Assembly (NCBI GenBank): GCA_963742415.1
Contig: CAVULX010000004.1
Span: forward strand, 1,272,766 to 1,336,765
Source: an uncultured Parachlamydiaceae bacterium
GTDB taxonomy: Bacteria > Chlamydiota > Chlamydiia > Chlamydiales > Parachlamydiaceae
DNA length: 64,000 nt
Reading direction: 5' to 3'
In this document: positions 1 through 64,000 of the stretch, in pieces
How the letters are laid out: each line of letters begins with the position of its first letter
How positions within the stretch are numbered: the first letter of the stretch is position 1
Notes under the pieces: generated by a model
Database searches by the model: none
What the model was told of the DNA's origin: nothing
Seen by the model: only the letters and a program-made list of their open reading frames with translations
Program-made: the position numbers and the translations under genes

Positions 1-729
1 GCCTTTGCCCCCAATTTAGGTTGGCACAACGTCCCTTTGCAAAGCGATCTTTCAGACGCGCTTCAACTTCCCGTAATTGTCACCAATGATGTTCGCGCAG
101 CCGCCTGGGGCGAATGGTTATATGGAGCCGGTCAAGGGTTTCAAGACCTTCTTTGCCTCTTTATTGGAACAGGAATTGGAAGCGGCATCATTGTAAATGG
201 TCAAATGATTTGCGGAGCTAACAATGCCGCGGGAGAATTGGGGCATACAACGTTGATTCTAAATGGGCCCAAATGCACATGTGGAAACTTCGGATGCCTG
301 GAGACTGCAGCTGCCGGGTGGGCCATCGCCAAAATAGCAAAATCGGAAATAAAAGAAAAGACGCAGACAGCAAGCACGATCCTTCGAGAAGCCGAGGGGC
401 AATTGGAAAACATTACGGCACAACATGTGGTCAAGGCAGCCATCAATGGGGATTCGATGGCTCAAAAAATCATCCAAGGAGCTTCAGATGCTCTTGCAGC
501 GGGATGTATCAGCTTTGTCAATGCTTTTAATCCCAGCCGCCTCATCATCGGCGGAGGATTGGGTTTAGCTATACCTGGCCTTTTGGAACACATCGAGAAA
601 GAGGTGAAGAGCAAAGCGCTGCAAGCAGCTACGCAGCATTTAACTATCGTTCCTGCAAGCCTCAAAAATGATGCCGGCCTCGTAGGAGCCGCTAGCTATG
701 CTCTAGACAAGTTATTGCAAGAGGATTAA
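1..729 (+). CDS. ROK-family sugar kinase (glucokinase-like), 5'-truncated by the window edge
   Basis: The frame is open from base 1 (AFAPNLGW...). Motifs NDVRAAAWGE, GTGIGSG and GELGH, and the CTCGNFGCLE zinc motif. Confidence 0.93.
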   Translation, partial: AFAPNLGWHNVPLQSDLSDALQLPVIVTNDVRAAAWGEWLYGAGQGFQDLLCLFIGTGIGSGIIVNGQMICGANNAAGELGHTTLILNGPKCTCGNFGCLETAAAGWAIAKIAKSEIKEKTQTASTILREAEGQLENITAQHVVKAAINGDSMAQKIIQGASDALAAGCISFVNAFNPSRLIIGGGLGLAIPGLLEHIEKEVKSKALQAATQHLTIVPASLKNDAGLVGAASYALDKLLQED

Positions 730-959
730 ACGCAAAAGCGCAAAGACGCAAAGGAACAGGATAAGCAAGATCGCCTTCGGCGGCAGGATAAGCAGGATAT
801 TGAATAAAAAGGTTCAGGATGTGGGAATATAATTAAGTTTAAACGATTTTAAAAGAATAATTTTTTTTCTTTTATCCTGCCTATCCTGCCGCCGAAGGCG
901 ATCTTGCTTATCCTGTTCCTTTGCGGTCTTTGCGCCTTTGCACCTTTGCGTTTAATCCT
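722..959. mobile_element. Nested inverted-repeat mini-element: outer AACGCAAAG-type arms enclosing an AACAGGATAAGC-type element (755-917)
   Basis: 722-~799 is the imperfect reverse complement of ~873-959. The inner element recurs at 5329-5480 and 48014-48164. Confidence 0.85.
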
Positions 960-983
960 TTTCCAATAGCGCCAAGGGCGAGA

Positions 984-1700
984 TTATTTAGCATTAAAAT
1001 TAACAAATTGCATCAGCGGACTACACGTCGATCGCCCCCCTCCAGAATAAGCATCGACGACAACACCCGATTCTAAAAGATAGGCTTTTTCCAGAAGTTG
1101 AGAAGCAAAAGACATATCTTGCGTGGAAATCACAACCCCTTTTCCCCTCTTGCACAAATCGCGTAAAATTAAGGCTAAGCTTTGCGTATTTTGAGGATCT
1201 AAAGCCGATGTCGGTTCATCGAAAAGCAACATCTGCGGATCCAAGGCTAAAGCACGGGCAATGGCGACACGCTGCTGCTGCCCGCCCGACAATTCATTCG
1301 GGTAAGCATCTCCATAAGAATCCATTCCCAACAACTTAAGGACCTCCATCGCCTTGCTTCTGGCCTTATCAAACTTTTCCCCATACACTACTTTCAAAGG
1401 CTGCGCACAATTGTCTTGAGCTGTCAAATGGGGAAATAATGCATAAGATTGTGGAATATAACTCACCAAGTGGGCCCTTTCCGGAGAAGACAAGCCTTTT
1501 AATGATCTCCCTTCATACTCAACAGCTCCTTCGTAATCCCCTTCAAGCTGTGCTAGACATCGCAACAGGGAACTTTTTCCCGCTCCACTTTTTCCTAATA
1601 ATAGAGTGATTTCCCCTCGAGGTACTTCAATTGATATATTCTGAAGGATTTCTTTCCTCTTAGTCCCCTTTGATAAATACAAATTTTTAGTTTTTAACAT
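984..1700 (-). CDS. Polar amino-acid ABC transporter ATP-binding subunit
   Basis: Walker A GKSGAGKS, signature LSGGQQQRVAIARAL, Walker B LLFDEPT. Confidence 0.95.
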   Translation of the reverse strand: MLKTKNLYLSKGTKRKEILQNISIEVPRGEITLLLGKSGAGKSSLLRCLAQLEGDYEGAVEYEGRSLKGLSSPERAHLVSYIPQSYALFPHLTAQDNCAQPLKVVYGEKFDKARSKAMEVLKLLGMDSYGDAYPNELSGGQQQRVAIARALALDPQMLLFDEPTSALDPQNTQSLALILRDLCKRGKGVVISTQDMSFASQLLEKAYLLESGVVVDAYSGGGRSTCSPLMQFVNFNAK

Positions 1701-2358
1701 ACCGGAATCCTTTTTCTAGGTATTTTGAAAGATAATTAAGGGCTCCTGAAATCCCCACATAAAAGAGCGCCACGGAAAGATAAACCACCAAGGGTTCCAT
1801 TTCCCTAGAAACAATATTCATCCCCATTCTTGTTAGTTCCAAAAGTCCAATGGAGGAAAGGATGGCAGTGCTTTTCAACAGCGCATCCAGTTCATTGGTC
1901 AAGGCAGGCAAAACATTGCGCAACATTTGGGGAAAGATAATATGCCTGACACAATCCTTTGTGGAATAGCCTAGCGTCATGGCTGCTTCCCATTGATCAA
2001 CAGGGATCGAATTGATTCCACAACGCACTACTTGCGCAACATAGCCTGAAGAGCAGATGCCCAACGCCAATACGGAAGCTGTAAAAGCTTCCATATGGAT
2101 ATTCAAAATATCGGGAATGACAAAGTAAGCAATGAGCAATTGCACATAAAAAGGGACCGCCCGCAGCACAAAAGTGATCCCCTCCAGGAAAGAAGAGAGC
2201 ACGTTTATTCTTAGTCGATAGCATGTCAAAATCCCAAGGAGAGACCCAAGGCAAAGGCTAATGCATCCAGAAATTAACAAAATTTGCAACGTCATCCATG
2301 CCCCTTTCATCAGAAGGGGCATGGAACGGTAGACGAGGTCTAAATAGTTACTGTCCAC
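1687..2358 (-). CDS. Polar amino-acid ABC transporter permease (HisM/GlnP type)
   Basis: TM helices, an EAA loop (QWEAAMTLG) and a PQMLR motif. Confidence 0.93.
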   Translation of the reverse strand: MDSNYLDLVYRSMPLLMKGAWMTLQILLISGCISLCLGSLLGILTCYRLRINVLSSFLEGITFVLRAVPFYVQLLIAYFVIPDILNIHMEAFTASVLALGICSSGYVAQVVRCGINSIPVDQWEAAMTLGYSTKDCVRHIIFPQMLRNVLPALTNELDALLKSTAILSSIGLLELTRMGMNIVSREMEPLVVYLSVALFYVGISGALNYLSKYLEKGFRYVKN

Positions 2359-2361
2359 TTG

Positions 2362-3132
2362 TTACCCTCCCGCTAAATTCCATTTTTTCTCCAGCTCTGC
2401 AATGACCCCTTCTTTACGCAGCTCATCGACAGCTTTCTTTACCAGAAGAATCAGCTTGCAGCTTTTTTTGTTGAGACAAACTCCATAGCCTAGAGATTGT
2501 TCTAAAGGGGGAAGAGGGGCTTCCATCACTTTTAGTTCAGGAAATTGCTGGGTTACAGTTGCAAGCAAAGAGGGATCGATCACCGTGGCAACCGATTTTC
2601 CATATTTGATTTCCATCATGGCATCCGTTACCTTGTCCACTTGCTTTAAGGCCAATCCCGGTACTTTCTGCAAAAAACTGTCTTGAAAAGAGCCGGCTTC
2701 AGCACAAATCACCATTTTGGGATTATTGGCCATCGATTCCAGAGAAGTGACATTCTCAGGGATCTGTTTCCAAAAAAGCATCGGAAGTGAGGTCATTTTT
2801 CCCCCCTGATAATAGATCATCTCCATCTGCTTTTGTCGATCCTGCGTAATCGACATCCCCCAAATAAGGGCATCAATTTTTCCCTGCTTCAAAGCGAGAA
2901 TCAAAGCGGGCATGCTGCCAAGATCTTTGAGGACCAAATCCCGATTGAGCTTTTTACTCAGCTCATTGGCAAAATCTATATCAAATCCCACATAGTCCCC
3001 CTTTTCATCTAGACTGACATAGGGAGCATAGGCGCTTGATGTTCCGACAACAAAATCTTCCGCAAACAGGGAAGAAAATAAACAGCTTCCAAAAAGGAGA
3101 GTAGAAATTGAATAAACAAAATAATTTTTCAT
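2362..3132 (-). CDS. Amino-acid ABC substrate-binding protein (family 3), possibly histidine-specific
   Basis: Signal peptide, YAPY..GFDID, MSITQDR and C-terminal KKW. Substrate is inferred only from the upstream His-rich leader. Confidence 0.92.
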   Translation of the reverse strand: MKNYFVYSISTLLFGSCLFSSLFAEDFVVGTSSAYAPYVSLDEKGDYVGFDIDFANELSKKLNRDLVLKDLGSMPALILALKQGKIDALIWGMSITQDRQKQMEMIYYQGGKMTSLPMLFWKQIPENVTSLESMANNPKMVICAEAGSFQDSFLQKVPGLALKQVDKVTDAMMEIKYGKSVATVIDPSLLATVTQQFPELKVMEAPLPPLEQSLGYGVCLNKKSCKLILLVKKAVDELRKEGVIAELEKKWNLAGG

Positions 3133-3221
3133 GGTTTTTCCTTATAAATTTAAACTCGTTTAGCAAAAAAAAATTGCTAAGAAAATTAATAAAATCTAAT
3201 AAACTAAAATATAACTTAGAA

Positions 3222-3260
3222 TTTGTAAGACTTTAGAGCGCTGCGCTTAAAGCTTACAAT
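3222..3260 (-). promoter_or_regulatory. Stem-loop immediately after the leader peptide (candidate attenuator hairpin)
   Basis: Minus strand TTGTAAG-CTTTA-AGCG/CAG/CGCT-C-TAAAG-T-CTTACAA, followed by a U-rich tract. Confidence 0.55.
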
Positions 3261-3263
3261 AGA

Positions 3264-3362
3264 TTATGAATGATGATGATGATGATGGAAGGAACGGAAA
3301 GAAAAAGCAAGATCAAGAGATAATTTTTGCTTATAACTAAAATAACACATAATTTTACTCAT
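3264..3362 (-). CDS. Leader peptide with six consecutive His codons (HisL-like): MSKIMCYFSYKQKLSLDLAFSFRSFHHHHHHS
   Basis: Manual translation. GGAGGA Shine-Dalgarno about 10 nt upstream of the ATG, (CAT)6 just before the stop, co-oriented 131 nt upstream of the ABC operon. Confidence 0.75.
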   Translation of the reverse strand: MSKIMCYFSYKQKLSLDLAFSFRSFHHHHHHS

Positions 3363-3403
3363 GGTTTTAAATTCCTCCCATATAAAAGATAAAATTTTTC
3401 GTT

Positions 3404-3610
3404 TTATCTGTTTTTACAACGATTTTCTTTAATCAAATCGATAAACATCTCATAGAGTCTATCTGTTCTTTGTGACTGTTGAGTCATTTTTGCATCAAGG
3501 CTTTGTATTTGAAAATATAGAATACCAAAGCAAGCAATGACTGATGTTAAAATCGTTATCCATTCTATTATTACTGTTCTTTGAATATTCTTACTGTTTT
3601 CTTGATCCAT
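3404..3610 (-). CDS. Small hypothetical protein (single TM plus short coiled coil)
   Basis: 68 aa. Hydrophobic WITILTSVIACFGILYF, then QQSQRTDRLYEMFIDL. Confidence 0.7.
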   Translation of the reverse strand: MDQENSKNIQRTVIIEWITILTSVIACFGILYFQIQSLDAKMTQQSQRTDRLYEMFIDLIKENRCKNR

Positions 3611-3713
3611 AATCTTTTCAAATCTTTATTAATGCAATACTAGAAAAATCATAAAAAAATCTACCTTTAAATGCAAAGAAAATCTAATCTATACAAAAGT
3701 CAATATCACCTTT

Positions 3714-4436
3714 ATGCCGGCGGAACGCTATTACTACCCTTCCTCACTTGCTGAATCGGAAGAGATCTCCCTTCAAGATCAAGAATTCCATCACCTCACC
3801 CGAGTCATGCGCGGCAAAATCGGCGATACCATCGAGCTCGTTAACGGACAAGGTGCTTTAGCCAAAGCCAAAATTAGGACCATCGAGAAACGGCAAGCCG
3901 TTCTGCATATTAAAAGCTGCCATCAAGACCCTCCTCCTTCTTACTCATTTATCCTTGCCCAGGCAATCCCAAAAATCAATCGTCTCGACTTCATTGTCGA
4001 AAAGGGAACCGAATTGGGGATGACACATCTTTGGTTATTCCCCGGGGAACTCAGTGAAAGAAAGATCATCTCAGAAAATCAACACCATCGTCTCCACTCC
4101 ATCGCCATTTCAGCTATGAAACAATGTGGAAGCCTCTGGTTGCCGCAGATCGAAATTAAATCCCCTATACATGAATGGAAATCGGTGGATTGCCCTGCCT
4201 TTTTTGGCGATGTCAACCCTAACGCTGAACCTTTGATAAAAGTTTTGTCTCGGCGTGATGCCGCAAAGAAGATGATTTTTTTCATCGGGCCCGAAAGCGG
4301 CTTTACTGACAGGGAAGAAAAAAAGCTCCGAGAAATCGGAGCTTTAGGTGTGAAGCTGCATCCGAACATCCTTAGAACGGACACAGCTCCTATCGTCGCA
4401 TTAGGGATTTTAACCCACTTAAACCTTTTCAAATAA
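3714..4436 (+). CDS. rsmE: 16S rRNA m3U1498 methyltransferase
   Basis: HHLTRVMR, EKGTELG, IGPESGF, ILRTDTA. Confidence 0.95.
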   Translation: MPAERYYYPSSLAESEEISLQDQEFHHLTRVMRGKIGDTIELVNGQGALAKAKIRTIEKRQAVLHIKSCHQDPPPSYSFILAQAIPKINRLDFIVEKGTELGMTHLWLFPGELSERKIISENQHHRLHSIAISAMKQCGSLWLPQIEIKSPIHEWKSVDCPAFFGDVNPNAEPLIKVLSRRDAAKKMIFFIGPESGFTDREEKKLREIGALGVKLHPNILRTDTAPIVALGILTHLNLFK

Positions 4437-4444
4437 GCGAGTTA

Positions 4445-5014
4445 TTATACTCTCTTAAACAGATTAGCAATGTAATTGTATGAAGCCTTCGACAGCTCAA
4501 AAGCAACAGGATAAACCACATTTTTCAAGGCTGATGAGAAAAATCGATAGCCTATCAGAGCACCTGAAAGAACCTCTGTTCCCAAAGTAGCTTTACTGAA
4601 GATGGAAAACCCGCTCTCAGTTGTTGATGTTGGAATTTCTTCATCAAACTCATCTGTTTCATCTATTTCAACATCAGATTTTTCTTTTTTACCTACATTT
4701 GCATATTCATCAAGGTGTTTTGAGTATTTGTCTGCTTTATTAAACAATTGATTAGTTTTATTTTTTGAATTTAGATCTGAAGAGTAACTAGCCAACAGAG
4801 CAACACTGTATTTATTGAGATCAATTTTGTGGCCCCTAAAAGTTGTACCTCGCATTTCTGCAGACTCACCCTCTATTTTTTTAAGAAATTTTGCATCGCT
4901 TTTTTTTCGATCATTTCGAGATAATTTAAACTTTTTACCTTCAGTATGATTTTCATAGCGGTGTAAATCTCCTGTAGTAGCCACATCATACATACCCATA
5001 TTATATATACCCAT
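4445..5014 (-). CDS. Hypothetical protein
   Basis: 189-aa AT-rich ORF with no recognised motif. Confidence 0.65.
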   Translation of the reverse strand: MGIYNMGMYDVATTGDLHRYENHTEGKKFKLSRNDRKKSDAKFLKKIEGESAEMRGTTFRGHKIDLNKYSVALLASYSSDLNSKNKTNQLFNKADKYSKHLDEYANVGKKEKSDVEIDETDEFDEEIPTSTTESGFSIFSKATLGTEVLSGALIGYRFFSSALKNVVYPVAFELSKASYNYIANLFKRV

Positions 5015-5328
5015 ATTATAAACTCCATTTATTATATTAATATTATTTTTAAAATAATTATTATATTATCTTTTTATTTTTTTGTAAATAGAAAAAACCT
5101 TGATATTACTAAATTTGTAAAATAAATGCAAGAAAATAGTTAATAAAACATAAACATTTTCTTAATGTTAGCTTTAAATAGGTAGAAACTTACTCGGAAA
5201 TAGAAAAATAGCTTTTATTCAAATTCTAATTTTTTTTTGATGATCGTTGGAATGAAAAATTTCCTCAATTTTCTCATAAATCCTCAATGATCTCGCTGGC
5301 TCCTCCTAAATAACTAGGTACAGGAAAG

Positions 5329-5480
5329 AACAGGATAAGCAAGATCGTAAACGGCAGGATAAGCAAGATATTGAATAAAGAGTAAGAACATGCGGATATG
5401 ATTAAGTTAAGATTGTTCAAAAAAATCGTTTTGTCTTTTATCCTGCTTATCCTGCCGTTTACGATCTTGCTTATCCTGTT
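5329..5480. mobile_element. AACAGGATAAGC-type inverted-repeat mini-element
   Basis: Arms of about 42 bp (AACAGGATAAGCAAGATCGTAAACGGCAGGATAAGC...) and their reverse complement. The spacer is related to 755-917 and 48014-48164. Confidence 0.85.
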
Positions 5481-5540
5481 TTTTTCTTCTCTGTGTCTTC
5501 TAGACTAACTTCTCTAAAGTTTTTACATTCTTACAAGACT

Positions 5541-7304
5541 TTACAAGACAATTCCCTTATAAACGAGCTTTTTTTCAGGATCGAGAGTCACAAGCTGCCC
5601 CTCTTTGAGAATGCGCATCGCGGCATCGGCGCGTACAATGAACGGTTTCCCCAATTTTTTCCCAATTTCAATCAGGTATTTTTCCGATTCATTATCATCG
5701 ATATGATTTTGGAGAACGACCGCTAAAGCTTCCTGAATCAAGGGCAGGTAAGATTCATCGCAGCGAGGAATTACGAGAATTTGGTCCCTTACTGTGTAAG
5801 TTTTAACAGATTCAGGGGAGAGCACAATGCTCACGTTGCTGTGCACCTTCTTCCCCTGCCCATATTCCCCTCTGACAAGGACTTCCCCAATATTTTCGAC
5901 GATCATCATATTGGTCGTCCCTGCAAAGCCAAAAGGGGAACCCGCCGTGACTACTACGAGATCCCCATGTTCCACAATTTTATGGTCAAGAGCATAAGCG
6001 CTGATCTTTTCAAAAGCTTCCGAAATTGTTGTACAGGCATCTTTAAGGACTGGGATCACCCCCCAGTTAAAAGCCATTTGGTGATAACACTTTTCATTGG
6101 GGGTCATCGCTATGATCGGCATAGAGGGGCGCAGCCTTGAAAGAAGACGCGCTGTCGAGCCGCTGCTTGTAAAAGCAAAAATCGCTTTGGCATCGGAACT
6201 GTAGGCTGTTTTGACTGCAGCTAAAGTCAAAGCCGAAGGGACATCATGATACACTAGTTGGGAGTGTTGATCGAAGAAAATGCGGTAATTAAAATCCCCT
6301 TCAGAAGCTTTGATGATGCTTTGCATCACATTCACTGTTTCAAGGGGATATTTCCCCACAGCAGTTTCCCCGGAAAGCATTACTGCAGAAGTGCTGTCAT
6401 AGATCGCATTGGCGACATCGGAAACCTCTGCTCGGGTAGGCCTCGGATTTTTAATCATCGACTCAAGCATCTGCGTAGCGGTGACAGAAGGTTTTCCGGC
6501 CAAGTAACTTTTCCTGATCATCACTTTTTGCAACCTGGGCACTTCGCTCAAAGGAACTTCGACTCCTAAATCTCCACGGGCGATCATGACCCCATCGGCC
6601 GCTTGGACAATCCCATCAAAATTTTGAACGCCTTCACTGTTTTCAATTTTAGCGATCACCAAAATATCTGATTTTTTTTCTTCGGTTAATAGCTTTTTTA
6701 TGGCCAAGATATCTTCAGGAGTGCGCACAAAAGAAGCTGCTATAATGTCGACATCATGTTTGCAGCCAAAACGTATATCCTCTTCATCCCTTTTCGTCAT
6801 CGAAGGGAGATCTAGATCTACGTTCGGAACATTGACTCCCTTCCCGGATTTCAGAATCCCTTCGTTTTCCAATTCGATAAGAACCCCTTTTGGAGTGACT
6901 TCCAGCACATGAGAACCAATATAACCATCATCAAATAAAACTCTGGCGCCAGGGGTTAATTGATTAAGAATGGAACTGGGCAAAATAGTCAAAAAATGAT
7001 CATCCCCTTCCACCTCTTCCTTAACTAGAAGCAACTGGTGCCCTGCATTAAGGGAAAGATGCCCCCCTTTAATTCTGCCGATCCGGACTTCAGGCCCTTT
7101 TGTATCGAGCATGATCGCCAAAGGGACTTTGAGCTCGGCCCGAGCTTCTTTGAGATAGTAAATGACCGTTTGATGGTGAACATGGGTTCCATGACTAAAG
7201 TTAAGGCGGGCCACATTCATGCCGCCCTTAATGAGTTCAAAGATTTTTTCTCGACTGTCACACGAGGGACCAATCGTGCAGATGACTTTTGTGTGGATTA
7301 CCAT
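5541..7304 (-). CDS. pyk: Pyruvate kinase with C-terminal PEP-utiliser-like extension
   Basis: TKVICTIGP, RLNFSHG, DTKGPE, IAKIEN, ARGDLG, TQMLESM, MLSGETA. Confidence 0.97.
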   Translation of the reverse strand: MVIHTKVICTIGPSCDSREKIFELIKGGMNVARLNFSHGTHVHHQTVIYYLKEARAELKVPLAIMLDTKGPEVRIGRIKGGHLSLNAGHQLLLVKEEVEGDDHFLTILPSSILNQLTPGARVLFDDGYIGSHVLEVTPKGVLIELENEGILKSGKGVNVPNVDLDLPSMTKRDEEDIRFGCKHDVDIIAASFVRTPEDILAIKKLLTEEKKSDILVIAKIENSEGVQNFDGIVQAADGVMIARGDLGVEVPLSEVPRLQKVMIRKSYLAGKPSVTATQMLESMIKNPRPTRAEVSDVANAIYDSTSAVMLSGETAVGKYPLETVNVMQSIIKASEGDFNYRIFFDQHSQLVYHDVPSALTLAAVKTAYSSDAKAIFAFTSSGSTARLLSRLRPSMPIIAMTPNEKCYHQMAFNWGVIPVLKDACTTISEAFEKISAYALDHKIVEHGDLVVVTAGSPFGFAGTTNMMIVENIGEVLVRGEYGQGKKVHSNVSIVLSPESVKTYTVRDQILVIPRCDESYLPLIQEALAVVLQNHIDDNESEKYLIEIGKKLGKPFIVRADAAMRILKEGQLVTLDPEKKLVYKGIVL

Positions 7305-7421
7305 GATCCCCTCTCCTCGTTTAATCGAATTATCATCAGTTTATCAAACGCACAAAATAATTCAAATTAATCGGGCAGAAGATTATTTTAAAGTTATAAA
7401 TGAGTGTATAGGGAGGTAGTT

Positions 7422-8072
7422 ATGAAATGGACCATGTCTCGATATCGAAGAACATTGAAAATTTGGCAATTGGGCTGCTCCAAATTTTCAGTGCTCTTCG
7501 GTATATTGGCAATAATCGTTTCTTTCTCTTTGAACGGTGAAATACAAAAGCTCCAAGTCAAATGGCAAGCACCCTCATGTTCGACAGGATGTGCTCAATT
7601 GATGATCAAGCAATTTCAAGCAATTCCCGGTGTAGCTCAAGTTTACATGAATCAGCCCGCTGGTCAAATGGACTTGCGATGGAAACCCAACTACCCTTTT
7701 TCGTTTACCCCTATCAATAATGCAATGGCCATGGTGGGTTTAAGTTATACAGAAGTTCGCATTCGAGTTCGAGGCTATCTACAAGTTTCAGGGAACAACT
7801 ATTCTGTTGTTTCTTTGGGTGACAACACACCCTTTGTTTTGCTCGCCCCCGCCCAAGCACAACAGGGTCGTTATGTGATTGAATACAATATTGCCAGCCA
7901 CCAGCTAACCCCCTATCTAATCGCTCAACTTCAACAAGGAATTCAAGATAATCGAGTCGCTGTTGTGGAAGGACCTCTATTTCAACCTGAACGTTCACCA
8001 CCTCTGTATCTTGTTATCCAACAGTTGAATTATGTGATCACGGAAGAAGAACAGTCCCAACAAAAGCAATAG
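7422..8072 (+). CDS. Exported protein with an HMA-like (heavy-metal-associated) N-terminal domain
   Basis: GGAGG before ATG 7422, a signal/TM segment, and SCSTGCAQ...IPGVAQV resembling an HMA fold. Confidence 0.7.
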   Translation: MKWTMSRYRRTLKIWQLGCSKFSVLFGILAIIVSFSLNGEIQKLQVKWQAPSCSTGCAQLMIKQFQAIPGVAQVYMNQPAGQMDLRWKPNYPFSFTPINNAMAMVGLSYTEVRIRVRGYLQVSGNNYSVVSLGDNTPFVLLAPAQAQQGRYVIEYNIASHQLTPYLIAQLQQGIQDNRVAVVEGPLFQPERSPPLYLVIQQLNYVITEEEQSQQKQ

Positions 8073-8201
8073 AGTTTATAAATAAAGGAACTTATCTCCT
8101 CAAAGCATTGTAAAAAAAACAATCGTAGATATACTTATTTGCTAATAAAACATTATTTGATTTTTTAAACAACTCCAACTTTTTAATTAAGAGGTAAGTT
8201 T

Positions 8202-9296
8202 ATGGTGAACAATCTTTTAAGCCGCACTGTGGATGATTGGACATATTTTTCCATCTCACCAATTGAAAATGTTTACACATTCCACAATCTGTCAGATAAC
8301 CAAGCAAACGGGAAGGAAAAGCATTCACTCTGGGGGACTATTCCAGACACGACTTTAAATCCGCAAAATTTAAGCAATATCTCATCTAACTCTGGAAGCA
8401 AACCAATAGATGAAAAGGTGTATAAATGCTTCATGTGTCAAATGGAAACTATTCCTAAACAACGACGCGGAGGTCCTTGGGGTACAAACACCCTTTGTAA
8501 TCCTTGTGGTACGAAATACGCTAAAAAAGCTTCTCTTTTAAAAGACAAAACAAACCAGGACATTCCTTACATTCCATTAGAATTTTATGTTAAACCTCAA
8601 AAGCATTATTCTTTTATAGGAGTAGGATTCAAAGAAGTGCCTGAATTCTTAGAGGAAATAAAGCAATATTTTACACCCACGAAATGTAAAGAAATCGAGG
8701 AATTAGCAAATAATTTTATAGAAATCGGGAAAAAAACACAGAAATACAAAAAAACTCTTCTAAAAAACACTCCAATAAATGCTGACCATATCAGAACTTA
8801 TGTAGAACTTGCAAGATCCCTATGTGCTATTGAGGACAAATCTAAAAAAAATAGCAGCAATCCGTCCAAAAATAGGGAAAAGATGAAAAACACATACAAA
8901 CTTGTCAGTGAGCAAAAATATGTAGGAATTACTCGAGAAGGTAAGCAAGTAGATCTTGAAAGGCTATCCCCCGATTTGGAAGCAATAGAAGCTTATATAA
9001 TCAGCAGGGAAAAGCGTATTATAGCAACAAATGTTACTGCAAACAGATCCAGAAAAACAGGAACAAAAAGAAAAAAATCTGCTGTGGATTCTGTGAAAAA
9101 GATTCCGCAACGTCGTGACCCTACTGAAGAGAAAACCAATACATCTAAAGAGAAAGCCTCAGAAGCTCTTACTATTAATTCTGAAGGAGCTGCAAAACCG
9201 CTAAGAAAAAAAAGAAAAATTGATTCAGTGGTAGTTTCTGCGGAAAAGACTCTCAGTCGTCATGATCTGAAATTTATTTTAAATTCAGATAAATGA
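8202..9296 (+). CDS. GATA-type zinc-finger protein, paralog 1 (most divergent)
   Basis: CFMC-X19-CNPC with GPWGTNTL, basic RKKRK, C-terminal HDLKFILNS. Confidence 0.85.
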   Translation: MVNNLLSRTVDDWTYFSISPIENVYTFHNLSDNQANGKEKHSLWGTIPDTTLNPQNLSNISSNSGSKPIDEKVYKCFMCQMETIPKQRRGGPWGTNTLCNPCGTKYAKKASLLKDKTNQDIPYIPLEFYVKPQKHYSFIGVGFKEVPEFLEEIKQYFTPTKCKEIEELANNFIEIGKKTQKYKKTLLKNTPINADHIRTYVELARSLCAIEDKSKKNSSNPSKNREKMKNTYKLVSEQKYVGITREGKQVDLERLSPDLEAIEAYIISREKRIIATNVTANRSRKTGTKRKKSAVDSVKKIPQRRDPTEEKTNTSKEKASEALTINSEGAAKPLRKKRKIDSVVVSAEKTLSRHDLKFILNSDK

Positions 9297-9527
9297 CTCA
9301 ACTTTTGAAGGGGGTTTCTCCCCCCTAAAGTTTAGGACGAAAAACTTCCAAATGCTTAACCGCGAATATCGCAGGCATTCAGCCTGGGAAAGGAGTAAAC
9401 TATATATTCTTTTAATTTTAAGAATTTAAACATTACCAGTTATTTTTAATTTTACAAATAAATTATGTTTGATTATTTTTTTTGTGATTCTTTAAACAAC
9501 TTTAACTTTTAATCAAGAGGTGGATTT

Positions 9528-10742
9528 ATGTCCTTTCTCAGTGAACTTGGTAATAACTATAATAATTGGGGAAATTACATCCCTCCAGATTACATGAGGA
9601 GCCCGTCGGACAATACGTCAACAAGCCAAACAAGCACGGGGGAAGACTGTAAAGACATGGGCGCAATGGATGAGTTAAACACTCCTGGACTTGAAATATC
9701 TTCACCGCCTAATTTACATGCCTTACCATGGTTCAATCATGCATTCAGAGCCCTTATAGATAAGGTCGAAACTGCGAATATTATTGCTAGCCTTTCAACC
9801 TCCCCCGCCCCTGTCTACATTAACATGAACATAAGCATGAATTTTCCGAATATCTTTATAGATTCAAACGAAGGCGCAAACCAATCGCAATCCCCAGCTC
9901 TGGAGAAAAAGAGGAAAAGGGTGAGAAAGGAAACAGATAAAAGTCTTATATGTTTCGTATGTTTCAATAAAAAAACACAACAAATGTGGCGCAGTGGTCC
10001 TTATGGTAAGAAAACACTTTGCAATGGATGTGGTCTAAAGTATTCAAAAGAGAGATTTAGACTAATACAAAAATGGATAAAGCACATTCCACTACAATTT
10101 TATGCAAAACCTAAGGGGGTTAAAAGGTCACCTACTTCATTAAAGGACATAAAAAACTATTTTGATGAAAAGAAATTTCAAGAACTCGAGGCATTAACTG
10201 AGAAATATATATCAATTATGAGATCATCCGAAAATCCAAATGCACTAATAGTTGGAAGTGATCTCATCACAGCTTATATTCGACGCGCTAAAAAACTCTG
10301 TTCTGTTGAAGAGGCTGAGCAAACCTCATCTAGAATAGGAGAAGGCACGAGATGCGCTCGGCTAATAATAGGTGAATATACTGGAGCTACCCAGGACGGC
10401 AAAATAGAAGCGCTTCCTGAAGGACTCGCATCAGATGCTGCTGCAATCGAAGCTTATGTCAAATGCTTTACTTTGTATAGTAATAGGGATCGTTGCCCGA
10501 CAGAAGAAAAAATCGAGCACTACAAAAGGCAACTGAAATCAAAAACCCCCGAAACATCAAAAGAACCACAAACTAAAAGGCAAAAAATTGATGGGAGTGA
10601 CATTGTAAGTCCTATTGACGAGATATCCCTCATGCCTGAAGAGCAAATTGATCTTACTGACGAGCCTCAAGCAATTAGAAAGCGATTTCGCTTTTATTTT
10701 AAATTCAATGGCGACTCACTTCCGATAGTCCAGAACCCATAA
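9528..10742 (+). CDS. GATA-type zinc-finger protein, paralog 2
   Basis: CFVC-X19-CNGC (WRSGPYGKKTL), with KKRKRVRK and KRQK. Confidence 0.88.
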   Translation: MSFLSELGNNYNNWGNYIPPDYMRSPSDNTSTSQTSTGEDCKDMGAMDELNTPGLEISSPPNLHALPWFNHAFRALIDKVETANIIASLSTSPAPVYINMNISMNFPNIFIDSNEGANQSQSPALEKKRKRVRKETDKSLICFVCFNKKTQQMWRSGPYGKKTLCNGCGLKYSKERFRLIQKWIKHIPLQFYAKPKGVKRSPTSLKDIKNYFDEKKFQELEALTEKYISIMRSSENPNALIVGSDLITAYIRRAKKLCSVEEAEQTSSRIGEGTRCARLIIGEYTGATQDGKIEALPEGLASDAAAIEAYVKCFTLYSNRDRCPTEEKIEHYKRQLKSKTPETSKEPQTKRQKIDGSDIVSPIDEISLMPEEQIDLTDEPQAIRKRFRFYFKFNGDSLPIVQNP

Positions 10743-10977
10743 TTTCAACTTCTAGGCCGAAGGCTTTGGCCTTCGAGTCTTAAGGTTTGGACGTTTTGTG
10801 AAAAAAATATTTATATTATCGCATCTCTGTCGCCGCTATCGTGTGCATTTATTAAATAATCTAACATTACCATGTATTTTTAATTTTATAAATAAATTAT
10901 GTTTGATTATTTTTGGTGATAATCTATTATTTTATGAGTCTTTAAACAACTTTAGCTTTTAATCAAGAGGTAGATTT

Positions 10978-11868
10978 ATGTATTTTCCCGATGAATTTAG
11001 TTGGTATGTAAATAGTAATTTCTATAATCGGAAAATTTATCCCGATCTATATAACACGGGGGCCCCATCGGACAACACATCAACAAACCAAGCAAACACG
11101 GCGGAAGCCTGTATAAACTTGGACGCAAGGGATGAGATAGACGCTCTCACAGATGAAATATTTACACAAATTATTCCACAAACGGATGATTCACCTTCTA
11201 TCAATCAATTGAAAGCCCTTGCAAGCAATATCCAAAGTGCAGTTATTATTCCTAACCCTCTTCGAACCACCCCTTCTGCCTACATTAACTTGCAACCTTT
11301 TTCGAGTGTCTTTATAAATTCGAACGATGGCGCCAACCAATCGCAGCCTGAAAATTCGGATCGTGATTCAGTCCAGTGTGATTTAACCCAGAAAGAAGTT
11401 TCGCAAACAGAGACTAATTCTAACGATGCCCCACCCATTAAAAAGAAGAAAAGGGGGAGAAAGGAATTAGATAAAAGTGCTTTTCAATGTTTCATGTGCT
11501 TGGACCGAGAGTCGCCTGAGTGGCGCAAAGGTCCTTGGGGCCGAAATACTTTTTGTAATAAGTGCGGTCTACAATATAGTAAGTATGTAAAACTGTTAAA
11601 CAAAAAGATAATTTTGTGTATTCCTTTCGAATTTTATAAAAAACCTTCTTGGGCTACATCTATAGAAGGAAGAATGTTAAACCGCGAGCCTGAATACTAC
11701 GGTCTAGCAATAAAACATCTTCCTGAAAATGAGAAGAAATCTTTTATAGATCTGACTAGCAGCAAACTTGATTTGCATTATATTTTAAATCATCCTGAGG
11801 GAACCGCTGTCACGGAAAGTAATCAAAGGGTGGAGTTTAGACCACGAAGAAAAAAAAAGAAGATATGA
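10978..11868 (+). CDS. GATA-type zinc-finger protein, paralog 3 (shortened)
   Basis: CFMC-X18-CNKC (SPEWRKGPWGRNTF), KKKKRGRK, LDLHYILN, RRKKKK. Confidence 0.88.
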   Translation: MYFPDEFSWYVNSNFYNRKIYPDLYNTGAPSDNTSTNQANTAEACINLDARDEIDALTDEIFTQIIPQTDDSPSINQLKALASNIQSAVIIPNPLRTTPSAYINLQPFSSVFINSNDGANQSQPENSDRDSVQCDLTQKEVSQTETNSNDAPPIKKKKRGRKELDKSAFQCFMCLDRESPEWRKGPWGRNTFCNKCGLQYSKYVKLLNKKIILCIPFEFYKKPSWATSIEGRMLNREPEYYGLAIKHLPENEKKSFIDLTSSKLDLHYILNHPEGTAVTESNQRVEFRPRRKKKKI

Positions 11869-12045
11869 TTCGGAAATATGACAAAGCTACTGAGGCCTAA
11901 TAAATTCCCTTGGGGAATAACTCCAGAGAGAATGTATCTGCCCCTCTTTTAGTTAAGAAGCGCTTTTGACGGCTCGAATACCGTGTATGTTTATGAAATA
12001 ATTAAACATTACCATGTAATTTTTGATTTTATAAAGATATTTTGT

Positions 12046-12074
12046 TTGATTGTTTTTTTGTAATAGACTATTAT
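12046..12074 (+). promoter_or_regulatory. Sigma70/sigma66-like promoter TTGATT-N17-TATTAT, conserved upstream of GATA paralogs 3-6
   Basis: Same hexamers with 17-nt spacing before paralogs 4, 5 and 6, and 16-nt spacing before paralog 3, followed by an AGAGGT ribosome-binding site. Confidence 0.6.
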
Positions 12075-12123
12075 TTTTTGAGCATTTAAACAAAATTAAC
12101 TTTTAATTTAGAGAGGTAAGTTT

Positions 12124-13320
12124 ATGGATCCCTATAATAAGTTTATGGAACCCTATAATAGGTATGCTTCGGGAGAATATTGGAATCCCCCAACCCAATC
12201 AAACATTCAAAACAACTCACGCTCGGGTACTTTTAGTCGATTGACCAATATCGTTCTGCCGTCATTGAGAAGTTTGCCCTTTCCAGAAAGATTGGAACAT
12301 CCTGCAAGCAGAACCAACCAAGCAGCTATAAGAGCCAACAATGAGGCTGGATCTGCTCAACATTCGCAAAACCGCACCGAACCAAATGTAACCATTAATG
12401 TCGACTATCACCCCCAAGTAGTTATCCAAACCAGTCCACAAGAACAATATTCTCTCATCAGACCTCGATCCAAAAGGGGAAGAAAGGCACTGGATTCAAG
12501 TCAGTTTGTATGTTTAGTATGTTTCGAGCGCGAAACAGGACAGTGGCGCTCAGGACCTTGGGGTGGTAACACACTTTGCAACGGATGTGGTATAAGCTAT
12601 TCAAAAAGTATAGATAAACTAGAAAAGAAACATATAAAGCACATTCCACTACAATTTTATGCAAAACCTGAGGGGGTTCAAAATATAAAAAACAGAACAT
12701 TAGAAAACTCACCTTATTTCTTAACAGACATAAAAAACTATTTTGATGAAAAGAAATTTAAAGAACTCAAGTCATTAGCTGAGAGATATAAATCAATTAA
12801 GAGATCATCCTGGTACCCACAAACATCTAAAGTTGAAATAAATGCTAACCACATCAACGCTTATATTCAACGTGCTGTAAATCTCTGTTCTCTTGAAGAA
12901 GCGGCTAATCCATCTGACGAAGGAGGCACGAAATGCCTTCCAGTGAGAATAGGTAAATATAACGGAACTACCCACGATGACAATATAGAAGAGCTTTCTA
13001 AAAACCTAGCAAAAGACGCTGCTGCAATCGAAGCTTATGTCCATCACTTTACTTGGGATAGAGGTCTTTGCTCGACACAAGAAAAATACGATCACAACAT
13101 AAGACAACTGGCTTTGCTAGAAACATCTGAAGAACCACAAACAAAAAGGCGAAAATTCGATATGAATGACCGTTTAAATCCTGTTCCTGTTGAGGATGAC
13201 TCCCTAATGCTTGAAGATCGAATTGCTCCCACTGAAGAGCCTAAAGGAGCACAAACACAACCAAGAAGAGACGAGCGTCTTGATATAGCTTTTATTTTAA
13301 ATTCTCCAATGGACGACTAA
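12124..13320 (+). CDS. GATA-type zinc-finger protein, paralog 4
   Basis: CLVC-X18-CNGC (QWRSGPWGGNTL), KRRK, LDIAFILNS. Confidence 0.9.
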   Translation: MDPYNKFMEPYNRYASGEYWNPPTQSNIQNNSRSGTFSRLTNIVLPSLRSLPFPERLEHPASRTNQAAIRANNEAGSAQHSQNRTEPNVTINVDYHPQVVIQTSPQEQYSLIRPRSKRGRKALDSSQFVCLVCFERETGQWRSGPWGGNTLCNGCGISYSKSIDKLEKKHIKHIPLQFYAKPEGVQNIKNRTLENSPYFLTDIKNYFDEKKFKELKSLAERYKSIKRSSWYPQTSKVEINANHINAYIQRAVNLCSLEEAANPSDEGGTKCLPVRIGKYNGTTHDDNIEELSKNLAKDAAAIEAYVHHFTWDRGLCSTQEKYDHNIRQLALLETSEEPQTKRRKFDMNDRLNPVPVEDDSLMLEDRIAPTEEPKGAQTQPRRDERLDIAFILNSPMDD

Positions 13321-13361
13321 CTTACCTTTCCAGCCCTCCAGAACCCATAATTTCAATTTAT

Positions 13362-13387
13362 AGGCCGAAGGCTTTGGCCTTCGGCCT
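13362..13387 (+). terminator. Hairpin downstream of GATA paralogs (probable terminator)
   Basis: AGGCCGAAGGC-TTTG-GCCTTCGGCCT. Copies at ~10754 and ~14807. Confidence 0.6.
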
Positions 13388-13535
13388 TAGAGTTTTACCC
13401 ATAGGCATCAATAATTAAACATTACCATGTATTTTTAATTTTATAACGATTTTTTGTTTGATTATTTTTTTGTGATAGACTATTATTTTTTGAACATTTA
13501 AACAACATTAACTTTTAATTAATAGAGGTAAATTT

Positions 13536-14765
13536 ATGGACCCCCATTTCCAGGCTTGGTCAAATTTGTATCCTTTAGGAGAAAATTGGAATCCTCCAAC
13601 CCAACCAACCATAGTTTCAAACAACCCCCACTCGGGTACACCTAGTCTATTGACCAATATCCGTCTGCCGCAATTGATAGCTTTGTCCTGTATAGAAAGT
13701 CCGGAAAATCCTGCAAGGAGAACCAACGAAGCGGCTATAAGAGCTAACAATCTAACCATTAATGTCAACTATCACCCCAGTATCGACTATCACCCCCAAG
13801 TAGTTGTCCAAACCAGTCCAGTGGAAAGAGGTGGCCAAAATCAAAAATTACCAAGACAATATTCTTTCATCCCACCCGAACCAAGGGTTAAAAAGAAAAG
13901 GTCGGCAACAAAATTAGATACAAGTCAGTTAGATACAAGTCAGTTTGTATGTTTCGTATGTTTCGAGCAAGGAGCAGAAAAAAAGTGGCGCAGTGGTCCT
14001 CAAGGTGATAACACACTCTGCAACGGATGTGGTGTAGAATATGGAAAAAATATATTCAGACTGCGAAACGAAGATATAAAGCACATTCCTCTACAATTTT
14101 ATGCGAAACCTGAAGGGGTTCAATCTATAGAAGGCCTAAATGAATCACCTGAATTTTTACGGAGCATAAAAAAATATTTTGATGAAACGAAATTTAAAGA
14201 ACTCGCGTCATTAGCTGAGAAATATAAATCAATTAAAAGATCAAGCGGTGGCCCACAAAAAACAGAAAAAGTTGAAATAAATGCTAATCACATTAAAGCT
14301 TATATTCAACGCGCGAGAACGCTCTGTTCTCTTAAAGATGAAGCTAATGAAACCTCATCTGGAAGGAGAGGCACGAAATGCCATGCGGTAAAAATAGGTA
14401 AATATGAAGGAACTACCATTGAAGACAAAAAAGAAAAGCTTCCTAAAAAACTAGCTTCTGATATTGCTGCAATCGAAGCTTATGTCAATTGCTTTACTTG
14501 GGAAAGAGATTTTTATACGATAGAAGAACAACATAATTACAACAAAAAACAACTGGACTTGCTAGGAGATGAACCATCAAAAAAACCGCCAGCAAAAAGG
14601 CAAAAAATTGATCTGAATGACATTTTAAATCCTACTGAAGAGGGATCCTCAATGATTCAAGATCAAATTGCACCTACTGGCGAGACTATAGTAACACAAA
14701 CACAACCAAGAAGAGACAAGCGTCTTGAAATAGCTTTTATTTTAAATTCTCCAAACGACGACTAA
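13536..14765 (+). CDS. GATA-type zinc-finger protein, paralog 5
   Basis: CFVC-X19-CNGC (WRSGPQGDNTL), KRQKIDLNDILN, LEIAFILNS. Confidence 0.9.
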   Translation: MDPHFQAWSNLYPLGENWNPPTQPTIVSNNPHSGTPSLLTNIRLPQLIALSCIESPENPARRTNEAAIRANNLTINVNYHPSIDYHPQVVVQTSPVERGGQNQKLPRQYSFIPPEPRVKKKRSATKLDTSQLDTSQFVCFVCFEQGAEKKWRSGPQGDNTLCNGCGVEYGKNIFRLRNEDIKHIPLQFYAKPEGVQSIEGLNESPEFLRSIKKYFDETKFKELASLAEKYKSIKRSSGGPQKTEKVEINANHIKAYIQRARTLCSLKDEANETSSGRRGTKCHAVKIGKYEGTTIEDKKEKLPKKLASDIAAIEAYVNCFTWERDFYTIEEQHNYNKKQLDLLGDEPSKKPPAKRQKIDLNDILNPTEEGSSMIQDQIAPTGETIVTQTQPRRDKRLEIAFILNSPNDD

Positions 14766-14963
14766 CTTACCTTTCCAGTCCTCCAGAACCCATAATTTCA
14801 ATTTATAGGCCGAAGGCTTTGGCCTTCGGCCTTAAGGTTTGGCATTTTAAATAAATTCCCGAAGGGAATCTTGAGATTGGACATTTTGTAAAAAAATATT
14901 TACATTATCACATCTCTATCGCCGCTACCGCATAGGCATCAAGCTAAAGTAAACTATTTCTTA

Positions 14964-15028
14964 CCAGGCTGAAAGCCTGTCATATAATAGCCTGGGGCAG
15001 CGCCCCAGGTAATATCATGCATAATCAT
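14964..15028. repeat. REP-like unit (CAGGCTGAAAGCCTG and CCTGGGGCAGCGCCCCAGG hairpins)
   Basis: Near-identical to units at 16591-16730 and related to 32191-32300 beside the Y1 transposase. Confidence 0.75.
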
Positions 15029-15090
15029 TTGCTTTTTCACTGATCGGTTCCATTTTATTTTGACTGACCACTTTCCTTTTTCCTTTTTTC
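15029..15090 (-). pseudogene. Duplicated fragment of the 3' part of the FGE-domain gene
   Basis: TTGCTTTTTCACTGATCGGTTCCATTTTATTTTGAC... matches 16773-~16833. Confidence 0.85.
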
Positions 15091-15266
15091 CGTTAGATAT
15101 CCATATTTCAACCGGAGTGTTCGCTACCATCTATGTTTATTAAATAATTAAACATTACCAATTGTTTTTAATTTATAAAAATATTTTATTTGATTATTTT
15201 TTTGTAATAGATTATTATTTTTTAAGCATTAAACAAAATTAACTTTTAATTAAGAGAGGTAAATTT

Positions 15267-16451
15267 ATGGAACCCTATAATAGGTATGCTCCGGGAGAAT
15301 ATCGGCATCCCCCAACCCAACCAAACATAGTTCAAAGCAACCCACACTCGGGTAATTCTCCATTGATAGATTTGACGATGGAAAGTTTGGGAAATATTGC
15401 AAGTAGAACCAACCAAGCAGTTATATCACAAAACGACACCAGACCAAATGTTACCATTAATGTCAACTATCGTCCCCAAGTAGTTATCCAAACCAGTCCA
15501 ATAGAAAGAGATAGCATTCCTCAAAGAAAATTTACTTTCTACGAATTCCAATCAACTCCAAGGGAAAGGAGAACAAAGCCAGTAGATACAAGTCAGCTTG
15601 TATGTTTCGTATGTTTTGAGCAAAAAACAGGGGATCTGTGGCGCAGTGGTCCTCACGGCAATTACACACTTTGCAATGGATGTGGTGTAAAGTATGGAAG
15701 AAATATATATAGCCTGAAAAAAGGATTTATAAAGCACATTCCACTACAATTTTATGCAAAACCTGAGGGAGTTCAATCTATAGAAGGCAGAGAATTAAAC
15801 GACTCACCCGACTTTTTACAGAACATAAAAAAATATTTTGATGAAAATAAATTTAAAGAGCTCGCGTCATTAGCTGAGAGATATAAATCAATTAATAGAT
15901 CAACCGGTGGCCCAAAAACAGCAGTAGTTGAAATAAAAGCTAATCACATTAAAGCTTATATTCAACGTGCTAAAAACCTCTGTTCTCTTAAAGATGAAGC
16001 TGATCAAAACCCATCTGGAAGGGGAGGCACGAAATGCCGTGCGGTGAAAATAGGTAATTATGACGGAACTACCTTTGATGGCAAAACAGAAGAGCTTTCT
16101 AAAGAACTAGCAATAGACGCTGCTGCAATCGAAGCTTATGTCCATCAGTTTACTTGGGATAGAAGTCTATGTTCGACACAAGAAAAATATGATCACAACA
16201 TAAGACAACTGGCCTTGCTAGAAACATCTGAAATAGATGAAACATCAAAAGAGCCACAAGCAAAAAGGCGAAAATTTGATATCAATGACATTTTAAATCC
16301 TGTTGAGGATGACTCCTTAATGCTTGAAGATCGAATTGCTCCTACTGGCAAGCCTGAAGGGACACAAACACAACCAAGAAGAGATTTTCGTTTAGAATTA
16401 GCTTATATTGTAAACCCTTCAAATAACGACTCATTTAATTTCAATTTGTAG
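15267..16451 (+). CDS. GATA-type zinc-finger protein, paralog 6
   Basis: CFVC-X19-CNGC (LWRSGPHGNYTL), KRRKFDINDILN, LELAYIVN. Confidence 0.9.
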   Translation: MEPYNRYAPGEYRHPPTQPNIVQSNPHSGNSPLIDLTMESLGNIASRTNQAVISQNDTRPNVTINVNYRPQVVIQTSPIERDSIPQRKFTFYEFQSTPRERRTKPVDTSQLVCFVCFEQKTGDLWRSGPHGNYTLCNGCGVKYGRNIYSLKKGFIKHIPLQFYAKPEGVQSIEGRELNDSPDFLQNIKKYFDENKFKELASLAERYKSINRSTGGPKTAVVEIKANHIKAYIQRAKNLCSLKDEADQNPSGRGGTKCRAVKIGNYDGTTFDGKTEELSKELAIDAAAIEAYVHQFTWDRSLCSTQEKYDHNIRQLALLETSEIDETSKEPQAKRRKFDINDILNPVEDDSLMLEDRIAPTGKPEGTQTQPRRDFRLELAYIVNPSNNDSFNFNL

Positions 16452-16590
16452 GACGAAGGCCACTGGAGTTTGGCATTTTAAATAAATTCCCGAAGGAAAT
16501 CTCGAGATTGGACATTTTGTGAAAAATTATTTCCATTATCACATCTGTCCGCTGCCGCATAGGCATGAAGCTAAAGTAAACCATTTCTTA

Positions 16591-16730
16591 CCAGGCTGAA
16601 AGCCTGGTTTACAATAGCCTGGGGCAGCGCCCCAGGTAATATCATGCATAATCATTAGCAGGCTGAAAGCCTGCCATATAATAGCCTGGGGCAGCGCCCC
16701 AGGTATTGTCATAAAAATCATTCACAGGCT
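16591..16730. repeat. Tandem REP-like array (about 2 units)
   Basis: Repeated CAGGCTGAAAGCCTG...ATAGCCTGGGGCAGCGCCCCAGGTA. Confidence 0.8.
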
Positions 16731-19023
16731 AGGAAGCATCTTTTACGGTTCGGAAACCCAGGTTGTATTCAATTGCTTTTTCACTGATCGGTTCCATTTT
16801 ATTTTGACCGACCACTTCTTTTTTTCCTTTTTCCGGTTCTGTCGCTGTCCATTCTTTCAAATGTCCATCTGCTGTGATGGCAGAACTATTGTTTGCTCGC
16901 ATCCATTCGAAAACCGTTGGCAATCGTTTTTTTGTCCAGAGGGCATAAGCTTTGGCATCTTCATAGGAGATATTCACCACCGGCCGCTTTTCTTGCCCGA
17001 CTGGAAATTTCCCTCCGCGCCAATGGAAGGGAGTCTGGTGGCCTGTGGCCGCGACAAAATCTTCATATTCACTATTTGATACAGGATAGCGATCAATATA
17101 AAATGCATTTCCTTTAATAAACAGCATCGGCTTATTCACTGTTGGCACAAACGTCGCTTTTTGGGGAGAATCCCCTTGGGCTTCCGAAAGCATGATTAAA
17201 TCCTCCTCAGGCACATAAGCCATCTGCTCCACACCTTCGATCCATGAAGATTTATTCCCCATATCTTCAATGAGAGGATCGCTCTCTTCTATCAAAGCTT
17301 GAAATGCAGACAACTCTTCAGGGGTCAATTCTTCCCGATTTTCTTTCTCTGCATTGCCCCATAACCAATCATTGGACTCTGATTTTTTATCGGCCTCTAA
17401 TAAATCAGAATCAGCTTTGGGTTGATCTCCCTTTTCCACTTCAGGCTGCTCTTCCCCTTCAGGTTGCCTTGCCTCTTCAGGTTGCTTCTCATCTTTGGTT
17501 TCAGGGTTTTGACTGGCGGTTTCCATTTGTGAAGAGGACACCGCTATCTCATTCTCTTTATTTTCTGCAGCCGTTTCCTCATCCAGATCTAAACCTGTAT
17601 AAAGATCCTTGTCATTCAAAATCTCCTCAAGAGTCCAAGTGGGTTCATTGGAAAAAAGCGACAAAAGATCTTGCTCATCTTTATCAAGGGTTTCAACTTT
17701 CTCCTTTTCACTCCCTTCTAAATTTGCTTCAGAATTATCCGCAAAAATTTCATTCGTTCTATCTTCTTTTTCTATCTCCCCACCTTCAGTTGAGGAAGGA
17801 AACTTTTTATTAAAATCCTCATCATCTTCAAGGGCTGCGATATCAAACTCTTCGGGGTCGACATCGACCTTTTGAATATCTTCAAACATTAGCCATTCAA
17901 GGATTTCCTGGTAATTCGCTTCATCGAGAGCGATAGCTTGTTCTTTAGAGATATCCTCTTCCTCTTCTTCTGAATCATCAAAAGAAATATCGATAACCCA
18001 TAGAGGCTCTTCTAAGGCACTAAACAACGGACCCGGCTCGGTAAGCTTTTCCATTCCGAGAAGCTCAAAATCCCGAAGAGCAGAGGGGGATAGCGACATA
18101 GCTCCATGGGCTTCAAGCAACAACTTGCCATGAGCTCCAATCTCGTCCGCCGCCGTCGACTGCAATCCATTCATGAGAGCCTCGTCAAGTTCATCAGGAA
18201 AGGAGTGAGACCGATCAGCATGAAAACTTTGATCTTCTTTGCTGCCAAAACCTTGGCCAGGAGCCTGAATAGTTTCAATCTGATCCCATTTTAGCCGCAA
18301 GCTTTGCTTGTGATTGGGAAGTCGGAGGGATAAGGAAGACCCTTTTATAAAATGGAAACCTAAATCGACAATCTTTTTTCCTTCCAACACAGACCCATGC
18401 AGCCCCCCATTAAAGCATAGCTTAATGATATTCTCAGGATTCAGGGACTTCTCTTCCCAGCCATCTGTCACGATGATCGGATCCGTGATAAAAGCTGAAA
18501 AATGATCTCCATTTGTCAATTCAAGAAAAAATAGAGGTTTATGTGTCGCTTCCATTTTCAAGGAGCGCTCTTTGAGGACAATGAAGTTGACGATCGAAGG
18601 ATCGATCTCTTTTTTCATCCGATGTGCAGAATCTTGTTTTGTAGACTCTGTCACCCAAATTTGAAATTTGCCTTTTCCCAAGTCCCCAATAAAATTTTGC
18701 CCATCGCTGGTAATGTACTGTATCTTGAGAGGATTTCCCCCATCTTTTATCAGGCTGATTGCCGCAATGTTTTCAACTTTAAATTCGAGGTCTCCAAAAG
18801 AATAATGAATGGAGGGGAGCTTATCCAGGCTTCCATATAACCGGGTGCCATCTGTCAATATGATAAAGTCTTCGATGCAATGCCGATTGCTACATATACC
18901 TTTCCATTCCGAAAAGGTGAAAGGAGATCTCCCCCGTTGCTGCGTTAAATTTGAATCATCGGCAAACGCTATTCCATTAGAAAGTAGGCTAAGAAAAAAA
19001 ACAACCTTCCGCATGATGTGCAT
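16729..19023 (-). CDS. Exported protein with an acidic linker and C-terminal FGE-sulfatase/SUMF1-like domain
   Basis: Signal peptide; C-terminal FYIDRYPVSNSEY, RPVVNISYEDAKAYA..KRLPT..EW and LGFR. Confidence 0.8.
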   Translation of the reverse strand: MHIMRKVVFFLSLLSNGIAFADDSNLTQQRGRSPFTFSEWKGICSNRHCIEDFIILTDGTRLYGSLDKLPSIHYSFGDLEFKVENIAAISLIKDGGNPLKIQYITSDGQNFIGDLGKGKFQIWVTESTKQDSAHRMKKEIDPSIVNFIVLKERSLKMEATHKPLFFLELTNGDHFSAFITDPIIVTDGWEEKSLNPENIIKLCFNGGLHGSVLEGKKIVDLGFHFIKGSSLSLRLPNHKQSLRLKWDQIETIQAPGQGFGSKEDQSFHADRSHSFPDELDEALMNGLQSTAADEIGAHGKLLLEAHGAMSLSPSALRDFELLGMEKLTEPGPLFSALEEPLWVIDISFDDSEEEEEDISKEQAIALDEANYQEILEWLMFEDIQKVDVDPEEFDIAALEDDEDFNKKFPSSTEGGEIEKEDRTNEIFADNSEANLEGSEKEKVETLDKDEQDLLSLFSNEPTWTLEEILNDKDLYTGLDLDEETAAENKENEIAVSSSQMETASQNPETKDEKQPEEARQPEGEEQPEVEKGDQPKADSDLLEADKKSESNDWLWGNAEKENREELTPEELSAFQALIEESDPLIEDMGNKSSWIEGVEQMAYVPEEDLIMLSEAQGDSPQKATFVPTVNKPMLFIKGNAFYIDRYPVSNSEYEDFVAATGHQTPFHWRGGKFPVGQEKRPVVNISYEDAKAYALWTKKRLPTVFEWMRANNSSAITADGHLKEWTATEPEKGKKEVVGQNKMEPISEKAIEYNLGFRTVKDAS

Positions 19024-19101
19024 TCCTTAATTGCGAGATTAATATATAGCGGATATCATTCAATTGTCTGATTTATATTAATAACAAAGAATAAAAGTAA
19101 A

Positions 19102-22100
19102 GTGAATCATCATCGTCAAATCATTTTAAAAAAAGTCAAAGTTCATAATCTCAAATCGATCAACCTTTCCTTAGATACTAATGAGCTGATCGTTTTTACA
19201 GGGGTGTCCGGATCAGGCAAATCCTCGTTAGCTTTCGATACCCTCTATGTGGAAGGGCAGCGACGCTATGTCGAATCCCTTTCGACCTTTGCCCGGCGTC
19301 AATTGGGGGAGATGGCAAAGCCTGATCTGGAACATGCCTCCGGCATCTCTCCCACCATTTCAATTGAACAAAAAACTGCCGGAAGAAATCCCCGCTCTAC
19401 TGTCGGAACCATGACCGAAATCTACGATTACCTTCGCGTGCTATATGCTCGCGTCGGCATTCCCCATTGCCCCGTCAGCGGTGAACCTGTTGCTCCTCAA
19501 AGCCGTGAACGGATCATCAAAACGGTCCAAAATCTTCCCGATGGAAAAAAACTGGTTATCTTAGCCCCCTATGCTAAGGGAAAAAAAGCGGAATTCAAAG
19601 AAGATTTTCAAGAGCTTCTTACGAAAAGGGTACATGCGGGCTCGAGTCGATGGCAAGATCATCAATTTGAAGCGATGAAATTGTTTTAGATGGAAGTGTC
19701 GCCCATGATGTCGATGTTGTTATCGATCGGCTTACCGTTAATAAACGAAAATCATTCTCGGATAGCCGAGGCGATCACTAACGCTCTTAATCTAGGCAAG
19801 GGGTATGTGCTACTCCTGGATCCTGACACCTACGAAGAACAACTTTTTTCCATGCATGCCTATTCCCCAAAATCGGGCTTGTCTTACTCAGTCTTGGAAG
19901 CCGCACGATTTTTCTTTCAATAGTCCTTCCGGTATGTGCCCTCGGTGTCATGGCATGGGAAGAGTGCAAGAATTCGATTTAAAGGCGATCATCAATCCCG
20001 AGCTAAGCATTGCTGAAGATTGCTGCTCCATCGGCGAGTTCCTACCAAACTGTCCGCTACGGCAACATCTATGATAATTTAGCTGAGATCTATGAGTTTA
20101 GTGTCCACACCCCTTGGAAAAAACTTTCTGAGCAAGCCAAAAAGGTATTCCTCTACGGCACAGAAAAAAAATGGACCCGGATGTACTTTGTCCATCCTAA
20201 TACCGGAGCCATGTGGACAGATCATGTCCAATGGCGGGGTGTGTTGCATGAAGCCCACATCCGCTATGCAGAAGCTAAAAGTGAAAGCTACCGCAAAAAA
20301 ATGCAGAGCATCATGCGCGAAGGATTTGCCCGGAATGCCATGGAGACCGCCTTAAGCCTTATCCTGCGGCACGCTTTGCTGAATGGAAAACGGATCTACG
20401 AACTTGACCGCCATGACCGTCAAAGAGTGCCTCCATTTTTTTGAACACCTCCCTTTATCCCCTCAAGAGCAACTGATTGCAGAAGAACTACTCAAAGAGA
20501 TTCGACAACGACTGCAATTTCTGCTTGAGGTCGGGCTTGCACTATCTCGACCTTAGACCGGACAGCTCCCACTCTTTCCGGCGGGGAAGCCCAGCGGGTG
20601 CGCCTCGCCTCGCAAATCGGCTGCGGCCTTGTCGGCATCACCTATATCCTCGATGAACCTTCCATCGGGCTTCATCCTCGGGATAATAAAAAGCTTATCC
20701 ATACTTTGAAACATCTTCGCGATATGGGAAACACCGTCATCGTCGTCGAACATGATGAAGAAACCATCTGGGAAGCTGATCGGATCGTCGACTTTGGACC
20801 CGGACCCGGAATTCGCGGCGGAGAGATCGTTGTCAACGGAGATCTATGCTCGAGCTCATCCACAATCCCAACTCCCTAACAGCAGGCTATCTAACCGGAA
20901 AACTGCAAAATCCCGATCCCTAAAAAACGGCGAAAGCCGTTAAAAGAATCGATCGAAATCCTAGGCGCTACCCATCACAACCTTAAAAAAGTCAACGTGA
21001 AAATCCCTTTAGGCGTGTTTATTGCTGTGACAGGAGTTTCGGGATCGGGCAAATCTTCTTTGATCACCGACATCTTATATCCCGCCTTGTCCAACTCACT
21101 TGCATGGTAGGAGAACACCCTGTCGGCGCCCATAACGAAATCAAAGGGATCGAAAATATCGACAAAGTGATCGCCATCGACCAATCCCCCATCGGCCGAA
21201 ATCCCCGTTCCAATCCTGCCACCTACATCAAAGTTCTTCGATGAAATCCGCGACACTTTTCAGCCAGCTTCCTGAAAGCCAAGCCAGAGGCTATAAGCCT
21301 GGACGCTTTAGCTTTAATGTCAAAGAAGGCTCCTGCCCCCAATGTGAAGGGATGGGAATGATCAAAATCGACATGGATTTCATGGAAGCTGCCTGGGTTG
21401 ATTGCCCCCTATGCAAAGCAAAACGGTTTGACCATGAAACCCTGTCCGTGTTTTTCAAAGGAAAAAACATCTACGATGTTCTGGAAATGGATGTGGCGAA
21501 GCTCTTGAATTTCTTTGCCAACATCCCCTCACATCAAACATAAGCTCGAGACTTTGCAGCAAAGTGGGCATGGAATACATCAAACTGGGGCAATCCTCGA
21601 CGACGCTTGTCCGGAGGAGAAGCCCAACGGATCAAACTGGCCAAAGAGCTGTCCGCCCTTCCACCGGCAAAACACTCTATATTTTCGATGAGCCTACAAC
21701 AGGACTCCATTTCCATGACATCAAACATCTTCTGGAAGTTTTGCACGAACTGGTCGACCGAGGCAATACTGTCCTGGTCATCGAACACAACATGGATATT
21801 GTCAAAACAGCTGATTGGATCATCGACCTTGGCCCAGAAGGGGGCGAGGAAGGCGGAAAAGTGATCGCTACCGGCAAACCTGAACAGATTGCCAAGATGG
21901 ACACGCCTACAGGCCATGCCGTTGATGAGGCTTTGCATCACGATCTACAAAGAAAAAATCGAAGCGGCCCTGCATCTCTGCAAAGAGAATCAAAAAGAGG
22001 TAAAGGGAAAGGGAAAAGGAACGAGCATCCATGAAATTATCGGTCACCGGAGCTGAGCAAAATAATTTAAAAAATGTCAATGTCACAATTCCACGCGAAA

Positions 22101-24829
22101 GACTGACCGTCTGCACAGGACCTTCAGGATCAGGGAAAACCTCTCTGGCTTTTGAAACGATCTATGCCGAAGGGCAGCGGCGCTATATTGAATCGCTTTC
22201 TCCTTATGCCCGGCAATTTGTCAAGCAAATGCCAAAACCTAAAGTGGGCCATGTGGAAGGGCTTTCCCCTGCCATCGCCATCGAACAAAAAGCCCATGCA
22301 GGCAATCCCCGCAGCACCGTCGGCACAATGACAGAAATCTATGACTACCTGCGCGTCCTCTATGCCCGAGTCGGCATTCCCCATGATCCCGATACCGGCG
22401 AAGTGATCAAAGCTATCAGCAAAGACCATGTTGTCGATCGTATTATGTCCTATCCCGAAGGGGAAAAAATCCAAGTTTTAGCCTCCATCGACGATCCGCA
22501 AAAATGAAAAGTTTGAAGAGATCGTCTCAAGGCTGAAACGACAAGGCTTTTTACGCATACGCCTCAATGGGGTTTATTACGATCTGGATACCGAAGCAGA
22601 TTCGATTGCTTTCGACCGCAAACGGAAAAATGACTTTGTTCCTGGTGATCGATAGGCTCAAAGTGAATCCTACCATCCAACATCGCCTTTTCGAAGCAAT
22701 AGAAAATGCTGCCAACATCGGAGCAATAATACTCTCGTCATCGTGAAAGAAGATAGGATGTGTTCTTCAATTTTGCCTTTGCCGTCGAAAGCACCGGCAA
22801 GTCCTATCCTGAAATTACACCGCATACCTTTGCTTTCAATACGGCCGAAGGGATGTGCCTCGATTGCCTGGGATTAGGGTATCAATATGGAGCCAACTTA
22901 ACCAAATATCCCGAAATTATGCACAATTCGATATCAAGGCTTCTGGATGTCTTGTGGCAAGACAAGCTAAGCCATTTGGCTTTTGAATTAGTCGAAGACT
23001 TCCTGAAAGCAGAGAAAATTGATCTCTTAACTCCCCTCTATAAACTGCCATCTAGTAAACTACAGCTATTCATGAACGGTCCGGCAATTGATAAATGGTA
23101 TACTTCGTCCAAAGGATTTCGATTTCACTGGGTAGGGATCAATAATGTCCTCGCTAAAGCCGGCAAAAGCGCGTCACCGGAAATCCGTGAAGGTGTCACT
23201 CCCCTTTTGGATGAGTTAGAGTGCCTCTCCTGCCAAGGAGCCCGATTAAATCCTTTGGCACGCCATGTCACAATCAACGATCTTTCCATTAGCAATTTAT
23301 GCCGCTTGCCCATCGGAAGAACCCTTCCTTTTATCGAAGGGATTAAATTTGAAGCCAAAGAGGCCAAACTGCTCGAAGAGGTGCACGCTCAGCTTCTCAG
23401 CCGGCTGAGCTTTCTCAGCGAAGTTGGCCTGCACTATTTATCCCTCGATCGACGCGCCCCCACCTTGAGCGGCGGAGAAGCGCAGCGGATCCGTTTAGCC
23501 AGGCAGCTTGGAAGCGGCCTAACGGGTGTTCTATACGTCCTCGACGAGCCTACAATAGGGCTACATCCACGCGATAACGATCGGCTGAATAGAGCTTTGA
23601 AACAATTGAAAGAGCTTGGCAACACCATGATTATGGTGGAGCACGATCCCTTAACGATCCAAACAGCCGATTACATCTTAGACTTTGGCCCTCAATCCGG
23701 AGATCATGGCGGCCATATCGTCGCCCAAGGGACCTTAAAACAAATCATGCGGAATAAGGATTCCTTGACAGGAAAATATTTGTCAGGAAAACTCAAGATC
23801 CCTGTTCCCGAAGAAAGGCGAAAGTCTTTGAACGGTGCTCTGGAAATCAAAAATGCCAAGACAAACAACTTAAAAAATCTGTCGGTCAAACTTCCAATAG
23901 GATTGATGACGTGCCTTACAGGTGTTTCAGGATCAGGAAAATCGACTTTGATGCAGCAGATTATTTTTCCGGCCATGCAACAAGGGATGTTAGAACATGA
24001 CTCGATCATCATCGATGGAGCGACGGTCTCAGGGATTTCCCATTTTGATAAGGTGCTTTCAATTGACCAAAATCCGATCGGCCATACAGTGCGATCCGAT
24101 GTGGGCACCTATGTGGATGTCTTAAGCAGAATGCGCGATTTCTTTGCCACGCTGCCAGCAGCCAGAGCTCAAGGCTTGCAGCCAAAGCATTTCAGCTATA
24201 ACCATCGGCGCGGCATGTGCTCTTCTTGCTGGGGTTTGGGCTACAAGAAAGTGGAGATGTACTTTCTTCCCCCTGTGAAAGTCGTTTGCGATGATTGTCA
24301 AGGGCTCCGCCTTAATCCGGTGAGCTTGGAGGTCCAATATGCGGGAAAAAACTTCGGACAATATCTCGACATGACGGTCGATGAGGCGAGAGTGATTTTT
24401 GAAAATCATCCCCGCATCACGCGGATTCTCGACACCCTGATTTCTGTGGGTTTCGGATATTTGAAACTGGGGCAAGAGATGGTGTCTCTTTCGGGCGGCG
24501 AGGCGCAGCGGATTAAACTCAGCCGCGAGCTAGCCAAGCGGTCTACAGGTAAAACTTTATACCTTCTGGATGAACCTACAACCGGATTGCATAGCGAAGA
24601 TATCAAGAAATTGCTGACGGTCCTCCATAAGCTTGTGGACAAAGGAAATACAATCGTCATCATCGAACATAATATGGACATCATCAAAAATGCCGATTAC
24701 GTCATCGACCTAGGCCCCGAAGCTGGCGAAGAGGGAGGAAAAATCATCGCCACCGGCACCCCCGAACAAATCGCCAAAAATAAAAAATCCTGGACCGGAC
24801 AATATCTCGTCAAAGAAAATTGTTTATAG
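19102..24829 (+). pseudogene. uvrA: Excinuclease ABC subunit A, double-length chlamydial type, broken by many frameshifts in ~19620-22760 (possibly sequencing error)
   Basis: Two UvrA modules: [14 protein letters not shown] and [14 protein letters not shown] starts, four [12 protein letters not shown] signatures and zinc-finger Cys pairs, spread over several frames. Confidence 0.93.
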
Positions 24830-24851
24830 CGGGTTGTTAGATGAAATATAC

Positions 24852-25089
24852 TACCACAGAGCCCACAGAGAACACAGAGAGTGGTCTTATGAATTATTAA
24901 TTAATCCAGACAAGTCTGAAGAAATAGATGGGCGTGAAACAGATCCTTTAACGGGTAATATCACGGCTTTATGGAACCTGTACTTGAGGATTGCTTATTA
25001 ATTTTAATGTAAAGCGATTAGTAGAAGGCATTCGTCGAACCCGATGAAGATATAATACCCTCTCTGTGTTTTCTGTGGGCTCTGTGGTA
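24852..25089 (+). mobile_element. ACCACAGAG-type inverted-repeat element containing remnants of a GxxExxY (PD-(D/E)XK nuclease) gene
   Basis: 30-bp terminal IRs with 1 mismatch. Internal fragments translate as DPLTGNI, HGFMEPV and GLLINFNVKRLVEGIRRTR* (24988-25047). Confidence 0.8.
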
Positions 25090-25203
25090 ATTTTAACGGC
25101 TGAAGTGTGTCGAGACTAAAGTTTAGGCAAAGCAAATTTTGAGAGATTGTCTATTTAAAAGATTTTGAACAGGTTCCATAGCTTACAAGCGAGTGGGTAA
25201 AAA

Positions 25204-26709
25204 ATGATATCAAAAATTCACAATGTGGAAGATATAAACTATTTTGGTAAGTTGCCGACTGAACTGATATGCCAGATCTTTAGCTGCCTGACAGGAAAAG
25301 AGATTGCTATAATGCAGATGGTGGCTCCGATATTTAACCAGATGGTTATGGCTCCTGGCGATCCCCTCCGCTTGCGAATAAAAAAATACTTTTTTTCTTT
25401 AAACGATGGTCCTGAAGGGACTTTTGAAGAAAAATGTGTCTGGGCAGCTTCTCAGATGATAACTATAGAAAAACTTCTTGCATTAGGCCTAACAAGGATT
25501 AATAAATATCTATATAAAGCAAATAAGCACGTTTATCTTTACATTAATAATGGAAAGTTTGTGGCCCTAAAAAGCACTGAAGTACGTACTAAACACAATC
25601 ATAAATATCGCGCTGTAGTCCCCAGTTCACTTTTAAACTATGCCAAAGAGTTCCCATTTCGATCAGATTTGCTATTTTTGAAAGTTCGGAGTAATAGATG
25701 CACAAGAATAAGAGAGAATTCCAATGGCATTTTGATAGGTAAAAAAAATAGAAGAGTAACTCCTGAAGAAAAACAAAAAATACTTTCTGGGCGTAATTCT
25801 TTTATCGAAGATAGTTATGTTAAACTAAAAAATTGTTTAGATCCAAAACAAGAAATTTACTTGAAAACGCCCAAAGGGATAAATAACAAAATATTTGGTG
25901 TTAGCTTTAAAGGTAAAAAAATCAAATTGTTACGAAGTACATTTAATTTTTGGAAGATATCTAATGAAAAAATCACAGGAATAAAAGAGCTGACAAAACG
26001 TAGAGTCGTTTTTTGTATGGAAGATGGACCTATTGAATCTGTTTTGGAGTTGCTAGTAGTCCAAAAGTCTCACGTCATGACTCACGAATGTCGCCATCGG
26101 CCATGTATATACGATAAAAAACGTAAGCTAAGAAATAGAGAGGATCTCGTTCCTCTCCCTATGGTGAAAGAAAAAAGCGGATTTGTTATCGGAGGTCAAA
26201 ACTCCCCAGAGTTAATTCTATCCATTCGGGAGCTTGCAGGGCAAACGATTGCAGCCTTAAAAAAAAATCTTAATAATAACTTCTGTCCTTTTTGCCCCGG
26301 TGAGTCTCTCTTAAAGGTGATGGCTTCAGATCAACGAATGGTTGATAAATTAAGCATCACACATCAAGAGCTAGTTTTGCCCCTATTTCAAATGTCTAGT
26401 GACTATGAAAAGAGAAGGAATAAGGAGATTTTTGAATATAATGGATCGAAGTTCATCGTAAAAAATTGTTATAAATCGGATCGTAGAAGGGTTTCCCCAT
26501 TTGGACATAGAGTCCCTTGCGTTTTTCAGTTTACTTTTAAGAATAACACCACGTGTGAAGAGTTACAAATCAACTATCTCATTATGGATTCGATTCGCCG
26601 GTTTGGTTTTTATGGGAGCTTCCAAAGCGTTTATCGTGTTTCGCCCGAGAAAATCTACAATTTTTTGATAAAAAATCCTCTTCCAAGAAGCGAAGAGGGA
26701 AGCGTGTGA
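25204..26709 (+). CDS. F-box domain protein (candidate effector)
   Basis: N-terminal FGKLPTELICQIFSCL..KEI..MQMVAPIFNQM fits the F-box pattern. Confidence 0.8.
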   Translation: MISKIHNVEDINYFGKLPTELICQIFSCLTGKEIAIMQMVAPIFNQMVMAPGDPLRLRIKKYFFSLNDGPEGTFEEKCVWAASQMITIEKLLALGLTRINKYLYKANKHVYLYINNGKFVALKSTEVRTKHNHKYRAVVPSSLLNYAKEFPFRSDLLFLKVRSNRCTRIRENSNGILIGKKNRRVTPEEKQKILSGRNSFIEDSYVKLKNCLDPKQEIYLKTPKGINNKIFGVSFKGKKIKLLRSTFNFWKISNEKITGIKELTKRRVVFCMEDGPIESVLELLVVQKSHVMTHECRHRPCIYDKKRKLRNREDLVPLPMVKEKSGFVIGGQNSPELILSIRELAGQTIAALKKNLNNNFCPFCPGESLLKVMASDQRMVDKLSITHQELVLPLFQMSSDYEKRRNKEIFEYNGSKFIVKNCYKSDRRRVSPFGHRVPCVFQFTFKNNTTCEELQINYLIMDSIRRFGFYGSFQSVYRVSPEKIYNFLIKNPLPRSEEGSV

Positions 26710-26720
26710 CTCCAAAATCA

Positions 26721-27093
26721 TGAGTTGATGCTGAATTGACTCCTCGACCTCTAAAAATAGAATTTATGTCGTCCTTACAGGACTCCATTTTTTTGCATTT
26801 ACACCCAGGCCTTCGCTTCGCTCGACCTGGGCTGTGAGATTTTCGGCCTTTCAGGCCTTTTTAGCGCTGAAAGCGCGTAATATCATAGCCCAGGTCGAAC
26901 GAAGCGAAGGCCTGGGTGTAAATGCAAAAAAATGGAGTCCTGTAAGGACGACATAATTATGGAGGATAAGTTTACGGTTAAAATTTACAAGCTTTTGATG
27001 TAAAAGGGGCAATTCCTTGCAAATTTCTTTAGGTTCAAATGTCTCTATAGGCAAATGTTAAGCGGAAATCCTGGTTAATTCAGCATCGACTCA
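26721..27093. mobile_element. Mini-element with 20-bp terminal IRs, carrying a nested REPIN-like palindrome (26765-26955)
   Basis: TGAGTTGATGCTGAATTGAC / GTTAATTCAGCATCGACTCA. The inner arms match the transposase flanks at 31497-31589 and 32088-32180. Confidence 0.8.
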
Positions 27094-27142
27094 AGATCAG
27101 GCGAATTTTTGTTAAATTTTGCTTAGGTTGTAAAATTTAATC

Positions 27143-27406
27143 TTATAAATTTTTATAAATATCTTTTCGATGGTCCACACCCACAATTAAAATGTAAATT
27201 TGTTCATCAAATATCCGATAAAGAACGCGGTAATTACCGGAGCGGATGCGATAAAGATTTTCATCACCTTGAATTTTTTTTACATCTATTGGCCTCGGTT
27301 CTCCGGAGAGCGAATCAATTCTTTCTCTGACACGCAAAAGTTCTTTTCTGGGAATTTTAGCCATGCTTTTCAAAGCAATGCGGCTTAATTCAATGTCGTA
27401 TTTCAC
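27143..27406 (-). CDS. relE: RelE/ParE-family toxin
   Basis: 87 aa. PRP..KKIQG...YRIRSGNYRVLY..I, VDHRKDIY. Confidence 0.9.
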   Translation of the reverse strand: MKYDIELSRIALKSMAKIPRKELLRVRERIDSLSGEPRPIDVKKIQGDENLYRIRSGNYRVLYRIFDEQIYILIVGVDHRKDIYKNL

Positions 27407-27660
27407 AATCCCAATTCTCTCTTAGCTTGTTTCCATTTAATTGTACCGTGCTTCTTGATCTCTTTGTCGATATGTTTGGCTACTTCAACGTCAAGCTTAT
27501 CCTCGAGCTCTTCTAATAATTTTAAATCCTCCACCGATACTATAGCGGCCACTTCTTTGCCGTTTCGTGTTAGAATGTATCGATCATGGCCAAAAGCTAC
27601 GTGATTGACAATATCTGTAAGCTCACTTCGAGCTTCTGAAAAAGCTTTTCTTGTGCTCAT
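27403..27660 (-). CDS. Phd/YefM-family antitoxin
   Basis: SEARSELTDIVN...ILTRNGKEVAAIVS. Overlaps the toxin start by 4 nt. Confidence 0.9.
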   Translation of the reverse strand: MSTRKAFSEARSELTDIVNHVAFGHDRYILTRNGKEVAAIVSVEDLKLLEELEDKLDVEVAKHIDKEIKKHGTIKWKQAKRELGL

Positions 27661-27759
27661 TATTTTTTCTCCTTCATTTTTGTCAAAATATTAACATTTG
27701 TACAAATATTAATCAAAACAATTGACTTTCAATGAGATACATTCCGTAAATTTAATCTT

Positions 27760-29547
27760 TTAAGATATTTTAACTTTGGGAGGATTGGCTTTGAGGTAAT
27801 CAAATTCTTTCACGAGGGCTAAAACTTCTTCATCCGAAGCTTGCCCGCTTTGAATTTTCATTTTCACTTCTTCCCGCTTTTGCATCCAATTCCGATCTAA
27901 GATTTTTTGGATGGTTTCAAAGAATAACACTTCGACCTTTTCTTTATTGACCTTTTTATGGACGATCTCAGCTATCAAAGTTTGGCATTCTGGATCTTCG
28001 ATCTGTGTCGCTAAAGAGAGCAGATCTCTTGGAGCATTCGCTTGAGACAACTGCATATATTTCTCATATAAGCTTCGACAAATAAGGACGCGAAATTCTA
28101 GTTCCCCCAAATTTAAACGGGCTAACTCTGCAAACTTAGGATAGGTCTCGCCAAAAAGAAGAAGGAGCCGAAGAAAATCGCCCTCCAAAATCCTTTCAGG
28201 GTCAATCGAAACCAAACCCAAAACTCCGCTCTTCTTAATATACAAATTCGGTTGCTGCGCAGCTTGCCCCATCAAAACCATGTCTTCAGGCACCTGAACA
28301 AGGTGGGCCAGCTTGCGCAAACTTTCATATCTGACTACTTCATGCTGCCAATCGCGCACCTGCTGAGAAATCAACTGCACAAGCTCATTTTTTCCTGCGG
28401 GCGAATTAAGGTCGATTTTTTTAGATTGATGCCGCACTAAAAAGGTCAAATAATCAATGCTCTCTTCCATCAACTTCAAAAAGGGTTCAACCCCATACTT
28501 CCGCAAAAAAGCATCGGGATCCATCCCTGCGGGCATTTGCAATACTTTTGTTTCAATCCCCTCTGTCTGAAACAAATTCCCCATTTTTCGGGTAGCCTCC
28601 TGGCCAGCATCATCGGCATCCATAGCTAAATAAACTTCGTTTACCCCTAGCGTTATCAACTCTTTTGCATGCCCCTCGCCAAAAGCTGTCCCTTGTCCAG
28701 CAACTGTAATGTTGAATCCCGCTTGAATTAGCCTCAAAGCATCAATCTGCCCTTCAACAATGATGACTTTCCTCTCCTTTGCGATCCTTCGCCGGCAATA
28801 ATTTAAGCCAAATAAAACTCTCGATTTTTTAAACAAGGGTGTCTCTGACGTATTGACATATTTTCCGCCAAATGTGGTCTCTTTATATTTACGGGCAGAA
28901 AATCCAATGACGGCTCCAGTCGCATCGCGAATCGGAAATGTAATCCGGTCATAAAAAAATTCCCTCCAGCCTCCCTCCTTTCCAGCTACTAACAAGCCCG
29001 CTTCAGCCATCGTCTCATCTTTGACAAATTTGCCATGCATGATCTTTCGAAAGATTCCTGGAGACTTTGGAGCCAGCCCAACATGGAATTGCCGGATGAA
29101 ATCCAGATCCAACCCCCGCCCATACAAATAGCGCAAAGCTTCATGCCCTTCTTCCGTATGTTGCAAAATAAAATGATAAAACCGGCAGGCTTGTTCAAGG
29201 GCTTCCTTCAATAAAGCTTTATTCGCCCCCCGATTTTCTTTATCCCCTTCAATCGTTTCTAGATGAACCTGATACCGTTGTGCTAAGCTTTCGACGGCGT
29301 CATAAAAGTTCATTTTGAGGTGATTCATTAAAAATGTGATGGCATCTCCGTGAGCGCCGCAACCAAAACAATGGTAATGGGAATCCCCCTTTTGGATCAT
29401 AAAAGAGGGGGTTTTTTCATCATGGAAGGGGCACAAGGCCTTATACGCAGCTCCTGACCTCTTCATGTCGATGTGGGAGGACAATACATCAGCCAAATCA
29501 ATCCTTTGTCGCAAATTTTCTAGGCATTCCTTCGTGAATAAGGCCAT
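27760..29547 (-). CDS. dnaG: DNA primase
   Basis: CPFHDEKTPSF...CFGC zinc domain, KYVNTSET, and TOPRIM motifs VEGQID and DADDAG. Confidence 0.97.
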   Translation of the reverse strand: MALFTKECLENLRQRIDLADVLSSHIDMKRSGAAYKALCPFHDEKTPSFMIQKGDSHYHCFGCGAHGDAITFLMNHLKMNFYDAVESLAQRYQVHLETIEGDKENRGANKALLKEALEQACRFYHFILQHTEEGHEALRYLYGRGLDLDFIRQFHVGLAPKSPGIFRKIMHGKFVKDETMAEAGLLVAGKEGGWREFFYDRITFPIRDATGAVIGFSARKYKETTFGGKYVNTSETPLFKKSRVLFGLNYCRRRIAKERKVIIVEGQIDALRLIQAGFNITVAGQGTAFGEGHAKELITLGVNEVYLAMDADDAGQEATRKMGNLFQTEGIETKVLQMPAGMDPDAFLRKYGVEPFLKLMEESIDYLTFLVRHQSKKIDLNSPAGKNELVQLISQQVRDWQHEVVRYESLRKLAHLVQVPEDMVLMGQAAQQPNLYIKKSGVLGLVSIDPERILEGDFLRLLLLFGETYPKFAELARLNLGELEFRVLICRSLYEKYMQLSQANAPRDLLSLATQIEDPECQTLIAEIVHKKVNKEKVEVLFFETIQKILDRNWMQKREEVKMKIQSGQASDEEVLALVKEFDYLKANPPKVKIS

Positions 29548-29579
29548 GGAATTATGTATCTCCTAAAGCAAATATACAA

Positions 29580-30788
29580 TCATTCAATATAAAGAAGCAG
29601 GCTTTTAAGGTAATCCCCTTCCGGGTGGCACACATTAACGGGATGATCCGCGGCTAGCTGATGCCGTCCAATGATCTTCACGGTCCTGCCCGATTCTACT
29701 GTAGCTTGAAAGATCACTTTTTGAAAAAGATCTTGATCGACAAAATAGGAGCAAGAGCTGGTCAATAACAATGATTTAGCCGGCATCTTTTGGATCGCTA
29801 GCCGATTAATATCTTTATATCCTCGGCAGGCAGGAATCAAATCTTTTTTCCTTTTAGCAAAGGCAGGGGGATCAAGAATAACCAGGTTATAATCTAAAGG
29901 ATATTCCCGCAGAAATTGAAATACATCCGCAACAAAAAAACGCTGTTTCCCATCAGAAAATCCGTTAAGCGCCATGTTGAGCTTTGCATCTTGAATCGCT
30001 TTTTCCGAGATATCTACAGAATCAACCCTTTTAGCTCCTCCAGATGCCGCGTATACAGAAAATCCCCCCGTATAAGCGAAGGCGTTGAGAACATCCCTGT
30101 CGTAAGCCAAGGTTTTGACTTGCTGTCGCATGTCCCGATGATCAAGGAAAAACCCGGTCTTCTGCCCTTCTTGAATAGAAACCTGAAACTTTAAGCCATT
30201 TTCCTCAATGATTGTATAGGGTTCAAGGGAACCTTTATGTATTTTTTGTATGTTGTTTAGGCCTTCCTCTTTTCTTGCGGAACTCGTCGATTTTTCATAA
30301 ATGGCTGTGGGATTAAAGAGGCTGTCTAACTCGGCTATTAGATCTCCCTTTAATTTTTCCATCCCTCGCGTAGAAATCTGAAATACAAGGACATCCGCAT
30401 ATTTATCGACAATAAGACCCGGCAAGCAGTCCCCCTCCCCATTCACCACCCTGTAGGCATTCGTATAGTCAGTAGGAAAAAGTTTCTGGCGCATTTCGAT
30501 GGCTTGTTTAAGATGGAGTTGGATGGCCGTCCAAGGAGGAGTTTGATCGAAAGAAACCATCCTGCCTCGAATAGAGGTTTGTTTATTGAAATATCCCCAC
30601 CCTAAAAAGGAGCCCTCTGAGCTATGCACTGGAAGCATATCTCCATCATCAAAATGGGGCATGGAAGCAATGGCGCCGGAAAAAATCCAATGGTGCTTCG
30701 CGAGGATAGCTTTCTCTTTCCCTTTTTTCAGGACGACAAAAGAGTTCGGAGTAGAGGACTTTTTTTTCTCTTGATGTTGCTGACGCAT
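29580..30788 (-). CDS. rlmI: 23S rRNA m5C1962 methyltransferase (RlmI family)
   Basis: HHWIFSG, EGDCLPGL, GQKTGFFLD, FAYTGGFS, LDPPAF, YLK. Confidence 0.9.
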   Translation of the reverse strand: MRQQHQEKKKSSTPNSFVVLKKGKEKAILAKHHWIFSGAIASMPHFDDGDMLPVHSSEGSFLGWGYFNKQTSIRGRMVSFDQTPPWTAIQLHLKQAIEMRQKLFPTDYTNAYRVVNGEGDCLPGLIVDKYADVLVFQISTRGMEKLKGDLIAELDSLFNPTAIYEKSTSSARKEEGLNNIQKIHKGSLEPYTIIEENGLKFQVSIQEGQKTGFFLDHRDMRQQVKTLAYDRDVLNAFAYTGGFSVYAASGGAKRVDSVDISEKAIQDAKLNMALNGFSDGKQRFFVADVFQFLREYPLDYNLVILDPPAFAKRKKDLIPACRGYKDINRLAIQKMPAKSLLLTSSCSYFVDQDLFQKVIFQATVESGRTVKIIGRHQLAADHPVNVCHPEGDYLKSLLLYIE

Positions 30789-30842
30789 AAAAGGTAGGAT
30801 TATTGGATTATGAAATTATTTTTCTAGCGTACAAGGGGGCTT

Positions 30843-31397
30843 ATGGATCAAAACCAAAATGACAGCATAACAGATCGTGTGAAAGGATCGCAACGTGTTT
30901 TTCATGGAGTCCGTTTTGATGTCCATGCCGTTCAATTGCCTGGGAGAGAAGGGAATAAAGTGCGTCGTGAATTTGTTGCCCATCCTGGGGCTGTGGTTAT
31001 TCTTCCCATTTTGGATCATGATCGCATCGTCATGATCCGCAATTACCGTTTTGTGGTGGAAAAAGAATTGTGGGAATTGCCGGCGGGAACATTAGAACCC
31101 AATGAACCTCCGGAAAAGACAGCTTATCGGGAATTGATAGAAGAGACGGGGTATAAAGCAGAGGCTATTACCCCTTTGATAAATTTTTATACGACTCCGG
31201 GTTTTTGCAATGAAGTGATGTATGCCTATGTAGCCAGAGGGTTGACAGCCGTAGGGCAAAATCTCGATGATTCCGAACAGATCACCGTCGAAATCAAAAC
31301 ATGGGACGAAGTGTTGAGAATGGTCCAAGAAGGCAAAATTTGCGATGCCAAAACCTTAACTGCGCTCTTATTCTATAATAGTTTTTTTCAAAAATAG
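30843..31397 (+). CDS. NUDIX hydrolase (ADP-ribose pyrophosphatase-like)
   Basis: ELPAGTLEPNEPPEKTAYRELIEETG Nudix box, HPGAV, DAKT. Confidence 0.92.
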   Translation: MDQNQNDSITDRVKGSQRVFHGVRFDVHAVQLPGREGNKVRREFVAHPGAVVILPILDHDRIVMIRNYRFVVEKELWELPAGTLEPNEPPEKTAYRELIEETGYKAEAITPLINFYTTPGFCNEVMYAYVARGLTAVGQNLDDSEQITVEIKTWDEVLRMVQEGKICDAKTLTALLFYNSFFQK

Positions 31398-31496
31398 ATC
31401 CAACAAACAAGTATCGAGTATTAATCATGGGGCAAATCTGGCCGAAGCGAAGCGAAGGCTTGGGCTATGATATTTCGCGCCTTCGGCACTCAAAAC

Positions 31497-32180
31497 GGCC
31501 TGAAAGGCCAAAATAGTATAGCCCAGGTCGAAGCGAAGCGAAGGCCTGGGTAGGAATAACATACATGTGGAGTCCTGTAAGGACGACATAAAAAATAAAG
31601 GTTTTTCTATGTCTCAATCATTAGCTGATATCATTTTACACATTGTTTTTAGCACAAAAGATAGATACCCCTTTATTCATAAAAGATAGATACCCCTTTA
31701 TTCATAATGAGATAGAACACGAATTATTTAAGTATGTTTGTGGAACAGCTCGCCAATTAAATTGTCCTGTCATAAAAATAAATGGTGTTGAAGACCACGT
31801 TCACATTTTGCTCCGTTTGGGAAGAACAATATCGATAAGTGAGCTCATTTCTGAATTAAAATCAAGCTCATCAAGATGGATTAAGACTAAAGGAGATCAA
31901 TATAGGCATTTTAGTTGGCAAGGTGGTTATGGGGCGTTTTCTGTATCTAGTCCAATCATTAATGGTGTAATAAAATATATTTCTAATCAGAAAGAACATC
32001 ACAAAACTTTATCTTTTAAAGAAGAATTTATTGGGATGTTAAAACGCTCGCATATTGACTATGAAGAAAAATTTTTATGGGATTAAAATGTCGTCCTTAC
32101 AGGACTCCATATGTATATCATTCCTACCCAGGCCTTCGCTTCGCTCCGACCTGGGCTGTAATATTTCGGCCTTTCAGGCC
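31497..32180 (+). mobile_element. REP-associated Y1 transposase locus bounded by ~93-bp inverted arms
   Basis: 31497-31589 is the near-perfect reverse complement of 32088-32180. Each arm holds several short hairpins. Confidence 0.85.
31609..32086 (+). pseudogene. tnpA: IS200/IS605-family (RAYT-like) HUH Y1 transposase, frameshifted by a 25-bp tandem duplication
   Basis: MSQSLADIILHIVFSTKDR..., DHVH (HUH), WQGGYGAFSVS, YISNQ. 31656-31680 is identical to 31681-31705. Confidence 0.9.
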
Positions 32181-32190
32181 TTTCTCATAC

Positions 32191-32300
32191 ATTACCTGGG
32201 GCAACGCCCCAGGTAATTCCATTGAAATCATTCGCAGGCCGGAGGCCTGCCATATTATACCCAGGTAATTCCATTGAAACCATTTGCAGGCTGAAGGCCC
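32191..32300. repeat. Degenerate REP-like array
   Basis: CCTGGGGCAACGCCCCAGG, GCAGGCCGGAGGCCTGC, and repeated CCCAGGTAATTCCATTGAAA. Confidence 0.7.
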
Positions 32301-32343
32301 ATAGGCGGGAAGCCTGTGTTATTTTGGGTATATTTTCTGTGTT

Positions 32344-34293
32344 CTAGCCTGTTATTTCTTCTTCATTTTGAGAAGCATCGAATTGAGAGATAAATTGACT
32401 TAAAGAGCTATTGTTATTTGAATCAACCTTTGATGAAATGATCTGCTGCAACGACTCTTTTATATCCTCATTGCTATTACATAATTCTCTTAAAATTCCT
32501 ATTAACTCTATAACCCGTGCGCTTTTTCTTGATCCTTCTTCCTTGAGGGTTTTATTTTCTTCTTTTAAACTATCATCCGTTGTGTTGAGGTTATTGCGGT
32601 TTGCTTGCTCTTTCTTCAATTGGATATTTTCATCTTCGATTCGTCCTCGCCGTATTTGCTCGTTAGTAAATTCCGTGCATTTTTCTTCGTAATTTTGCTG
32701 CCAAACCATATTTTCTTTGACATAGCTAGCTTTGCTTTCAGATTCTTCAAGTTTAGACTGTCGCAATATTTTGTTTTCTTTGTTCAATTCTTCTATGCGT
32801 TTTGAAAGGCTTTTTTGTTCAAGTACACTATCTTCGACTTCTTTTTTCTTTTGTTGTAAACCAGAAATTCCTTTCTTCAATCTTTCAATTGCTCGAATTA
32901 ATTTTTTATTTGTTCGTTTTAATGTTTTAATTTCATTATTCTTGTTGTTTATTGTAACAACAACATCATTTATTTGTTTCTGATGTTGTATATTTTGTTT
33001 TTTTAAATCAGCTGATATTTCCGCTATATCTCTAGTATTTTGGGCCAAAACGTTATTATCTTTTTCTAAAACTTCTAAAGCTTTATTCGCTTGCTGGGCC
33101 GTTGCTTCTATGCCATTTTTTTCTTTTTTGCTAGCCTCTTCAAGTATCTGCTTTTCAAGGTCATGATCGAGACCTTTCTTTTTTATTGTATCTTCTAATT
33201 CACGAATTCTATTTTCTAAGACCGTCTTTTCTACTTCAATCTGGTGTATTTTTTCAATATATTTTGTAATAGGATCTAAAGCCGCGTTAATGCTTTCCAC
33301 CCATGCTGTGGTTTGATCGACCTGTTCTATAACATTCTTTTCGGTTGAATTATCGTCTTGATTCAGTTCATGCTCAATCGATTTTTTTGGGGTCGTTTTT
33401 ATAAATGCTTCTTTAATCTTTCCAACAAGATTTTTAACTTTCTCAACTACTTGAGCATGTTGCTCTTTTAGCTTTTTGGAAAGATCTAATTCTTGTTTAT
33501 GCTCTTCAGCAAGATTTGTAATATCCGCCACTAGTCGAACTTGTAGGCCTTTTCTCTCTTGGGAAACACTCTCTAGTTGAGCATATAGCTCATTTTTTTC
33601 TTTTTGAACTTTAACATAATCATCTTTGTTCCTTAATAGATCTTCGTTATTGTTTTTACTTTGCCTTTCGAAATCAGTCGCTTTTTGCTGAAGCTCTTTC
33701 AAAGCCGCCCTTTTTTGTTTTAATTCTTCTTTCAACCTCGTCAATTCATCTTGATCTAACTCTGCCGGGGGGCTATTTTTTTCAAATTCACTCAGATGCG
33801 ACCAAAATTTATCTAGGGCTTTGGCATCAATTAGCTTGAATGTGTTATGGAACCAATAATTAGCTCTGGTACTCACAAATAGACCAATCGTCAAGGTAAA
33901 TAGGGTTCCAGCGGCAAGACCAAAAACTTTATAAACAGAAAAGGCTAAATCAGAAACACCAGGAACATCTCTTTGTAATTCGATTAACCCATTTCCCCAT
34001 TTTCCCAAGCGAATAACTCTGAAAGTATATCCTGCAATTGTCAGAGGCAGTTTTACGGTAACAATTAAGCCTGCGATAATACCTGCCCTGATGATATTTT
34101 CAATGGCGGCTGCAGCTTCACAAAGGGCTGTTGGAAATGCAGCTCCAGTGGCAATAGCATAATGGCTTAATTTGGATCGGGAACAATATATATTGTGCTT
34201 CCCATGAAAAATATGTTCACTGTGGTGTTTTGTCCAACGGAGGGCTTGTTGGAAAGTTTCTTCAAAACCTAATATTGGAAATTGATTATTCAT
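32344..34293 (-). CDS. Hypothetical protein with N-terminal hydrophobic segments and a long coiled coil (Inc-like candidate)
   Basis: Hydrophobic stretches at about aa 45-145, then about 450 aa of K/E/Q-rich heptads. Confidence 0.75.
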   Translation of the reverse strand: MNNQFPILGFEETFQQALRWTKHHSEHIFHGKHNIYCSRSKLSHYAIATGAAFPTALCEAAAAIENIIRAGIIAGLIVTVKLPLTIAGYTFRVIRLGKWGNGLIELQRDVPGVSDLAFSVYKVFGLAAGTLFTLTIGLFVSTRANYWFHNTFKLIDAKALDKFWSHLSEFEKNSPPAELDQDELTRLKEELKQKRAALKELQQKATDFERQSKNNNEDLLRNKDDYVKVQKEKNELYAQLESVSQERKGLQVRLVADITNLAEEHKQELDLSKKLKEQHAQVVEKVKNLVGKIKEAFIKTTPKKSIEHELNQDDNSTEKNVIEQVDQTTAWVESINAALDPITKYIEKIHQIEVEKTVLENRIRELEDTIKKKGLDHDLEKQILEEASKKEKNGIEATAQQANKALEVLEKDNNVLAQNTRDIAEISADLKKQNIQHQKQINDVVVTINNKNNEIKTLKRTNKKLIRAIERLKKGISGLQQKKKEVEDSVLEQKSLSKRIEELNKENKILRQSKLEESESKASYVKENMVWQQNYEEKCTEFTNEQIRRGRIEDENIQLKKEQANRNNLNTTDDSLKEENKTLKEEGSRKSARVIELIGILRELCNSNEDIKESLQQIISSKVDSNNNSSLSQFISQFDASQNEEEITG

Positions 34294-34422
34294 AAATAGC
34301 CGTATTTAATACTTAAAGTTATTAATTTTTACAAAACCTGTAGTATATTAAAAGCATTGGAAAAGATAAAGTAAAAAAAATTCGAAAAAATAAAAAAAAT
34401 ATTTTTATTTTTTTTTAAAGAC

Positions 34423-34860
34423 TCATTGCCGTTGATAGAGTCCTATCAATTGAGCTTGCCCGAGAACATGCCCTTCCATGGCTTCTTCCAATGCACCTTT
34501 TGTGCTTCCTTCGGGCAAATTAATCAACACATCGAGAGCAAAAAGTTTAAAGAAATAATGATGGGAAGTTCCTCGTGGAGGGCACGGCCCCCGATAACGA
34601 GTTTCACTAAAACCATTTTTTCCTTGGTGGGGAACCTTTCCCCCTTCTGAAAGCTTCATTTGATCGGGGGGTAAATTCCAGGCAATCCAATGGTCAAAGG
34701 TTCCCATAGGAGCATCGGGATCATAGACTATTAAAGCCAGTGACTTTGTCCCTTTTGGAATTTCTTGAAAAGACAAAGGGGGTGAAATATCTTTACCATC
34801 ACATGTGTACTGAGTGGGTATTTTTTGATTATTTTGGAATGCGCTGCATTCTATTTTCAT
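34423..34860 (-). CDS. YbhB/YbcL (PEBP/RKIP-like) protein
   Basis: CDGKDISPPL, DPDAP, HW, YRGPCPP, HHYFF. Confidence 0.93.
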   Translation of the reverse strand: MKIECSAFQNNQKIPTQYTCDGKDISPPLSFQEIPKGTKSLALIVYDPDAPMGTFDHWIAWNLPPDQMKLSEGGKVPHQGKNGFSETRYRGPCPPRGTSHHYFFKLFALDVLINLPEGSTKGALEEAMEGHVLGQAQLIGLYQRQ

Positions 34861-35717
34861 CTGTTTTTTCCTGATTCAGGTTCATGTTCGACAGCTTCTA
34901 CACGTGTTCCTCTGCGGAGTTTTTTGAGGGCTCTCAACCTGGCTTTGAATTCATCCAAAGTATTGCGGAAAGCGACGGCTTGCGATTGCATCTCCCCTGC
35001 AATTATTTGATTCCCAGCTTCCATATCAAGCCTTTTTTGAATGAAAGAGATCTCTTTTAATATAGACCCCATCAGCTTTTGGGTTGTCGAAGGGAAGGAT
35101 TGGGGTGCAATGGTTTTATGAAAGGCCATCCCCTTTAAAAGAGCTAGATCGGTCTTTTTTAAAATTCCGGTTAATTTACGAAATTCAGCCTCTTTAACAC
35201 GAGAGGGTGATTTCGAAACTTGCCGTTTCATTTGAGTCAATCCTTTGCTGGCAAAGCTTAAATGCTTGCTAAGGTCTTTATCCGGTTTAACACTGTTTTT
35301 ATTAATTCCTTTAATTTTTATATCGGGAGGTAATTTTTGCAAAGATTTAACCGTTGCAATCTTCAATTTTGCCCCCGCTTTTTCCGTTTGCAGTTTGAGG
35401 CCATTCAAATATTTTTCCAAACCCTTCAATGCTCTCACAAATTTTTCGGAATGTTGAATCCCTGTTTCTTTTTTTTCCTTCGGAACAGTCCGTTTAAGAG
35501 CGCTTATGTCAACTAAAATTTTATTCAGATTGTCTTGGTCAAATTTGGGGACAGTTTTGCCCCGTATAGACTTCAGAAAATTTTTTGATTTATCTACGGT
35601 GTCGGCAGCATTTTTTAATTTTTCCGGGGAAATTTTATCTTCAATTTTTTTTTGGAGTGAATGGATGTAGATTTCTGTTTGAGCGAGGGCAGAATTAAAA
35701 GAAGGTAAATCTCTCAT
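34857..35717 (-). CDS. Hypothetical basic helical protein
   Basis: 286-aa Lys-rich ORF, translationally coupled to the downstream gene. Confidence 0.7.
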   Translation of the reverse strand: MRDLPSFNSALAQTEIYIHSLQKKIEDKISPEKLKNAADTVDKSKNFLKSIRGKTVPKFDQDNLNKILVDISALKRTVPKEKKETGIQHSEKFVRALKGLEKYLNGLKLQTEKAGAKLKIATVKSLQKLPPDIKIKGINKNSVKPDKDLSKHLSFASKGLTQMKRQVSKSPSRVKEAEFRKLTGILKKTDLALLKGMAFHKTIAPQSFPSTTQKLMGSILKEISFIQKRLDMEAGNQIIAGEMQSQAVAFRNTLDEFKARLRALKKLRRGTRVEAVEHEPESGKNR

Positions 35718-35855
35718 GGTTATTCAATATTGGGGTTAATCTATTCCGCAAGCTAAAACAATTTGTTTTAACTGTCAAATTTCCCTGTTTTCATTATAAT
35801 AGTTTGTGAGAGTGCTTCTAAGAATACTCCTCAAAATAAACAATTTAAGGGTCTT

Positions 35856-36653
35856 ATGCGAAATCAGTCTTCTCCTTTTTCTCAAGCGAGAACTTCTTGG
35901 GAATCGAGTGAAAAATGGTATAAAGGCATTGTAGGTGACGAAGGGCACTACTACCACCGGCAAATCATTATGCCCGGCGTTCTTCGTTTGTTGGAAAAAC
36001 CCAAAGACCTTCTTGACTTAGGATGCGGCAACGGAATTTTAGCCAAGCATTTACCTTCCCAAATTGAATACGTTGGGATCGATGCAGCCCCCTCCTTGAT
36101 CAAGGCAGCAAAAACATCTAGCAGTAGCTCTTTACATCACTTTGAGATTGGGGACATCACTAAACCGATTAAATTAGAGAAAAGGGATTTTTCCCACGCC
36201 ACTCTGATCCTTTCCCTACAAAATATTGAAGAGCCTTACGCGGCTTTTGTCAATGCAGCCAAACACCTAAGGAAGCAGGGGAAATTGATCCTTGTCTTAA
36301 ACCATCCCTGTTTTCGAATCCCAAGGCAATCCTCGTGGCAAGTGGATGAAGCAAAAAAAGTCCAATATCGGAGGATTGATTGTTATATGCATCCGATGAA
36401 AGTTCCTATCCAAACACATCCTGGCAAGGGAATCAAGTCCCAGGTCACCTATTCCTTCCATCATCCCCTATCTTCGTATTTCCAATGGTTGCACAAGGCG
36501 GGTTTTGCTGTCGAATTGCTGGAAGAGTGGTGTTCGGACAAAACAAGCCAAGGAAAAGCAGCAAAAATGGAAAATCGTAGCCGTGCCGAGTTTCCGTTGT
36601 TTATGGGTATCCGCGCCGTCCTGCTTGAGGAGTTAAATAAAATAAAGGTGTAA
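35856..36653 (+). CDS. Class I SAM-dependent methyltransferase
   Basis: LLDLGCGNG motif I, NHPCFR. Confidence 0.9.
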   Translation: MRNQSSPFSQARTSWESSEKWYKGIVGDEGHYYHRQIIMPGVLRLLEKPKDLLDLGCGNGILAKHLPSQIEYVGIDAAPSLIKAAKTSSSSSLHHFEIGDITKPIKLEKRDFSHATLILSLQNIEEPYAAFVNAAKHLRKQGKLILVLNHPCFRIPRQSSWQVDEAKKVQYRRIDCYMHPMKVPIQTHPGKGIKSQVTYSFHHPLSSYFQWLHKAGFAVELLEEWCSDKTSQGKAAKMENRSRAEFPLFMGIRAVLLEELNKIKV

Positions 36654-36703
36654 AATAAATTCTGTAAAATTAGACTGATTCTTGAACTAACGTCAGTCTG
36701 CAC

Positions 36704-38203
36704 ATGAAATCTGATGCCGTCTTCCTAAATGGCCATTCGCTGACACTTCCAGATGCAAGTAAAATTGCAAACGGGTGTCATGTAAAATTATCTCCTGAGG
36801 TTAAGCCTAGAATCGAAGCGAGCCGAAAGCTCGTCGAAGAAGTAGCTCATCAGGCAAAACCTGTCTATGGGGTCAATACTGGATTTGGATTCCTTGCCCA
36901 TAAAAAAATTTCCTTTAAAGAGCTTGCCCAATTGCAGCTTAATCTGGTGAAGAGCCATGCAGCTGGTTATGGGGATCCTTTGTCCTTGTCGGAAACTCGC
37001 TTAGCCATGGCCTTAAGACTAAACGTCCTAGCCAAAGGCTTTACAGGAGTCCGATATGAGTTATGTCTCACTCTATTAAATCTGATCAATGCCGGCATCT
37101 ATCCCCACATTCCCGAATATGGTTCCGTGGGAGCTTCCGGAGATTTGGCCCCCCTATCCCATTTAGCCCTTTCCCTTATCGGTGAAGGGGATGTATTCTA
37201 TCAGGGCAAAATGATGCCTGCCCGCAAAGCCCTGAACAAAGCCGGGTTAAAGCCAATAAAGCTGGTGGAGAAAGAGGGGCTTGGATTAATCAATGGCACC
37301 CAAATCATGCTTTCAGTGGGGATTTTAGCCCTAGTTGAGGCCCTTTTATTAGTCGAAAAATCAGATCTTATTGCCGCGTTCTCTTTCGAAGCTTTTAGCG
37401 GCAATGTAGAAGCCTTAGATCCCCTTATCCATAAGGCTCGCGGGCAACAAGGTCAAATCGACTCAGCTCAGGCTATCCGCCGCTATTTGAAGGGATCTTT
37501 TCTTTTTGATCCCGCTATCCCCAGACGAAAAATTCAAGATCCCTATTCCCTCCGGTGCGCCCCCCAAATCCATGGGGCTACCCGAGACGCTTTGAGTTAT
37601 GTGCAACAGATTGCTGAAAACGAACTGAATGCCGCTACTGATAACCCTCTTGTGTTTACCGAAGAAAATAAAATTTTAAGCGGGGGCAATTTTCATGGGC
37701 AGCCTTTGGCCTTATCTTTCGACTTTGCTGCCATGGCTATTGCCGAGCTAGCCAATGTTTCGGACCGGCGGTTAGAGCTGCTCATGAATCCCCATTTAAG
37801 CGGCCTTCCAGCTTTCCTAGCCCCTGATGAGGGATTAAATTCCGGTTATATGGCTGCGCAATATTTGACAGCCTCATTAGTTAACGAGAACAAAATCCTC
37901 TCCCATCCGGCATGTACAGATTCGATACCGGGAAATGTGGGGATCGAAGATCATGTTTCCATGGGGATGACTTCTGCACGAAAACTAAAAAAAATTGTTC
38001 AAAACGTAAAAATTGTCTTGGCGGTAGAAATGTTGGCAGCCGCTCAAGCCATAGATTTGCGTCATGCAGATCCCCTCGGAAAAATCACCTCTAAAGTACA
38101 TAAAACTTTAAGAGATTATGTTACTCCCTTGAAAAAAGATAGGATCATTGCTAAAGATATTGAACAAGCAGTCCAGGTTTTTGACCTCCTTTCCTTAAAT
38201 TAA
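36704..38203 (+). CDS. hutH: Histidine ammonia-lyase
   Basis: YGVNTGFG, GSVGASGDL (MIO-forming ASG), QDPYSLRC, GGNFHG. Confidence 0.97.
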   Translation: MKSDAVFLNGHSLTLPDASKIANGCHVKLSPEVKPRIEASRKLVEEVAHQAKPVYGVNTGFGFLAHKKISFKELAQLQLNLVKSHAAGYGDPLSLSETRLAMALRLNVLAKGFTGVRYELCLTLLNLINAGIYPHIPEYGSVGASGDLAPLSHLALSLIGEGDVFYQGKMMPARKALNKAGLKPIKLVEKEGLGLINGTQIMLSVGILALVEALLLVEKSDLIAAFSFEAFSGNVEALDPLIHKARGQQGQIDSAQAIRRYLKGSFLFDPAIPRRKIQDPYSLRCAPQIHGATRDALSYVQQIAENELNAATDNPLVFTEENKILSGGNFHGQPLALSFDFAAMAIAELANVSDRRLELLMNPHLSGLPAFLAPDEGLNSGYMAAQYLTASLVNENKILSHPACTDSIPGNVGIEDHVSMGMTSARKLKKIVQNVKIVLAVEMLAAAQAIDLRHADPLGKITSKVHKTLRDYVTPLKKDRIIAKDIEQAVQVFDLLSLN

Positions 38204-38212
38204 GGATATCTT

Positions 38213-39907
38213 ATGGTACAAATGATGGAAAAAAGTGGAGACTTAAAGTCGTTTCTGAATGAATATGCATCCCATCCCCATTACAAAGCTCCCAGAGGCA
38301 ATACCCTTCACGCTCTTTCCTGGCAAACAGAAGCTCCTTTACGTTTGCTATTAAACAACCTCGATGCGGAAGTAGCCGAAGATCCGAAAAATCTCATTGT
38401 CTACGGCGGCACTGGACAAGCTGCAAGAAATGTAGAGGCCTTAACGAAAATAATAAAGTCTTTATTGCAACTGCGTGAAGATGAAAGCCTTCTCGTTCAG
38501 TCGGGAAAAGCCGTCGGGATCATTAGAAGCCATCCCGAAGCCCCCAGAGTGTTAATTGCCAACAGCAACCTCGTTCCCCATTGGGCTAATTGGCAACATT
38601 TTAATGACCTGAAAAAGCGGGGTCTTATTATGTTCGGGCAGATGACAGCAGGGAGTTGGATCTACATCGGAACCCAAGGGATCCTCCAAGGAACATACGA
38701 AACATTTGCCTCTCTCGCTAAAAAGTACTTTGGAGGGACCTTAAAGGGCAAGTTTATCGTTTCGGGCGGGCTTGGAGGAATGGGGGGCGCACAACCTCTA
38801 GCGGCAACATTAAATGAAGGTATCTTCCTCGGGGTTGATATCGACCCGTTCCGCATTGAAAAAAGGTTGAAGACCCATTATCTCGACCGGATGACCCATA
38901 ATTACGAAAAAGCTATTAAGTGGATACTTGAAGCCAAAGAAAAGCAGGAACCCTTATCCATAGGACTCGTGGGAGATATCGGGACAATCTTACACCGTTT
39001 GATTAAGGACAAACATATCCCTGATGTCGTCACAGACCAAACTTCAGCCCACGACCCCCTAAATGGGTACATCCCCACAGGCTATACCGTCGAAACCGCC
39101 AAAGAGCTCCGGCAAAAACACCCTGAATATTATATCACTAAATCGTTAAGCAGCATGGCCCACCATATGAGGGCCATTTTGGAAATGAAACAAAAGGGAG
39201 CCATCGCTTTTGAATATGGAAATAACCTGCGGGAATTTGCACGGCAGGGTGGGGAGCCGAATAGTTTTGACATTCCTGGATTTGTCCCCGAATTTATCCG
39301 TCCCCTCTTTTGTGAAGGGAAAGGACCTTTTCGGTGGGTTGCCTTATCGGGGAACCCTGAAGACATTTACCGAACCGATGAAGCTCTCATTGAGGCTTTC
39401 CCTCTAGATCTCTTATTGCATCGCTGGTTGAAAGCAGCTAAGCAAAAAGTTTCTTTTCAAGGGTTGCCGGCCCGCATTTGCTGGCTAGGCCTTGGAGCCC
39501 GTGAAAAAGCAGGGTTATTGTTTAACAATATGGTCAAAAAGGGGATTTTAAAAGCCCCCATCGTGATCGGCCGGGACCATCTGGATGCGGGTTCGGTTGC
39601 TTCTCCCTTCCGCGAAACAGAGAAAATGAAAGATGGATCGGATGCTATCTCTGACTGGCCGCTTCTCAACCTTTTAAGCAATTGTTCCGGAGGCGCGACC
39701 TGGGTTTCCTTTCATCATGGAGGGGGTGTCGGCATAGGGTATTCCCAGCATGCAGGGATGGCCATCGTCGCCGATGGTTCAGAGCGTGCCGAGCATTGCC
39801 TAAAAAGGGTTTTATATAATGATCCTGCCACAGGCGTTATCAGGCACGCCGATGCGGGTTATGAGATTGCTTTACGTATTGCTCAAGACCAAGGATTTAT
39901 AACTTAG
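38213..39907 (+). CDS. hutU: Urocanate hydratase
   Basis: [39 protein letters not shown]. Confidence 0.98.
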
Positions 39908-39913
39908 GCAGCT

Positions 39914-41167
39914 ATGGATTCTTTTTTACTGGGCCCTTTTGAGCAAATCGTAACGATGGACCACCTTCCTGAAGGTCCCCTCAAAGATGATCAACTTGAA
40001 ATAAAATCACAGTCGGGCATCCTAATCAAGAACGGGCTCATCGAAGCGATCGATTCTTTTAATGTCTTAAAAAAAGTCAAAGCCAAGCATCTAGAAGTTT
40101 CTGCACCCAGCATCGCGATACCGGGCTTAATCGATGCTCATACCCACCTTTGTTTTTCCGGCACCCGCTCATCTGATTATGCCAAAAGGCTGGGTGGAGC
40201 TGGCTATCAACAAATTGCCGCTGAGGGGGGAGGAATTCTCGACACGGTAAAAAAGACAAGAGCTGCCTCTAAGCAGCAGCTTGTCGATTCAATGCTTAAT
40301 CGTTGCGCCCGCTTATGGGAATTGGGGATCACAACTTGTGAAGTCAAAAGCGGCTATGGACTTAATGTGACGGACGAAATCAAAATGCTTGAAGCCATTC
40401 ACGAAGCTGGTGAAAGGCAGGCTGTCGATCTGATCCCAACTTGCCTTGGGGCCCACATCATTCCGCCTGAATTTGATTCCCCTGTGGAGTACTTGGAATT
40501 TGTGTTAAATGACTTGCTTCTCCACGTTAAGCTAAACCTGTTGACACAACGTGTCGACATTTTCGTAGAAAAAGGGGCTTTCTCGGTTGAAGTCGCACGC
40601 TCCTTTCTGCAAAAAGCTAAACTCATGGGGTTCTCCCTTTGCATCCATGGGGACCAATTCAGCCGAGGGGGCGCTCAGCTGGCCTGTGAAGTTGGAGCCT
40701 TGAGCTGCGATCACCTGGAAGTCTCAACCGAAGAAGATGCCAAAGCCCTTCAGCAGCATCAAGTCATCCCCATTGTTCTTCCAGGATGCTCTTTCGGCCT
40801 AGGTCTCCCTTTTCCCCCCGCACGCCTTCTGCTCGACCAAGGTCTCCCCCTCGTTATTGCATCAGACTGGAATCCAGGTTCTGCCCCCATGGGCCACCTC
40901 CTCTTGCAAGCGGCTGTTTTGGGGGCAGCGCAACATTTGAGCATGGCTGAAACTTTAGCTGCAATCACAGTCCGCGCCGCCAAAGCTTTGGAATTGCCTC
41001 AGAGAGGAATCCTCAGGGCAGGATTAGAAGCCGATATTGCAGTTTTCCCTTGTGAAATGTTTCAGGAAATACTTTACAATCAGGGAATGCTGTTTCCTTC
41101 GCACGTCTACTCCCACCGCTCCTTGGGCAATCCACGAAATCCCAAAAAAGGTTTATTTTCATCATGA
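39914..41167 (+). CDS. hutI: Imidazolonepropionase
   Basis: PGLIDAHTH, EVKSGYGL, DHLE, SDWNPGS. Confidence 0.96.
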   Translation: MDSFLLGPFEQIVTMDHLPEGPLKDDQLEIKSQSGILIKNGLIEAIDSFNVLKKVKAKHLEVSAPSIAIPGLIDAHTHLCFSGTRSSDYAKRLGGAGYQQIAAEGGGILDTVKKTRAASKQQLVDSMLNRCARLWELGITTCEVKSGYGLNVTDEIKMLEAIHEAGERQAVDLIPTCLGAHIIPPEFDSPVEYLEFVLNDLLLHVKLNLLTQRVDIFVEKGAFSVEVARSFLQKAKLMGFSLCIHGDQFSRGGAQLACEVGALSCDHLEVSTEEDAKALQQHQVIPIVLPGCSFGLGLPFPPARLLLDQGLPLVIASDWNPGSAPMGHLLLQAAVLGAAQHLSMAETLAAITVRAAKALELPQRGILRAGLEADIAVFPCEMFQEILYNQGMLFPSHVYSHRSLGNPRNPKKGLFSS

Positions 41168-42114
41168 TGTGGAAAAACAGATACCAGCCTCCTAATAGAG
41201 CAGATTGGCAAGGCCGGACAGACGCCCCCCGCTTCCACACCACCATCCAATTGGCGGATTTAAATGAAGATTTCCCCTACCAAATAGAAGGGTTTGCCCT
41301 TGTCGGTTTTGCTTGCGATGAAGGAATCAAACGGAACTTAGGACGTCCGGGAGCTGCTGAGGGTCCTCAAGCCATTCGAAGAGCACTCGCAAAACTTCCT
41401 ATCCACCACTCTTCCCTCCTTTGGGATGTGGGCACAGTCACCTGTTTCGACGGAAACCTGGAGGAAGCCCAACAAGCCTTAAGCCAAATCGTGTCTTCAT
41501 TGCTGTCGAGACATTTAATCCCTATTGTTCTAGGAGGGGGGCATGAAGTCGCTTGGGGAAGCTTTCAGGGGATTTTTGCAGCTCTTCCTCATCAACAGGT
41601 TTCCATCGTTAATTTCGATGCCCATTACGATCTTCGGCCTCTGGTTGATGGGAAAGGAAATTCAGGTACCTCTTTCACACAAATCGCCCATTTTTTACAC
41701 GCACAAAGAAAACCGTTTGATTACACCTGCATTGGAATTCAAAGATTGGGAAATTCCGCGTCTTTATTTGAGCAAGCGCAAAAGTTAAATGTCACCACTC
41801 TCTTTGCGGACGAGTTTCACGAAGGGGGAGCGGAAAAAGCCGAGTGCTTAATTGAAGAGATCATCACCCGCTCAGAGAAGATTTATGTCTCTTTATGCCT
41901 GGATGTCATCGCCGCTCCTTTCGCTCCCGGAGTCAGCGCGCCTCAGCCGCTGGGTGTTCTCCCCTGGCATCTGCTCCCCCTTTTGCGCCGTTTGGCAGAA
42001 TCAAATAAAATCGTCTGTTTTGATATTGCTGAACTCTCCCCGTCCCACGACCGGGATAACCTCACAGCTCAGCTCGCGGCGAGCTTTTTAGCTACATTGC
42101 TAGAGAATAATTAA
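41164..42114 (+). CDS. hutG: Formimidoylglutamase (arginase family)
   Basis: WQGR, GGGHE, NFDAHYDLR, DV..APGVSAP, in hut operon context. Confidence 0.95.
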   Translation: MMWKNRYQPPNRADWQGRTDAPRFHTTIQLADLNEDFPYQIEGFALVGFACDEGIKRNLGRPGAAEGPQAIRRALAKLPIHHSSLLWDVGTVTCFDGNLEEAQQALSQIVSSLLSRHLIPIVLGGGHEVAWGSFQGIFAALPHQQVSIVNFDAHYDLRPLVDGKGNSGTSFTQIAHFLHAQRKPFDYTCIGIQRLGNSASLFEQAQKLNVTTLFADEFHEGGAEKAECLIEEIITRSEKIYVSLCLDVIAAPFAPGVSAPQPLGVLPWHLLPLLRRLAESNKIVCFDIAELSPSHDRDNLTAQLAASFLATLLENN

Positions 42115-42142
42115 CTATTGCCGCCAAAAGTGGAGAGGTAAA

Positions 42143-42535
42143 CTATCTGCTTTTGCACATTATTTGACGCACTTGCATTATCGCTTCAGGGTGTTTTATC
42201 CATGAAGCCACATCTGTAGGAAGATATATACGCGTCTTTTGTTCTTTCTTTGACCCAAGAGGTCTTCCTGCACCTTCTCGCTTCCCCCCCCTTCCTTTTG
42301 TTTCTTGCTCTGTGAGAGAATTCAGGTTGTTATTGAGTCTTTCCTTGATAAATTCACGAAGATAAAGGGGATAATTTTTTATTACTTCTTCTTTTGAATC
42401 TCCTGCATACTCCACTGGATAAGAAAGATGATGAAATATCCAGTTTTTAAATTTTCTATCATACCAAGGCTTGATTTCTCCAACTTCATGGAGGGCAATA
42501 TTTAAATGCTCTTTTATTTCTTTTGCGGTGGCCAC
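42143..42535 (-). CDS. Putative HicB-like antitoxin / DNA-binding protein
   Basis: YAGDSKEEVIKN resembles HicB 'GxTxEEA'; C-terminal RGGKREGAGRP. Confidence 0.55.
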   Translation of the reverse strand: MATAKEIKEHLNIALHEVGEIKPWYDRKFKNWIFHHLSYPVEYAGDSKEEVIKNYPLYLREFIKERLNNNLNSLTEQETKGRGGKREGAGRPLGSKKEQKTRIYLPTDVASWIKHPEAIMQVRQIMCKSR

Positions 42536-42732
42536 GATAGACCTCTTTTTTTAAATTCTTGTTCTGTTTTTTGGACACTATAGGCGATAACTTCTTGTTT
42601 TGTTTTCTTGCCATGGACTATCTTGATTGCACAAATGAATGTTCCTTTGTCATCAATAAGCTTATAGTCAATACTGCCTTTGACCAAATGCCAGCCGGCT
42701 ATTTTTAGGTATTTACGATAAGTCTTTTTCAT
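42514..42732 (-). CDS. Putative HicA-like toxin
   Basis: 72-aa basic protein, LKIAGWHLVKGS...IVHG, lying upstream of and overlapping the antitoxin-like gene. Confidence 0.5.
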   Translation of the reverse strand: MKKTYRKYLKIAGWHLVKGSIDYKLIDDKGTFICAIKIVHGKKTKQEVIAYSVQKTEQEFKKRGLSWPPQKK

Positions 42733-42928
42733 CTAGTGGCTTGTATGGCATTTGCAGTCCTTAATATTGAAATTTTAGATTATTTGGGATAAAAAATCAA
42801 ACTAAAAAAAATAAATTTAATCTTATAAAATTGCTCGATTTTATCTAATTTCTTTGTTGTTGTTTTTAATGTTATAAATAATTATAATAAATCTTTATTA
42901 TAATTTAATAATTTTATCAAGGTTAATT

Positions 42929-45811
42929 ATGACTAATATTGGTTTAAGCATCTCACAAAAATGTCTTAATTTCTTTTCGTATGCTGCCTACCTTCCCCTT
43001 TCTTGCGCCTCTTCCCTTTGGAATCTGGCAAAAAAAGTGGCTAAGACCGTGCATTTTAAACAGCATGAACCTGAGAAAAGATCTGAAGAAGCTGATCACA
43101 TTTATTCTTTACTCAAACCAATAACTCCTACAGGAGCACCTTCCCCAACTCCCCTTCTTGATCATGGAGAAATGGACCTGAAAAATCTAGGCAAACCTCA
43201 AAAGCTTACGACAAAAGAAGTGACTGATTTAAGCAAACCTTCAGACAAAATGCGAGTGCTTGTTAAACAGCTAACAACCACCATTTCTGCCGTTGCCTCT
43301 CCCGTATTGGCTAATGAGGCCTTCCTCTCTTTTGTTGGAACGATGACTGACGAAGCGACAGAGAGCTTCACGTCCGGTTTTTCTCAACTTGAATTGTATC
43401 GTTTATTTATAGGAGTGCTCACCTATTTCAAAGCAGAAACCGAGGCGCATAACAAAGCAAACAAAGATGAATTCTATAAAACAGAAATGAATCGAATATC
43501 AGAATTAAAAAAATTTCTTCAAGAAAACGAAAGATACTTGCCCAAAAATAACAGTGAAAAAATCAAAGATAAAGACGAAGAAAGCGTATTAGCAGAAAAA
43601 GAGAAAGATATAGATGAAGGAAGCGGATTAGACGATAAAGAGATAGACAGCCATCTTGACTCTTCAATGGAAGGTAGTTGTAATAAGATCGAAAAAACTA
43701 ATGATGATGAATCCACTCTAAAAATCAAAGAAGCAAAAGAATCACTGCGTAAAATGACCGAAATCGGTAAGCGTTTAATGTTTCATGAAATTTACTGCAA
43801 GGAATACAACACAGCTATTTCCCAAGGAAACAATACTAAAGAAGCTAATAAAGCGGCCCTTCAAGTTATACAGGAAAAAAATACTACTTGGGGAAAAGAA
43901 GACGAAAATGAAGCCCATGATTATTATTTACAATATTGCTATATAGCGAAAATTTTTGAAGAGAATCAGAAATCCACAACCTTTGAAGGGAAAGTCGCAA
44001 CAGCAGATGTTAAAGAATTATTCAAAAAACTGCTTTCCTCTCCAGATGAATTCCATACCGCATATAATCAGTATCTTGAACAAATCAGTGATCGCCTAGT
44101 TGCTCTCGTCTTTAAAATATTTTCGCCGGTGCTTGATAAACTGCCATCAGCACTGGATGAGAAGTCACTATCTGATAAGTTCATATTCCCGTTGTTGGTT
44201 GATATTTTAAAACCGCATGTCAACGAAAAAAGCGAGACTATAGCAAGGATTTTAATCAACCTCTTAAAACCCACCCTTATCGCTCTTTCGAAAGAAATCA
44301 TAAATGGCACAAAAGATGGTGACTTAAAAAAAGAAATCTTGGTCCCGCAGCTCAAAAAAATTTTTGTAAGCCTTCTTGAAATTGGAGTCGACCCTGGCAA
44401 GCTGAACCAGTTATTTACAAACTCTATCTACCCGATTGTCAATCAGGAGCTAGCTTCTGCTTATTGCAACTCTATTGTTAAAGCAAAATGGCTCGATTGT
44501 GTTTCTCTTTTATGGGGGTATACTTTTACCCAGGACAAAACGAAAAAAAGGGAAATTAGAGTTCGATTGTCCAAAATATTAAAAGAAGCATTGGACAAAA
44601 CACCTGTAAAAGATAAATTTTCTATAGAACAATTAGACTCTTTTGCACATTCTATTTTAAAGAATGCAAAAAAGGAAAGATTAGTTCTCAAAACATTTTT
44701 AGAAAATGGTTTAGATGATTCTAATTTTTATGAAGCCAAAGTTCTAGATTTAATTAATACTAAAGATCTTCAAAAGAAAGTTGATTTTAGAAAGCAAATT
44801 TGTGCTAAACTCTATACACTTCTTCCAGACGAATTTAAAATTAATATCATTCCCAAAGCCTCAGTAGAAAGCAAGGAAATGAATACAGATTCTGATAAGA
44901 ACTCCATACGACTTTTCCAGCAGCATGCGATCCCATTAATTGAGAAAATCGAAACATTCTTCGAAAAAAACAACAAAAAGAGCGGTCTCACCATCTATAA
45001 TGTAGGAAAAGAAATTAAAGCAGCTCTGAATGATCAAAACGAATATACAGTAAATCCATTGTATGGTGATTTGATTATGAATGTTGTCTTTAATTTTGGC
45101 GAATTTGCACCAACTATAATGTCGTGGTTGCCAGGATTTATCGCCGAAGTACTTAAGAATGACATTAATCAAGGCTTAAGTAGTGCCATAGATCCCCTCA
45201 TGAGTTCACCAGATAAACTAGGATCAGTCATTAATGGAGCTTTGGAAAGCCAGTTTTCCAATAAAGAGAAAACGGGTCTAGACCCTGAAAAAGTCAAAAC
45301 TACCATTTTCCCAAGCCAAGTTACTGAGGGATCGTCAACCACGAATCAAGAAAAAAATACAACTGCCAAGGGGGAAATCCTTTTGCTCTCACAGCTTGCT
45401 CATGCTCTAACCATGCAAAAAATTGAAATGAATAGTGGAGGGATAGGAAAACTTGCCGCAAAAAAAGTTGTTCTGGGAGAAGACTCAAACGATATTAATA
45501 AATTGATTTTAAAGGTGCATAAAACCTTTTTCGGCAACTGCTTAATCAATTTGAATCGAATAGGATCTATTGCAAACATTGTTTTGGAGGAGATCAATTC
45601 GTCTTTCGAAAAAGCAAATGGTTCGACGAGCCAGAATGTCATGAACTTTTCCATGATGGGAAGTTTAAATCTACCCAAAATAGAAGGCGAAGGCAAAGAA
45701 AAAGTGTTTGAAGTATCAGAAGAAAAAGAAAAAGAAGTAAAAGAATTAAAAGAAAATGAAAAAGAAACTGATGATCTAAAAACTGATGGAACAGAACAAG
45801 ACGAAACTTAA
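42929..45811 (+). CDS. Large hypothetical protein (960 aa), effector-like
   Basis: Long AT-rich ORF with an S/T/P-rich N-terminal region and acidic tail; no recognised motif. Confidence 0.8.
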   Translation: MTNIGLSISQKCLNFFSYAAYLPLSCASSLWNLAKKVAKTVHFKQHEPEKRSEEADHIYSLLKPITPTGAPSPTPLLDHGEMDLKNLGKPQKLTTKEVTDLSKPSDKMRVLVKQLTTTISAVASPVLANEAFLSFVGTMTDEATESFTSGFSQLELYRLFIGVLTYFKAETEAHNKANKDEFYKTEMNRISELKKFLQENERYLPKNNSEKIKDKDEESVLAEKEKDIDEGSGLDDKEIDSHLDSSMEGSCNKIEKTNDDESTLKIKEAKESLRKMTEIGKRLMFHEIYCKEYNTAISQGNNTKEANKAALQVIQEKNTTWGKEDENEAHDYYLQYCYIAKIFEENQKSTTFEGKVATADVKELFKKLLSSPDEFHTAYNQYLEQISDRLVALVFKIFSPVLDKLPSALDEKSLSDKFIFPLLVDILKPHVNEKSETIARILINLLKPTLIALSKEIINGTKDGDLKKEILVPQLKKIFVSLLEIGVDPGKLNQLFTNSIYPIVNQELASAYCNSIVKAKWLDCVSLLWGYTFTQDKTKKREIRVRLSKILKEALDKTPVKDKFSIEQLDSFAHSILKNAKKERLVLKTFLENGLDDSNFYEAKVLDLINTKDLQKKVDFRKQICAKLYTLLPDEFKINIIPKASVESKEMNTDSDKNSIRLFQQHAIPLIEKIETFFEKNNKKSGLTIYNVGKEIKAALNDQNEYTVNPLYGDLIMNVVFNFGEFAPTIMSWLPGFIAEVLKNDINQGLSSAIDPLMSSPDKLGSVINGALESQFSNKEKTGLDPEKVKTTIFPSQVTEGSSTTNQEKNTTAKGEILLLSQLAHALTMQKIEMNSGGIGKLAAKKVVLGEDSNDINKLILKVHKTFFGNCLINLNRIGSIANIVLEEINSSFEKANGSTSQNVMNFSMMGSLNLPKIEGEGKEKVFEVSEEKEKEVKELKENEKETDDLKTDGTEQDET

Positions 45812-45863
45812 AGATAATAAAAAGAACAAAAACTTTTAACTGATTAATACACACTTTAAAGAA

Positions 45864-46433
45864 ATGACAACGCCAAATCATTCTAAACAAACAAACGTCG
45901 CAGCGTTGAGAACCTCTGGAGAAAAAATCTCCATACGCGCTCCCTTTTTTGCCATAGTTCTCATCGTTACATTGTCCAATTATCTTGTTCAATTTCCCAT
46001 TAATGACTGGCTCACATGGGGGGCTTTTTCTTATCCTATTTCTTTTTTGGTCACTGAATTGACGAACAGATTTTATGGCCCTCGTACTGCCCGCCATGTC
46101 GTTTATATTGGTTTTGCTGTAGCTGTGGGACTGTCAGTCTGGCTCTCCACCCCAAAGATTGCCTTCGCTTCGGGAGCAGCTTTTTTATTGTCGCAACTTC
46201 TCGACATCTCGGTTTTTAATCAACTGCGCAGAGGTGCATGGTGGCAAGCGCCGCTGTTTGCTTCTATCTTAGCTTCCCTCATCGATACCCTCCTTTTTTG
46301 GAGTTTGGCTTTTTGGGGGGAAGACGTCCCTTTATATTCCTGGGCTTTAGGTGATTTCTTGGTCAAATTGGCTGTCGATCTTGTCATGCTGACTCCTTTC
46401 CGGATTGCAGTTCGCCAGATTCCCACAAATTAA
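45864..46433 (+). CDS. VUT-family queuosine precursor transporter (YhhQ-like)
   Basis: SNYLVQ, TWGAFSYP..FLVTE, SQLLDISVF, DTLLF. Confidence 0.88.
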   Translation: MTTPNHSKQTNVAALRTSGEKISIRAPFFAIVLIVTLSNYLVQFPINDWLTWGAFSYPISFLVTELTNRFYGPRTARHVVYIGFAVAVGLSVWLSTPKIAFASGAAFLLSQLLDISVFNQLRRGAWWQAPLFASILASLIDTLLFWSLAFWGEDVPLYSWALGDFLVKLAVDLVMLTPFRIAVRQIPTN

Positions 46434-46537
46434 TCTCTTTGAAAACTTACGCAGATCATTGTTTCTTTCTTGACAGCAGCGAAGATCTATGTTCAAATCA
46501 CCTCCGATTTTAATCTCTATTTCTACGAGAAACTCCT

Positions 46538-47563
46538 ATGATTGCGATCGAACCAAAAGGGCGCTGGATTCTCCTCCTCATGTTGCTGCTTTTTTGCAAT
46601 AGCTGCATGTGCCCCTATAAATTTATGCCTAAGCCCAATCCTCCTCCGCTACCCCCTATCTATGTGCCGCAAAAAATCAAGGTGGCATTAGTGCTTGGAA
46701 GCGGTGGTGTGCGAGGAATGGCCCATGTAGGAGTTTTAGAGGAATTGTGCAAAGCTGGGATCTCCTTTGATCTGATCGTTGGGTGCAGCGCAGGAAGCAT
46801 TGTGGGTGCCTTATATGCCGATAATCCCGACATCGAACATGTGAAATGCGCCGTTGGAAGCATGAAAGCCGATTCGATGGTCGATATCAATTTATGGGAA
46901 TGCCGTTACGGTTTATCCCAAGGGAAGTCCTTAAAAAAAATGTTGGATGCTAACCTGGATGCCGCCTGTTTTGAAGAATTGAAAATTCCCCTCATTATTG
47001 TAGCTACAGACCTTTATTCGGGTGAGCTTGTGCCGATCGGTTCAGGAGATCTAATTAACGCGGTGAAAGCCTCTTGCTCTATTCCTTTTGTATTTGTCCC
47101 CACCGAACTCAACGGGCGGGTCTTTGTTGATGGGGGGTGCATCAATCCGGTACCTGTCGTAGTGGCAGAAAATCTGGGCGCCGATCTCATTATCGCGGTG
47201 GACTTATGCGAACTGCTGCCTACAACATTTCCTACCAACCTTTTTGGAGTGGCCAAACGGAGTGCAGAAATTGCGTTCTTATGGCAAAATCAAATTTGCA
47301 CAAGAAACGCAGATGTCATTATTCGGCCTAAGATGTGTGAAATTGGGACTTTTAACGATAAAAGCCGGCAACAATTGTATGAGGCTGGCCAGGAAGCCGC
47401 CCGGGACGCAATTCCCCGTATTAAAGAGCTGCTGGCCTCTATATCAGACGACTGCAACTCGTCGGATAGCTCACTCCGTCAAGTTCAATTAACTTGCTAT
47501 AATGTGGATAATCCGATTATTGCAAAGGAATTTGGGGTGGAAGATGAAGAGAAAGAGGATTAA
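46538..47563 (+). CDS. Patatin-like phospholipase (probable lipoprotein)
   Basis: GSGGVRG, GCSAG (GxSxG), DGG; signal peptide with Cys. Confidence 0.93.
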   Translation: MIAIEPKGRWILLLMLLLFCNSCMCPYKFMPKPNPPPLPPIYVPQKIKVALVLGSGGVRGMAHVGVLEELCKAGISFDLIVGCSAGSIVGALYADNPDIEHVKCAVGSMKADSMVDINLWECRYGLSQGKSLKKMLDANLDAACFEELKIPLIIVATDLYSGELVPIGSGDLINAVKASCSIPFVFVPTELNGRVFVDGGCINPVPVVVAENLGADLIIAVDLCELLPTTFPTNLFGVAKRSAEIAFLWQNQICTRNADVIIRPKMCEIGTFNDKSRQQLYEAGQEAARDAIPRIKELLASISDDCNSSDSSLRQVQLTCYNVDNPIIAKEFGVEDEEKED

Positions 47564-47589
47564 TAATAAAACACTACATTCAATATCTT

Positions 47590-47901
47590 ATGAAAAAGAA
47601 AGATCTGTTCGATCCAAAAGCAAATGAAAAAAAAGGGTGGACCAATTTTTTAAAACTGTGCACCCACATAAATTCGGCAAAAGAACTTGATGAATTCTTT
47701 CATTGTATTTTGACGATTGAAGAGCGGGAAACCATCTCTTCACGCTATTTAATTATCAAGGCCCTCTTAGAAGGGAAGCTGACTCAAAGGGAAATTGCGG
47801 AACAACACAAGGTAAGCATTTCCCAAATTACTCGGGGATCCAATGCATTGAAAATCATCAGCCCCAAATTGAGGGACATTTTAACAAAGTCGATGCTCTA
47901 A
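47590..47901 (+). CDS. trpR: Trp repressor
   Basis: LTIEERETISSR..IIKALL, HTH TQREIA....SISQITRGSNALK. Confidence 0.9.
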   Translation: MKKKDLFDPKANEKKGWTNFLKLCTHINSAKELDEFFHCILTIEERETISSRYLIIKALLEGKLTQREIAEQHKVSISQITRGSNALKIISPKLRDILTKSML

Positions 47902-47915
47902 TTAGCCTAAAGATT

Positions 47916-48276
47916 AAACGCAAAGTACGCAAAGCTAAGAAAAAACCACAGAGCCAGTGAGAGCACTGAGAACGTTTGAGATCGGTGAGAAAATACGAGA
48001 ATTGGAGGAGGGCAACAGGATAAGCATGATCGTAAACGGCAGGATGAACAGGATATTGTATAAAAAGGTTCAGGATATAATTAAATTTAAACGATTTTAA
48101 AGAAGAATAATTTTTTTTCTTTTATCCTGATTATCCTGCCGTTTACGATCATGCTTATCCTGTTCTGTTGCCCTCTTCAAATTTTCCTATTTTCTCACCG
48201 ATCTCAAACATTCTCAGTGATCTCACTGGCTCTGTGGTTTTTTTTTGTTCTTTGCGTTCTTTTCGTCTTTGAGTTT
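47916..48276. mobile_element. Three-layer nested inverted-repeat element
   Basis: Outer AAACGCAAAG-type arms (47916/48276), middle AACCACAGAG-type arms (47944/48239), inner AACAGGATAAGC-type element (48014-48164). Confidence 0.85.
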
Positions 48277-48278
48277 GG

Positions 48279-48719
48279 TTATCGAAGCTTTTTAATTATG
48301 AGTATGACAGCTTGGCGGGATTCGTCAATAGCTTGGCTGGTTTGTTCTAGGCTCTCTTCATCTTCTTTAATTTTTGAAACATTCGTTTTCCACACATCAA
48401 TGAGATGATTGACTTTATCAGGGACAGGTTGAGGCAAGAGTTGCGCTAAATCACCCGCCAACGTCACGTACCCCCAAGCGACAAAAGAATTACCCATCGG
48501 ATTTGTAGGTTGGTAGTGGATGTAATTGATTGTAATTTGCAGCTCGCCCAAATTTTTTAATACTTCGAATGCTGCAACTCTTAAATTGCGGTTTCTTTCA
48601 GTGACTTCTTCCCGCCATGCCGTATAAAGCAATGCAAGAATAGCAATGATCAAACTGATAATTGCCACAGAGTGTCGCTTGATTTGAGAAGAAAAATGGG
48701 TGTTCATAAGCCCATGCAC
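48279..48719 (-). CDS. Hypothetical membrane-anchored protein
   Basis: N-terminal TM (VAIISLIIAILALLY), helical remainder. Confidence 0.7.
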   Translation of the reverse strand: MHGLMNTHFSSQIKRHSVAIISLIIAILALLYTAWREEVTERNRNLRVAAFEVLKNLGELQITINYIHYQPTNPMGNSFVAWGYVTLAGDLAQLLPQPVPDKVNHLIDVWKTNVSKIKEDEESLEQTSQAIDESRQAVILIIKKLR

Positions 48720-48766
48720 AAGTAGGTTTACTTGTAATTCACGATACGGGATCCCAAATTTTATCG

Positions 48767-49702
48767 CTAGTCTTCAAGCACTGTTTCTTCCTTTCGAGGA
48801 GAAAGTTTGGCTAATATAGGTTTTAAATTAATCACTTCATTCACAATCGCTAAACCCAAAAAGATCAAGAAAGAGGCCAGAAGTCCTCCCCATGACAAAG
48901 ATTCCCCCAAGAAAACAAAACCTAATAGCATCCCGCAAACAGGGAAAAAGCAAGCCACCATAGAGATCGCCGTGGGCCCACAGTGATCCAATAACTTATA
49001 ATAAATAATAAAGGCCAAGATGGTGCCAAAAAGACTTAAGCCAAGCACTCCCATGATCGCTTTTACGGAAGGCATAGCAAGCGACAAAGGGTCCTCATAA
49101 ATAAACGCTAATGGAATCAACATCAAAGCTGAGCATAACAATTGTGAAGTGGGGGCGACAAAAGGAGCAAAGCCGACTTGATATTTTTTTCCGTACACAT
49201 GGCTTACGGCATAACAAAAGGCCGCTGTGGCAGCCGCTCCCATGCCGTATAAAGTCCCATTGAGCCCCCCAGCAATATTGGGAGCAAACAATAGCAATAA
49301 ACCGACGACACCTAGACTGATCCCGACCACCTTTTGTGCATGGAGCCGATCGGAAGGCAAAAATCTGTGTGCTAGAAGAGCTGTAAACATGGGGCTGCAA
49401 CCATTCAATATGGCTGCCAAAGCACTTTCTATCGTTTGCTCCGCATAGCAAAAAAGGCAAAAAGGGACAACAGAAGCAAAAAATGCCATCGCAGCTGAAT
49501 GGATCCAAAAAGTCAAATCAGTAGGCAAGCGCCCTTTTCTAAAAAAAAGAATGAGGGATAAGATAACGGCAGCAATCGAGACACGGACCATCGCTACAGT
49601 GATCGGCGATATCTCAGCAACAGCCAATTTTATAAACAGAAAGGATGGGCTCCACATGGCTGTCAATGCCATAATTAAAAAAAGGCGGCGGATGGGACTC
49701 AT
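48767..49702 (-). CDS. DMT/EamA-family transporter
   Basis: About 10 TM helices in two EamA repeats; WSPSF and LGE motifs. Confidence 0.92.
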   Translation of the reverse strand: MSPIRRLFLIMALTAMWSPSFLFIKLAVAEISPITVAMVRVSIAAVILSLILFFRKGRLPTDLTFWIHSAAMAFFASVVPFCLFCYAEQTIESALAAILNGCSPMFTALLAHRFLPSDRLHAQKVVGISLGVVGLLLLFAPNIAGGLNGTLYGMGAAATAAFCYAVSHVYGKKYQVGFAPFVAPTSQLLCSALMLIPLAFIYEDPLSLAMPSVKAIMGVLGLSLFGTILAFIIYYKLLDHCGPTAISMVACFFPVCGMLLGFVFLGESLSWGGLLASFLIFLGLAIVNEVINLKPILAKLSPRKEETVLED

Positions 49703-49768
49703 TAAGAACCTCTGTGCTAGGATTTAATATTCAGACGTTATGTGTAATTTTTTTATAACCTTATGAAT

Positions 49769-51151
49769 TTATTGCTGCTGCAAACTCAGTTGCCCATCAA
49801 CAACATCTTCCGGATTTTTGCTAAAATAGGCGTCTGTTTCTGAAACGACTTCTTTGGAAAGCCCTGCAATGCCGATCATGTTAATGACAAGCAAAGCTGT
49901 CACACATATATCAGCTAATACCCATACAATGTTGACATCGAGAAGCGCACCCAGCGGGATGGCAATAATATACAACACCTTGGCCCATTTCGCCGCCCGC
50001 GGCCCCCCTAAAAATTCAGCTGCTTTTTCTGCGCAGCATCCCCACGCTAACACGGTTGTATAGCCAAAAAGGAGGAGGCAAAAAATCACAATATAAGCCC
50101 CCACAGGACTACCAACACCCTCTGTAAAGGCATAGGTCACCATATTCGTGCTATGCAAATCCAATTGCTGCCAAGCGCCCGTTACTATCAACACCAATCC
50201 TGTTGTTGTACAAACAATCATCACCAATAAAGGAGCCACCAATGTGACAAGCCCATCGACCACAGGATGTGTCGTCCGCGCTCCCGATTGCAATATCGGC
50301 ACGATCCCTGTGCCGGCGTCTGTAGCAAAAATTCCACGATCAAAGCCTGAAGTAATGGCCTTCAAGACACTTATACCGACTATCCCCCCAAATACAGCTT
50401 GGGGATTAAGAGCGGCTGTAAGCATAATCCCAAAAGCTGGCAACACTTTATCGTATTGCATCAAGAGAATGAACAGGGCGGTGCCTAAATAAAGAACGGC
50501 TTTTAAAGGGATAAATAGTGAAGCAAATTTAGCTGTCCTTTGAAGCCCTCCCAGAGTCACTAAAGCCACACAAATGGCTACTAATACCCCGCAGATGAGG
50601 GGAGGAAAACCGAGATTTTCCAGAGGGAGCGCCATCGAATTGACCTGCACCATAATTCCAACCGTTAAGGCTCCAAAAAGGGTCAATAAGCTAAAAATGA
50701 TCGCAAGAGATCGGCAGCCTAAACCATGAAAAAGGTAATACATCGGGCCGCCGGCAAATTCATTTTTTGAATTTTTTGTCCGGTATTTGACCCCTAGCAA
50801 GCAGCTGGCATATTGGATCGCCCCCCCTAAAAAGGCCATGATCCACATCCATACAAGCGCCCCCGGGCCTCCCGTGGCCATGGCAACCGCCATTCCCGAG
50901 ATGTTGCCTGTTCCAAAATTTCCAGCCAAAACCGCTGACATCGCTTCAAAATGGCTCATATTTCCTTCAGATTCTTTCTTCTTACGCATTAAATTGGAAA
51001 AGCCAAGCTTGATTTTAGTGATTTGAATAAAACGGAGCTTAAAGGTCAGATAAAGCCCCAAAAACACCATGGCAGGAAAGACGCAAAACAGCGTAAACAT
51101 CTCATTAAATCCGCTCAGAAATGCTTTCAGATTTATATCCATAATTTTCAC
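49769..51151 (-). CDS. Alanine/glycine:cation symporter (AGCS)
   Basis: GTGNISG, GGPGALVWMW, GGPMYY, QVNS. Confidence 0.94.
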   Translation of the reverse strand: MKIMDINLKAFLSGFNEMFTLFCVFPAMVFLGLYLTFKLRFIQITKIKLGFSNLMRKKKESEGNMSHFEAMSAVLAGNFGTGNISGMAVAMATGGPGALVWMWIMAFLGGAIQYASCLLGVKYRTKNSKNEFAGGPMYYLFHGLGCRSLAIIFSLLTLFGALTVGIMVQVNSMALPLENLGFPPLICGVLVAICVALVTLGGLQRTAKFASLFIPLKAVLYLGTALFILLMQYDKVLPAFGIMLTAALNPQAVFGGIVGISVLKAITSGFDRGIFATDAGTGIVPILQSGARTTHPVVDGLVTLVAPLLVMIVCTTTGLVLIVTGAWQQLDLHSTNMVTYAFTEGVGSPVGAYIVIFCLLLFGYTTVLAWGCCAEKAAEFLGGPRAAKWAKVLYIIAIPLGALLDVNIVWVLADICVTALLVINMIGIAGLSKEVVSETDAYFSKNPEDVVDGQLSLQQQ

Positions 51152-51454
51152 TCTTTTTATTTTTTATTTAACTTTCAAATATTTAAGAACATTCTGTTGA
51201 ATATATTATATATCCGCGCGAGCGGAGTGGGGGGAAGGGATCAAACTAGGATGAAGGAAAAAATCTTGAAGCATCAAGACCATGAAAGTGATGTAAAGGT
51301 TAAAGTTAAATTTCATAACCGAAGCTTACCATAACATTCACTTTATCCACTACCATAAAATTTACAAAACACAATCCTTTTTTTGAAAACAGGCTTGTAT
51401 AAAAATAGAGGATCGCGTTATCCCTTTGTCGAATTAAAATTTGGAGTATTAAGA

Positions 51455-53011
51455 ATGTCTACTGAAGCCATTAAAATGGTTCCAACTTCAAGTTATTGGA
51501 GATGTTTCCCCACCTTCAATCCCTCAAACTGGTATGGGTTTTGCGTAAAAAAACTCTTTCCAAAATACTACAATTACAACCTTTTCCAAAAGGCTGTCTA
51601 TTGGACCCACCTTTTGAAATCAACAGACCGGATGGGTCTCGAGGAAGCAAGCACGAATCCCACCCTTAAAGAGGCCAGAAAATTCGGGCGAATCATTCCT
51701 AAAGAATATGAAACGGATTCTGTAATGGAAGCCTTCTTAAAAGAAATGGTCGCGGCAAAACTTGGCATTAGCTCAAATGTTTTTGAGCAAAACGGGGGGT
51801 TTTATGAATATGCCAGGAAGAATTATTTAGAAAATTATCTAAAACATTTCAATCATACTTTGAAGGTTGAAAATGGAGAAGTCATCATCCTATGCGATGG
51901 CAAAGAGATGGTGTGGTCTGAAGCAAAAAAAATTCTGTCAGAGAAAAAAGACAAGCAAACTGATCTGCCGGAGGATAAAAGACCGAGTTGGCCATGGTTA
52001 TATGGAGAAAGGGGGGTCCAGAACCGCGACTTTTATTCCACGGAAGCGGCAGAACCTTATCTCCATCAAGACCCAAGCGAATGGGGAAACCAACACATCT
52101 TTGTATTATGCGCTTGCTGCGAAGGTTATGCTCAATTTATTGGCAACCACAGCTTTTTTAGGATTCATACAGCAAAAGGGGAGATTTATAGTGAAGGGCT
52201 TTACCGTCCAGGCAAACCAAATCCCTTTTCTGATTCAATCGATGCCCCTTTTCGGATCAAACCAGGGCAAATCCAAGAACCCGATGTGACCGAATTTTGG
52301 CCCTGTAAGATCCATACCCTCGCTTTTAAAATTAACGACGAACAACTTAATAAAATCTTAGAAAGCGTTAATCACGACCGGACAATGGATGTTGAGGAGT
52401 TTCAAATTTTTAACCGTAATTGCACTGTTTGGGCTCTTAAACATGCTGCTCTTGGAGGGTTTGAGCATGCCGAATCGGCTTCTGTCATCGAGGTCTTGCT
52501 TGCCACTCGGATCGGCCGGATCGTTTTTCCCATTTTTCTGCAGAAGGGGATCCGGTTCGCCGCCAAACCGTTGCCAAATATTGTCAAAAAAATCTGCCTT
52601 TATCCCTTGACCGTCGCCGCAAACATTTTCCTTCTTCTCTTGGGAGCCGGGCGTGTTGATAAAACGTTGAGGTGCAAAATCGAAAAAAAAATGCAAGAAG
52701 ATATCGGAAGTTCCACTAGTCAGAATGAGAGGACATTTGAAGCCCGATTAAAACCGCATATAAGCAGCTGGAAAGACGTTTTCAGGGTTTCGACAGCTGA
52801 AATGTATCATCCTTATACGCTTATCTTTACCACTTTCGAAAAAATCAAAAAATGGAGGGAAAGTGAGATTCAAAAGCTGGAGCAAGAAAAAGCTTGGCTT
52901 TTGCCAGACAAAGAAACCGAGGAAACACAAAAACGGTTGACTGAAATCGAACAGCAAATACAATTTGAAATTCCCTATGCGCTGCCTCCAAAGTCCCTAA
53001 TTATAAAGTAA
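51455..53011 (+). CDS. Hypothetical protein with a possible permuted papain-like His...Asn-Cys site
   Basis: GGAG precedes ATG 51455; GNHSFFRI followed later by FQIFNRNCTVW. Confidence 0.7.
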   Translation: MSTEAIKMVPTSSYWRCFPTFNPSNWYGFCVKKLFPKYYNYNLFQKAVYWTHLLKSTDRMGLEEASTNPTLKEARKFGRIIPKEYETDSVMEAFLKEMVAAKLGISSNVFEQNGGFYEYARKNYLENYLKHFNHTLKVENGEVIILCDGKEMVWSEAKKILSEKKDKQTDLPEDKRPSWPWLYGERGVQNRDFYSTEAAEPYLHQDPSEWGNQHIFVLCACCEGYAQFIGNHSFFRIHTAKGEIYSEGLYRPGKPNPFSDSIDAPFRIKPGQIQEPDVTEFWPCKIHTLAFKINDEQLNKILESVNHDRTMDVEEFQIFNRNCTVWALKHAALGGFEHAESASVIEVLLATRIGRIVFPIFLQKGIRFAAKPLPNIVKKICLYPLTVAANIFLLLLGAGRVDKTLRCKIEKKMQEDIGSSTSQNERTFEARLKPHISSWKDVFRVSTAEMYHPYTLIFTTFEKIKKWRESEIQKLEQEKAWLLPDKETEETQKRLTEIEQQIQFEIPYALPPKSLIIK

Positions 53012-53015
53012 AAAA

Positions 53016-53891
53016 ATGAACAAAAATCTCTATATTCTCTCTCTGACTTTTATATTATTATCTTGCGGGATATTAGAGACCTCAACCCTCCATTCCCAAG
53101 AGTGTTGCGGTGAAGAGGGGGGATGTTGGACATGGACACCTTACTGCATCCCCGATTGGTGTGATGTGGCCTATTTTGCCCCTAAGGTATGCTATGAAAC
53201 CTTAAGGGTGAAACAAAACATGCCGACAATTGCCGATTTCTTAGGGATTGAACAAGGCAAAAAGCTAAATGGAACTTTATGGGGTTTGGATGGAGGATAC
53301 ATCTACAAGCATCCTTGTGGGCTTTATGGGCAAATCGAGGGAACATATATGCAAGGAAAACTTCATGGTTCCCATACAGAAGGTCTTTTTGTTTATGATT
53401 TCGATGTTGAGGGGACTGTGGGTTACCCTATATATAGTTACAACTTTACCTTCACCCCTTTCATAGGGATAGGATATGAATTCGACCGACAACGTTTCGA
53501 TGAAGAAGATGAGGACGAGGAAACGGTAGAGATGAGGTATCACATTATTTATGTTCCATTTGGACTCAATATACACTACGCAGTAACCCCCTGCTTTGCT
53601 TTTGGGGTTCGCTTTAAAGCGACTGCCCAAGCCGATTCTACATTAAGGGTTACCAAATTTAACCATAGCCGCCTGGAACTCACTAAAACAACGGGGTATT
53701 TGGTCGAAATCCCCTTTGTTTGGCATATCCCGTGTTATAACTTCAATTGGAAAGTTATTTTGATCCCTTATTGGAAATATAACGTTTACGGACAATCCCA
53801 TGCATTCGATGAAAGCGGAGTCAATATCTTCTCTCCGAAACAAACCTACATAGATACAGGCGCAAAAATCGAAGTAGGTACACTCTTCTAG
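53016..53891 (+). CDS. Outer-membrane beta-barrel protein with Cys-rich N-terminus
   Basis: Signal peptide, amphipathic aromatic-rich strands, C-terminal Phe. Confidence 0.75.
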   Translation: MNKNLYILSLTFILLSCGILETSTLHSQECCGEEGGCWTWTPYCIPDWCDVAYFAPKVCYETLRVKQNMPTIADFLGIEQGKKLNGTLWGLDGGYIYKHPCGLYGQIEGTYMQGKLHGSHTEGLFVYDFDVEGTVGYPIYSYNFTFTPFIGIGYEFDRQRFDEEDEDEETVEMRYHIIYVPFGLNIHYAVTPCFAFGVRFKATAQADSTLRVTKFNHSRLELTKTTGYLVEIPFVWHIPCYNFNWKVILIPYWKYNVYGQSHAFDESGVNIFSPKQTYIDTGAKIEVGTLF

Positions 53892-53905
53892 TACCTTATT
53901 TTTCT

Positions 53906-53974
53906 AACCTGAACTTTGGATTTTTTTGCCCTTTGGGCAGCGTCAAAGGGCAAAAAAAACCCAAAATTCAGGTT
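53906..53974. repeat. Long hairpin (AACCTGAAC-type IR), mini-element or terminator
   Basis: AACCTGAACTTTGGATTTTTTTGCCCTTTG-N8-CAAAGGGCAAAAAAAACCCAAAATTCAGGTT. Confidence 0.7.
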
Positions 53975-54144
53975 TATATTTAAAAATGAATTCAAAAGTT
54001 GCATAATGGGTCATGAGATTTAGAGGATATCTCTAAAAAAAATTTAATAAAATTTATTTTAACAAATAATTTCTTATTATTGTCTTAATAATAATTTAAC
54101 AATCTGAATCTAAACTTACCAATTAAATAAATGGAGAGATTAAG

Positions 54145-55590
54145 ATGAAGAGAATTATAACAACCCTTTTTTGCTTTGCAATTCTTCCTTTTTATATCCA
54201 TGGAAATGCCATCTCTGAAATCGATCAGGCTCCCTTGGAAAAAATCTTTTTTAACATCTTTGAAGCCGGGATTTATGACAGTTACTTGGAACAAGTTCAA
54301 AAATTTGTGGCAAACCGTTTAGAGAAAAGCCCCCTCATTAAAGCATCATTAAACTCTTCAGAGCAGTTATCCGGCTTTGAAAATGAAGGAATTATGTGGA
54401 TCCAAGATGCTCTTAATCCCTCTTTTTCAGATCCTTATACTAAAGGCCTTTTCCATGAATATTGGATATTACGCCTCCGCAGCCTAATCGATCAAAAAGA
54501 TAACACCGTTAATGTAAACACTCCCCTAGCACAAGAGATCGCCGCTTTCATCGACGATTTTACTATCTGGATGCATACAGATGCCGATCTCAATACTCCT
54601 ATTGAAGAATTTATGTACTCCATGGCTGGATTCAACCCCGCTGACTTAGAAGCGATTTATACTTCATACCCTTCAAACTTTTTAACGATTATCCACGAAA
54701 AATTTACAACTGATTCCCGTTTTCGGAAAAAAGACTTTGAACAATTCTTCTTGAACAATCCCATAATATACGGGGATATGCCCTCCTATCTTTTTAAATT
54801 GCACAATCCTAAACGAACTAAAGTCATTCGGACTCCCAATGTAGCCAGAGACATCCACCTCGACCAAAACACAGGCAAGCCGATCAAAGCGCATTTAAAT
54901 GAAGAATTCAGAAATTATATTCTGGCCCGCCCAGAAAAAGTGCATCTCTATATCAACGTCATGGGCAGAGAAGCGGGGAAATACAGCAAGACCGCCGAGA
55001 TTGAAAAAATGGACCAGGATCCAAAAATGGGATCTTCAATCATCGTGATTACGATGGATAAAAGCAAGCAAACCTCTTTTTATTATCAAAAAGGAGCTTA
55101 TACAAACCGTTCTTCGGCCAAGGAATTTAAGGAGTCCTTTCTGCAAAATATGTTCAAAGAAAATGGGGACTATTACTGGTCTACAAAATTGAACCTGCCC
55201 GAATGGCAAGACCAGGTAAAACAAATTGTAGATAACGTTCATGCCGAACTTTTTGATAATCAAAAAAAACTTTCTTTGCACGACCGTTTGAATTTCATCG
55301 ACATCACTTACATCAAAATCATCGAAGCCCTCGTCAATCAATTCGAACCCGATGTGATGAATATTGCATGTAAAAATACTGTCGACAGAGGCCCTTCCAC
55401 CTATGCTTTGCTATATGTGTACGATCGCCTGCAGGCGGGGAAAGCGACAACAAAGATCCATAGAAAAATTTATGTCAAACTTTTCTCCCCTCCTATCGCC
55501 ATGCACAATAGGGCAGCCCATGACTTTCGGATTACCCGCTTTCAATCAACGTATAACCATTTATTGAAAACTTATGGTTTCTTCCCTTAA
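54145..55590 (+). CDS. Exported protein with a CX5R phosphatase motif
   Basis: Signal peptide; NIACKNTVDRG with the CX5R core at 55369-55389. Confidence 0.7.
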   Translation: MKRIITTLFCFAILPFYIHGNAISEIDQAPLEKIFFNIFEAGIYDSYLEQVQKFVANRLEKSPLIKASLNSSEQLSGFENEGIMWIQDALNPSFSDPYTKGLFHEYWILRLRSLIDQKDNTVNVNTPLAQEIAAFIDDFTIWMHTDADLNTPIEEFMYSMAGFNPADLEAIYTSYPSNFLTIIHEKFTTDSRFRKKDFEQFFLNNPIIYGDMPSYLFKLHNPKRTKVIRTPNVARDIHLDQNTGKPIKAHLNEEFRNYILARPEKVHLYINVMGREAGKYSKTAEIEKMDQDPKMGSSIIVITMDKSKQTSFYYQKGAYTNRSSAKEFKESFLQNMFKENGDYYWSTKLNLPEWQDQVKQIVDNVHAELFDNQKKLSLHDRLNFIDITYIKIIEALVNQFEPDVMNIACKNTVDRGPSTYALLYVYDRLQAGKATTKIHRKIYVKLFSPPIAMHNRAAHDFRITRFQSTYNHLLKTYGFFP

Positions 55591-55591
55591 A

Positions 55592-56863
55592 TTAAATAGA
55601 ATCGGTACTGGGAACGGTCTTGACAGAACGGCTATAATGCATATGCCGTTCTGTGGCTATAAGGCATAAAAAAGCCCCAAATAGCAATGTCGCTGTGGAG
55701 CCGGTATACGTATATAGCAAGCTCCCCAAAAAAGGGGCGATGCATCCCCGAAGCCCTACTGTTAAAACATTTGTTTGACTATAAACAGAACTGTCTTTTT
55801 CTTCCGAAAAAAGGGGCCCTGACATGTGCCAACTTAGCTCGCTTCCAGCTTGCATGACCCCGTAGATCATGTAGGCAACATAAACCAATACCACATTGTA
55901 CTGCGCCCCGATCAGAAAGAAAGGAAACAGAAAACAGAGAAGGGTCACCCACCCAGTAAAGGAGTAGATATCTATCCTTCTAAACAACTTAACCCAAAGG
56001 GGTGAAGACGCCACAAATCCAACTCCCATGGAAAGGGAAATAGCCATTGCCATTTCAGTATAGGTAAGATGCAATACATCGACAAAAAACATCGGCAAGG
56101 TCGCATGCATAAACATCAGTCCTCCTCCGGCAAATAGAAATCCTATTTGATATTTGCCAAATTCGGGATGCTGCCGAAGCAAATGCCACGACTGAACCCA
56201 CGGTTTCCAAATCTTATGCATTCCGGTGCGAAAGAACGAGGTGGATGAATTTCCTTCCATCGGCGGCTCTGAAATTTTGATCGGAGGAATATAAAAAAGG
56301 AAAAAAGTTGAACAAAGCCCCACCAAAGCTGTCGTAAAAAATATCCAGCGCCATTCAATGTGATAATCATCAAGAAAATAGCCGATGGCAAGGGGGAGCA
56401 ATGCAGGCCCCAAATAATCGAGTGAAGATCCATAGGCCAACACCTTTTCCTTGTCCCCACGCTTGATGTTGCGTTTAAAAATCTCCATCCAAGCGGGTTT
56501 CACACCCCGATTCATCATCATGTAAATCCCAAAAGCAAAAATCATCAGCCACGCTGAATCGATCCAGGGAAAAAATAAAAAAGGGAGATAACGGATAATA
56601 TTAGCCCAAATCAAATTAGGCACTAACCGATCCTGCCTCTGATGCAATGATGTGCTCCAATAAGGAGCGCAAAGGGCTGATAGGGGCTTGATAGCAATAA
56701 AAATGGCGATTTGCAACGGGGTGATTTGAAGCTCCTTATACAAAATCAGGGTCAGCATCTTCAATATCGCCCAAAAAGGAATATTAAATACGCGTGTCCA
56801 AAGAAAAGCTGAACGTGTTTTTTGAAAAATATATTCCGTGGTATGATCCATTATCTCATCCAA
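55592..56863 (-). CDS. MFS transporter
   Basis: About 12 hydrophobic segments in a 6+6 arrangement. Confidence 0.85.
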   Translation of the reverse strand: MDEIMDHTTEYIFQKTRSAFLWTRVFNIPFWAILKMLTLILYKELQITPLQIAIFIAIKPLSALCAPYWSTSLHQRQDRLVPNLIWANIIRYLPFLFFPWIDSAWLMIFAFGIYMMMNRGVKPAWMEIFKRNIKRGDKEKVLAYGSSLDYLGPALLPLAIGYFLDDYHIEWRWIFFTTALVGLCSTFFLFYIPPIKISEPPMEGNSSTSFFRTGMHKIWKPWVQSWHLLRQHPEFGKYQIGFLFAGGGLMFMHATLPMFFVDVLHLTYTEMAMAISLSMGVGFVASSPLWVKLFRRIDIYSFTGWVTLLCFLFPFFLIGAQYNVVLVYVAYMIYGVMQAGSELSWHMSGPLFSEEKDSSVYSQTNVLTVGLRGCIAPFLGSLLYTYTGSTATLLFGAFLCLIATERHMHYSRSVKTVPSTDSI

Positions 56864-56916
56864 CGATATGCATGATCATGACTTTTCATCCCGATTATTT
56901 GCACCCCCGGCAAATG

Positions 56917-58473
56917 TTATTTCCTCAAGCTTTTGTGATTGGGCAAAGACTCTAATGTGGAAGTGATGAAATTGCCCGCTTCATTTTTAAATTGTTTAAG
57001 ATTTTTTTCTTGAAGGTACACCATATGTCCCCCTTGGTAATATCCCATCGTAATGTGATCTCGCAATGAGGGATCCAACCCTAAATGGTGGATGGAGTAA
57101 TCGGTGGCAAAATAAGGGGTTGCAAGGTCGAAATAACCATTGGCGATATAGACCCGTAAACTTGGATTCTTAGTCATGACATCCCGCAAATTTGCTGTAA
57201 CATTCAAGTATTTATTTGTCCTTCCATATTTCCAATTCCAAGGGAACACGTTGGCCAAGATCTTGTATTCATCATCCTTTTCCCATTTTAAATCGGTTCT
57301 CACATAGTGATTAAAAACGGCCGTAAAAGCTCCAAAAACATTGTCCAAGCTTTGATCATTCTCTGGGGTTTCCCCGCACGCATCCTCATCTATCCCTTTT
57401 GCACGGCTATCATAACGTCCTAGTGTCCGTTTTTGATCCCGGAGCAACTCTTTCGTAAAGCGGGATTCGCAAACGCGCAGGTTTGCGTTATTGATATAGG
57501 ATTCAGAAAGCCCTGTGTAATGGGATATCTTTTTTGCTATCTCCCCCTTTTTTTCGGGGGGCAACAGGTCCCCTAATAATAAAGCCGGCGCATATTCGTG
57601 AAGAGCAAACTCTTCGGCTTGGGTCAAACTCTTCTCGAGATCCCTTTGCAATTCAGCATCAAGCTTTTTATGATACCAGGCAGCGGCCGTATAGGAAGGT
57701 AGAATGGCAACGTAAGGGAGATCATTGCCGGGGTCATCATCGAGGGTTTGGTAATTGAGAGCAGCAGAGACGAGAATAATACCATTGAGATAAAGTGAAT
57801 AGGTATCATGAAGATAACCGGCGAGTCCTGAAGCTCGAGTCGTGCCGTAACTTTCCCCTATAATAAATTTTGGGGAATCCCAACGATTATAACGGGTCGT
57901 ATAAAGACGTATAAACTGACCAACAGATTTAATATCTTCTTCAACTCCGTGGAATTGTTTGGCATCATCGACGGGAAAGGCCTGGCTATATCCAGTAGAA
58001 ACTGGATCAATAAAGACAAGGTCTGTCACATCCAGAAAACAATATTCATTGTTAACGATCTTGTAGGGTGGGGGGCTAAACCCATCTTGCAAAACCACAC
58101 GCTTAGGGCCTAAAGCCCCCATATGCAGCCAAACAGAGGAGGAACCAGGCCCCCCATTAAAACAAAAGCTAATCGGTCTTTGAGAGGTCGATGCAGCCCC
58201 TTCTCTTGTGTAAGAAACATAGAAAAATGAAGCTTTTTTATTCCCCTTTTCATCCCTGATGAAAAGGGTTCCCGACCTTGCCGTATACTTGATTTCAACC
58301 CCATTGAGAATGATAGAATGGGAAGTTTCTGAAACTTCTTCTCGAGATTCGTCTTTAATGCCCTGTGTTTGTTGGGCATTGACAGTTGGAATTGATGGGA
58401 TTTCTTCGGCAAAGAGAGTGTGGGCTCCAACAAGAAGCCCAACAAACCCAAACAACATTTTTTGTATCATCAT
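56917..58473 (-). CDS. Serine carboxypeptidase, family S10
   Basis: FNGGPGSSS, DPVSTGYS, GESYG, GYFDLATP, GGHM. Confidence 0.95.
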   Translation of the reverse strand: MMIQKMLFGFVGLLVGAHTLFAEEIPSIPTVNAQQTQGIKDESREEVSETSHSIILNGVEIKYTARSGTLFIRDEKGNKKASFFYVSYTREGAASTSQRPISFCFNGGPGSSSVWLHMGALGPKRVVLQDGFSPPPYKIVNNEYCFLDVTDLVFIDPVSTGYSQAFPVDDAKQFHGVEEDIKSVGQFIRLYTTRYNRWDSPKFIIGESYGTTRASGLAGYLHDTYSLYLNGIILVSAALNYQTLDDDPGNDLPYVAILPSYTAAAWYHKKLDAELQRDLEKSLTQAEEFALHEYAPALLLGDLLPPEKKGEIAKKISHYTGLSESYINNANLRVCESRFTKELLRDQKRTLGRYDSRAKGIDEDACGETPENDQSLDNVFGAFTAVFNHYVRTDLKWEKDDEYKILANVFPWNWKYGRTNKYLNVTANLRDVMTKNPSLRVYIANGYFDLATPYFATDYSIHHLGLDPSLRDHITMGYYQGGHMVYLQEKNLKQFKNEAGNFITSTLESLPNHKSLRK

Positions 58474-58578
58474 AACAGATCCATATGCCGAAAACTCAAA
58501 ACTCTAAGTTTTAAAATTTTTACGTCTGCATCCATTTTACCATTTATTACCAAATATTCCTATTTGTAAAAATGATTT

Positions 58579-60225
58579 TCATTTGGATCGGCACATGGGA
58601 AGATTGCTTGCATGAGACTGTTCGTTACTTGAATTAACTTCGGATAATGGCAGTCTAGGCCTCGATTTTAATTTATTCTTAGCACCCTCTCTCAATAAAT
58701 AGCTCTTGCGATTTTTGGAGAGTCGTACAAGCTTGTCTTTGCTTTTCTGATGAAATCTTTTTCTTAGGATTTTTTTTGTTTGATTTGATAAAAGTTCAAG
58801 TTCTTTACGTTTTTCTTTATTTGAATCGATCACGTTTTTTTCATCGGAAAGCAAGTAGTCAAGTTTTATCCCTTTTCGCCTATAATCATCTGCGTAGTCG
58901 ATAATTTTGTTTACAAAGACTTTGAACACCTTTGATCGAAATAATTCTTTTACCTTTTCCGCTTTTAATTGATGTGCTTTTGGATGGATATAAAAATAAA
59001 TAGAGCTTGATTTAATAATGCTGTGAACAATACTAGTCCAAAATATTTCTTCTTCTAAATTTACAATCTCTTCTTTCTTATAAAGAGTGTAAATCCCATG
59101 TTCCATATCAACAATCGAATCGAAAGCACACTCAAATGCAAAACGGGATTTGCTCTTTGCATGGGCTTCCTCTTCCATCCAATTTTTAAAAATGTGGGCA
59201 CATTCATAAAATTTGATCCGGGAAGCCGCAGGTATAGATCCAAAAATATATCCATGATACCCATCATGATATTCCACCTCATTCAGGCTCAAATCGCAAT
59301 CCCTCAAATCAGCTTTTGTCACCAAGGGTAAATGGGAAAAATTAAGGCAAAAATCCCTTTCATTAACTGGAATTTCTTCAGCCAAAGCAGGAGAAGGGGA
59401 AATTAAAAATCGGGATATAAGGGTAGGTGCTGACTCACCCCACTTTGCTATTAACAATGCCTGAATTATTCCTTTGGAAGGAACCATTCTCAAAGGAGAT
59501 CCCGTTTCAGAGTCTGAAATCCTTGAAAGAGCATTAAAGGCTTGAGTATTTATCATGACTGAAACGGTCGTTTGATGTGTCTCCTTCAGATTGATAGGAT
59601 TCGTTTCACGAAAAACGAGAAATTGCCGATCGATGGCAGGTAATTCTTTTGCCAAAGCGAAAAAAGTTTTCAACTGATCATCATTCAAAAGGGGTCTTTC
59701 ATCTTCATATCCATATTCATTTTCGATTTCATGAATTTCATGAGAAAATTGTGTTACCATAAAAGGTTTGCATGTCTCTTTAATCAACCTCCATGCTCGG
59801 TCATTAATGGCATCCCCATTAAATAATGGAATAATTTCAAATTCTGTCCAAGGCTTTGCCCAATTCAACGCATTCCCAAACATTTGACTTGTAGAAAAAG
59901 TCAGTCCATCTATCAGCCCCTCCTTTAATGCTAACAAAGCGCTTAAAGGAAAGTCATTGTCCTTAAAAACCGGAGCCGAAAGATCTCCTCGAAGGATAGC
60001 TTCCACAGCGGTTTCCACCTGATGGTCTGCTATCAGCCCTATCTTATCTTCAAGTTTAACCCGTTGCACTTCAGAAAGATTAGCTATAAGATCTCGATAT
60101 TTCTCTAATCTTCTTCCTTCAAAATAATATAAAGGGGGGTTAGTTTTGTTTTTTTCTATCAAACTCGGCTGATTATATTGTCCATTTAACAGAGAAAAAC
60201 TTTGGTAATAATAAGGAATTATCAT
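58579..60225 (-). CDS. Hypothetical protein, paralog of 60811-62358, with an HDGYH motif
   Basis: Collinear similarity with its neighbour; EVEYHDGYHGY and DMEH. Confidence 0.8.
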   Translation of the reverse strand: MIIPYYYQSFSLLNGQYNQPSLIEKNKTNPPLYYFEGRRLEKYRDLIANLSEVQRVKLEDKIGLIADHQVETAVEAILRGDLSAPVFKDNDFPLSALLALKEGLIDGLTFSTSQMFGNALNWAKPWTEFEIIPLFNGDAINDRAWRLIKETCKPFMVTQFSHEIHEIENEYGYEDERPLLNDDQLKTFFALAKELPAIDRQFLVFRETNPINLKETHQTTVSVMINTQAFNALSRISDSETGSPLRMVPSKGIIQALLIAKWGESAPTLISRFLISPSPALAEEIPVNERDFCLNFSHLPLVTKADLRDCDLSLNEVEYHDGYHGYIFGSIPAASRIKFYECAHIFKNWMEEEAHAKSKSRFAFECAFDSIVDMEHGIYTLYKKEEIVNLEEEIFWTSIVHSIIKSSSIYFYIHPKAHQLKAEKVKELFRSKVFKVFVNKIIDYADDYRRKGIKLDYLLSDEKNVIDSNKEKRKELELLSNQTKKILRKRFHQKSKDKLVRLSKNRKSYLLREGAKNKLKSRPRLPLSEVNSSNEQSHASNLPMCRSK

Positions 60226-60453
60226 AAATTAAAATTTTTATTAAATTTTTCATTAATTGTATCATATTAATATTTTTTTGTAAGCTAATTTATTTAATTT
60301 TGATTGTTTTGAAATAAACTTAATTATAATTTTAATTTATTATAAGGACTGGAAAATTTTATTGATTTTTGTGAACCACAGAATTTAGACAGCAAATAGA
60401 AAGTGGCAAAGGCTAAAAACAGCTCAAATTTGGCACTTTTTTAAAATATTAGA

Positions 60454-60740
60454 TCTTTCGCCGCTCCCGCGGCTCGCTATATGTTGTACAATTTCCCCAC
60501 GTTTCAGCCTGCGCTTCGCGCATGGCTTTCACGCGGGGCTCCCCACTTACCTCCCTTCCGGGAGGTTTTAAAAAGCTCTTTTCCCAATAGGTATGAGTAT
60601 TTTTGCAATTCTACGATAAGTGGCAAAACCTCCCGGAAGGGAGGTAAGTGGGGAGCCCCGCGTGAAAGCCATGCGCGAAGCGCAGGCTGAAACGTGGGGA
60701 AATTGTACAACATATAGCGAGCCGCGGGAGCGGCGAAAGA
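60454..60740. mobile_element. Perfect 116-bp inverted repeat with a 55-bp spacer (REPIN/MITE-like)
   Basis: 60454-60569 is the exact reverse complement of 60625-60740; GC-rich in an AT-rich intergenic region. Confidence 0.9.
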
Positions 60741-60810
60741 GATGTAATGTAAATAATTTTTTTTACAAAATATCCAAACTCAAGTAAGCCAAAGGTCTGA
60801 TGAGGGACTT

Positions 60811-62358
60811 TTACCCTTTTTTCTTTTTTTGCGCCTTTGCGGCACCCTTTCTCAATAAATAGCTTTCTTTATTTTTGGAAAGTCGGACGAGCTCATCATT
60901 ACTTTTACCTTTAAATCTGCTCGCTAAGATCTTTTTTGCCTGTTTTGATAAAGGCATAACCTCATCTTTATAACCGGGATCAATTAATTTTATTTTAGGG
61001 GAAAGCAAATAGTCGAGTATTATCCCTTTCTCTTTATAATCATCTGCTTTGTTAATAATATCTTTGAAAAAGTCTTTGACTACTTTTTCTTGAAATAATT
61101 TTTTAATCTGTTTCCCTTCAATTTTATTGGATTTTGGATAGGTAAGAAAATAGGTTGTTTGCGCTTTATTCAAACTGATGCCAATGCTTGTCCAAAATAT
61201 TTGATCTTCTAATTTTTTAATTTCTTCTTTTTTATAATGTGAATAAACCCCATGTTCCATATCAACTAGTGATTCATAAGCACACCGAAAGGCAAATCGA
61301 TCATCGAATTTTTCATAGGCTTCGATCCTATTTTTAAAAATTCGGGCGGAGTCTGAAAATTTGATCCGAGAGGCCAAGGGAATAGATCCAAAAATATAAC
61401 CATGATATCCATCATGCAGCTCCACTTCGTTCATCTTCAAATCGCAATCCCAAGAATCAGCCTTGGTCACCAACGGCAAATAAGCAAAATTCAAACAGAA
61501 TTCTCTTTCATTCGCAGGGATTTGGTTATCCAAAACAGACGAGGGGGAAATTAAAAAGCGGGAAATAAGGGTGGGAGCTAAATCTCCCCATTTTGCAATG
61601 ATCAAAGCTTGCGTGATACCTTTTGAAGGAATCATCCTCAAAGGGATCTCTCTTTCAGAGTCTGAAATCCTTGAAAGAGCGTTAAAACCTACTTGAGCGT
61701 TTATGATGACCGAAACAGTCGTTTTACTTGTCCCTTCCCTCCTTATAGGATTTGTTTCAGGATAAAGGAGAAATTGCCGGTCGATTGGAGGCAATTTTTT
61801 TGCCAATTCAAAAAAGGTATTTAGCTGGTCATCATTCAAATAAGGCTCTTCCTCCTCTTCTTCATTCTTAAACTCATGAGAAAATTGAGTCCCGGTAAAA
61901 GGTTGGCATGTCTCTTTAATCAATCTCCAAGCTTGGTCATTAATTGCATCCCCAGCAAATAACGGAATAATTTCAGTTTCTTCCCAAGGCTTTCTCCAAT
62001 TGATAGCATTCCCAAACAATTGACTTGTGGAAAAGGTCAGTCCATCTATCAGTCCCTTCTTTAATGCTAACAAAGCACTCAAAGGAAAAGCATTGTCTTT
62101 AAAAACCGGATCTGAGAGGACCCCTCGATGGATAGCATCCGCGGCGATTTCCACCTGCTGATCTGATATTCGCGTCATTTTTTCTTCAAGATTAATTCTT
62201 TGCGGCTCACTAAGATTAGCTATCAGGTCTTCATACTTTTCTAATCTCCTCCCTTCGAAATAAAACAATGGGGGAGGGAGATTGTTTTCTTTTGATAAAG
62301 GAGTAAATTGTGTATTTGATGGAGATAGATAGGGATTAATATAATAAGGAACTATCAT
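60811..62358 (-). CDS. Hypothetical protein, paralog of 58579-60225, with an HDGYH motif
   Basis: EVELHDGYHGY, DMEH, Lys-rich C-terminus. Confidence 0.8.
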   Translation of the reverse strand: MIVPYYINPYLSPSNTQFTPLSKENNLPPPLFYFEGRRLEKYEDLIANLSEPQRINLEEKMTRISDQQVEIAADAIHRGVLSDPVFKDNAFPLSALLALKKGLIDGLTFSTSQLFGNAINWRKPWEETEIIPLFAGDAINDQAWRLIKETCQPFTGTQFSHEFKNEEEEEEPYLNDDQLNTFFELAKKLPPIDRQFLLYPETNPIRREGTSKTTVSVIINAQVGFNALSRISDSEREIPLRMIPSKGITQALIIAKWGDLAPTLISRFLISPSSVLDNQIPANEREFCLNFAYLPLVTKADSWDCDLKMNEVELHDGYHGYIFGSIPLASRIKFSDSARIFKNRIEAYEKFDDRFAFRCAYESLVDMEHGVYSHYKKEEIKKLEDQIFWTSIGISLNKAQTTYFLTYPKSNKIEGKQIKKLFQEKVVKDFFKDIINKADDYKEKGIILDYLLSPKIKLIDPGYKDEVMPLSKQAKKILASRFKGKSNDELVRLSKNKESYLLRKGAAKAQKKKKG

Positions 62359-62519
62359 GAATTAACCTTAAGATTAAGTTAATTATTATTATTTTTATTC
62401 AATTGTATATTTTAATTATTTTTTTGTCAATTATTGTGTTTAATTTACAAATTAAAACTTAATTAAAATATTAACTAATGTAAGTTGAAAATTACTGAGT
62501 GTAATCAAGTTTAAAAAAC

Positions 62520-62586
62520 CTCTGTGTTCTCTGTGATCTCTGTGGTTTATTAAAATTCAACCACAGAGATCACAGAGAACACAGAG
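62520..62586. repeat. ACCACAGAG-type arms in outward-facing (right end-left end) orientation
   Basis: CTCTGTGTTCTCTGTGATCTCTGTGGTT-N11-AACCACAGAGATCACAGAGAACACAGAG, enclosed by TAATGTAAGTTG / CAACTTACGTTA. Confidence 0.8.
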
Positions 62587-62735
62587 AGACAATAAATTTT
62601 ATTATTTGCAACTTACGTTAACTAATGTAAGTTCTGAAAACGAGAACAGAAATTAAAAAAAAATTTATGGATTTTTTTGAAACAAAGAGTTTAGCCTGCA
62701 AATAGATACTTATATTTTCAAGAAAGAGGAAAGCT

Positions 62736-63836
62736 ATGAGAAAATTTGCATTCATCAAATTCATAATGCTGGTTTTTTTGGGAGTTCATTCATCATCCGA
62801 AGCCTGTACGGGACTCAAACTTTCTGCCAACAATGGCAACGCCGTGCATGGAAGAACTTTCGAGTTTGGAATTAACGTGGACACCTCCCTTGTTTTTGTT
62901 CCGCAAGGGTATGCGTTTACTTCTACAACTCCCATGGGAAAAGGATTAACTTATCAAGGAAAGTATGCTGTGGTAGGAACAATCTGCGCTAACGACCTGC
63001 TTGTCATGGATGGAATGAATGAAAAAGGTTTATCTGTAGGAACGTTTTATTTTCCAGGTTATGCCAGCTATACACCCACAACGTCTGAAAATCAAAATCG
63101 TTCCCTTGCCCCTGTCGATTTTCCGAATTGGATTGTCACCCAATTTGCCAGCCTCGATGAGGTGAAAGACAACCTTAAAAATGTGGTGATTGCTCCCACG
63201 GTAACACCTGTATGGGGAAATACACCTCCTCCCTTCCACTACATCGTCTATGATAAAGAAGGCAACAGCATCGTCATCGAGCCAATGGATGGCAAATTAA
63301 TGGTTCATGACAACCCCTTGGGGGTGCTTACTAATTCTCCCACTTTTGATTGGCATATGACTAATTTGCGCAATTATATCGACCTCAACCCAAAAAATGT
63401 TCAACCTGTTAATGTGGAGGGTATTGTCCTGGCTCCTTTTGGACAAGGATCGGGGATGGTGGGATTGCCGGGAGATTTTACTCCCCCTTCTAGATTTGTA
63501 CGGGCAGCAGTCTTCGCAACTACAGCAGTAAAGCCTGCAAATGCTCAAGAAGCCGTGTTTCAAGCATTTCACATCCTCAATCAATTCGATATCCCTAAAG
63601 GGGTTTCTAGGGCTATCGCTAAAGGGAAAACTTATGACGACTATACGTTAGCAACTGTAGTGCATGATCCTATTAACTTGATGTACTACATAAGGACCTT
63701 TGACGATCAAAACATCCGCAGCATTAGCCTCAATTCTTTTGATAAAGATACCCGCGAAATCCGCAAAATGTCTTCTTCAGGGCGTCAAACTTTTGTGGAT
63801 GTCTCAAATAAATTGAAACCCATGGCAAAGGGATAG
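62736..63836 (+). CDS. Choloylglycine hydrolase / penicillin V acylase family Ntn-hydrolase, exported
   Basis: Signal peptide ending SEA|CTG (nucleophilic Cys); GRTFEF, DGMNEKGL, LTNSP, LPGDFTPPSRF. Confidence 0.93.
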   Translation: MRKFAFIKFIMLVFLGVHSSSEACTGLKLSANNGNAVHGRTFEFGINVDTSLVFVPQGYAFTSTTPMGKGLTYQGKYAVVGTICANDLLVMDGMNEKGLSVGTFYFPGYASYTPTTSENQNRSLAPVDFPNWIVTQFASLDEVKDNLKNVVIAPTVTPVWGNTPPPFHYIVYDKEGNSIVIEPMDGKLMVHDNPLGVLTNSPTFDWHMTNLRNYIDLNPKNVQPVNVEGIVLAPFGQGSGMVGLPGDFTPPSRFVRAAVFATTAVKPANAQEAVFQAFHILNQFDIPKGVSRAIAKGKTYDDYTLATVVHDPINLMYYIRTFDDQNIRSISLNSFDKDTREIRKMSSSGRQTFVDVSNKLKPMAKG

Positions 63837-63850
63837 TTTTCATGGCCGAT

Positions 63851-63883
63851 TGCCGTTGCCCAAATCGGGCACGGGCAATGGCA
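63851..63883 (+). terminator. GC-rich hairpin after the hydrolase gene
   Basis: TGCCGTTGCCC-N11-GGGCAATGGCA; no clear U-tract. Confidence 0.4.
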
Positions 63884-64000
63884 GGGGCATGATTGGATAG
63901 GTAATCACACACAAAAAATATTTTCTAAAATGACCGAGCTCGAAATTCCCCTCGGATGTTCATAATTTTTTTTCATGAGTCATTAATTCTTCTTGACATT

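Follow-up and report, generated by a model that had tools for sequence, protein, structure and literature searches.

A conserved leader peptide ending in histidine codons precedes a predicted histidine importer of environmental Chlamydiota and may gauge histidine through a candidate Rho-loading site

The window analyzed, a 64,000-nt stretch of contig CAVULX010000004.1 (positions 1,272,766 to 1,336,765) from an uncultured Parachlamydiaceae bacterium (assembly GCA_963742415.1), contains a three-gene operon that unites an SBP_bac_3 binding protein, a HEQRo permease and an ATPase, as expected of a polar amino-acid (PAAT) importer (Table 1). The operon lies 131 nt beyond the end of a short leader ORF, whose predicted peptide is MSKIMCYFSYKQKLSLDLAFSFRSFHHHHHHS. 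Its six histidine codons are followed by one Ser codon and TAA, and its ATG is separated from the GGAGGA motif by 10 nt. The first-pass annotation had described this minus-strand frame of 32 aa with a GGAGGA ribosome site and a terminal His6; both the frame and the site were found as described, all six codons were CAT, and the frame was kept in relatives. The genome (2.69 Mb, 84% complete) was scanned for small upstream ORFs, and this leader was the only one of 1,887 with at least three His in the last 8 codons. The 68-aa ORF directly upstream occurs in a single copy in the genome and may share a transcript with the leader; promoter-like sites, including one at 3677-3648, were at the chance level (3 found vs 3.8 expected). 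Elsewhere in the window (8202-11868, plus strand), three tandem genes each encode a GATA zinc finger of eukaryotic type (two score over the Pfam cut-off, one under it) and look like genes for host-directed proteins.

Table 1. Leader elements and importer genes, with positions in the window.
Feature	Position	Strand	Basis
68-aa ORF, no Pfam/NCBIfam family, directly upstream of the leader	3404..3610	minus	
Leader ribosome-binding site GGGAGGA (core GGAGGA 3378-3373)	3373..3379	minus	pairing score -10.2 kcal/mol
Leader ORF, 32 codons, ending in six His, Ser and stop	3264..3362	minus	translated ORF; orthologue conservation
C-rich, G-poor, mostly unstructured block; candidate Rho-loading site over the His codons	3264..3323	minus	base composition (function putative)
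Six consecutive CAT (His) codons, predicted sensor	3270..3287	minus	
Long hairpin, 5 nt past the stop codon; candidate polymerase pause or weak terminator	3223..3259	minus	
U-rich spacer including small hairpin 3180-3160 and binding-protein ribosome site AAGGA 3143-3139	3133..3222	minus	
Substrate-binding protein, SBP_bac_3, ArtJ relative (37% identity), remodelled pocket, predicted histidine-binding	2362..3132	minus	
Polar amino-acid ABC permease, over the TIGR01726 cut-off	1687..2358	minus	profile match; 3' of the binding protein in orthologous loci
ABC ATPase, GlnQ/ArtP-like	984..1700	minus	

The structure model of the binding protein (pLDDT 94) matched class II binding proteins in a fold search, and the best match was Chlamydia ArtJ (34-37% identity, TM up to 0.87), whose entries 3DEL, 3N26 and 3QAX are the closest solved relatives. 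This confirms the fold; it does not identify the ligand. The protein reached none of the NCBIfam equivalog cut-offs for HisJ, ArgT and ArtJ (HisJ, 59.8 of 459 bits; ArtJ, 63.7 of 510 bits). Mapping of the pocket through a LAO-like protein showed that the backbone-holding residues Y35, S94, R99 and D186 are kept (LAO Y14, S72, R77 and D161, respectively) and that the side-chain pocket is changed relative to LAO, with M74 for F52, W91 for S69, E145 for L117 and T/S32 for D11. HisJ has Leu (L52) where LAO has Phe52 (PMC10609312).

Of 400 Chlamydiota genomes, 116 contained a match to the binding protein at E 1e-35 or better. The loci gathered were L001-L160; 91 matches came without a locus, of which 80 were retrieved. 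After removal of duplicates, proteins shorter than 190 aa and matches below 55 bits, 138 proteins were placed in a tree by a quick method, and three clades were defined on this tree independently of the leaders: one with the locus protein (79 members, support 99), a paralogue clade (16 members, support 80), and a third clade mostly from the small-genome family f20 (24 members, support 85). A leader was scored when an ORF with at least three His in the last 9 codons lay within 330 nt upstream, and dinucleotide shuffles served as the control. Leaving aside two rows without upstream DNA, His-terminated leaders were found in 61 of the 77 loci of the locus clade vs 0.7 in shuffles, counts that are not independent trials because the loci are related. 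A search for conserved His-run frames ahead of orthologous operons had been proposed as a check on the original reading, and its outcome was thus positive. Histidine alone stood out as the terminal residue in this clade; no other amino acid did. In the paralogue clade, Arg-terminated ORFs preceded 13 of 16 loci (1.5 in shuffles), and a His leader was found in none of these 16 loci nor in the 24 loci of the third clade. The His leaders were spread over 8 family-level groups of environmental Chlamydiota, so that such an element is not unusual for the phylum, as had first been supposed.

The remaining 16 of the 77 loci had no leader adjoining the gene. In one of them (L034), a His leader was located ahead of an inserted gene (~260 aa, no Pfam family) that precedes the binding-protein gene, and extension of 12 of the 16 by 2-5 kb revealed no convincing His leader farther upstream. 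Two leaderless members of the clade, L217 (G241) and L218 (G269), lie near genes that, read by eye, resemble those for histidyl-tRNA synthetase. In a metagenome sample of 80 loci, from which duplicates and short flanks were then removed, 57 proteins shared the pocket Trp. His leaders accompanied 32 of them, and 15 of the 25 misses belonged to one divergent subgroup (L273-L295). The 15 binding proteins of this subgroup keep the Trp/Met pocket, carry Glu for Asp186 and have no His leader. Arg-rich short ORFs before artJ-like genes of f20 (8/24 vs 3.3 in shuffles) were rejected as leaders; they are G-rich and, as judged by eye from the sequence, run antisense to the proline-rich start of a divergent gene.

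The pocket of the binding protein varied together with the leader. Among proteins with His leaders, Met occupied the LAO F52 position in 60 of 61 and Trp the S69 position in 60 of 61, whereas the Arg-leader clade had Phe and Ser at these positions in 16 of 16. Because the pocket changes in step with the leader type, the importer likely carries histidine. The acidic residue at the L117 position (E145) is not His-specific, since it is common to 11 of the 16 Arg-clade proteins. A hisD gene scored over the cut-off in only 5 of 400 Chlamydiota genomes, and neither hisD nor hisG was found in the present genome at 84% completeness. Taken together, the leader, the pocket and the missing his genes make histidine the probable substrate. 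Among the closest characterized systems is Chlamydia ArtJ-GlnPQ; its binding protein, although the nearest solved relative, falls in a separate clade from the locus protein, has Phe/Ala-Ser/Gln in the pocket where the locus protein has Met/Trp/Glu, and, unlike the locus clade, is free of His leaders in 24/24 loci. ArtJ-GlnPQ is described as being under ArgR control in some species (PMC2720952). In a distant clade of binding proteins (L024, G000:C4:533430-537089; L012, L014, L015, L022 and L023), a gene read by eye as argR-like stands upstream and there is no leader. With this gene in place of a leader, the genome seems to possess a distinct arginine importer under repressor control.

The leaders bear the marks of translated frames. 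An ATG with a ribosome site preceded 60 of the 61 His frames vs 0 of 61 Ile frames and 3 of 61 Ser frames of the same repeat, and the stop was TAA in 54 of 61 (TAAT in 42); the leader search itself partly imposes the nearness of the His run to the stop. Length ranged from 17 to 50 codons, and the only common features were a Ser/Leu/Phe bias and the terminal run, so the conserved peptide sequence and length of an arrest peptide were not found. The last 16 codons of the 61 leaders included 273 CAT and 37 CAC. In the Arg leaders, CGN made up 64 of 65 codons (CGT 20, CGC 22, CGG 18), and only 8 of 15 had a clear ribosome site. We conclude that the leader is very probably translated, as judged from these sequence features.

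The RNA beyond the stop codon was examined by folding. The long hairpin of the first-pass annotation, placed there at 3222-3260, proved real at 3259-3223 (-15.4 kcal/mol in a 72-nt segment, z -2.3, 5 of 200 shuffles equally good). The second, small hairpin (3180-3160) exists but is no stronger than expected by chance (z -0.6, 57 of 200 shuffles equally good). The U-rich tract said to follow the long hairpin exists as the U-rich spacer, but it is not directly 3' of the hairpin, and the terminator scan called no intrinsic terminator in this leader. Among the relatives, a post-stop hairpin at z < -2 was detected in 37 of 60 His leaders, and the hairpins started at a median of 9 nt past the stop with a median of -11.6 kcal/mol and z -2.75. 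In constrained folding, the hairpin was as likely with a ribosome placed on the His codons as in free RNA, its probability dropping in only 1 of 47 leaders. For this reason no antiterminator can be assigned, and none had been apparent in the original inspection. A search of 10 loci including this one against Rfam gave no match at the gathering score. Thus, the leader shares with the hisL type a short ORF with a start, a ribosome site and tandem His codons before an operon, but the classical hisL-type attenuator was rejected, for there is no antiterminator, no terminator in this leader and no Rfam His_leader match.

The base composition of the leaders was distinctive. In both the His and the Arg type, the stretch between about -60 and the stop is C-rich and G-poor and is followed by U-rich RNA. 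At the present locus the 60-nt block contains 17 C, 3 G, 29 T and 16 YC dimers and is mostly unpaired in folding, and equally skewed windows account for 0.04% of the 179,338 in the genome. Across the His leaders, C was 0.31-0.37 and G 0.05-0.09 in the last 45 nt; after the stop, C fell to 0.12-0.19 and the spacer was ~50% U. The preference for C over G exceeds the needs of the encoded peptide: the non-His leader codons held 204 G vs 322 +/- 10 and 644 C vs 530 +/- 14 expected from synonymous usage, as drawn from the codon usage of the binding-protein genes. Unstructured, YC-rich RNA with C in excess of G carries the published marks of Rho-loading sites (PMC12121999). The rho gene itself is present in the genome (TIGR00767 over the cut-off, 701 bits).

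A mechanism consistent with these features can be proposed. When histidine is plentiful, the ribosome would read through the His codons and be released at the stop, leaving the C-rich block bare; Rho could then load and terminate the transcript, either in the region of the hairpin and the U-rich spacer or soon after the start of the first gene. When histidine is scarce, the ribosome would wait on the His codons and cover the block, so that Rho would be blocked, transcription would read through, and the binding protein, permease and ATPase would be made. Given the size of a ribosome footprint, a ribosome stalled on the His codons would cover most of the block. On balance, we lean towards this account, in which the leader would be a histidine gauge that switches the importer on in scarcity through a stalled ribosome covering a Rho-loading site. 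Histidine sensing by the leader is likely; the Rho step is the best explanation but unproven, resting as it does on base composition and the exclusion of other switches. The model was preferred because the switches considered fail, the block carries the published marks of Rho sites, and rho is present. The comparative evidence likewise favors the suggestion of the first-pass annotation that a His-sensing leader controls a polar amino-acid ABC importer by a non-classical, possibly Rho-dependent route. The gap from the stop to the first gene, only 34-45 nt in some loci, counts against Rho.

The hairpins bear on an alternative in which a histidine leader operates without Rho, its hairpin serving as the intrinsic terminator or pause; the position of the ribosome or its coupling at the stop would determine if the polymerase halts at the hairpin and U-rich tract. 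In its favor, 25 of 60 His leaders combine a hairpin of -8 kcal/mol or better with at least 5 U in the next 8 nt, compensatory changes were seen at 6 of 11 hairpin pairs in one subgroup of 13 sequences (the present locus lying outside it), the canonical terminator pattern was found in 11 of 61 leaders vs 1.35 in shuffles, and a ribosome placed at the stop codon weakened the hairpin in 7 of 47. Neither the significant hairpins nor the canonical terminators are required by a pure Rho model. This reading is nevertheless unlikely, since 50 of 61 leaders are without the canonical pattern, no antiterminator was predicted, the Arg leaders of the same design are mostly hairpin-free (z < -2 in 2 of 15), and the selection of C over G inside the ORF is left unexplained. 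Translational attenuation, in which the pyrimidine-rich leader end, when not occupied by a stalled ribosome, would base-pair with the ribosome site of the binding-protein gene, appears rather improbable. Pyrimidine runs are able to pair with purine-rich ribosome sites, and the mycobacterial polycysteine leaders share the outline with a codon run at the C-terminus (10.1101/834739). Against it, pairing of a leader with its own downstream ribosome site was no better than with those of other loci, either for His (59 loci, permutation p 0.98, five loci with doubtful starts left out) or for Arg (n=12, p 0.71), and masking of the His codons in folding freed the site in only 1 of 59 loci.

Control of RNA stability, or control of the opposite sign, would have stalling uncouple the ribosome and expose the U-rich spacer to a nuclease or to Rho, or shield an RNase site. 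The spacer is indeed rich in U, the Arg codons of Salmonella speF orf34 steer Rho and RNase G (PMC6386406), and in C. trachomatis, ribosomes stalled at Trp codons reportedly favor downstream Rho termination, an effect of opposite sign that speaks against the preferred model (PMC7755916). We consider such control decidedly improbable, since the C-rich block lies under the stalled ribosome and not beyond it, and since an importer shut off in starvation fits poorly with auxotrophy. The codon run might also matter otherwise than as a sensor, the (CAU)n repeat being a protein-binding site or the peptide acting by metal binding or arrest, with codon sensing incidental. Runs of His bind metals, and CAT makes up 273 of 310 His codons in the leaders vs 53 of 90 in the binding-protein genes. 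This is very improbable indeed, for the frame, start, ribosome site and stop are all kept, in the paralogues the run is replaced by Arg codons whose third positions vary freely, and the peptide varies widely in length and sequence.

The Rho-covering reading can be compared with known leader systems. The hisL leader of E. coli and Salmonella (Rfam His_leader, RF00514) and the Firmicutes His attenuators (PMC9413887) likewise have a short leader with tandem His codons ahead of histidine-related genes. Unlike in these types, the His codons of the chlamydial leader end the ORF, no antiterminator is predicted, and the target is an importer in organisms mostly without his genes; a canonical terminator is absent from 50 of 61 leaders and no Rfam match is found. 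In E. coli tnaC, a ribosome held at the leader end blocks Rho loading, and the proposed block of Rho by a ribosome is shared with the chlamydial leader. TnaC is, however, a conserved arrest peptide that senses free Trp and induces a catabolic operon, whereas the chlamydial peptide is not conserved, a shortage of charged tRNA would be the signal, and the putative Rho site is located within the ORF. In Salmonella, speF orf34 has regulatory codons in an upstream ORF (Arg, as in the Arg leaders) and an interplay with Rho, but it encodes a conserved peptide of 34 aa, belongs to a long and structured leader, involves RNase G and controls a decarboxylase (PMC6386406).

The closest outline is that of the actinobacterial Cys leaders, which share a codon run just before the stop, no terminator switch and a pyrimidine-rich sequence nearby. 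These were proposed to be Rho-dependent, with tnaC named as the model (Seliverstov 2005, PMC1262725), and those of M. smegmatis proved to be translational attenuators (10.1101/834739). The Cys leaders are themselves leaderless and base-pair with the ribosome site downstream; the chlamydial leaders, in contrast, have their own ribosome site and the pairing was negative. By analogy with this history, in which a Rho proposal later became translational, the Rho step suggested here can be wrong. In summary, the leader resembles hisL in the thing sensed and tnaC in the proposed Rho block, and it fails the defining tests of either family.

Leaders with other terminal residues were also observed. The genome-wide scan for terminal runs (at least four of one residue in the last 8 codons) was not exhaustive, because it missed the brnQ leaders. 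About 140 nt before one brnQ-family gene (L205, G000:C1:40791-44924) is a Thr-rich upstream ORF with a ribosome site, MKRAKCHKSPIFTSVLSTRTATATTGRGRTSTR, and the 15 nt past its stop are nearly identical to those of the Val leader of the paralogue L204, suggesting a candidate threonine sensor before a threonine importer. The other two brnQ-family genes, L204 and L206 (G000:C3), have a Val-run leader and an Ile-rich leader, respectively, the latter with a GC-rich hairpin and a U run. A pattern search for His leaders in 401 genomes returned 42 matches, of which 30 were read; 28 were rejected as not convincing, one was a known orthologous locus, and one lay before a methyltransferase gene. This last leader (L196, G326:C8:4063-7084, minus strand) is built in the same way and ends in HPFHHHQ; what follows it is not a transporter gene but a lone 392-aa methyltransferase-like gene with a weak, below-cut-off match to Methyltransf_23. 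Five complete-looking his operons (L169-L173 with L162-L166) have hisI-hisG-hisD directly behind a purH-like gene, the names having been assigned by eye. No His leader was found in the 1.7 kb ahead of hisI in these five; the operons begin inside a longer operon.

Comparative attenuator surveys by Vitreschak in 2004 and Lopatovskaya in 2010 reportedly describe, for other phyla, His leaders of transporter or synthetase genes. Within the literature searched, which excluded subscription papers, no description of His or Arg leaders in Chlamydiota was found, and none of the five Protochlamydia candidates in the PMC2965389 supplement is annotated as an amino-acid binding protein. The trp operon of C. 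trachomatis is described as being without leader-peptide attenuation (PMC7755916). The element is a real, conserved leader peptide and would be a new form of ribosome-mediated attenuation. We tentatively propose, as a possibility that falls somewhat short of probable, that environmental chlamydiae possess a phylum-wide, undescribed attenuator in which the sensor codons are themselves the Rho-loading site without any RNA switch, the run (His, Arg, Val or Thr) being exchanged with the transporter substrate so that each leader would read out what its transporter carries, and that the present locus encodes the chlamydial histidine importer.

Chlamydiae rely on their hosts for most amino acids, and the locus is a candidate route of histidine uptake in a phylum in which hisD is so rarely found. 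Conserved leaders on importers across the environmental lineages would show how intracellular bacteria gauge the amino-acid supply of the host, and also that the small-genome family has no such leaders at the corresponding locus. The element would be a minimal test case (~230 nt) for attenuation by a ribosome that covers a Rho site, and the swap between His and Arg may offer a way to assign the substrates of unannotated transporters from their leaders.

Follow-up and report, generated by a model that had tools for sequence, protein, structure and literature searches.

The window analysed, a stretch of 64,000 nucleotides, comes from a Parachlamydiaceae genome, where it spans 1.27-1.34 Mb of a contig 1.34 Mb long. 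At 1.28 Mb into this contig, six intact open reading frames (W1 to W6) share the same orientation at positions 8202-16451 (+), and each of them encodes a protein with one GATA zinc finger (Table 1). The initial annotation had described six co-oriented, intronless paralogues, and all were recovered on the + strand with their frames intact. It had also placed them between pyk and uvrA; this interval is correct but the genes are not direct neighbours, as a 222-residue hypothetical protein gene and a 764-residue FGE-sulfatase gene intervene. The array is an 8.3-kb insertion in the backbone pyk-hyp-(FGE-sulfatase)-uvrA, and two relatives (G010 and G004) keep pyk-hyp222-(FGE)-uvrA with no GATA gene in between.

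Table 1. Coordinates of the GATA genes, their associated elements and their flanks in the window.
Feature	Position	Strand	Description
pyk	5541-7304	-	left flank
Hypothetical gene	7404-8072	+	222 aa; left flank, kept beside pyk in relatives
W1	8202-9296	+	364 aa; finger aa 76-102 (nt 8427-8507), X19
W1 tail	9267-9284	+	LKFILN
Upstream region of W2	9418-9527	+	copy of conserved region
W2	9528-10742	+	404 aa; finger aa 142-168 (nt 9951-10031), X19
3' flank after W2	10720-10775	+	G+C-rich hairpin, family D16
Upstream region of W3	10852-10977	+	copy of conserved region
W3	10978-11868	+	296 aa, short form; finger aa 171-196 (nt 11488-11565), X18
W3 tail	11773-11790	+	LHYILN
Upstream region of W4	11995-12123	+	copy of conserved region
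W4	12124-13320	+	398 aa; finger aa 130-155 (nt 12511-12588), X18
W4 tail	13285-13302	+	IAFILN
3' flank after W4	13328-13383	+	G+C-rich hairpin, family D16
Upstream region of W5	13407-13535	+	copy of conserved region
W5	13536-14765	+	409 aa; finger aa 139-165 (nt 13950-14030), X19
W5 tail	14730-14747	+	IAFILN
3' flank after W5	14773-14828	+	G+C-rich hairpin, family D16
W5-W6 spacer	14837-15094	+	copy of DNA 3' of W6 (16468-16838); D18 94%, D9 93%, D19 89%
Upstream region of W6	15140-15266	+	conserved region, ~130 nt; repeat families D5, D7, D13
W6	15267-16451	+	394 aa; finger aa 113-139 (nt 15603-15683), X19
W6 tail	16398-16415	+	LAYIVN
FGE-sulfatase-domain gene	16729-19023	-	764 aa, domain C-terminal; right flank
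uvrA	from 19102		after FGE-sulfatase gene; broken

The genes carry bacterial expression signals. The annotated AGAGGT ribosome binding sites were found 6-7 nt before the ATG in all six cases. The conserved upstream region is shorter in W1, and that of W3 to W6 contains a promoter-like TTGATT-17-TATTAT about 77 nt before the ATG. The hairpin GGCCGAAGGCTTTGGCCTTCGGCC in the repeated 3' flank is likely a transcript end, missed by the terminator scan because no T run follows it. Within the spacer that separates W5 from W6, 73 nt (15022-15094) match at 89% the 3' coding end of the minus-strand neighbour (16766-16838). This partial copy of a neighbouring gene is the footprint of a tandem duplication in place, by which the array grew, in line with the amplification proposed in the initial annotation. 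Syntenic flanks, ribosome binding sites and the duplicated neighbour fragment also speak against a chimeric assembly, a case named in the initial annotation as one that would refute its proposal: the array genes are bacterial and chromosomal.

The six proteins were searched with the Pfam GATA profile (PF00320, curated cut-off 26.8 bits). All six matched (22.3, 34.8, 32.1, 31.2, 26.5 and 36.6 bits from W1 to W6), four of them (W2, W3, W4 and W6) above the cut-off and W1 and W5 below it. The six-frame search of the genome placed 5/6 above the cut-off (26.0 bits for W1, 30.1 for W5) and returned no match beyond the six paralogues; the same search of control genomes matched 0/14. The four cysteines, invariant in the alignment, fall within C-X2-C-X17-20-C-X2-C in every paralogue. 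Their spacing is as first described, with C-X2-C-X18-C-X2-C in W3 and W4 and X19 instead in W1, W2, W5 and W6, and the W3 finger reads SPEWRKGPWGRNTFCNKCGLQY, exactly as reported. The announced motif WR(S/K)GPxGxxT(L/F) is present in five proteins; the exception is the most divergent paralogue, W1, which reads RRGGPWGTNTL, with RRGGP in place of WRxGP. Otherwise R, G, P, G, T, C, N, C and G of the finger core are invariant, while none of the six keeps the alanine of CNACG: G, K or P stands in its place, giving CN(G/K/P)CG. The loss of tryptophan and low score of W1, together with this general replacement, imply that some copies may bind DNA differently or no longer at all. The finger profile matched PDB chains of GATA-3, GATA-1, AtGATA18 and AreA, the sequence match of W6 to AtGATA18 having an E-value of 4.5e-5. 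Residues 111-149 of the predicted model, where pLDDT is 45-70, superimposed on AtGATA18 (8j48_A) with Z 5.2 and an rmsd of 1.0 Å over 38 residues at 37% identity; fold matches to GATA-1 (3vd6_C, Z 3.5) and AreA (2vus_I, Z 3.1) were weaker. Profile, PDB sequence and fold matches all agree with the eukaryote-type finger first proposed, and we conclude that these are true eukaryote-type GATA fingers.

Outside the finger, the low-complexity N-termini noted at first reading contain 39-46% S/T/N/Q/P, compared to 25% in ORFs of at least 300 aa of the same genome. In line with the noted lack of a signal peptide, no hydrophobic stretch was found within the first 65 residues of the six proteins (highest 15-residue Kyte-Doolittle mean 1.23). 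The reported clusters KKRKR, KRRK and KRQK are all present, and K[KR]x[KR] occurs in 6/6 paralogues. Since A+T-rich proteomes often contain K/R clusters, these candidate nuclear-import signals are to be read as pattern matches. KR(R/Q)K(F/I)D is conserved near the C-terminus of W2, W4, W5 and W6, with KKRKID as its equivalent in W1. A strict basic motif, [KR]G[RP]K within 22 residues before the finger, was found in W3 (KKKRGRKELDKSAFQC) and W4 (SKRGRKALDSSQFVC), as in 6/20 labelled amoebozoan proteins. The paralogues lacking it have K/R clusters at this position (EKKRKRVRKE in W2), save W6, which has PRERRTKP only. A tail motif Phi-x-x-Phi-Phi-N lies in the last 40 residues of 5/6 proteins and is degenerate in W2 (SLPIVQNP); W5 and W6 contain a second, internal copy (LNDILN after KRQKID and INDILN after KRRKFD, respectively). 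In all but W3 the middle of the protein is an orphan domain of some 150 residues, seen in this genome only, and five of the six carry the motif IPLQFYAKP. The 24 invariant alignment columns cluster in the finger and in IPxxFYxKP. No relative of the long form was found outside this genome.

The species was checked for 13 EukProt matches, which came from six species, all Amoebozoa. W3 and a Gocevia protein are 59% identical over 56 columns. The finger tree built on 56 columns is poorly resolved and does not show which lineage was the donor or how often a transfer took place; named white-collar-2-type proteins, which are among the best matches, fall in the same poorly resolved cluster as the array fingers. 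Resemblance to Amoebozoa extends to the tail, found in 5/6 array proteins, 9/18 chlamydial relatives and 10/20 labelled Amoebozoa, against 0.0-0.3 per group after shuffling (0.1 for the array). The tail and basic KRGRK motifs were found in 0/18 fungal and 0/2 plant proteins among the matches examined. In this genome, a stricter tail pattern near the C-terminus selects 4 of 4296 ORFs, three of which are GATA paralogues. Several amoebozoan matches are transcriptome contigs, in which symbiont RNA is possible in principle; proteins derived from the Balamuthia and Mastigamoeba genomes have the tail as well. Both KRGRKxxDKSxFxC and the Phi-x-x-Phi-Phi-N tail recur in small single-finger amoebozoan GATA proteins, which suggests that an amoebal gene was captured in full. 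The initial annotation had postulated the capture of a host DNA-binding domain: a host origin is consistent with the nearest named relatives being Amoebozoa, but the likeness is not limited to that domain: basic motif, finger and tail together match the plan of the small amoebozoan GATA proteins.

A GATA-finger match was detected in 11/400 Chlamydiota genomes searched, making this a small family and no singleton. In at least five other Parachlamydiaceae genomes, single- and two-contig assemblies among these, GATA genes have bacterial genes on either side, and an 80%-identical orthologue of W3 (P0005) with finger and tail intact was found on a separate metagenome contig. Pairwise Nei-Gojobori dN/dS, calculated as a point estimate on short paralogue segments and open to distortion by gene conversion, ranged from 0.4 to 1.3 overall (0.39-1.29 for W4/W5/W6); the finger had the lowest value, about 0.5, and the middle domain one near 1, which is also compatible with relaxed constraint. 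The six frames have stayed open despite 136-195 single substitutions per gene able to create a stop, the probability that one frame stays open without selection being 0.002-0.0001 at d 0.10-0.15. These proteins evolve fast and their frames are intact.

The type III system invoked in the initial annotation is represented in this genome by two export-gate genes of the FHIPEP (SctV/FlhA) family, the component searched, with 842 and 722 bits. The six GATA genes are good candidates for encoding proteins that the bacterium delivers to the host nucleus, and our literature search for a bacterial GATA-finger effector family returned no description, so that the suggested novelty is not contradicted. We lean, by a modest measure, towards a scenario in which this Parachlamydiaceae lineage took up a whole small amoebal GATA gene, the six copies of which would now be secreted, enter the nucleus and change host transcription. 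An ancestor would have acquired from its amoebozoan host a single-finger gene that combined the basic KRGRK motif with a type IVb-like finger and the C-terminal tail. This gene would then have gained bacterial expression signals and the orphan middle domain, and been amplified in place in this genome into six diverging copies. From sequence features we infer secretion, nuclear import, DNA binding and a host effect: the paralogues would be exported by the type III system with their disordered N-termini leading, and would enter the amoeba nucleus by means of the K/R clusters before the finger (W6 excepted) and near the C-terminus. The finger may then bind GATA-type sites, and the tail may engage or titrate a partner of the host's small GATA factors, with a change in host transcription as the outcome.

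Eukaryote-derived genes whose products stay inside the bacterium, as chromosomal DNA-binding regulators or nucleoid-associated proteins, seem unlikely. The proteins have no secretion signal that can be scored, they are basic (pI 8.0-9.6) with a DNA-binding finger, and a separate promoter-like region precedes each gene, as is usual in bacteria, all of which would suit such a role. However, retention of the amoebozoan-type tail in most copies and in chlamydial relatives is hard to account for without a eukaryotic partner, and a patchy distribution, an insertion absent at this site in two relatives and a high dN/dS are unlike a core regulator. Secreted proteins that act mainly as decoys could instead soak up, in cytoplasm or nucleus, either the tail's partner or some host factor able to recognise GATA fingers, specific DNA binding being unneeded. 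The tail is the most specific host-shared feature, doubled in W5 and W6, and the finger substitutions (tryptophan of W1, CN(G/K/P)CG) go in the same direction. The PDB entry of the top fold match also bears a title describing a plant GATA finger in complex with a phytoplasma effector, which implies that GATA fingers can be protein-binding surfaces and nothing further. We nevertheless consider decoys improbable: the invariant four Cys, R, GP, G, T and CNxCG and the lowest dN/dS fit a working finger, and K/R clusters flank it as they do in the amoebozoan proteins. It is very unlikely that a gene acquired and multiplied not long ago is now drifting here as functionless evolutionary debris, given the open frames of the array, its conserved ribosome binding sites and upstream regions, its invariant columns and the finger and tail kept in the W3 orthologue, although dN/dS reaches 0.8-1.3 in several segments, GC3 is low for this genome (2.7-19th percentile), the long form has no relatives elsewhere and W3 has lost the middle domain. 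Eukaryotic DNA misassembled onto a bacterial contig, or contamination, might be suspected from the G+C content of the array (34-39%, below its flanks; genome 41.9%) and from a 4-contig, 84% complete assembly with a broken uvrA beside the array, but is hardly credible for intronless genes preceded by AGAGGT sites and by conserved upstream regions of bacterial type, with a bacterial neighbour-gene fragment in their midst, syntenic flanks on both sides and counterparts amid bacterial genes in other Parachlamydiaceae.

The preferred reading, a captured and amplified amoebal gene, can be set against known systems. The closest are the small single-finger GATA proteins of Amoebozoa, for which we found no subfamily name; Gocevia fonbrunei, Paradermamoeba levis and Endostelium zonatum provide examples among transcripts, Balamuthia mandrillaris and Mastigamoeba balamuthi among genome models. 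They share with the array the order low-complexity N-terminus, basic motif KRGRKxxDKSxFxC (strict [KR]G[RP]K in W3 and W4), finger, short basic stretch and Phi-x-x-Phi-Phi-N. Their finger is X18 with TPEWRxGPxGxxTLCNACG, whereas the array has X19 in 4/6 proteins and CN(G/K/P)CG, and it differs further by its ribosome binding sites, its lack of introns, the IPLQFYAKP motif and middle domain added in five proteins, and the KR(R/Q)K(F/I)D cluster. The array also agrees in finger type and length with the white-collar-2-type GATA factors of fungi and the GATA factors of plants, which carry type IVb fingers, and Arabidopsis GATA18 is its closest solved structure. Unlike the fungal white-collar-2-type factors, the array proteins have no PAS domain, as judged by Pfam search of all six. 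Bacterial multi-finger GATA-like zinc ribbons have tandem X16 fingers without the WRxGP, TLCNACG, basic and tail motifs; in the Chlamydiota, two genomes (G236 and G340) encode proteins with five to six GATA-like fingers scoring 20-30 bits. Theirs is a weak Pfam resemblance, while the array proteins match eukaryotic GATA factors in detail; with one X18/X19 finger each and no tandem X16 fingers, the paralogues are not members of that group. Bacterial nucleomodulins include TAL effectors, AnkA and the chlamydial SET-domain protein NUE, and the array would follow the same logic, a secreted bacterial protein reaching the host nucleus and altering transcription. To our knowledge, those described use DNA-binding repeats of bacterial origin or chromatin-modifying enzymes, and none has a canonical eukaryotic finger with a host-like partner motif. 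Finally, Domman et al. 2014 (PMC4209131), the main text of which has no occurrence of GATA, describe expanded eukaryote-like families of Parachlamydiaceae (F-box, BTB and others) as lineage-specific tandem arrays that arose by recent duplication. The array resembles these families in its eukaryote-type domain, its lineage-specific tandem arrangement produced by recent duplication and its amoeba symbiont as bearer. The F-box and BTB families have far more members and are tied there to ubiquitination, whereas the domain of the GATA array belongs to a finger type predicted to bind DNA in a sequence-specific manner.

The six open reading frames W1 to W6, named here in gene order, are intact, lie on the same strand and were all matched by the Pfam GATA profile (PF00320; cut-off 26.8 bits), with scores of 22.3, 34.8, 32.1, 31.2, 26.5 and 36.6 bits when scored as proteins. 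When the whole genome was searched in six frames with the same profile, they were the only matches, five of the six exceeding the cut-off. The proteins can be aligned end to end with 24 invariant columns; those of the finger comprise the four cysteines, R, GP, G, T and CNxCG, and an invariant I..IP..FY.KP motif directly follows it. The fingers of W3 and W4 have X18 spacing, those of W1, W2, W5 and W6 X19, and five of the six carry WR(S/K)GP, W1 reading RRGGP. The initial annotation had described six co-oriented frames with GATA fingers, with this spacing and the WRxGP signature; all of this was borne out, the PF00320 search that it had proposed matched all six proteins, and its description was right on every point checked. 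A profile of the chlamydial fingers retrieved 16 distinct sequences of solved structures at E <= 0.001, the best matches being GATA-3, GATA-1, Arabidopsis GATA18, GATA-4 and AreA, and the W6 finger alone matched GATA18 with E = 4.5e-5. The AlphaFold model of full-length W6 has a mean pLDDT of 41.9 (45-70 in the finger part). Its residues 111-149 superimposed on GATA18 (8j48_A) with Z = 5.2 and an rmsd of 1.0 Å over 38 residues, 8j48_A being the sole match with Z >= 5 among 48,161 chains. Sequence and model comparisons thus indicate that W1-W6 carry a real GATA finger.

The anatomy of the long paralogues, i.e. all but W3, is given in the table for W6. The IKHIPLQFYAKP segment has a weak counterpart in proteins of G010, the relative whose pyk is closest (75% identity), and no counterpart in the amoebozoan proteins aligned. 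The middle domain is missing from W3 in the six-protein alignment. When modelled on its own it reached a mean pLDDT of 50.5, with its core (residues 33-147 of the domain model) at 60-91. Pfam returned for it only V-ATPase_C (E = 0.024, below the cut-off of that family), NCBIfam no family for W1, W4 or W6, and the ESM Atlas no usable match; comparison of the model with the 48,161 chains (VIA) gave a best Z of 3.5 and Foldseek a best E of 0.28, with no convincing fold. We could find no sequence or fold relative of the middle domain in the searches run.

Coordinates of the array, of protein features and of flanking DNA (nucleotide positions are those of the window)
Feature	Position	Remarks
Array W1-W6	8202-16451 (+)	364, 404, 296, 398, 409 and 394 aa
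Low-complexity N-terminus	W6 aa 1-98	39-46% STNQP over the six; without hydrophobic stretch
Basic stretch	W6 aa 99-112	
Finger	W6 aa 113-139	
IKHIPLQFYAKP	W6 aa 155-166	identical in W2, W4-W6
Alpha/beta (middle) domain	W6 aa ~180-300	predicted model
K/R cluster, then second tail-motif copy	W6 aa 333-344; nt 16275-16304	KRRKFDINDILN; KRRKFDINDILNP
Internal tail-motif copy right behind conserved K/R cluster	W5, 14607-14636	KRQKIDLNDILNP
Degenerate internal tail-motif copy behind K/R cluster	W4, 13156-13185	KRRKFDMNDRLNP
Tail	W6 aa 378-383	
W5-W6 intergenic DNA	14837-15094	copy of DNA 3' of W6 (16468-16838)
Perfect G+C-rich hairpin	14991-15009; 16685-16703	CCTGGGGCGCTGCCCCAGG; on both sides of W6, within the duplicated flank
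FGE-sulfatase-domain gene	16729-19023 (-)	764 aa
Broken uvrA	19102-24829	

A profile of the six proteins, searched against 1.84 billion representatives, matched 3685 proteins at E <= 0.001. Matches extended past the finger in four entries only, namely the own paralogues P0001, P0003 and P0004 and P0005, which comes from another sample and is orthologous to W3, and a near-length search for full-length relatives returned own paralogues only, three in number. P0237 and P0238 (54 aa), which share the 90% cluster of W6, seem unrelated and are probably a clustering artefact. Many of the top single-finger matches are short proteins that carry a basic motif, KRGRKxxDKSxFxC, directly before the finger and a Phi-x-x-Phi-Phi-N tail at or near the C-terminus (MSIQTLLN, MKIATLLN, DLQFILN, ISYILN). 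The basic motif occurs in W3 and W4 (KKKRGRKELDKSAFQC and SKRGRKALDSSQFVC) and the tail in W1 (LKFILN), W3 (LHYILN), W4 and W5 (both IAFILN) and W6 (LAYIVN). Counted within the last 40 residues, the tail was present in 5 of the 6 own proteins, 9 of 18 chlamydial relatives, 10 of 20 labelled Amoebozoa and 36 of 187 unlabelled matches, and in none of 18 fungal and 2 plant proteins; in shuffled sequences the count was 0.0-0.3 in each labelled group and 2.0 among the unlabelled matches. The 13 EukProt matches whose species was checked all came from Gocevia, Paradermamoeba, Endostelium, Phalansterium, Rhizomastix and Mastigamoeba, six species that all belong to the Amoebozoa in the NCBI taxonomy. 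Named NCBI/UniRef matches include Cavenderia, Pelomyxa, Balamuthia and Paramoeba, as well as two plant proteins and fungal proteins of the white-collar-2 type. The tail is also present in proteins predicted from the genomes of Balamuthia and Mastigamoeba; it is therefore a eukaryotic trait and does not merely reflect symbiont RNA in transcriptomes. We rejected the tail as a genome-wide effector or secretion signal: a stricter form near the C-terminus was found in 4 of 4296 own ORFs, three of them GATA paralogues. The tail belongs to the GATA family and is no general signal.

The initial annotation had proposed a search of all prokaryotic proteomes with PF00320; it was run on 400 scored Chlamydiota genomes, of which 11 matched at E <= 0.001 (10 above the cut-off), and in six frames on 14 control genomes, none of which matched. 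Apart from the own genome, the matches fell in three chlamydial families (f1, 5/45; f27, 3/23; f5, 2/69) and in no other. A GATA search of the own genome and 60 relatives matched 6 of the 61 at E <= 0.01, with matches in 4 of 36 other genera of the own family and one weak match, with an internal stop, in another family. The strict pattern G[KRG][NDH]TLCNAC, scanned over one genome for each of 185,579 species, yielded 12 stretches, 4 of which encode relatives, all from Chlamydiales or Parachlamydiaceae MAGs; this pattern is narrow, so its count is a floor only. Viral contigs gave 46 pattern matches and metagenome contigs 125 (alignment A8) and 261 (P0005), with no relatives among them. The GATA genes of the relatives are short (110-352 aa) and lie at other loci among ordinary bacterial genes. 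G010 has a tandem of three, with products of 160, 192 and 176 aa, the third with two fingers (L012 / L019, contig C2, ~818-821 kb). They are preceded by AGAGGA or TGAGGA ribosome-binding sites and flanked by genes for an RsgA-like GTPase and a KdpD-like protein, a locus that differs from that of the window array. The two f5 genomes encode proteins that look unlike W1-W6, with five to six tandem fingers and a weak Pfam GATA match of 20-30 bits: L026 (G236:C70; 345 aa, six C-X2-C fingers) and L025 (G340:C14; 255 aa, five). Among the genomes searched, the six-gene array is the largest and most elaborated case of the family.

We also built the finger phylogeny with amoebozoan and fungal GATAs that had been suggested, from 72 finger modules and 56 columns. 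The tree was poorly resolved: of its 69 inner branches, 42 were left open. All six own fingers fell into one group (SH-aLRT 83) inside a cluster (89) with proteins of Gocevia, Paradermamoeba, Endostelium and Physarum, two G010 proteins and WC-2-type fungal fingers. A clade of the own six with the two G010 proteins, chosen post hoc from the tree, was not rejected (p-AU 0.664), nor was a clade of all 26 chlamydial fingers (p-AU 0.371). The 56 columns fixed neither the donor nor whether one or several transfers took place. The direction, from eukaryote to bacterium, rests on distribution, because GATA fingers are widespread in eukaryotes and occur in only 11 of the 400 Chlamydiota genomes.

We favour, with moderate confidence, the reading that W1-W6 are secreted transcription-factor mimics. 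The proteins would be exported by type III secretion, two genes of the SctV/FlhA family being present in the genome, would be imported into the nucleus through their K/R clusters and would bind GATA-type sites; the retained tail, which may resemble eh1, Sin3-interaction or short activation motifs, would engage or titrate the partner with which the small GATA factors of the host itself interact. A fuller version, put forward more tentatively, is that the effectors represent a complete, canonical eukaryotic GATA factor, derived from the host, in which finger and partner-docking tail were kept and an own domain was added, and of which six versions would be injected to rewire host programmes. The symbiont would have stolen a small GATA factor from its host, and the six fast-diverging versions would occupy host GATA sites and alter amoebal gene programmes, for example those of growth or encystment. 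Set beside the tail that recurs in amoebal proteins, a DNA-binding role inside the bacterium itself seems unlikely, and we give just as little credence to a secreted decoy for which DNA binding would be unneeded, beside fingers that keep all four cysteines.

Drift without function is a still less probable account. Pairwise Nei-Gojobori estimates for W4, W5 and W6, which are rough since the segments are short and gene conversion is possible, gave dS values of 0.19-0.61 and dN/dS ratios of 0.50-0.58 in the finger segment, 0.80-1.01 in the middle domain and 0.39-1.29 at both ends. In each gene, 136-195 single substitutions would produce a stop, yet all six frames are open; the chance of one open frame without selection is 0.002-0.0001 at 0.10-0.15 substitutions per site. 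P0005, encoded on a separate 1269-nt metagenome contig and labelled 'GATA zinc finger' in its source, is 80% identical to W3 over its full length and retains finger and tail. Fast protein change with frames, fingers and motifs preserved counts against debris and suits an effector family.

The six genes are bacterial and chromosomal. In this genome (2.69 Mb, four contigs, 84% complete), AGAGGT precedes the ATG of all six by 6-7 nt, inside a 40-nt stretch kept in every copy; ~130 nt of upstream DNA are kept among paralogues, a promoter-like TTGATT-17-TATTAT site lies ~77 nt before the ATG of W3-W6, and a G+C-rich hairpin follows W2, W4 and W5. The DNA copied between W5 and W6 (families D18, D9, D19) contains 73 nt from the 3' end of the coding sequence of the adjacent minus-strand gene, and the last duplication therefore took place in this chromosome. 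The order pyk, 222-aa hypothetical gene, uvrA is kept in G010 and G004, the two relatives comparable here, with a partial FGE-sulfatase-domain gene before uvrA in G010 and not in G004, and neither has a GATA gene between pyk and uvrA. We conclude that the array was inserted, as 8.3 kb of DNA, into an otherwise conserved gene order. The distance from pyk to uvrA is ~6.7 kb in G001, where GATA queries found no match between the two; in the stretch of G003 that was compared, pyk and the 222-aa gene were the only ones found. The array has a G+C content of 35-39% and a GC3 of 0.27-0.35 (2.7-19th percentile of 1039 long ORFs), both low for the genome. Misassembly is hardly credible beside shared bacterial signals and a chromosomally copied neighbour fragment.

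The genes to the right of the array have features of their own. In the FGE-sulfatase-domain protein, a signal-like N-terminus is followed by a long middle part rich in acidic residues (E/D) and by the C-terminal domain that names it (66 bits); only ~210 residues of the protein are matched in G010. The uvrA region is split into many short ORFs; compared with the intact 1899-aa UvrA of G010, matches of >60% identity run through frames 1, 3 and 2, with residues 275-437 and 481-718 uncovered. The gene is either a pseudogene or affected by assembly indel errors.

Searches of a paper library returned no description of GATA fingers in chlamydiae, Legionella effectors or nucleomodulins. Two papers that deal with eukaryote-like proteins of chlamydiae (PMC9666466, PMC4209131) do not use the word GATA in the main text; their supplements may list Pfam domains. 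Eukaryote-like families are already known to have expanded in tandem in Parachlamydiaceae (PMC4209131). We read the array as part of a host-derived transcription-factor family in amoeba symbionts. If the fuller version is true, the short genes of other Parachlamydiaceae would represent a wider unnoticed family of host-derived transcription-factor mimics. Together with the short relatives from other genera and the amoebozoan counterparts, the six diverging copies offer a natural series for asking how a host gene turns into an effector, which partner the conserved tail binds in amoebae and which host programmes a chlamydial symbiont must control. Of the many eukaryote-like domains carried by amoeba symbionts, most that have been described are modules for protein interaction or linked to ubiquitin; a sequence-specific finger of a transcription factor, acquired along with a host-type partner motif, would, if the reading is true, amount to direct bacterial writing on host promoters and would bring with it a simple, testable DNA-recognition code.

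Follow-up and report, generated by a model that had tools for sequence, protein, structure and literature searches.

Tandem GATA factors of a Parachlamydiaceae genome carry a conserved C-terminal peptide that may dock a host cofactor

Introduction

In Saccharomyces cerevisiae, the N-terminus of MATalpha2 (M-N-K-I-P-I-K-D-L-L-N-P-Q; Table 2, Lettow 2023, PMC10163088) contains residues I4, L9 and L10 (IxIxxLL), which are required for binding to the WD40 domain of Tup1 and form an eh1-like fungal motif (Copley 2016, PMC4943189; here and below, statements from this paper, from Wu 2012 and from Behringer and Schwechheimer 2015 refer to excerpts of them). The metazoan eh1 motif FxIxxIL is bound by TLE1 on the top face of its WD40 domain (Wu 2012, PMC3419727; Copley 2016, PMC4943189), and residues Y580/L596 of the Tup1 pocket have been argued to clash with the eh1 Phe (Copley 2016, PMC4943189). 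In Schizosaccharomyces pombe, the GATA factor Fep1 uses its C-terminal region to bind Tup11, on the top face of the WD40 domain and with a Kd of about 10 uM (Wu 2012, PMC3419727), and Fep1 has a conserved [VI]xx[IL][LM] motif (Copley 2016, PMC4943189). In plants, B-GATA factors have at their very C-terminus an LLM domain, marked by an invariant L-L-M (Behringer and Schwechheimer 2015, PMC4337238). For bacteria, a meeting abstract on Legionella (PMC13030319) presents the concept of nucleomodulins, or eukaryote-like effectors.

Here we analyzed a window of 64,000 nucleotides (the whole stretch of DNA under study) from a Parachlamydiaceae genome, in which six GATA paralogs share a short motif that resembles each of these systems in part. 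The motif is spaced like the MATalpha2 Tup1 peptide, which is I-x-I-x-x-L-L with K before and N-P after; however, the yeast peptide is N-terminal on a homeodomain protein, while that of the paralogs is C-terminal on GATA factors and is not conserved at position 1. Metazoan eh1 is likewise a short hydrophobic peptide on DNA-binding proteins with the same spacing, from which the motif differs in its conserved Asn, its C-terminal placement and its lack of a conserved anchoring Phe. By its description, Fep1, acting with Tup11/Tup12, is likewise a GATA factor that docks by its C-terminal region, in its case on the top face of the WD40 domain of a Tup-family protein (Wu 2012, PMC3419727), but it has two fingers, senses iron and has a binding peptide that is not mapped to this motif. 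The plant LLM domain is another short hydrophobic C-terminal box on small GATA factors, and identity with it was ruled out by its published definition (PMC4337238, in the excerpt cited), the conserved triplet being [LI]-L-N in the present family. Nucleomodulins, finally, share with the paralogs the presence of host-derived domains in an intracellular bacterium and a presumed delivery to the host nucleus, but those of Legionella modify chromatin or RNA-binding proteins (PMC13030319), whereas the paralogs would be sequence-specific GATA factors.

The GATA gene cluster

The six GATA ORFs, which encode transcription factors of eukaryotic type, lie in tandem on the + strand, and each has one C-x2-C-x18/19-C-x2-C finger (Table 1). 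The GATA finger pattern C-x2-C-x17-20-C-x2-C with W-R-x-G-P and T-L-C-N-x-C-G was present in 6/6 ORFs. With the Pfam GATA model PF00320 (gathering cut-off 26.8 bits), four of the six paralogs (2, 3, 4 and 6) scored above the cut-off, while paralog 5 fell just below it and paralog 1 further below. The nearest solved domain to the family profile is that of Arabidopsis GATA18 (E 2.1e-14).

Paralogs 1, 2, 4, 5 and 6 contain an extra middle domain of about 170 residues, for which no relatives were found; a search of the ESM Atlas with residues 150-335 of paralog 6 returned no usable match. Paralog 3 is without this domain and has the basic box KKKKRGRKELDKS, with RRKKKK at its C-terminus, and the basic runs of paralog 1 are KRKK and RKKRK. 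Within paralogs 4-6, overall identity to paralog 6 is 63-69%. When paralog 6 was used as the sole query, the search for homologous proteins retrieved only the window's own paralogs, and its AlphaFold2 model (7-row alignment) was unusable, with a mean pLDDT of 39. The G+C content of the GATA genes is 0.36-0.38, compared with 0.43-0.49 in the flanks. The window's genome has two FHIPEP (SctV/FlhA-type) genes.

Table 1. Positions of the GATA paralogs and their motifs in the window
Feature	Position	Strand	Finger	Loop (residues)	Pfam (bits)	Remark
GATA paralog 1 (364 aa)	8202-9296	+	8427-8507	19	22.3	
Paralog 1 distal motif HDLKFILN	9261-9284	+				3 residues ahead of stop
GATA paralog 2 (404 aa)	9528-10742	+	9951-10031	19	34.8	
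Paralog 2 tail SDFAFILN	10681-10704	+				distal motif in +1 frame
GATA paralog 3 (296 aa)	10978-11868	+	11488-11565	18	32.1	
Paralog 3 motif LDLHYILN	11767-11790	+				ORF translation
GATA paralog 4 (398 aa)	12124-13320	+	12511-12588	18	31.2	
Paralog 4 proximal FDMNDRLN	13156-13179	+				degenerate; behind KRRK; ORF translation
Paralog 4 distal LDIAFILN	13279-13302	+				ORF translation
GATA paralog 5 (409 aa)	13536-14765	+	13950-14030	19	26.5	
Paralog 5 proximal IDLNDILN	14607-14630	+				behind KRQK; ORF translation
Paralog 5 distal LEIAFILN	14724-14747	+				ORF translation
GATA paralog 6 (394 aa)	15267-16451	+	15603-15683	19	36.6	
Paralog 6 basic run KRRK	16263-16274	+				ORF translation
Paralog 6 proximal motif FDINDILN	16275-16298	+				then P-V-E-D-D; ORF translation
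Paralog 6 distal motif LELAYIVN	16392-16415	+				11 residues ahead of stop

A C-terminal motif in the paralogs and their homologues

An earlier note on this DNA had quoted motif strings for paralogs 1, 3, 4, 5 and 6, and all of them were found in their places, including that of the shortened paralog 3. It had also described the C-terminal tails as divergent except for the motif, which holds for paralogs 1 and 3 against the rest; the tails of paralogs 4-6 are alike throughout, and for this reason the motif does not stand out within that trio. Paralog 2 appeared to be free of the motif, having a degenerate proximal copy (KRQK-IDGSDIVS) and no distal copy in frame. However, its +1 frame encodes SDFAFILN, which indicates that a one-base frameshift conceals the motif; this frameshift may be genuine, or it may stem from a fault in the assembly. 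At the DNA level, the motif is thus present in all six paralogs.

The core that is conserved reads [KR]-x-x-[IL]-x-x-[LI]-L-N and is mostly C-terminal. Family-wide, the hydrophobic positions 3, 6 and 7 are kept and position 1 is not: among the residues listed for position 1 in the 35 instances outside the window's own proteins are M9, G6, H6, S3, I2, A2, V2 and C1, with G, H or S making up 15/35. In the same set K/R precedes the motif in 24/35. Asn follows Phi-x-x-Phi-Phi in 35/61 cases (background 6.3%). Within the window, 6/8 in-frame instances have hydrophobic residues at positions 1, 3, 6 and 7 (the IxIxxLL spacing), HDLKFILN and FDMNDRLN being those that fail. Paralogs 4-6 have the motif twice (with the proximal copy of paralog 4 degenerate), and their proximal copies are acidic, with D at x2 and x5 followed by P-x-E-D/E.

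Conservation in homologues from other genomes, on which the earlier note had made its proposal depend, was detected among both chlamydial and amoebozoan proteins. The motif lies within 5 residues of the C-terminus in 9/19 unique chlamydial GATA ORFs from outside the window, while the other 10/19 are without it; the chlamydial proteins ending in the motif come from at least 6 genomes, and their tails are otherwise unrelated. In P0005, an 80%-identical orthologue of paralog 3, the motif reads LNLDYILN, with changes at x positions only. The pattern [ILMVF]xx[ILMV][ILMV]N was found behind the finger in 36/145 top matches other than the window's own, compared with 3.85 carriers on average and at most 13 in shuffles (n = 500), an enrichment of about ninefold; because the regular expression was chosen after the motif had been seen and the proteins are related, these figures are descriptive and not probabilities. 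By itself the pattern carries little information, and by our own estimate it would occur by chance in about one in ten 400-residue proteins. Carriers were concentrated among single-finger matches (34/80 versus 2/65 multi-finger matches), and in another homologue search the motif was present in only 8/110 matches from outside the window. Neither chance nor recent duplication accounts for the conservation of the motif.

Amoebozoan carriers, either transcripts or genes, belong to seven genera. EukProt transcripts with the motif were found for Gocevia, Paradermamoeba, Thecamoeba, Filamoeba and Phalansterium; a Physarum transcript and a protein of the Balamuthia mandrillaris genome, which ends in the motif, were further carriers. 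Some of these 'amoebozoan' transcripts could in principle be derived from symbionts. Among fungi, WC-2-type GATA factors had good finger scores and no motif. A match in Kazachstania africana (F-N-K-L-I-N, 21 residues past the finger) was rejected as probably due to chance, the Lachancea homologues having the same helix without L-I-N.

Candidate partners of the motif

In the AlphaFold2 model of the homologue from genome G018, which shares its family with the window's genome, the DNA-binding domain (residues about 70-128) had pLDDT values of 88-97, while the C-terminal motif had a pLDDT of about 64, was without secondary structure and did not pack on the finger. The low pLDDT and the lack of secondary structure suggest a free peptide outside the fold, and the motif is predicted to be disordered and not part of the DNA-binding fold. 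We consider it probable that the motif is a docking peptide for a host cofactor of some kind.

As to the partner, the best match of the motif appears to be the Tup-type variant (the IxIxxLL of MATalpha2, followed by N-P) and not metazoan eh1. Paralog 5, K-I-D-L-N-D-I-L-N-P, shares 6/10 positions with alpha2 (K, I, D, L, N and P), and the metagenomic protein P0020 has the C-terminal end K-I-P-I-D-S-L-L-N. Against Tup1, the family as a whole does not conserve position 1, which corresponds to the mutation-sensitive I4 of alpha2. A corepressor of the Tup1 type is put forward tentatively, with a little less than even confidence.

Docking to a partner other than Tup1, such as the PAH domains of Sin3, Cyc8/Ssn6, or a coactivator (Mediator, KIX/TAZ-type) with possible activation as the outcome, is somewhat unlikely in our judgment. 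The evidence from conservation and disorder serves such a partner equally, the Phi-x-x-Phi-Phi core has an LxxLL-like spacing, and the motif is short and generic; Sin3 PAH ligands share its hydrophobic spacing. The patterns described for Sin3 ligands are Phi-x-Phi-x-x-Phi and Phi-x-x-Phi-x-Phi, and yeast repressor peptides proved promiscuous, with Sin3, Cyc8 and Tup1 all bound (Lettow 2023, PMC10163088). The acidic surroundings of the proximal copies in paralogs 4-6 would also suit an activation domain. However, outside paralogs 4-6 the family consensus is non-acidic and commonly preceded by K/R, and the conserved Asn, which Pro often follows, also occurs in the alpha2 Tup1 peptide and lies outside the Sin3 patterns (Lettow 2023, PMC10163088).

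A reading without a cofactor, in which the box acts as a localisation or stability signal (for export, or as a C-terminal degron) or extends the DNA-binding domain, is in our view improbable. The motif is near the extreme C-terminus (in the last 20 residues of 26/145 top matches from outside the window), and many eukaryotic members have it at a fixed 19-21 residues past the finger. Nevertheless, the spacing between finger and motif varies from 17 to more than 250 residues across the family and exceeds 200 in the window, where the motifs are duplicated and lie 3 to 50 residues from the protein end; AlphaFold2, moreover, leaves the motif unpacked on the finger.

The earlier note proposed a canonical eh1 motif recruiting Groucho/TLE. 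Its observation that FDINDIL of paralog 6 matches FxIxxIL exactly was confirmed, and such a peptide is what the top face of the TLE1 WD40 domain binds (Wu 2012, PMC3419727; Copley 2016, PMC4943189); it is, though, the sole exact match in the window. Phe occupies position 1 in 1/7 window instances that match the regular expression, or in 2/8 in-frame instances with the degenerate FDMNDRLN included, and is absent from the residues listed for the 35 instances from elsewhere. According to the excerpts of Copley (2016, PMC4943189), Groucho orthologues are essentially confined to Holozoa, with Naegleria and Trimastix as the only exceptions, while Amoebozoa have matches to Tup_N and not to TLE_N. Recruitment of Groucho/TLE is accordingly very unlikely. 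The architecture of finger, nuclear localisation signal and corepressor peptide proposed in the note stands as regards the finger, the basic run and a short conserved peptide, but the Phe that defines eh1 is not conserved.

A chance pattern, or a functionless neutral relic of recent duplication, would be in line with the shortness of the pattern, the tails of paralogs 4-6 that are alike throughout, and the post hoc regular expression. This reading is largely refuted, and we give it very little credence: the motif recurs across genera in tails that cannot be aligned, at about ninefold the frequency in shuffles and with a conserved Asn, and the orthologue of paralog 3 varies the x positions while keeping the hydrophobic ones. 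That chlamydial effectors use the box as a bacterial signal for secretion or chaperone binding, as its C-terminal conservation in chlamydial proteins of at least 6 genomes might suggest, is hardly credible, since the same box ends GATA factors of amoebozoan transcriptomes and of the Balamuthia genome, and type III secretion signals are N-terminal.

Possible role in the host nucleus

Returning to docking with a Tup1-type partner, the proposal that we favor, though not with even confidence, is that host-derived GATA factors were tandemly amplified in one Parachlamydiaceae genome and kept their host cofactor-docking peptide. The disordered peptide would have come with the host-type GATA gene. The proteins would be delivered into the amoebal host, the genome having a type III export apparatus, and would enter the nucleus by way of their basic runs. 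There the peptide may recruit a host cofactor, likeliest the WD40 face of a Tup1-type corepressor, as the N-terminal peptide of MATalpha2 does in yeast, and genes with GATA sites would be silenced. Action in the amoebal nucleus would explain why the peptide is retained in a bacterium. What the sequences show are the genes with their fingers, and a motif that is conserved and consistently placed; delivery, nuclear import, partner and direction of the effect are what we infer here, and the same applies to the role as active repressors of host genes that the earlier note assigned to the paralogs. A bolder version, which we regard as rather doubtful, is that the symbiont captured a host GATA factor with its corepressor dock, and that six copies and a doubled peptide made Tup1-recruiting silencers in the host nucleus, the box being an undescribed Tup1-recruitment motif of amoebozoan GATA factors.

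Bacterial effectors that are sequence-specific eukaryotic transcription factors are rare. Our literature search found no paper on GATA proteins of Chlamydiae, although supplementary domain tables of chlamydial genome papers may list some, and no report of bacterial effectors that are sequence-specific GATA factors and have a peptide for host docking. If true, a Parachlamydiaceae GATA family with a host dock would suggest that amoebal transcription is rewired directly, and silencers in the host nucleus would make a chlamydial equivalent of the TAL effectors known from plant pathogens. With Tup1 as the partner, the motif would bridge the single yeast example (alpha2) and animal eh1 and place the two in one ancient family of WD40-docking motifs, and the origin of Groucho/Tup-mediated repression would become testable beyond opisthokonts. 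The paralogs and their homologues also provide natural peptide variants for mapping docking partners of amoebal GATA factors.

Relation to amoebozoan GATA factors

To describe the relatives of the paralogs, we used a subfamily defined here (not a curated one) by a [KR]-G-[RK]-[KR] box at most 22 residues ahead of a single finger together with a C-terminal Phi-x-x-Phi-L-N. The consensus of the basic box ahead of the finger is K-R-G-R-K-P-x-D-K-S, and its presence is tied to the motif, which was carried by 24/32 proteins with the box versus 27/164 without it. Both boxes of the subfamily are present in paralogs 3 and 4, while the basic box is degraded in the remaining paralogs.

In a tree built from 62 columns of the DNA-binding region (39 rows), 26/36 inner branches were open and only the six paralogs clustered (93/79). 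Because this tree is unresolved, no donor can be named, and descent from Amoebozoa is without phylogenetic support. When regions of about 18-20 kb around the GATA loci of genomes G018 and G057 were compared with the window's first 32 kb, the flanks had no gene in common, and the loci are not syntenic.

The best reading is that the six paralogs are members of a GATA subfamily otherwise seen in Amoebozoa. Over the 62 columns of the DNA-binding region, paralog 3 and a Gocevia protein are 53% identical, and the Balamuthia mandrillaris 'GATA zinc finger domain-containing protein 10' (P0190) resembles the paralogs in its basic box, its 18-residue loop and its C-terminal motif. Compared with amoebozoan single-finger GATA factors, the window adds the middle domain (paralogs 1, 2 and 4-6), four 19-residue loops and the doubled motif (paralogs 4-6).

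A conserved box in the tails of the GATA proteins

Each of the six head-to-tail GATA ORFs in the window (paralogs 1–6) codes for one C-x2-C-x18/19-C-x2-C finger with the signatures W-R-x-G-P and T-L-C-N-x-C-G. Four of them exceed the Pfam GATA cut-off of 26.8 bits (36.6, 34.8, 32.1 and 31.2), while paralogs 5 (26.5) and 1 (22.3) stay under it; all six belong to the GATA finger family. No further GATA copies were found across the 2.69-Mb, 4-contig genome.

The earlier note had proposed that the tails carry eh1-like (FxIxxIL) motifs recruiting Groucho/TLE. All motif strings that it quoted are present where it placed them. Its description of the tails as divergent except for this motif holds against paralogs 1 and 3 and fails among paralogs 4–6, whose tails are alike throughout, so that only comparison with paralogs 1 and 3 sets the motif apart. 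In the tail of paralog 2, frame 1 reads R-F-R-F-Y-F-K-F-N, and the +1 frame contains the family motif with a stop 8 codons on; at the DNA level the distal box is thus present in all six genes. The one-base frameshift masking it in paralog 2 may be genuine or may come from faulty assembly; the adjoining UvrA region, too, is fragmented into many ORFs. This UvrA-like region consists of about ten ORFs in differing frames, at least two of the breaks being in-frame stops, and represents either a duplicated uvrA in decay or the product of error-prone assembly (genome completeness is 84%, in 4 contigs only).

Coordinates of features in the window
Feature	Coordinates	Strand or frame
GATA gene cluster	8202-16451	+
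Fingers with 19-residue loops	8427-8507, 9951-10031, 13950-14030, 15603-15683	
Paralog 2 tail	10640-10742	
Paralog 2 hidden motif SDFAFILN	10681-10704	+1 frame
Paralog 6 post-finger box	15735-15775	
Paralog 6 middle domain (residues ~150-330)	15715-16260	
Paralog 6 basic run KRRK	16263-16274	+
Paralog 6 motif FDINDILN	16275-16298	+
Paralog 6 motif LELAYIVN	16392-16415	+
Palindromes	~14991, 16618, 16685 (and 16560-16720)	
UvrA-like region	19102-24829	
In-frame stops in UvrA-like region	19687-19689, 22505-22507	

Conservation beyond the window

The motif pattern alone is weak, but its conservation is not. The motif recurs in homologues from other genomes, as the reading in the earlier note requires. 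Of 72 other genomes of the family, 8 have GATA fingers; at the level of the phylum, 11 of 400 sampled genomes do (own genome counted). Among 19 unique chlamydial GATA ORFs from other genomes, nine carry the box no more than 5 residues before the stop; apart from the box these tails are unrelated, and the loci share no flanking genes with the window. A paralog 3 orthologue from elsewhere (80% identical) keeps L-x-L-x-Y-I-L-N with both x positions changed.

A search of 1.84 billion representatives with a profile of the six paralogs yielded 3685 matches, the best 150 of which (145 non-own) were studied. Because the regular expression was picked post hoc and the proteins are related, the counts and shuffle figures in this section are descriptive and constitute no test. 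The pattern [ILMVF]xx[ILMV][ILMV]N follows the last finger in 36/145 proteins (500 shuffles, mean 3.85, maximum 13) and lies inside the last 20 residues in 26/145 (mean 0.9, maximum 5), and the box is found in 34/80 single-finger vs 2/65 multi-finger proteins of the 145.

The box, [KR]-x-x-[IL]-x-x-[LI]-L-N (positions 0 to 8), was tallied over 35 non-own instances. Counts are 24 for K or R at position 0, 30 for I or L at position 3, 32 for L or I at position 6 and 31 for L at position 7. The N at position 8 follows from the regular expression, and the preference was confirmed independently (Asn after the hydrophobic pair in 35/61, against a background of 6.3%). Position 1, the site of the eh1 Phe, is variable (M9 G6 H6 S3 and others), and the box is followed by the C-terminus (8), P (7), N (5) or S (4). 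For a chlamydial member of 160 residues, the AlphaFold2 model has pLDDT 88–97 over the basic box, finger and next helix; the C-terminal box has pLDDT of about 64 and no secondary structure. Together with a finger-to-box spacing of 17 to >250 residues, the model suggests that the box behaves as a free linear motif outside the fold.

Comparison with corepressor ligands

In its presumed working, the box appears most like the Tup1 peptide of yeast MATalpha2. The alpha2 N-terminal sequence (Table 2 of Lettow 2023, PMC10163088) includes K-I-P-I-K-D-L-L-N-P, which shares 6/10 positions, N-P included, with K-I-D-L-N-D-I-L-N-P of paralog 5 and also aligns with K-I-P-I-D-S-L-L-N, in which the metagenomic protein P0020 ends. 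According to Copley (2016, PMC4943189), alpha2 residues I4, L9 and L10 are required for binding to the Tup1 WD40 domain, the IxIxxLL pattern is "reminiscent of" eh1, and Fep1, a GATA factor that interacts with Tup11/12, carries a conserved [VI]xx[IL][LM] motif. Wu (2012, PMC3419727) measured a Kd of about 10 uM for the C-terminal region of Fep1 bound to the Tup11 WD40 domain at its top face.

Several points count against Tup as the partner. The spacing also suits ligands of Sin3 and activator motifs of the LxxLL kind, yeast repressor peptides are not confined to one corepressor but bind several (Lettow 2023, PMC10163088), position 1 is not conserved and the proximal copies are acidic. The eh1/Groucho idea was close and needs shifting: Copley (2016, PMC4943189) reports Tup_N matches in Amoebozoa, describes Groucho as essentially holozoan and argues that the eh1 Phe would clash with the Tup1 pocket. 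Canonical eh1 was rejected because its Phe is not conserved, and the plant LLM domain because its invariant L-L-M, as defined in PMC4337238, is lacking. Under the best reading, the box would be a dock for a Tup-type corepressor and would have come down from amoebal GATA factors. It is not evident what such a peptide would do for a bacterium if the protein did not act in the host, which is the main argument that these GATA proteins would be delivered as effectors and work inside it. Host-mimicking effectors and eh1-like docks are already known kinds, of which the present case would be a variant; a literature search (supplementary tables of genome papers lay outside it) returned no report on GATA proteins in Chlamydiae.

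Other carriers of the box

Among 30 matches looked up, five amoebozoan genera represented by EukProt transcriptomes (Gocevia, Paradermamoeba, Thecamoeba, Filamoeba and Phalansterium) have the box; other bearers come from short metagenome or metatranscriptome contigs. In a second search, carriers included a Physarum transcript and a genome protein of Balamuthia mandrillaris ("GATA zinc finger domain-containing protein 10") that has the box at its end; fungal WC-2-type proteins were top by finger score but without it, and only 8/110 non-own matches had it. A basic box ahead of the finger, K-R-G-R-K-P-x-D-K-S, is common to box bearers and kept by paralogs 3 and 4; it accompanies the C-terminal box in 24/32 proteins, vs 27/164 of those without a C-terminal box. 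From these shared accessory motifs, and not from phylogeny, we infer descent from an amoebal gene; a tree of the 62-column DNA-binding region did not settle the branching order.

Three different motif-bearing GATA proteins, all starting V (P0054, P0061 and P0126), lie on one 6321-base metagenome contig, which suggests a tandem GATA array in another uncultured, probably bacterial, organism. Two loci from other chlamydial families (L036 in genome G354, L037 in G248) code for proteins of 5–6 tandem GATA-like units (C-x2-C-x17-19-C-x2-C, W-[RH]-[KR]-[DN]-P type) that lack the tail motif. A GATA finger on a 447-base contig filed under Streptomyces actuosus (L059) is probably a contaminant.

Further features of the cluster

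The G+C content of the cluster (0.36–0.38) is lower than that of the surrounding pyruvate kinase and UvrA genes (0.43–0.49), and the genome has two FHIPEP-type export genes. The finger loop has 18 residues in paralogs 3 and 4 and 19 in the other four, which are without the T-P-E-W-R signature (e.g. K-T-G-D-L-W-R); this split may reflect altered DNA specificity inside the family. The box I-K-H-I-P-L-Q-F-Y-A-K-P-E-G, 15–20 residues past each finger, is kept in all six paralogs and resembles R-R-I-P-L-E-F-F-V-P-G-E, which likewise lies past the finger in a Kazachstania africana GATA protein; the Lachancea counterpart is R-K-V-P-R-V-F-D-V-P. A middle domain of about 170 residues is conserved in paralogs 1, 2, 4, 5 and 6, and is missing from paralog 3 and all other GATA proteins examined. 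Pfam and Atlas searches gave no match for it, and its AlphaFold2 confidence is patchy (helices at pLDDT 73–86). The cluster spacers contain a G+C-rich 19-base palindrome, present twice within a tandem unit of about 67 bases past paralog 6. With 28 genomic sites at ≤1 mismatch (reversed control, 0), it resembles a dispersed hairpin repeat of the REP type.
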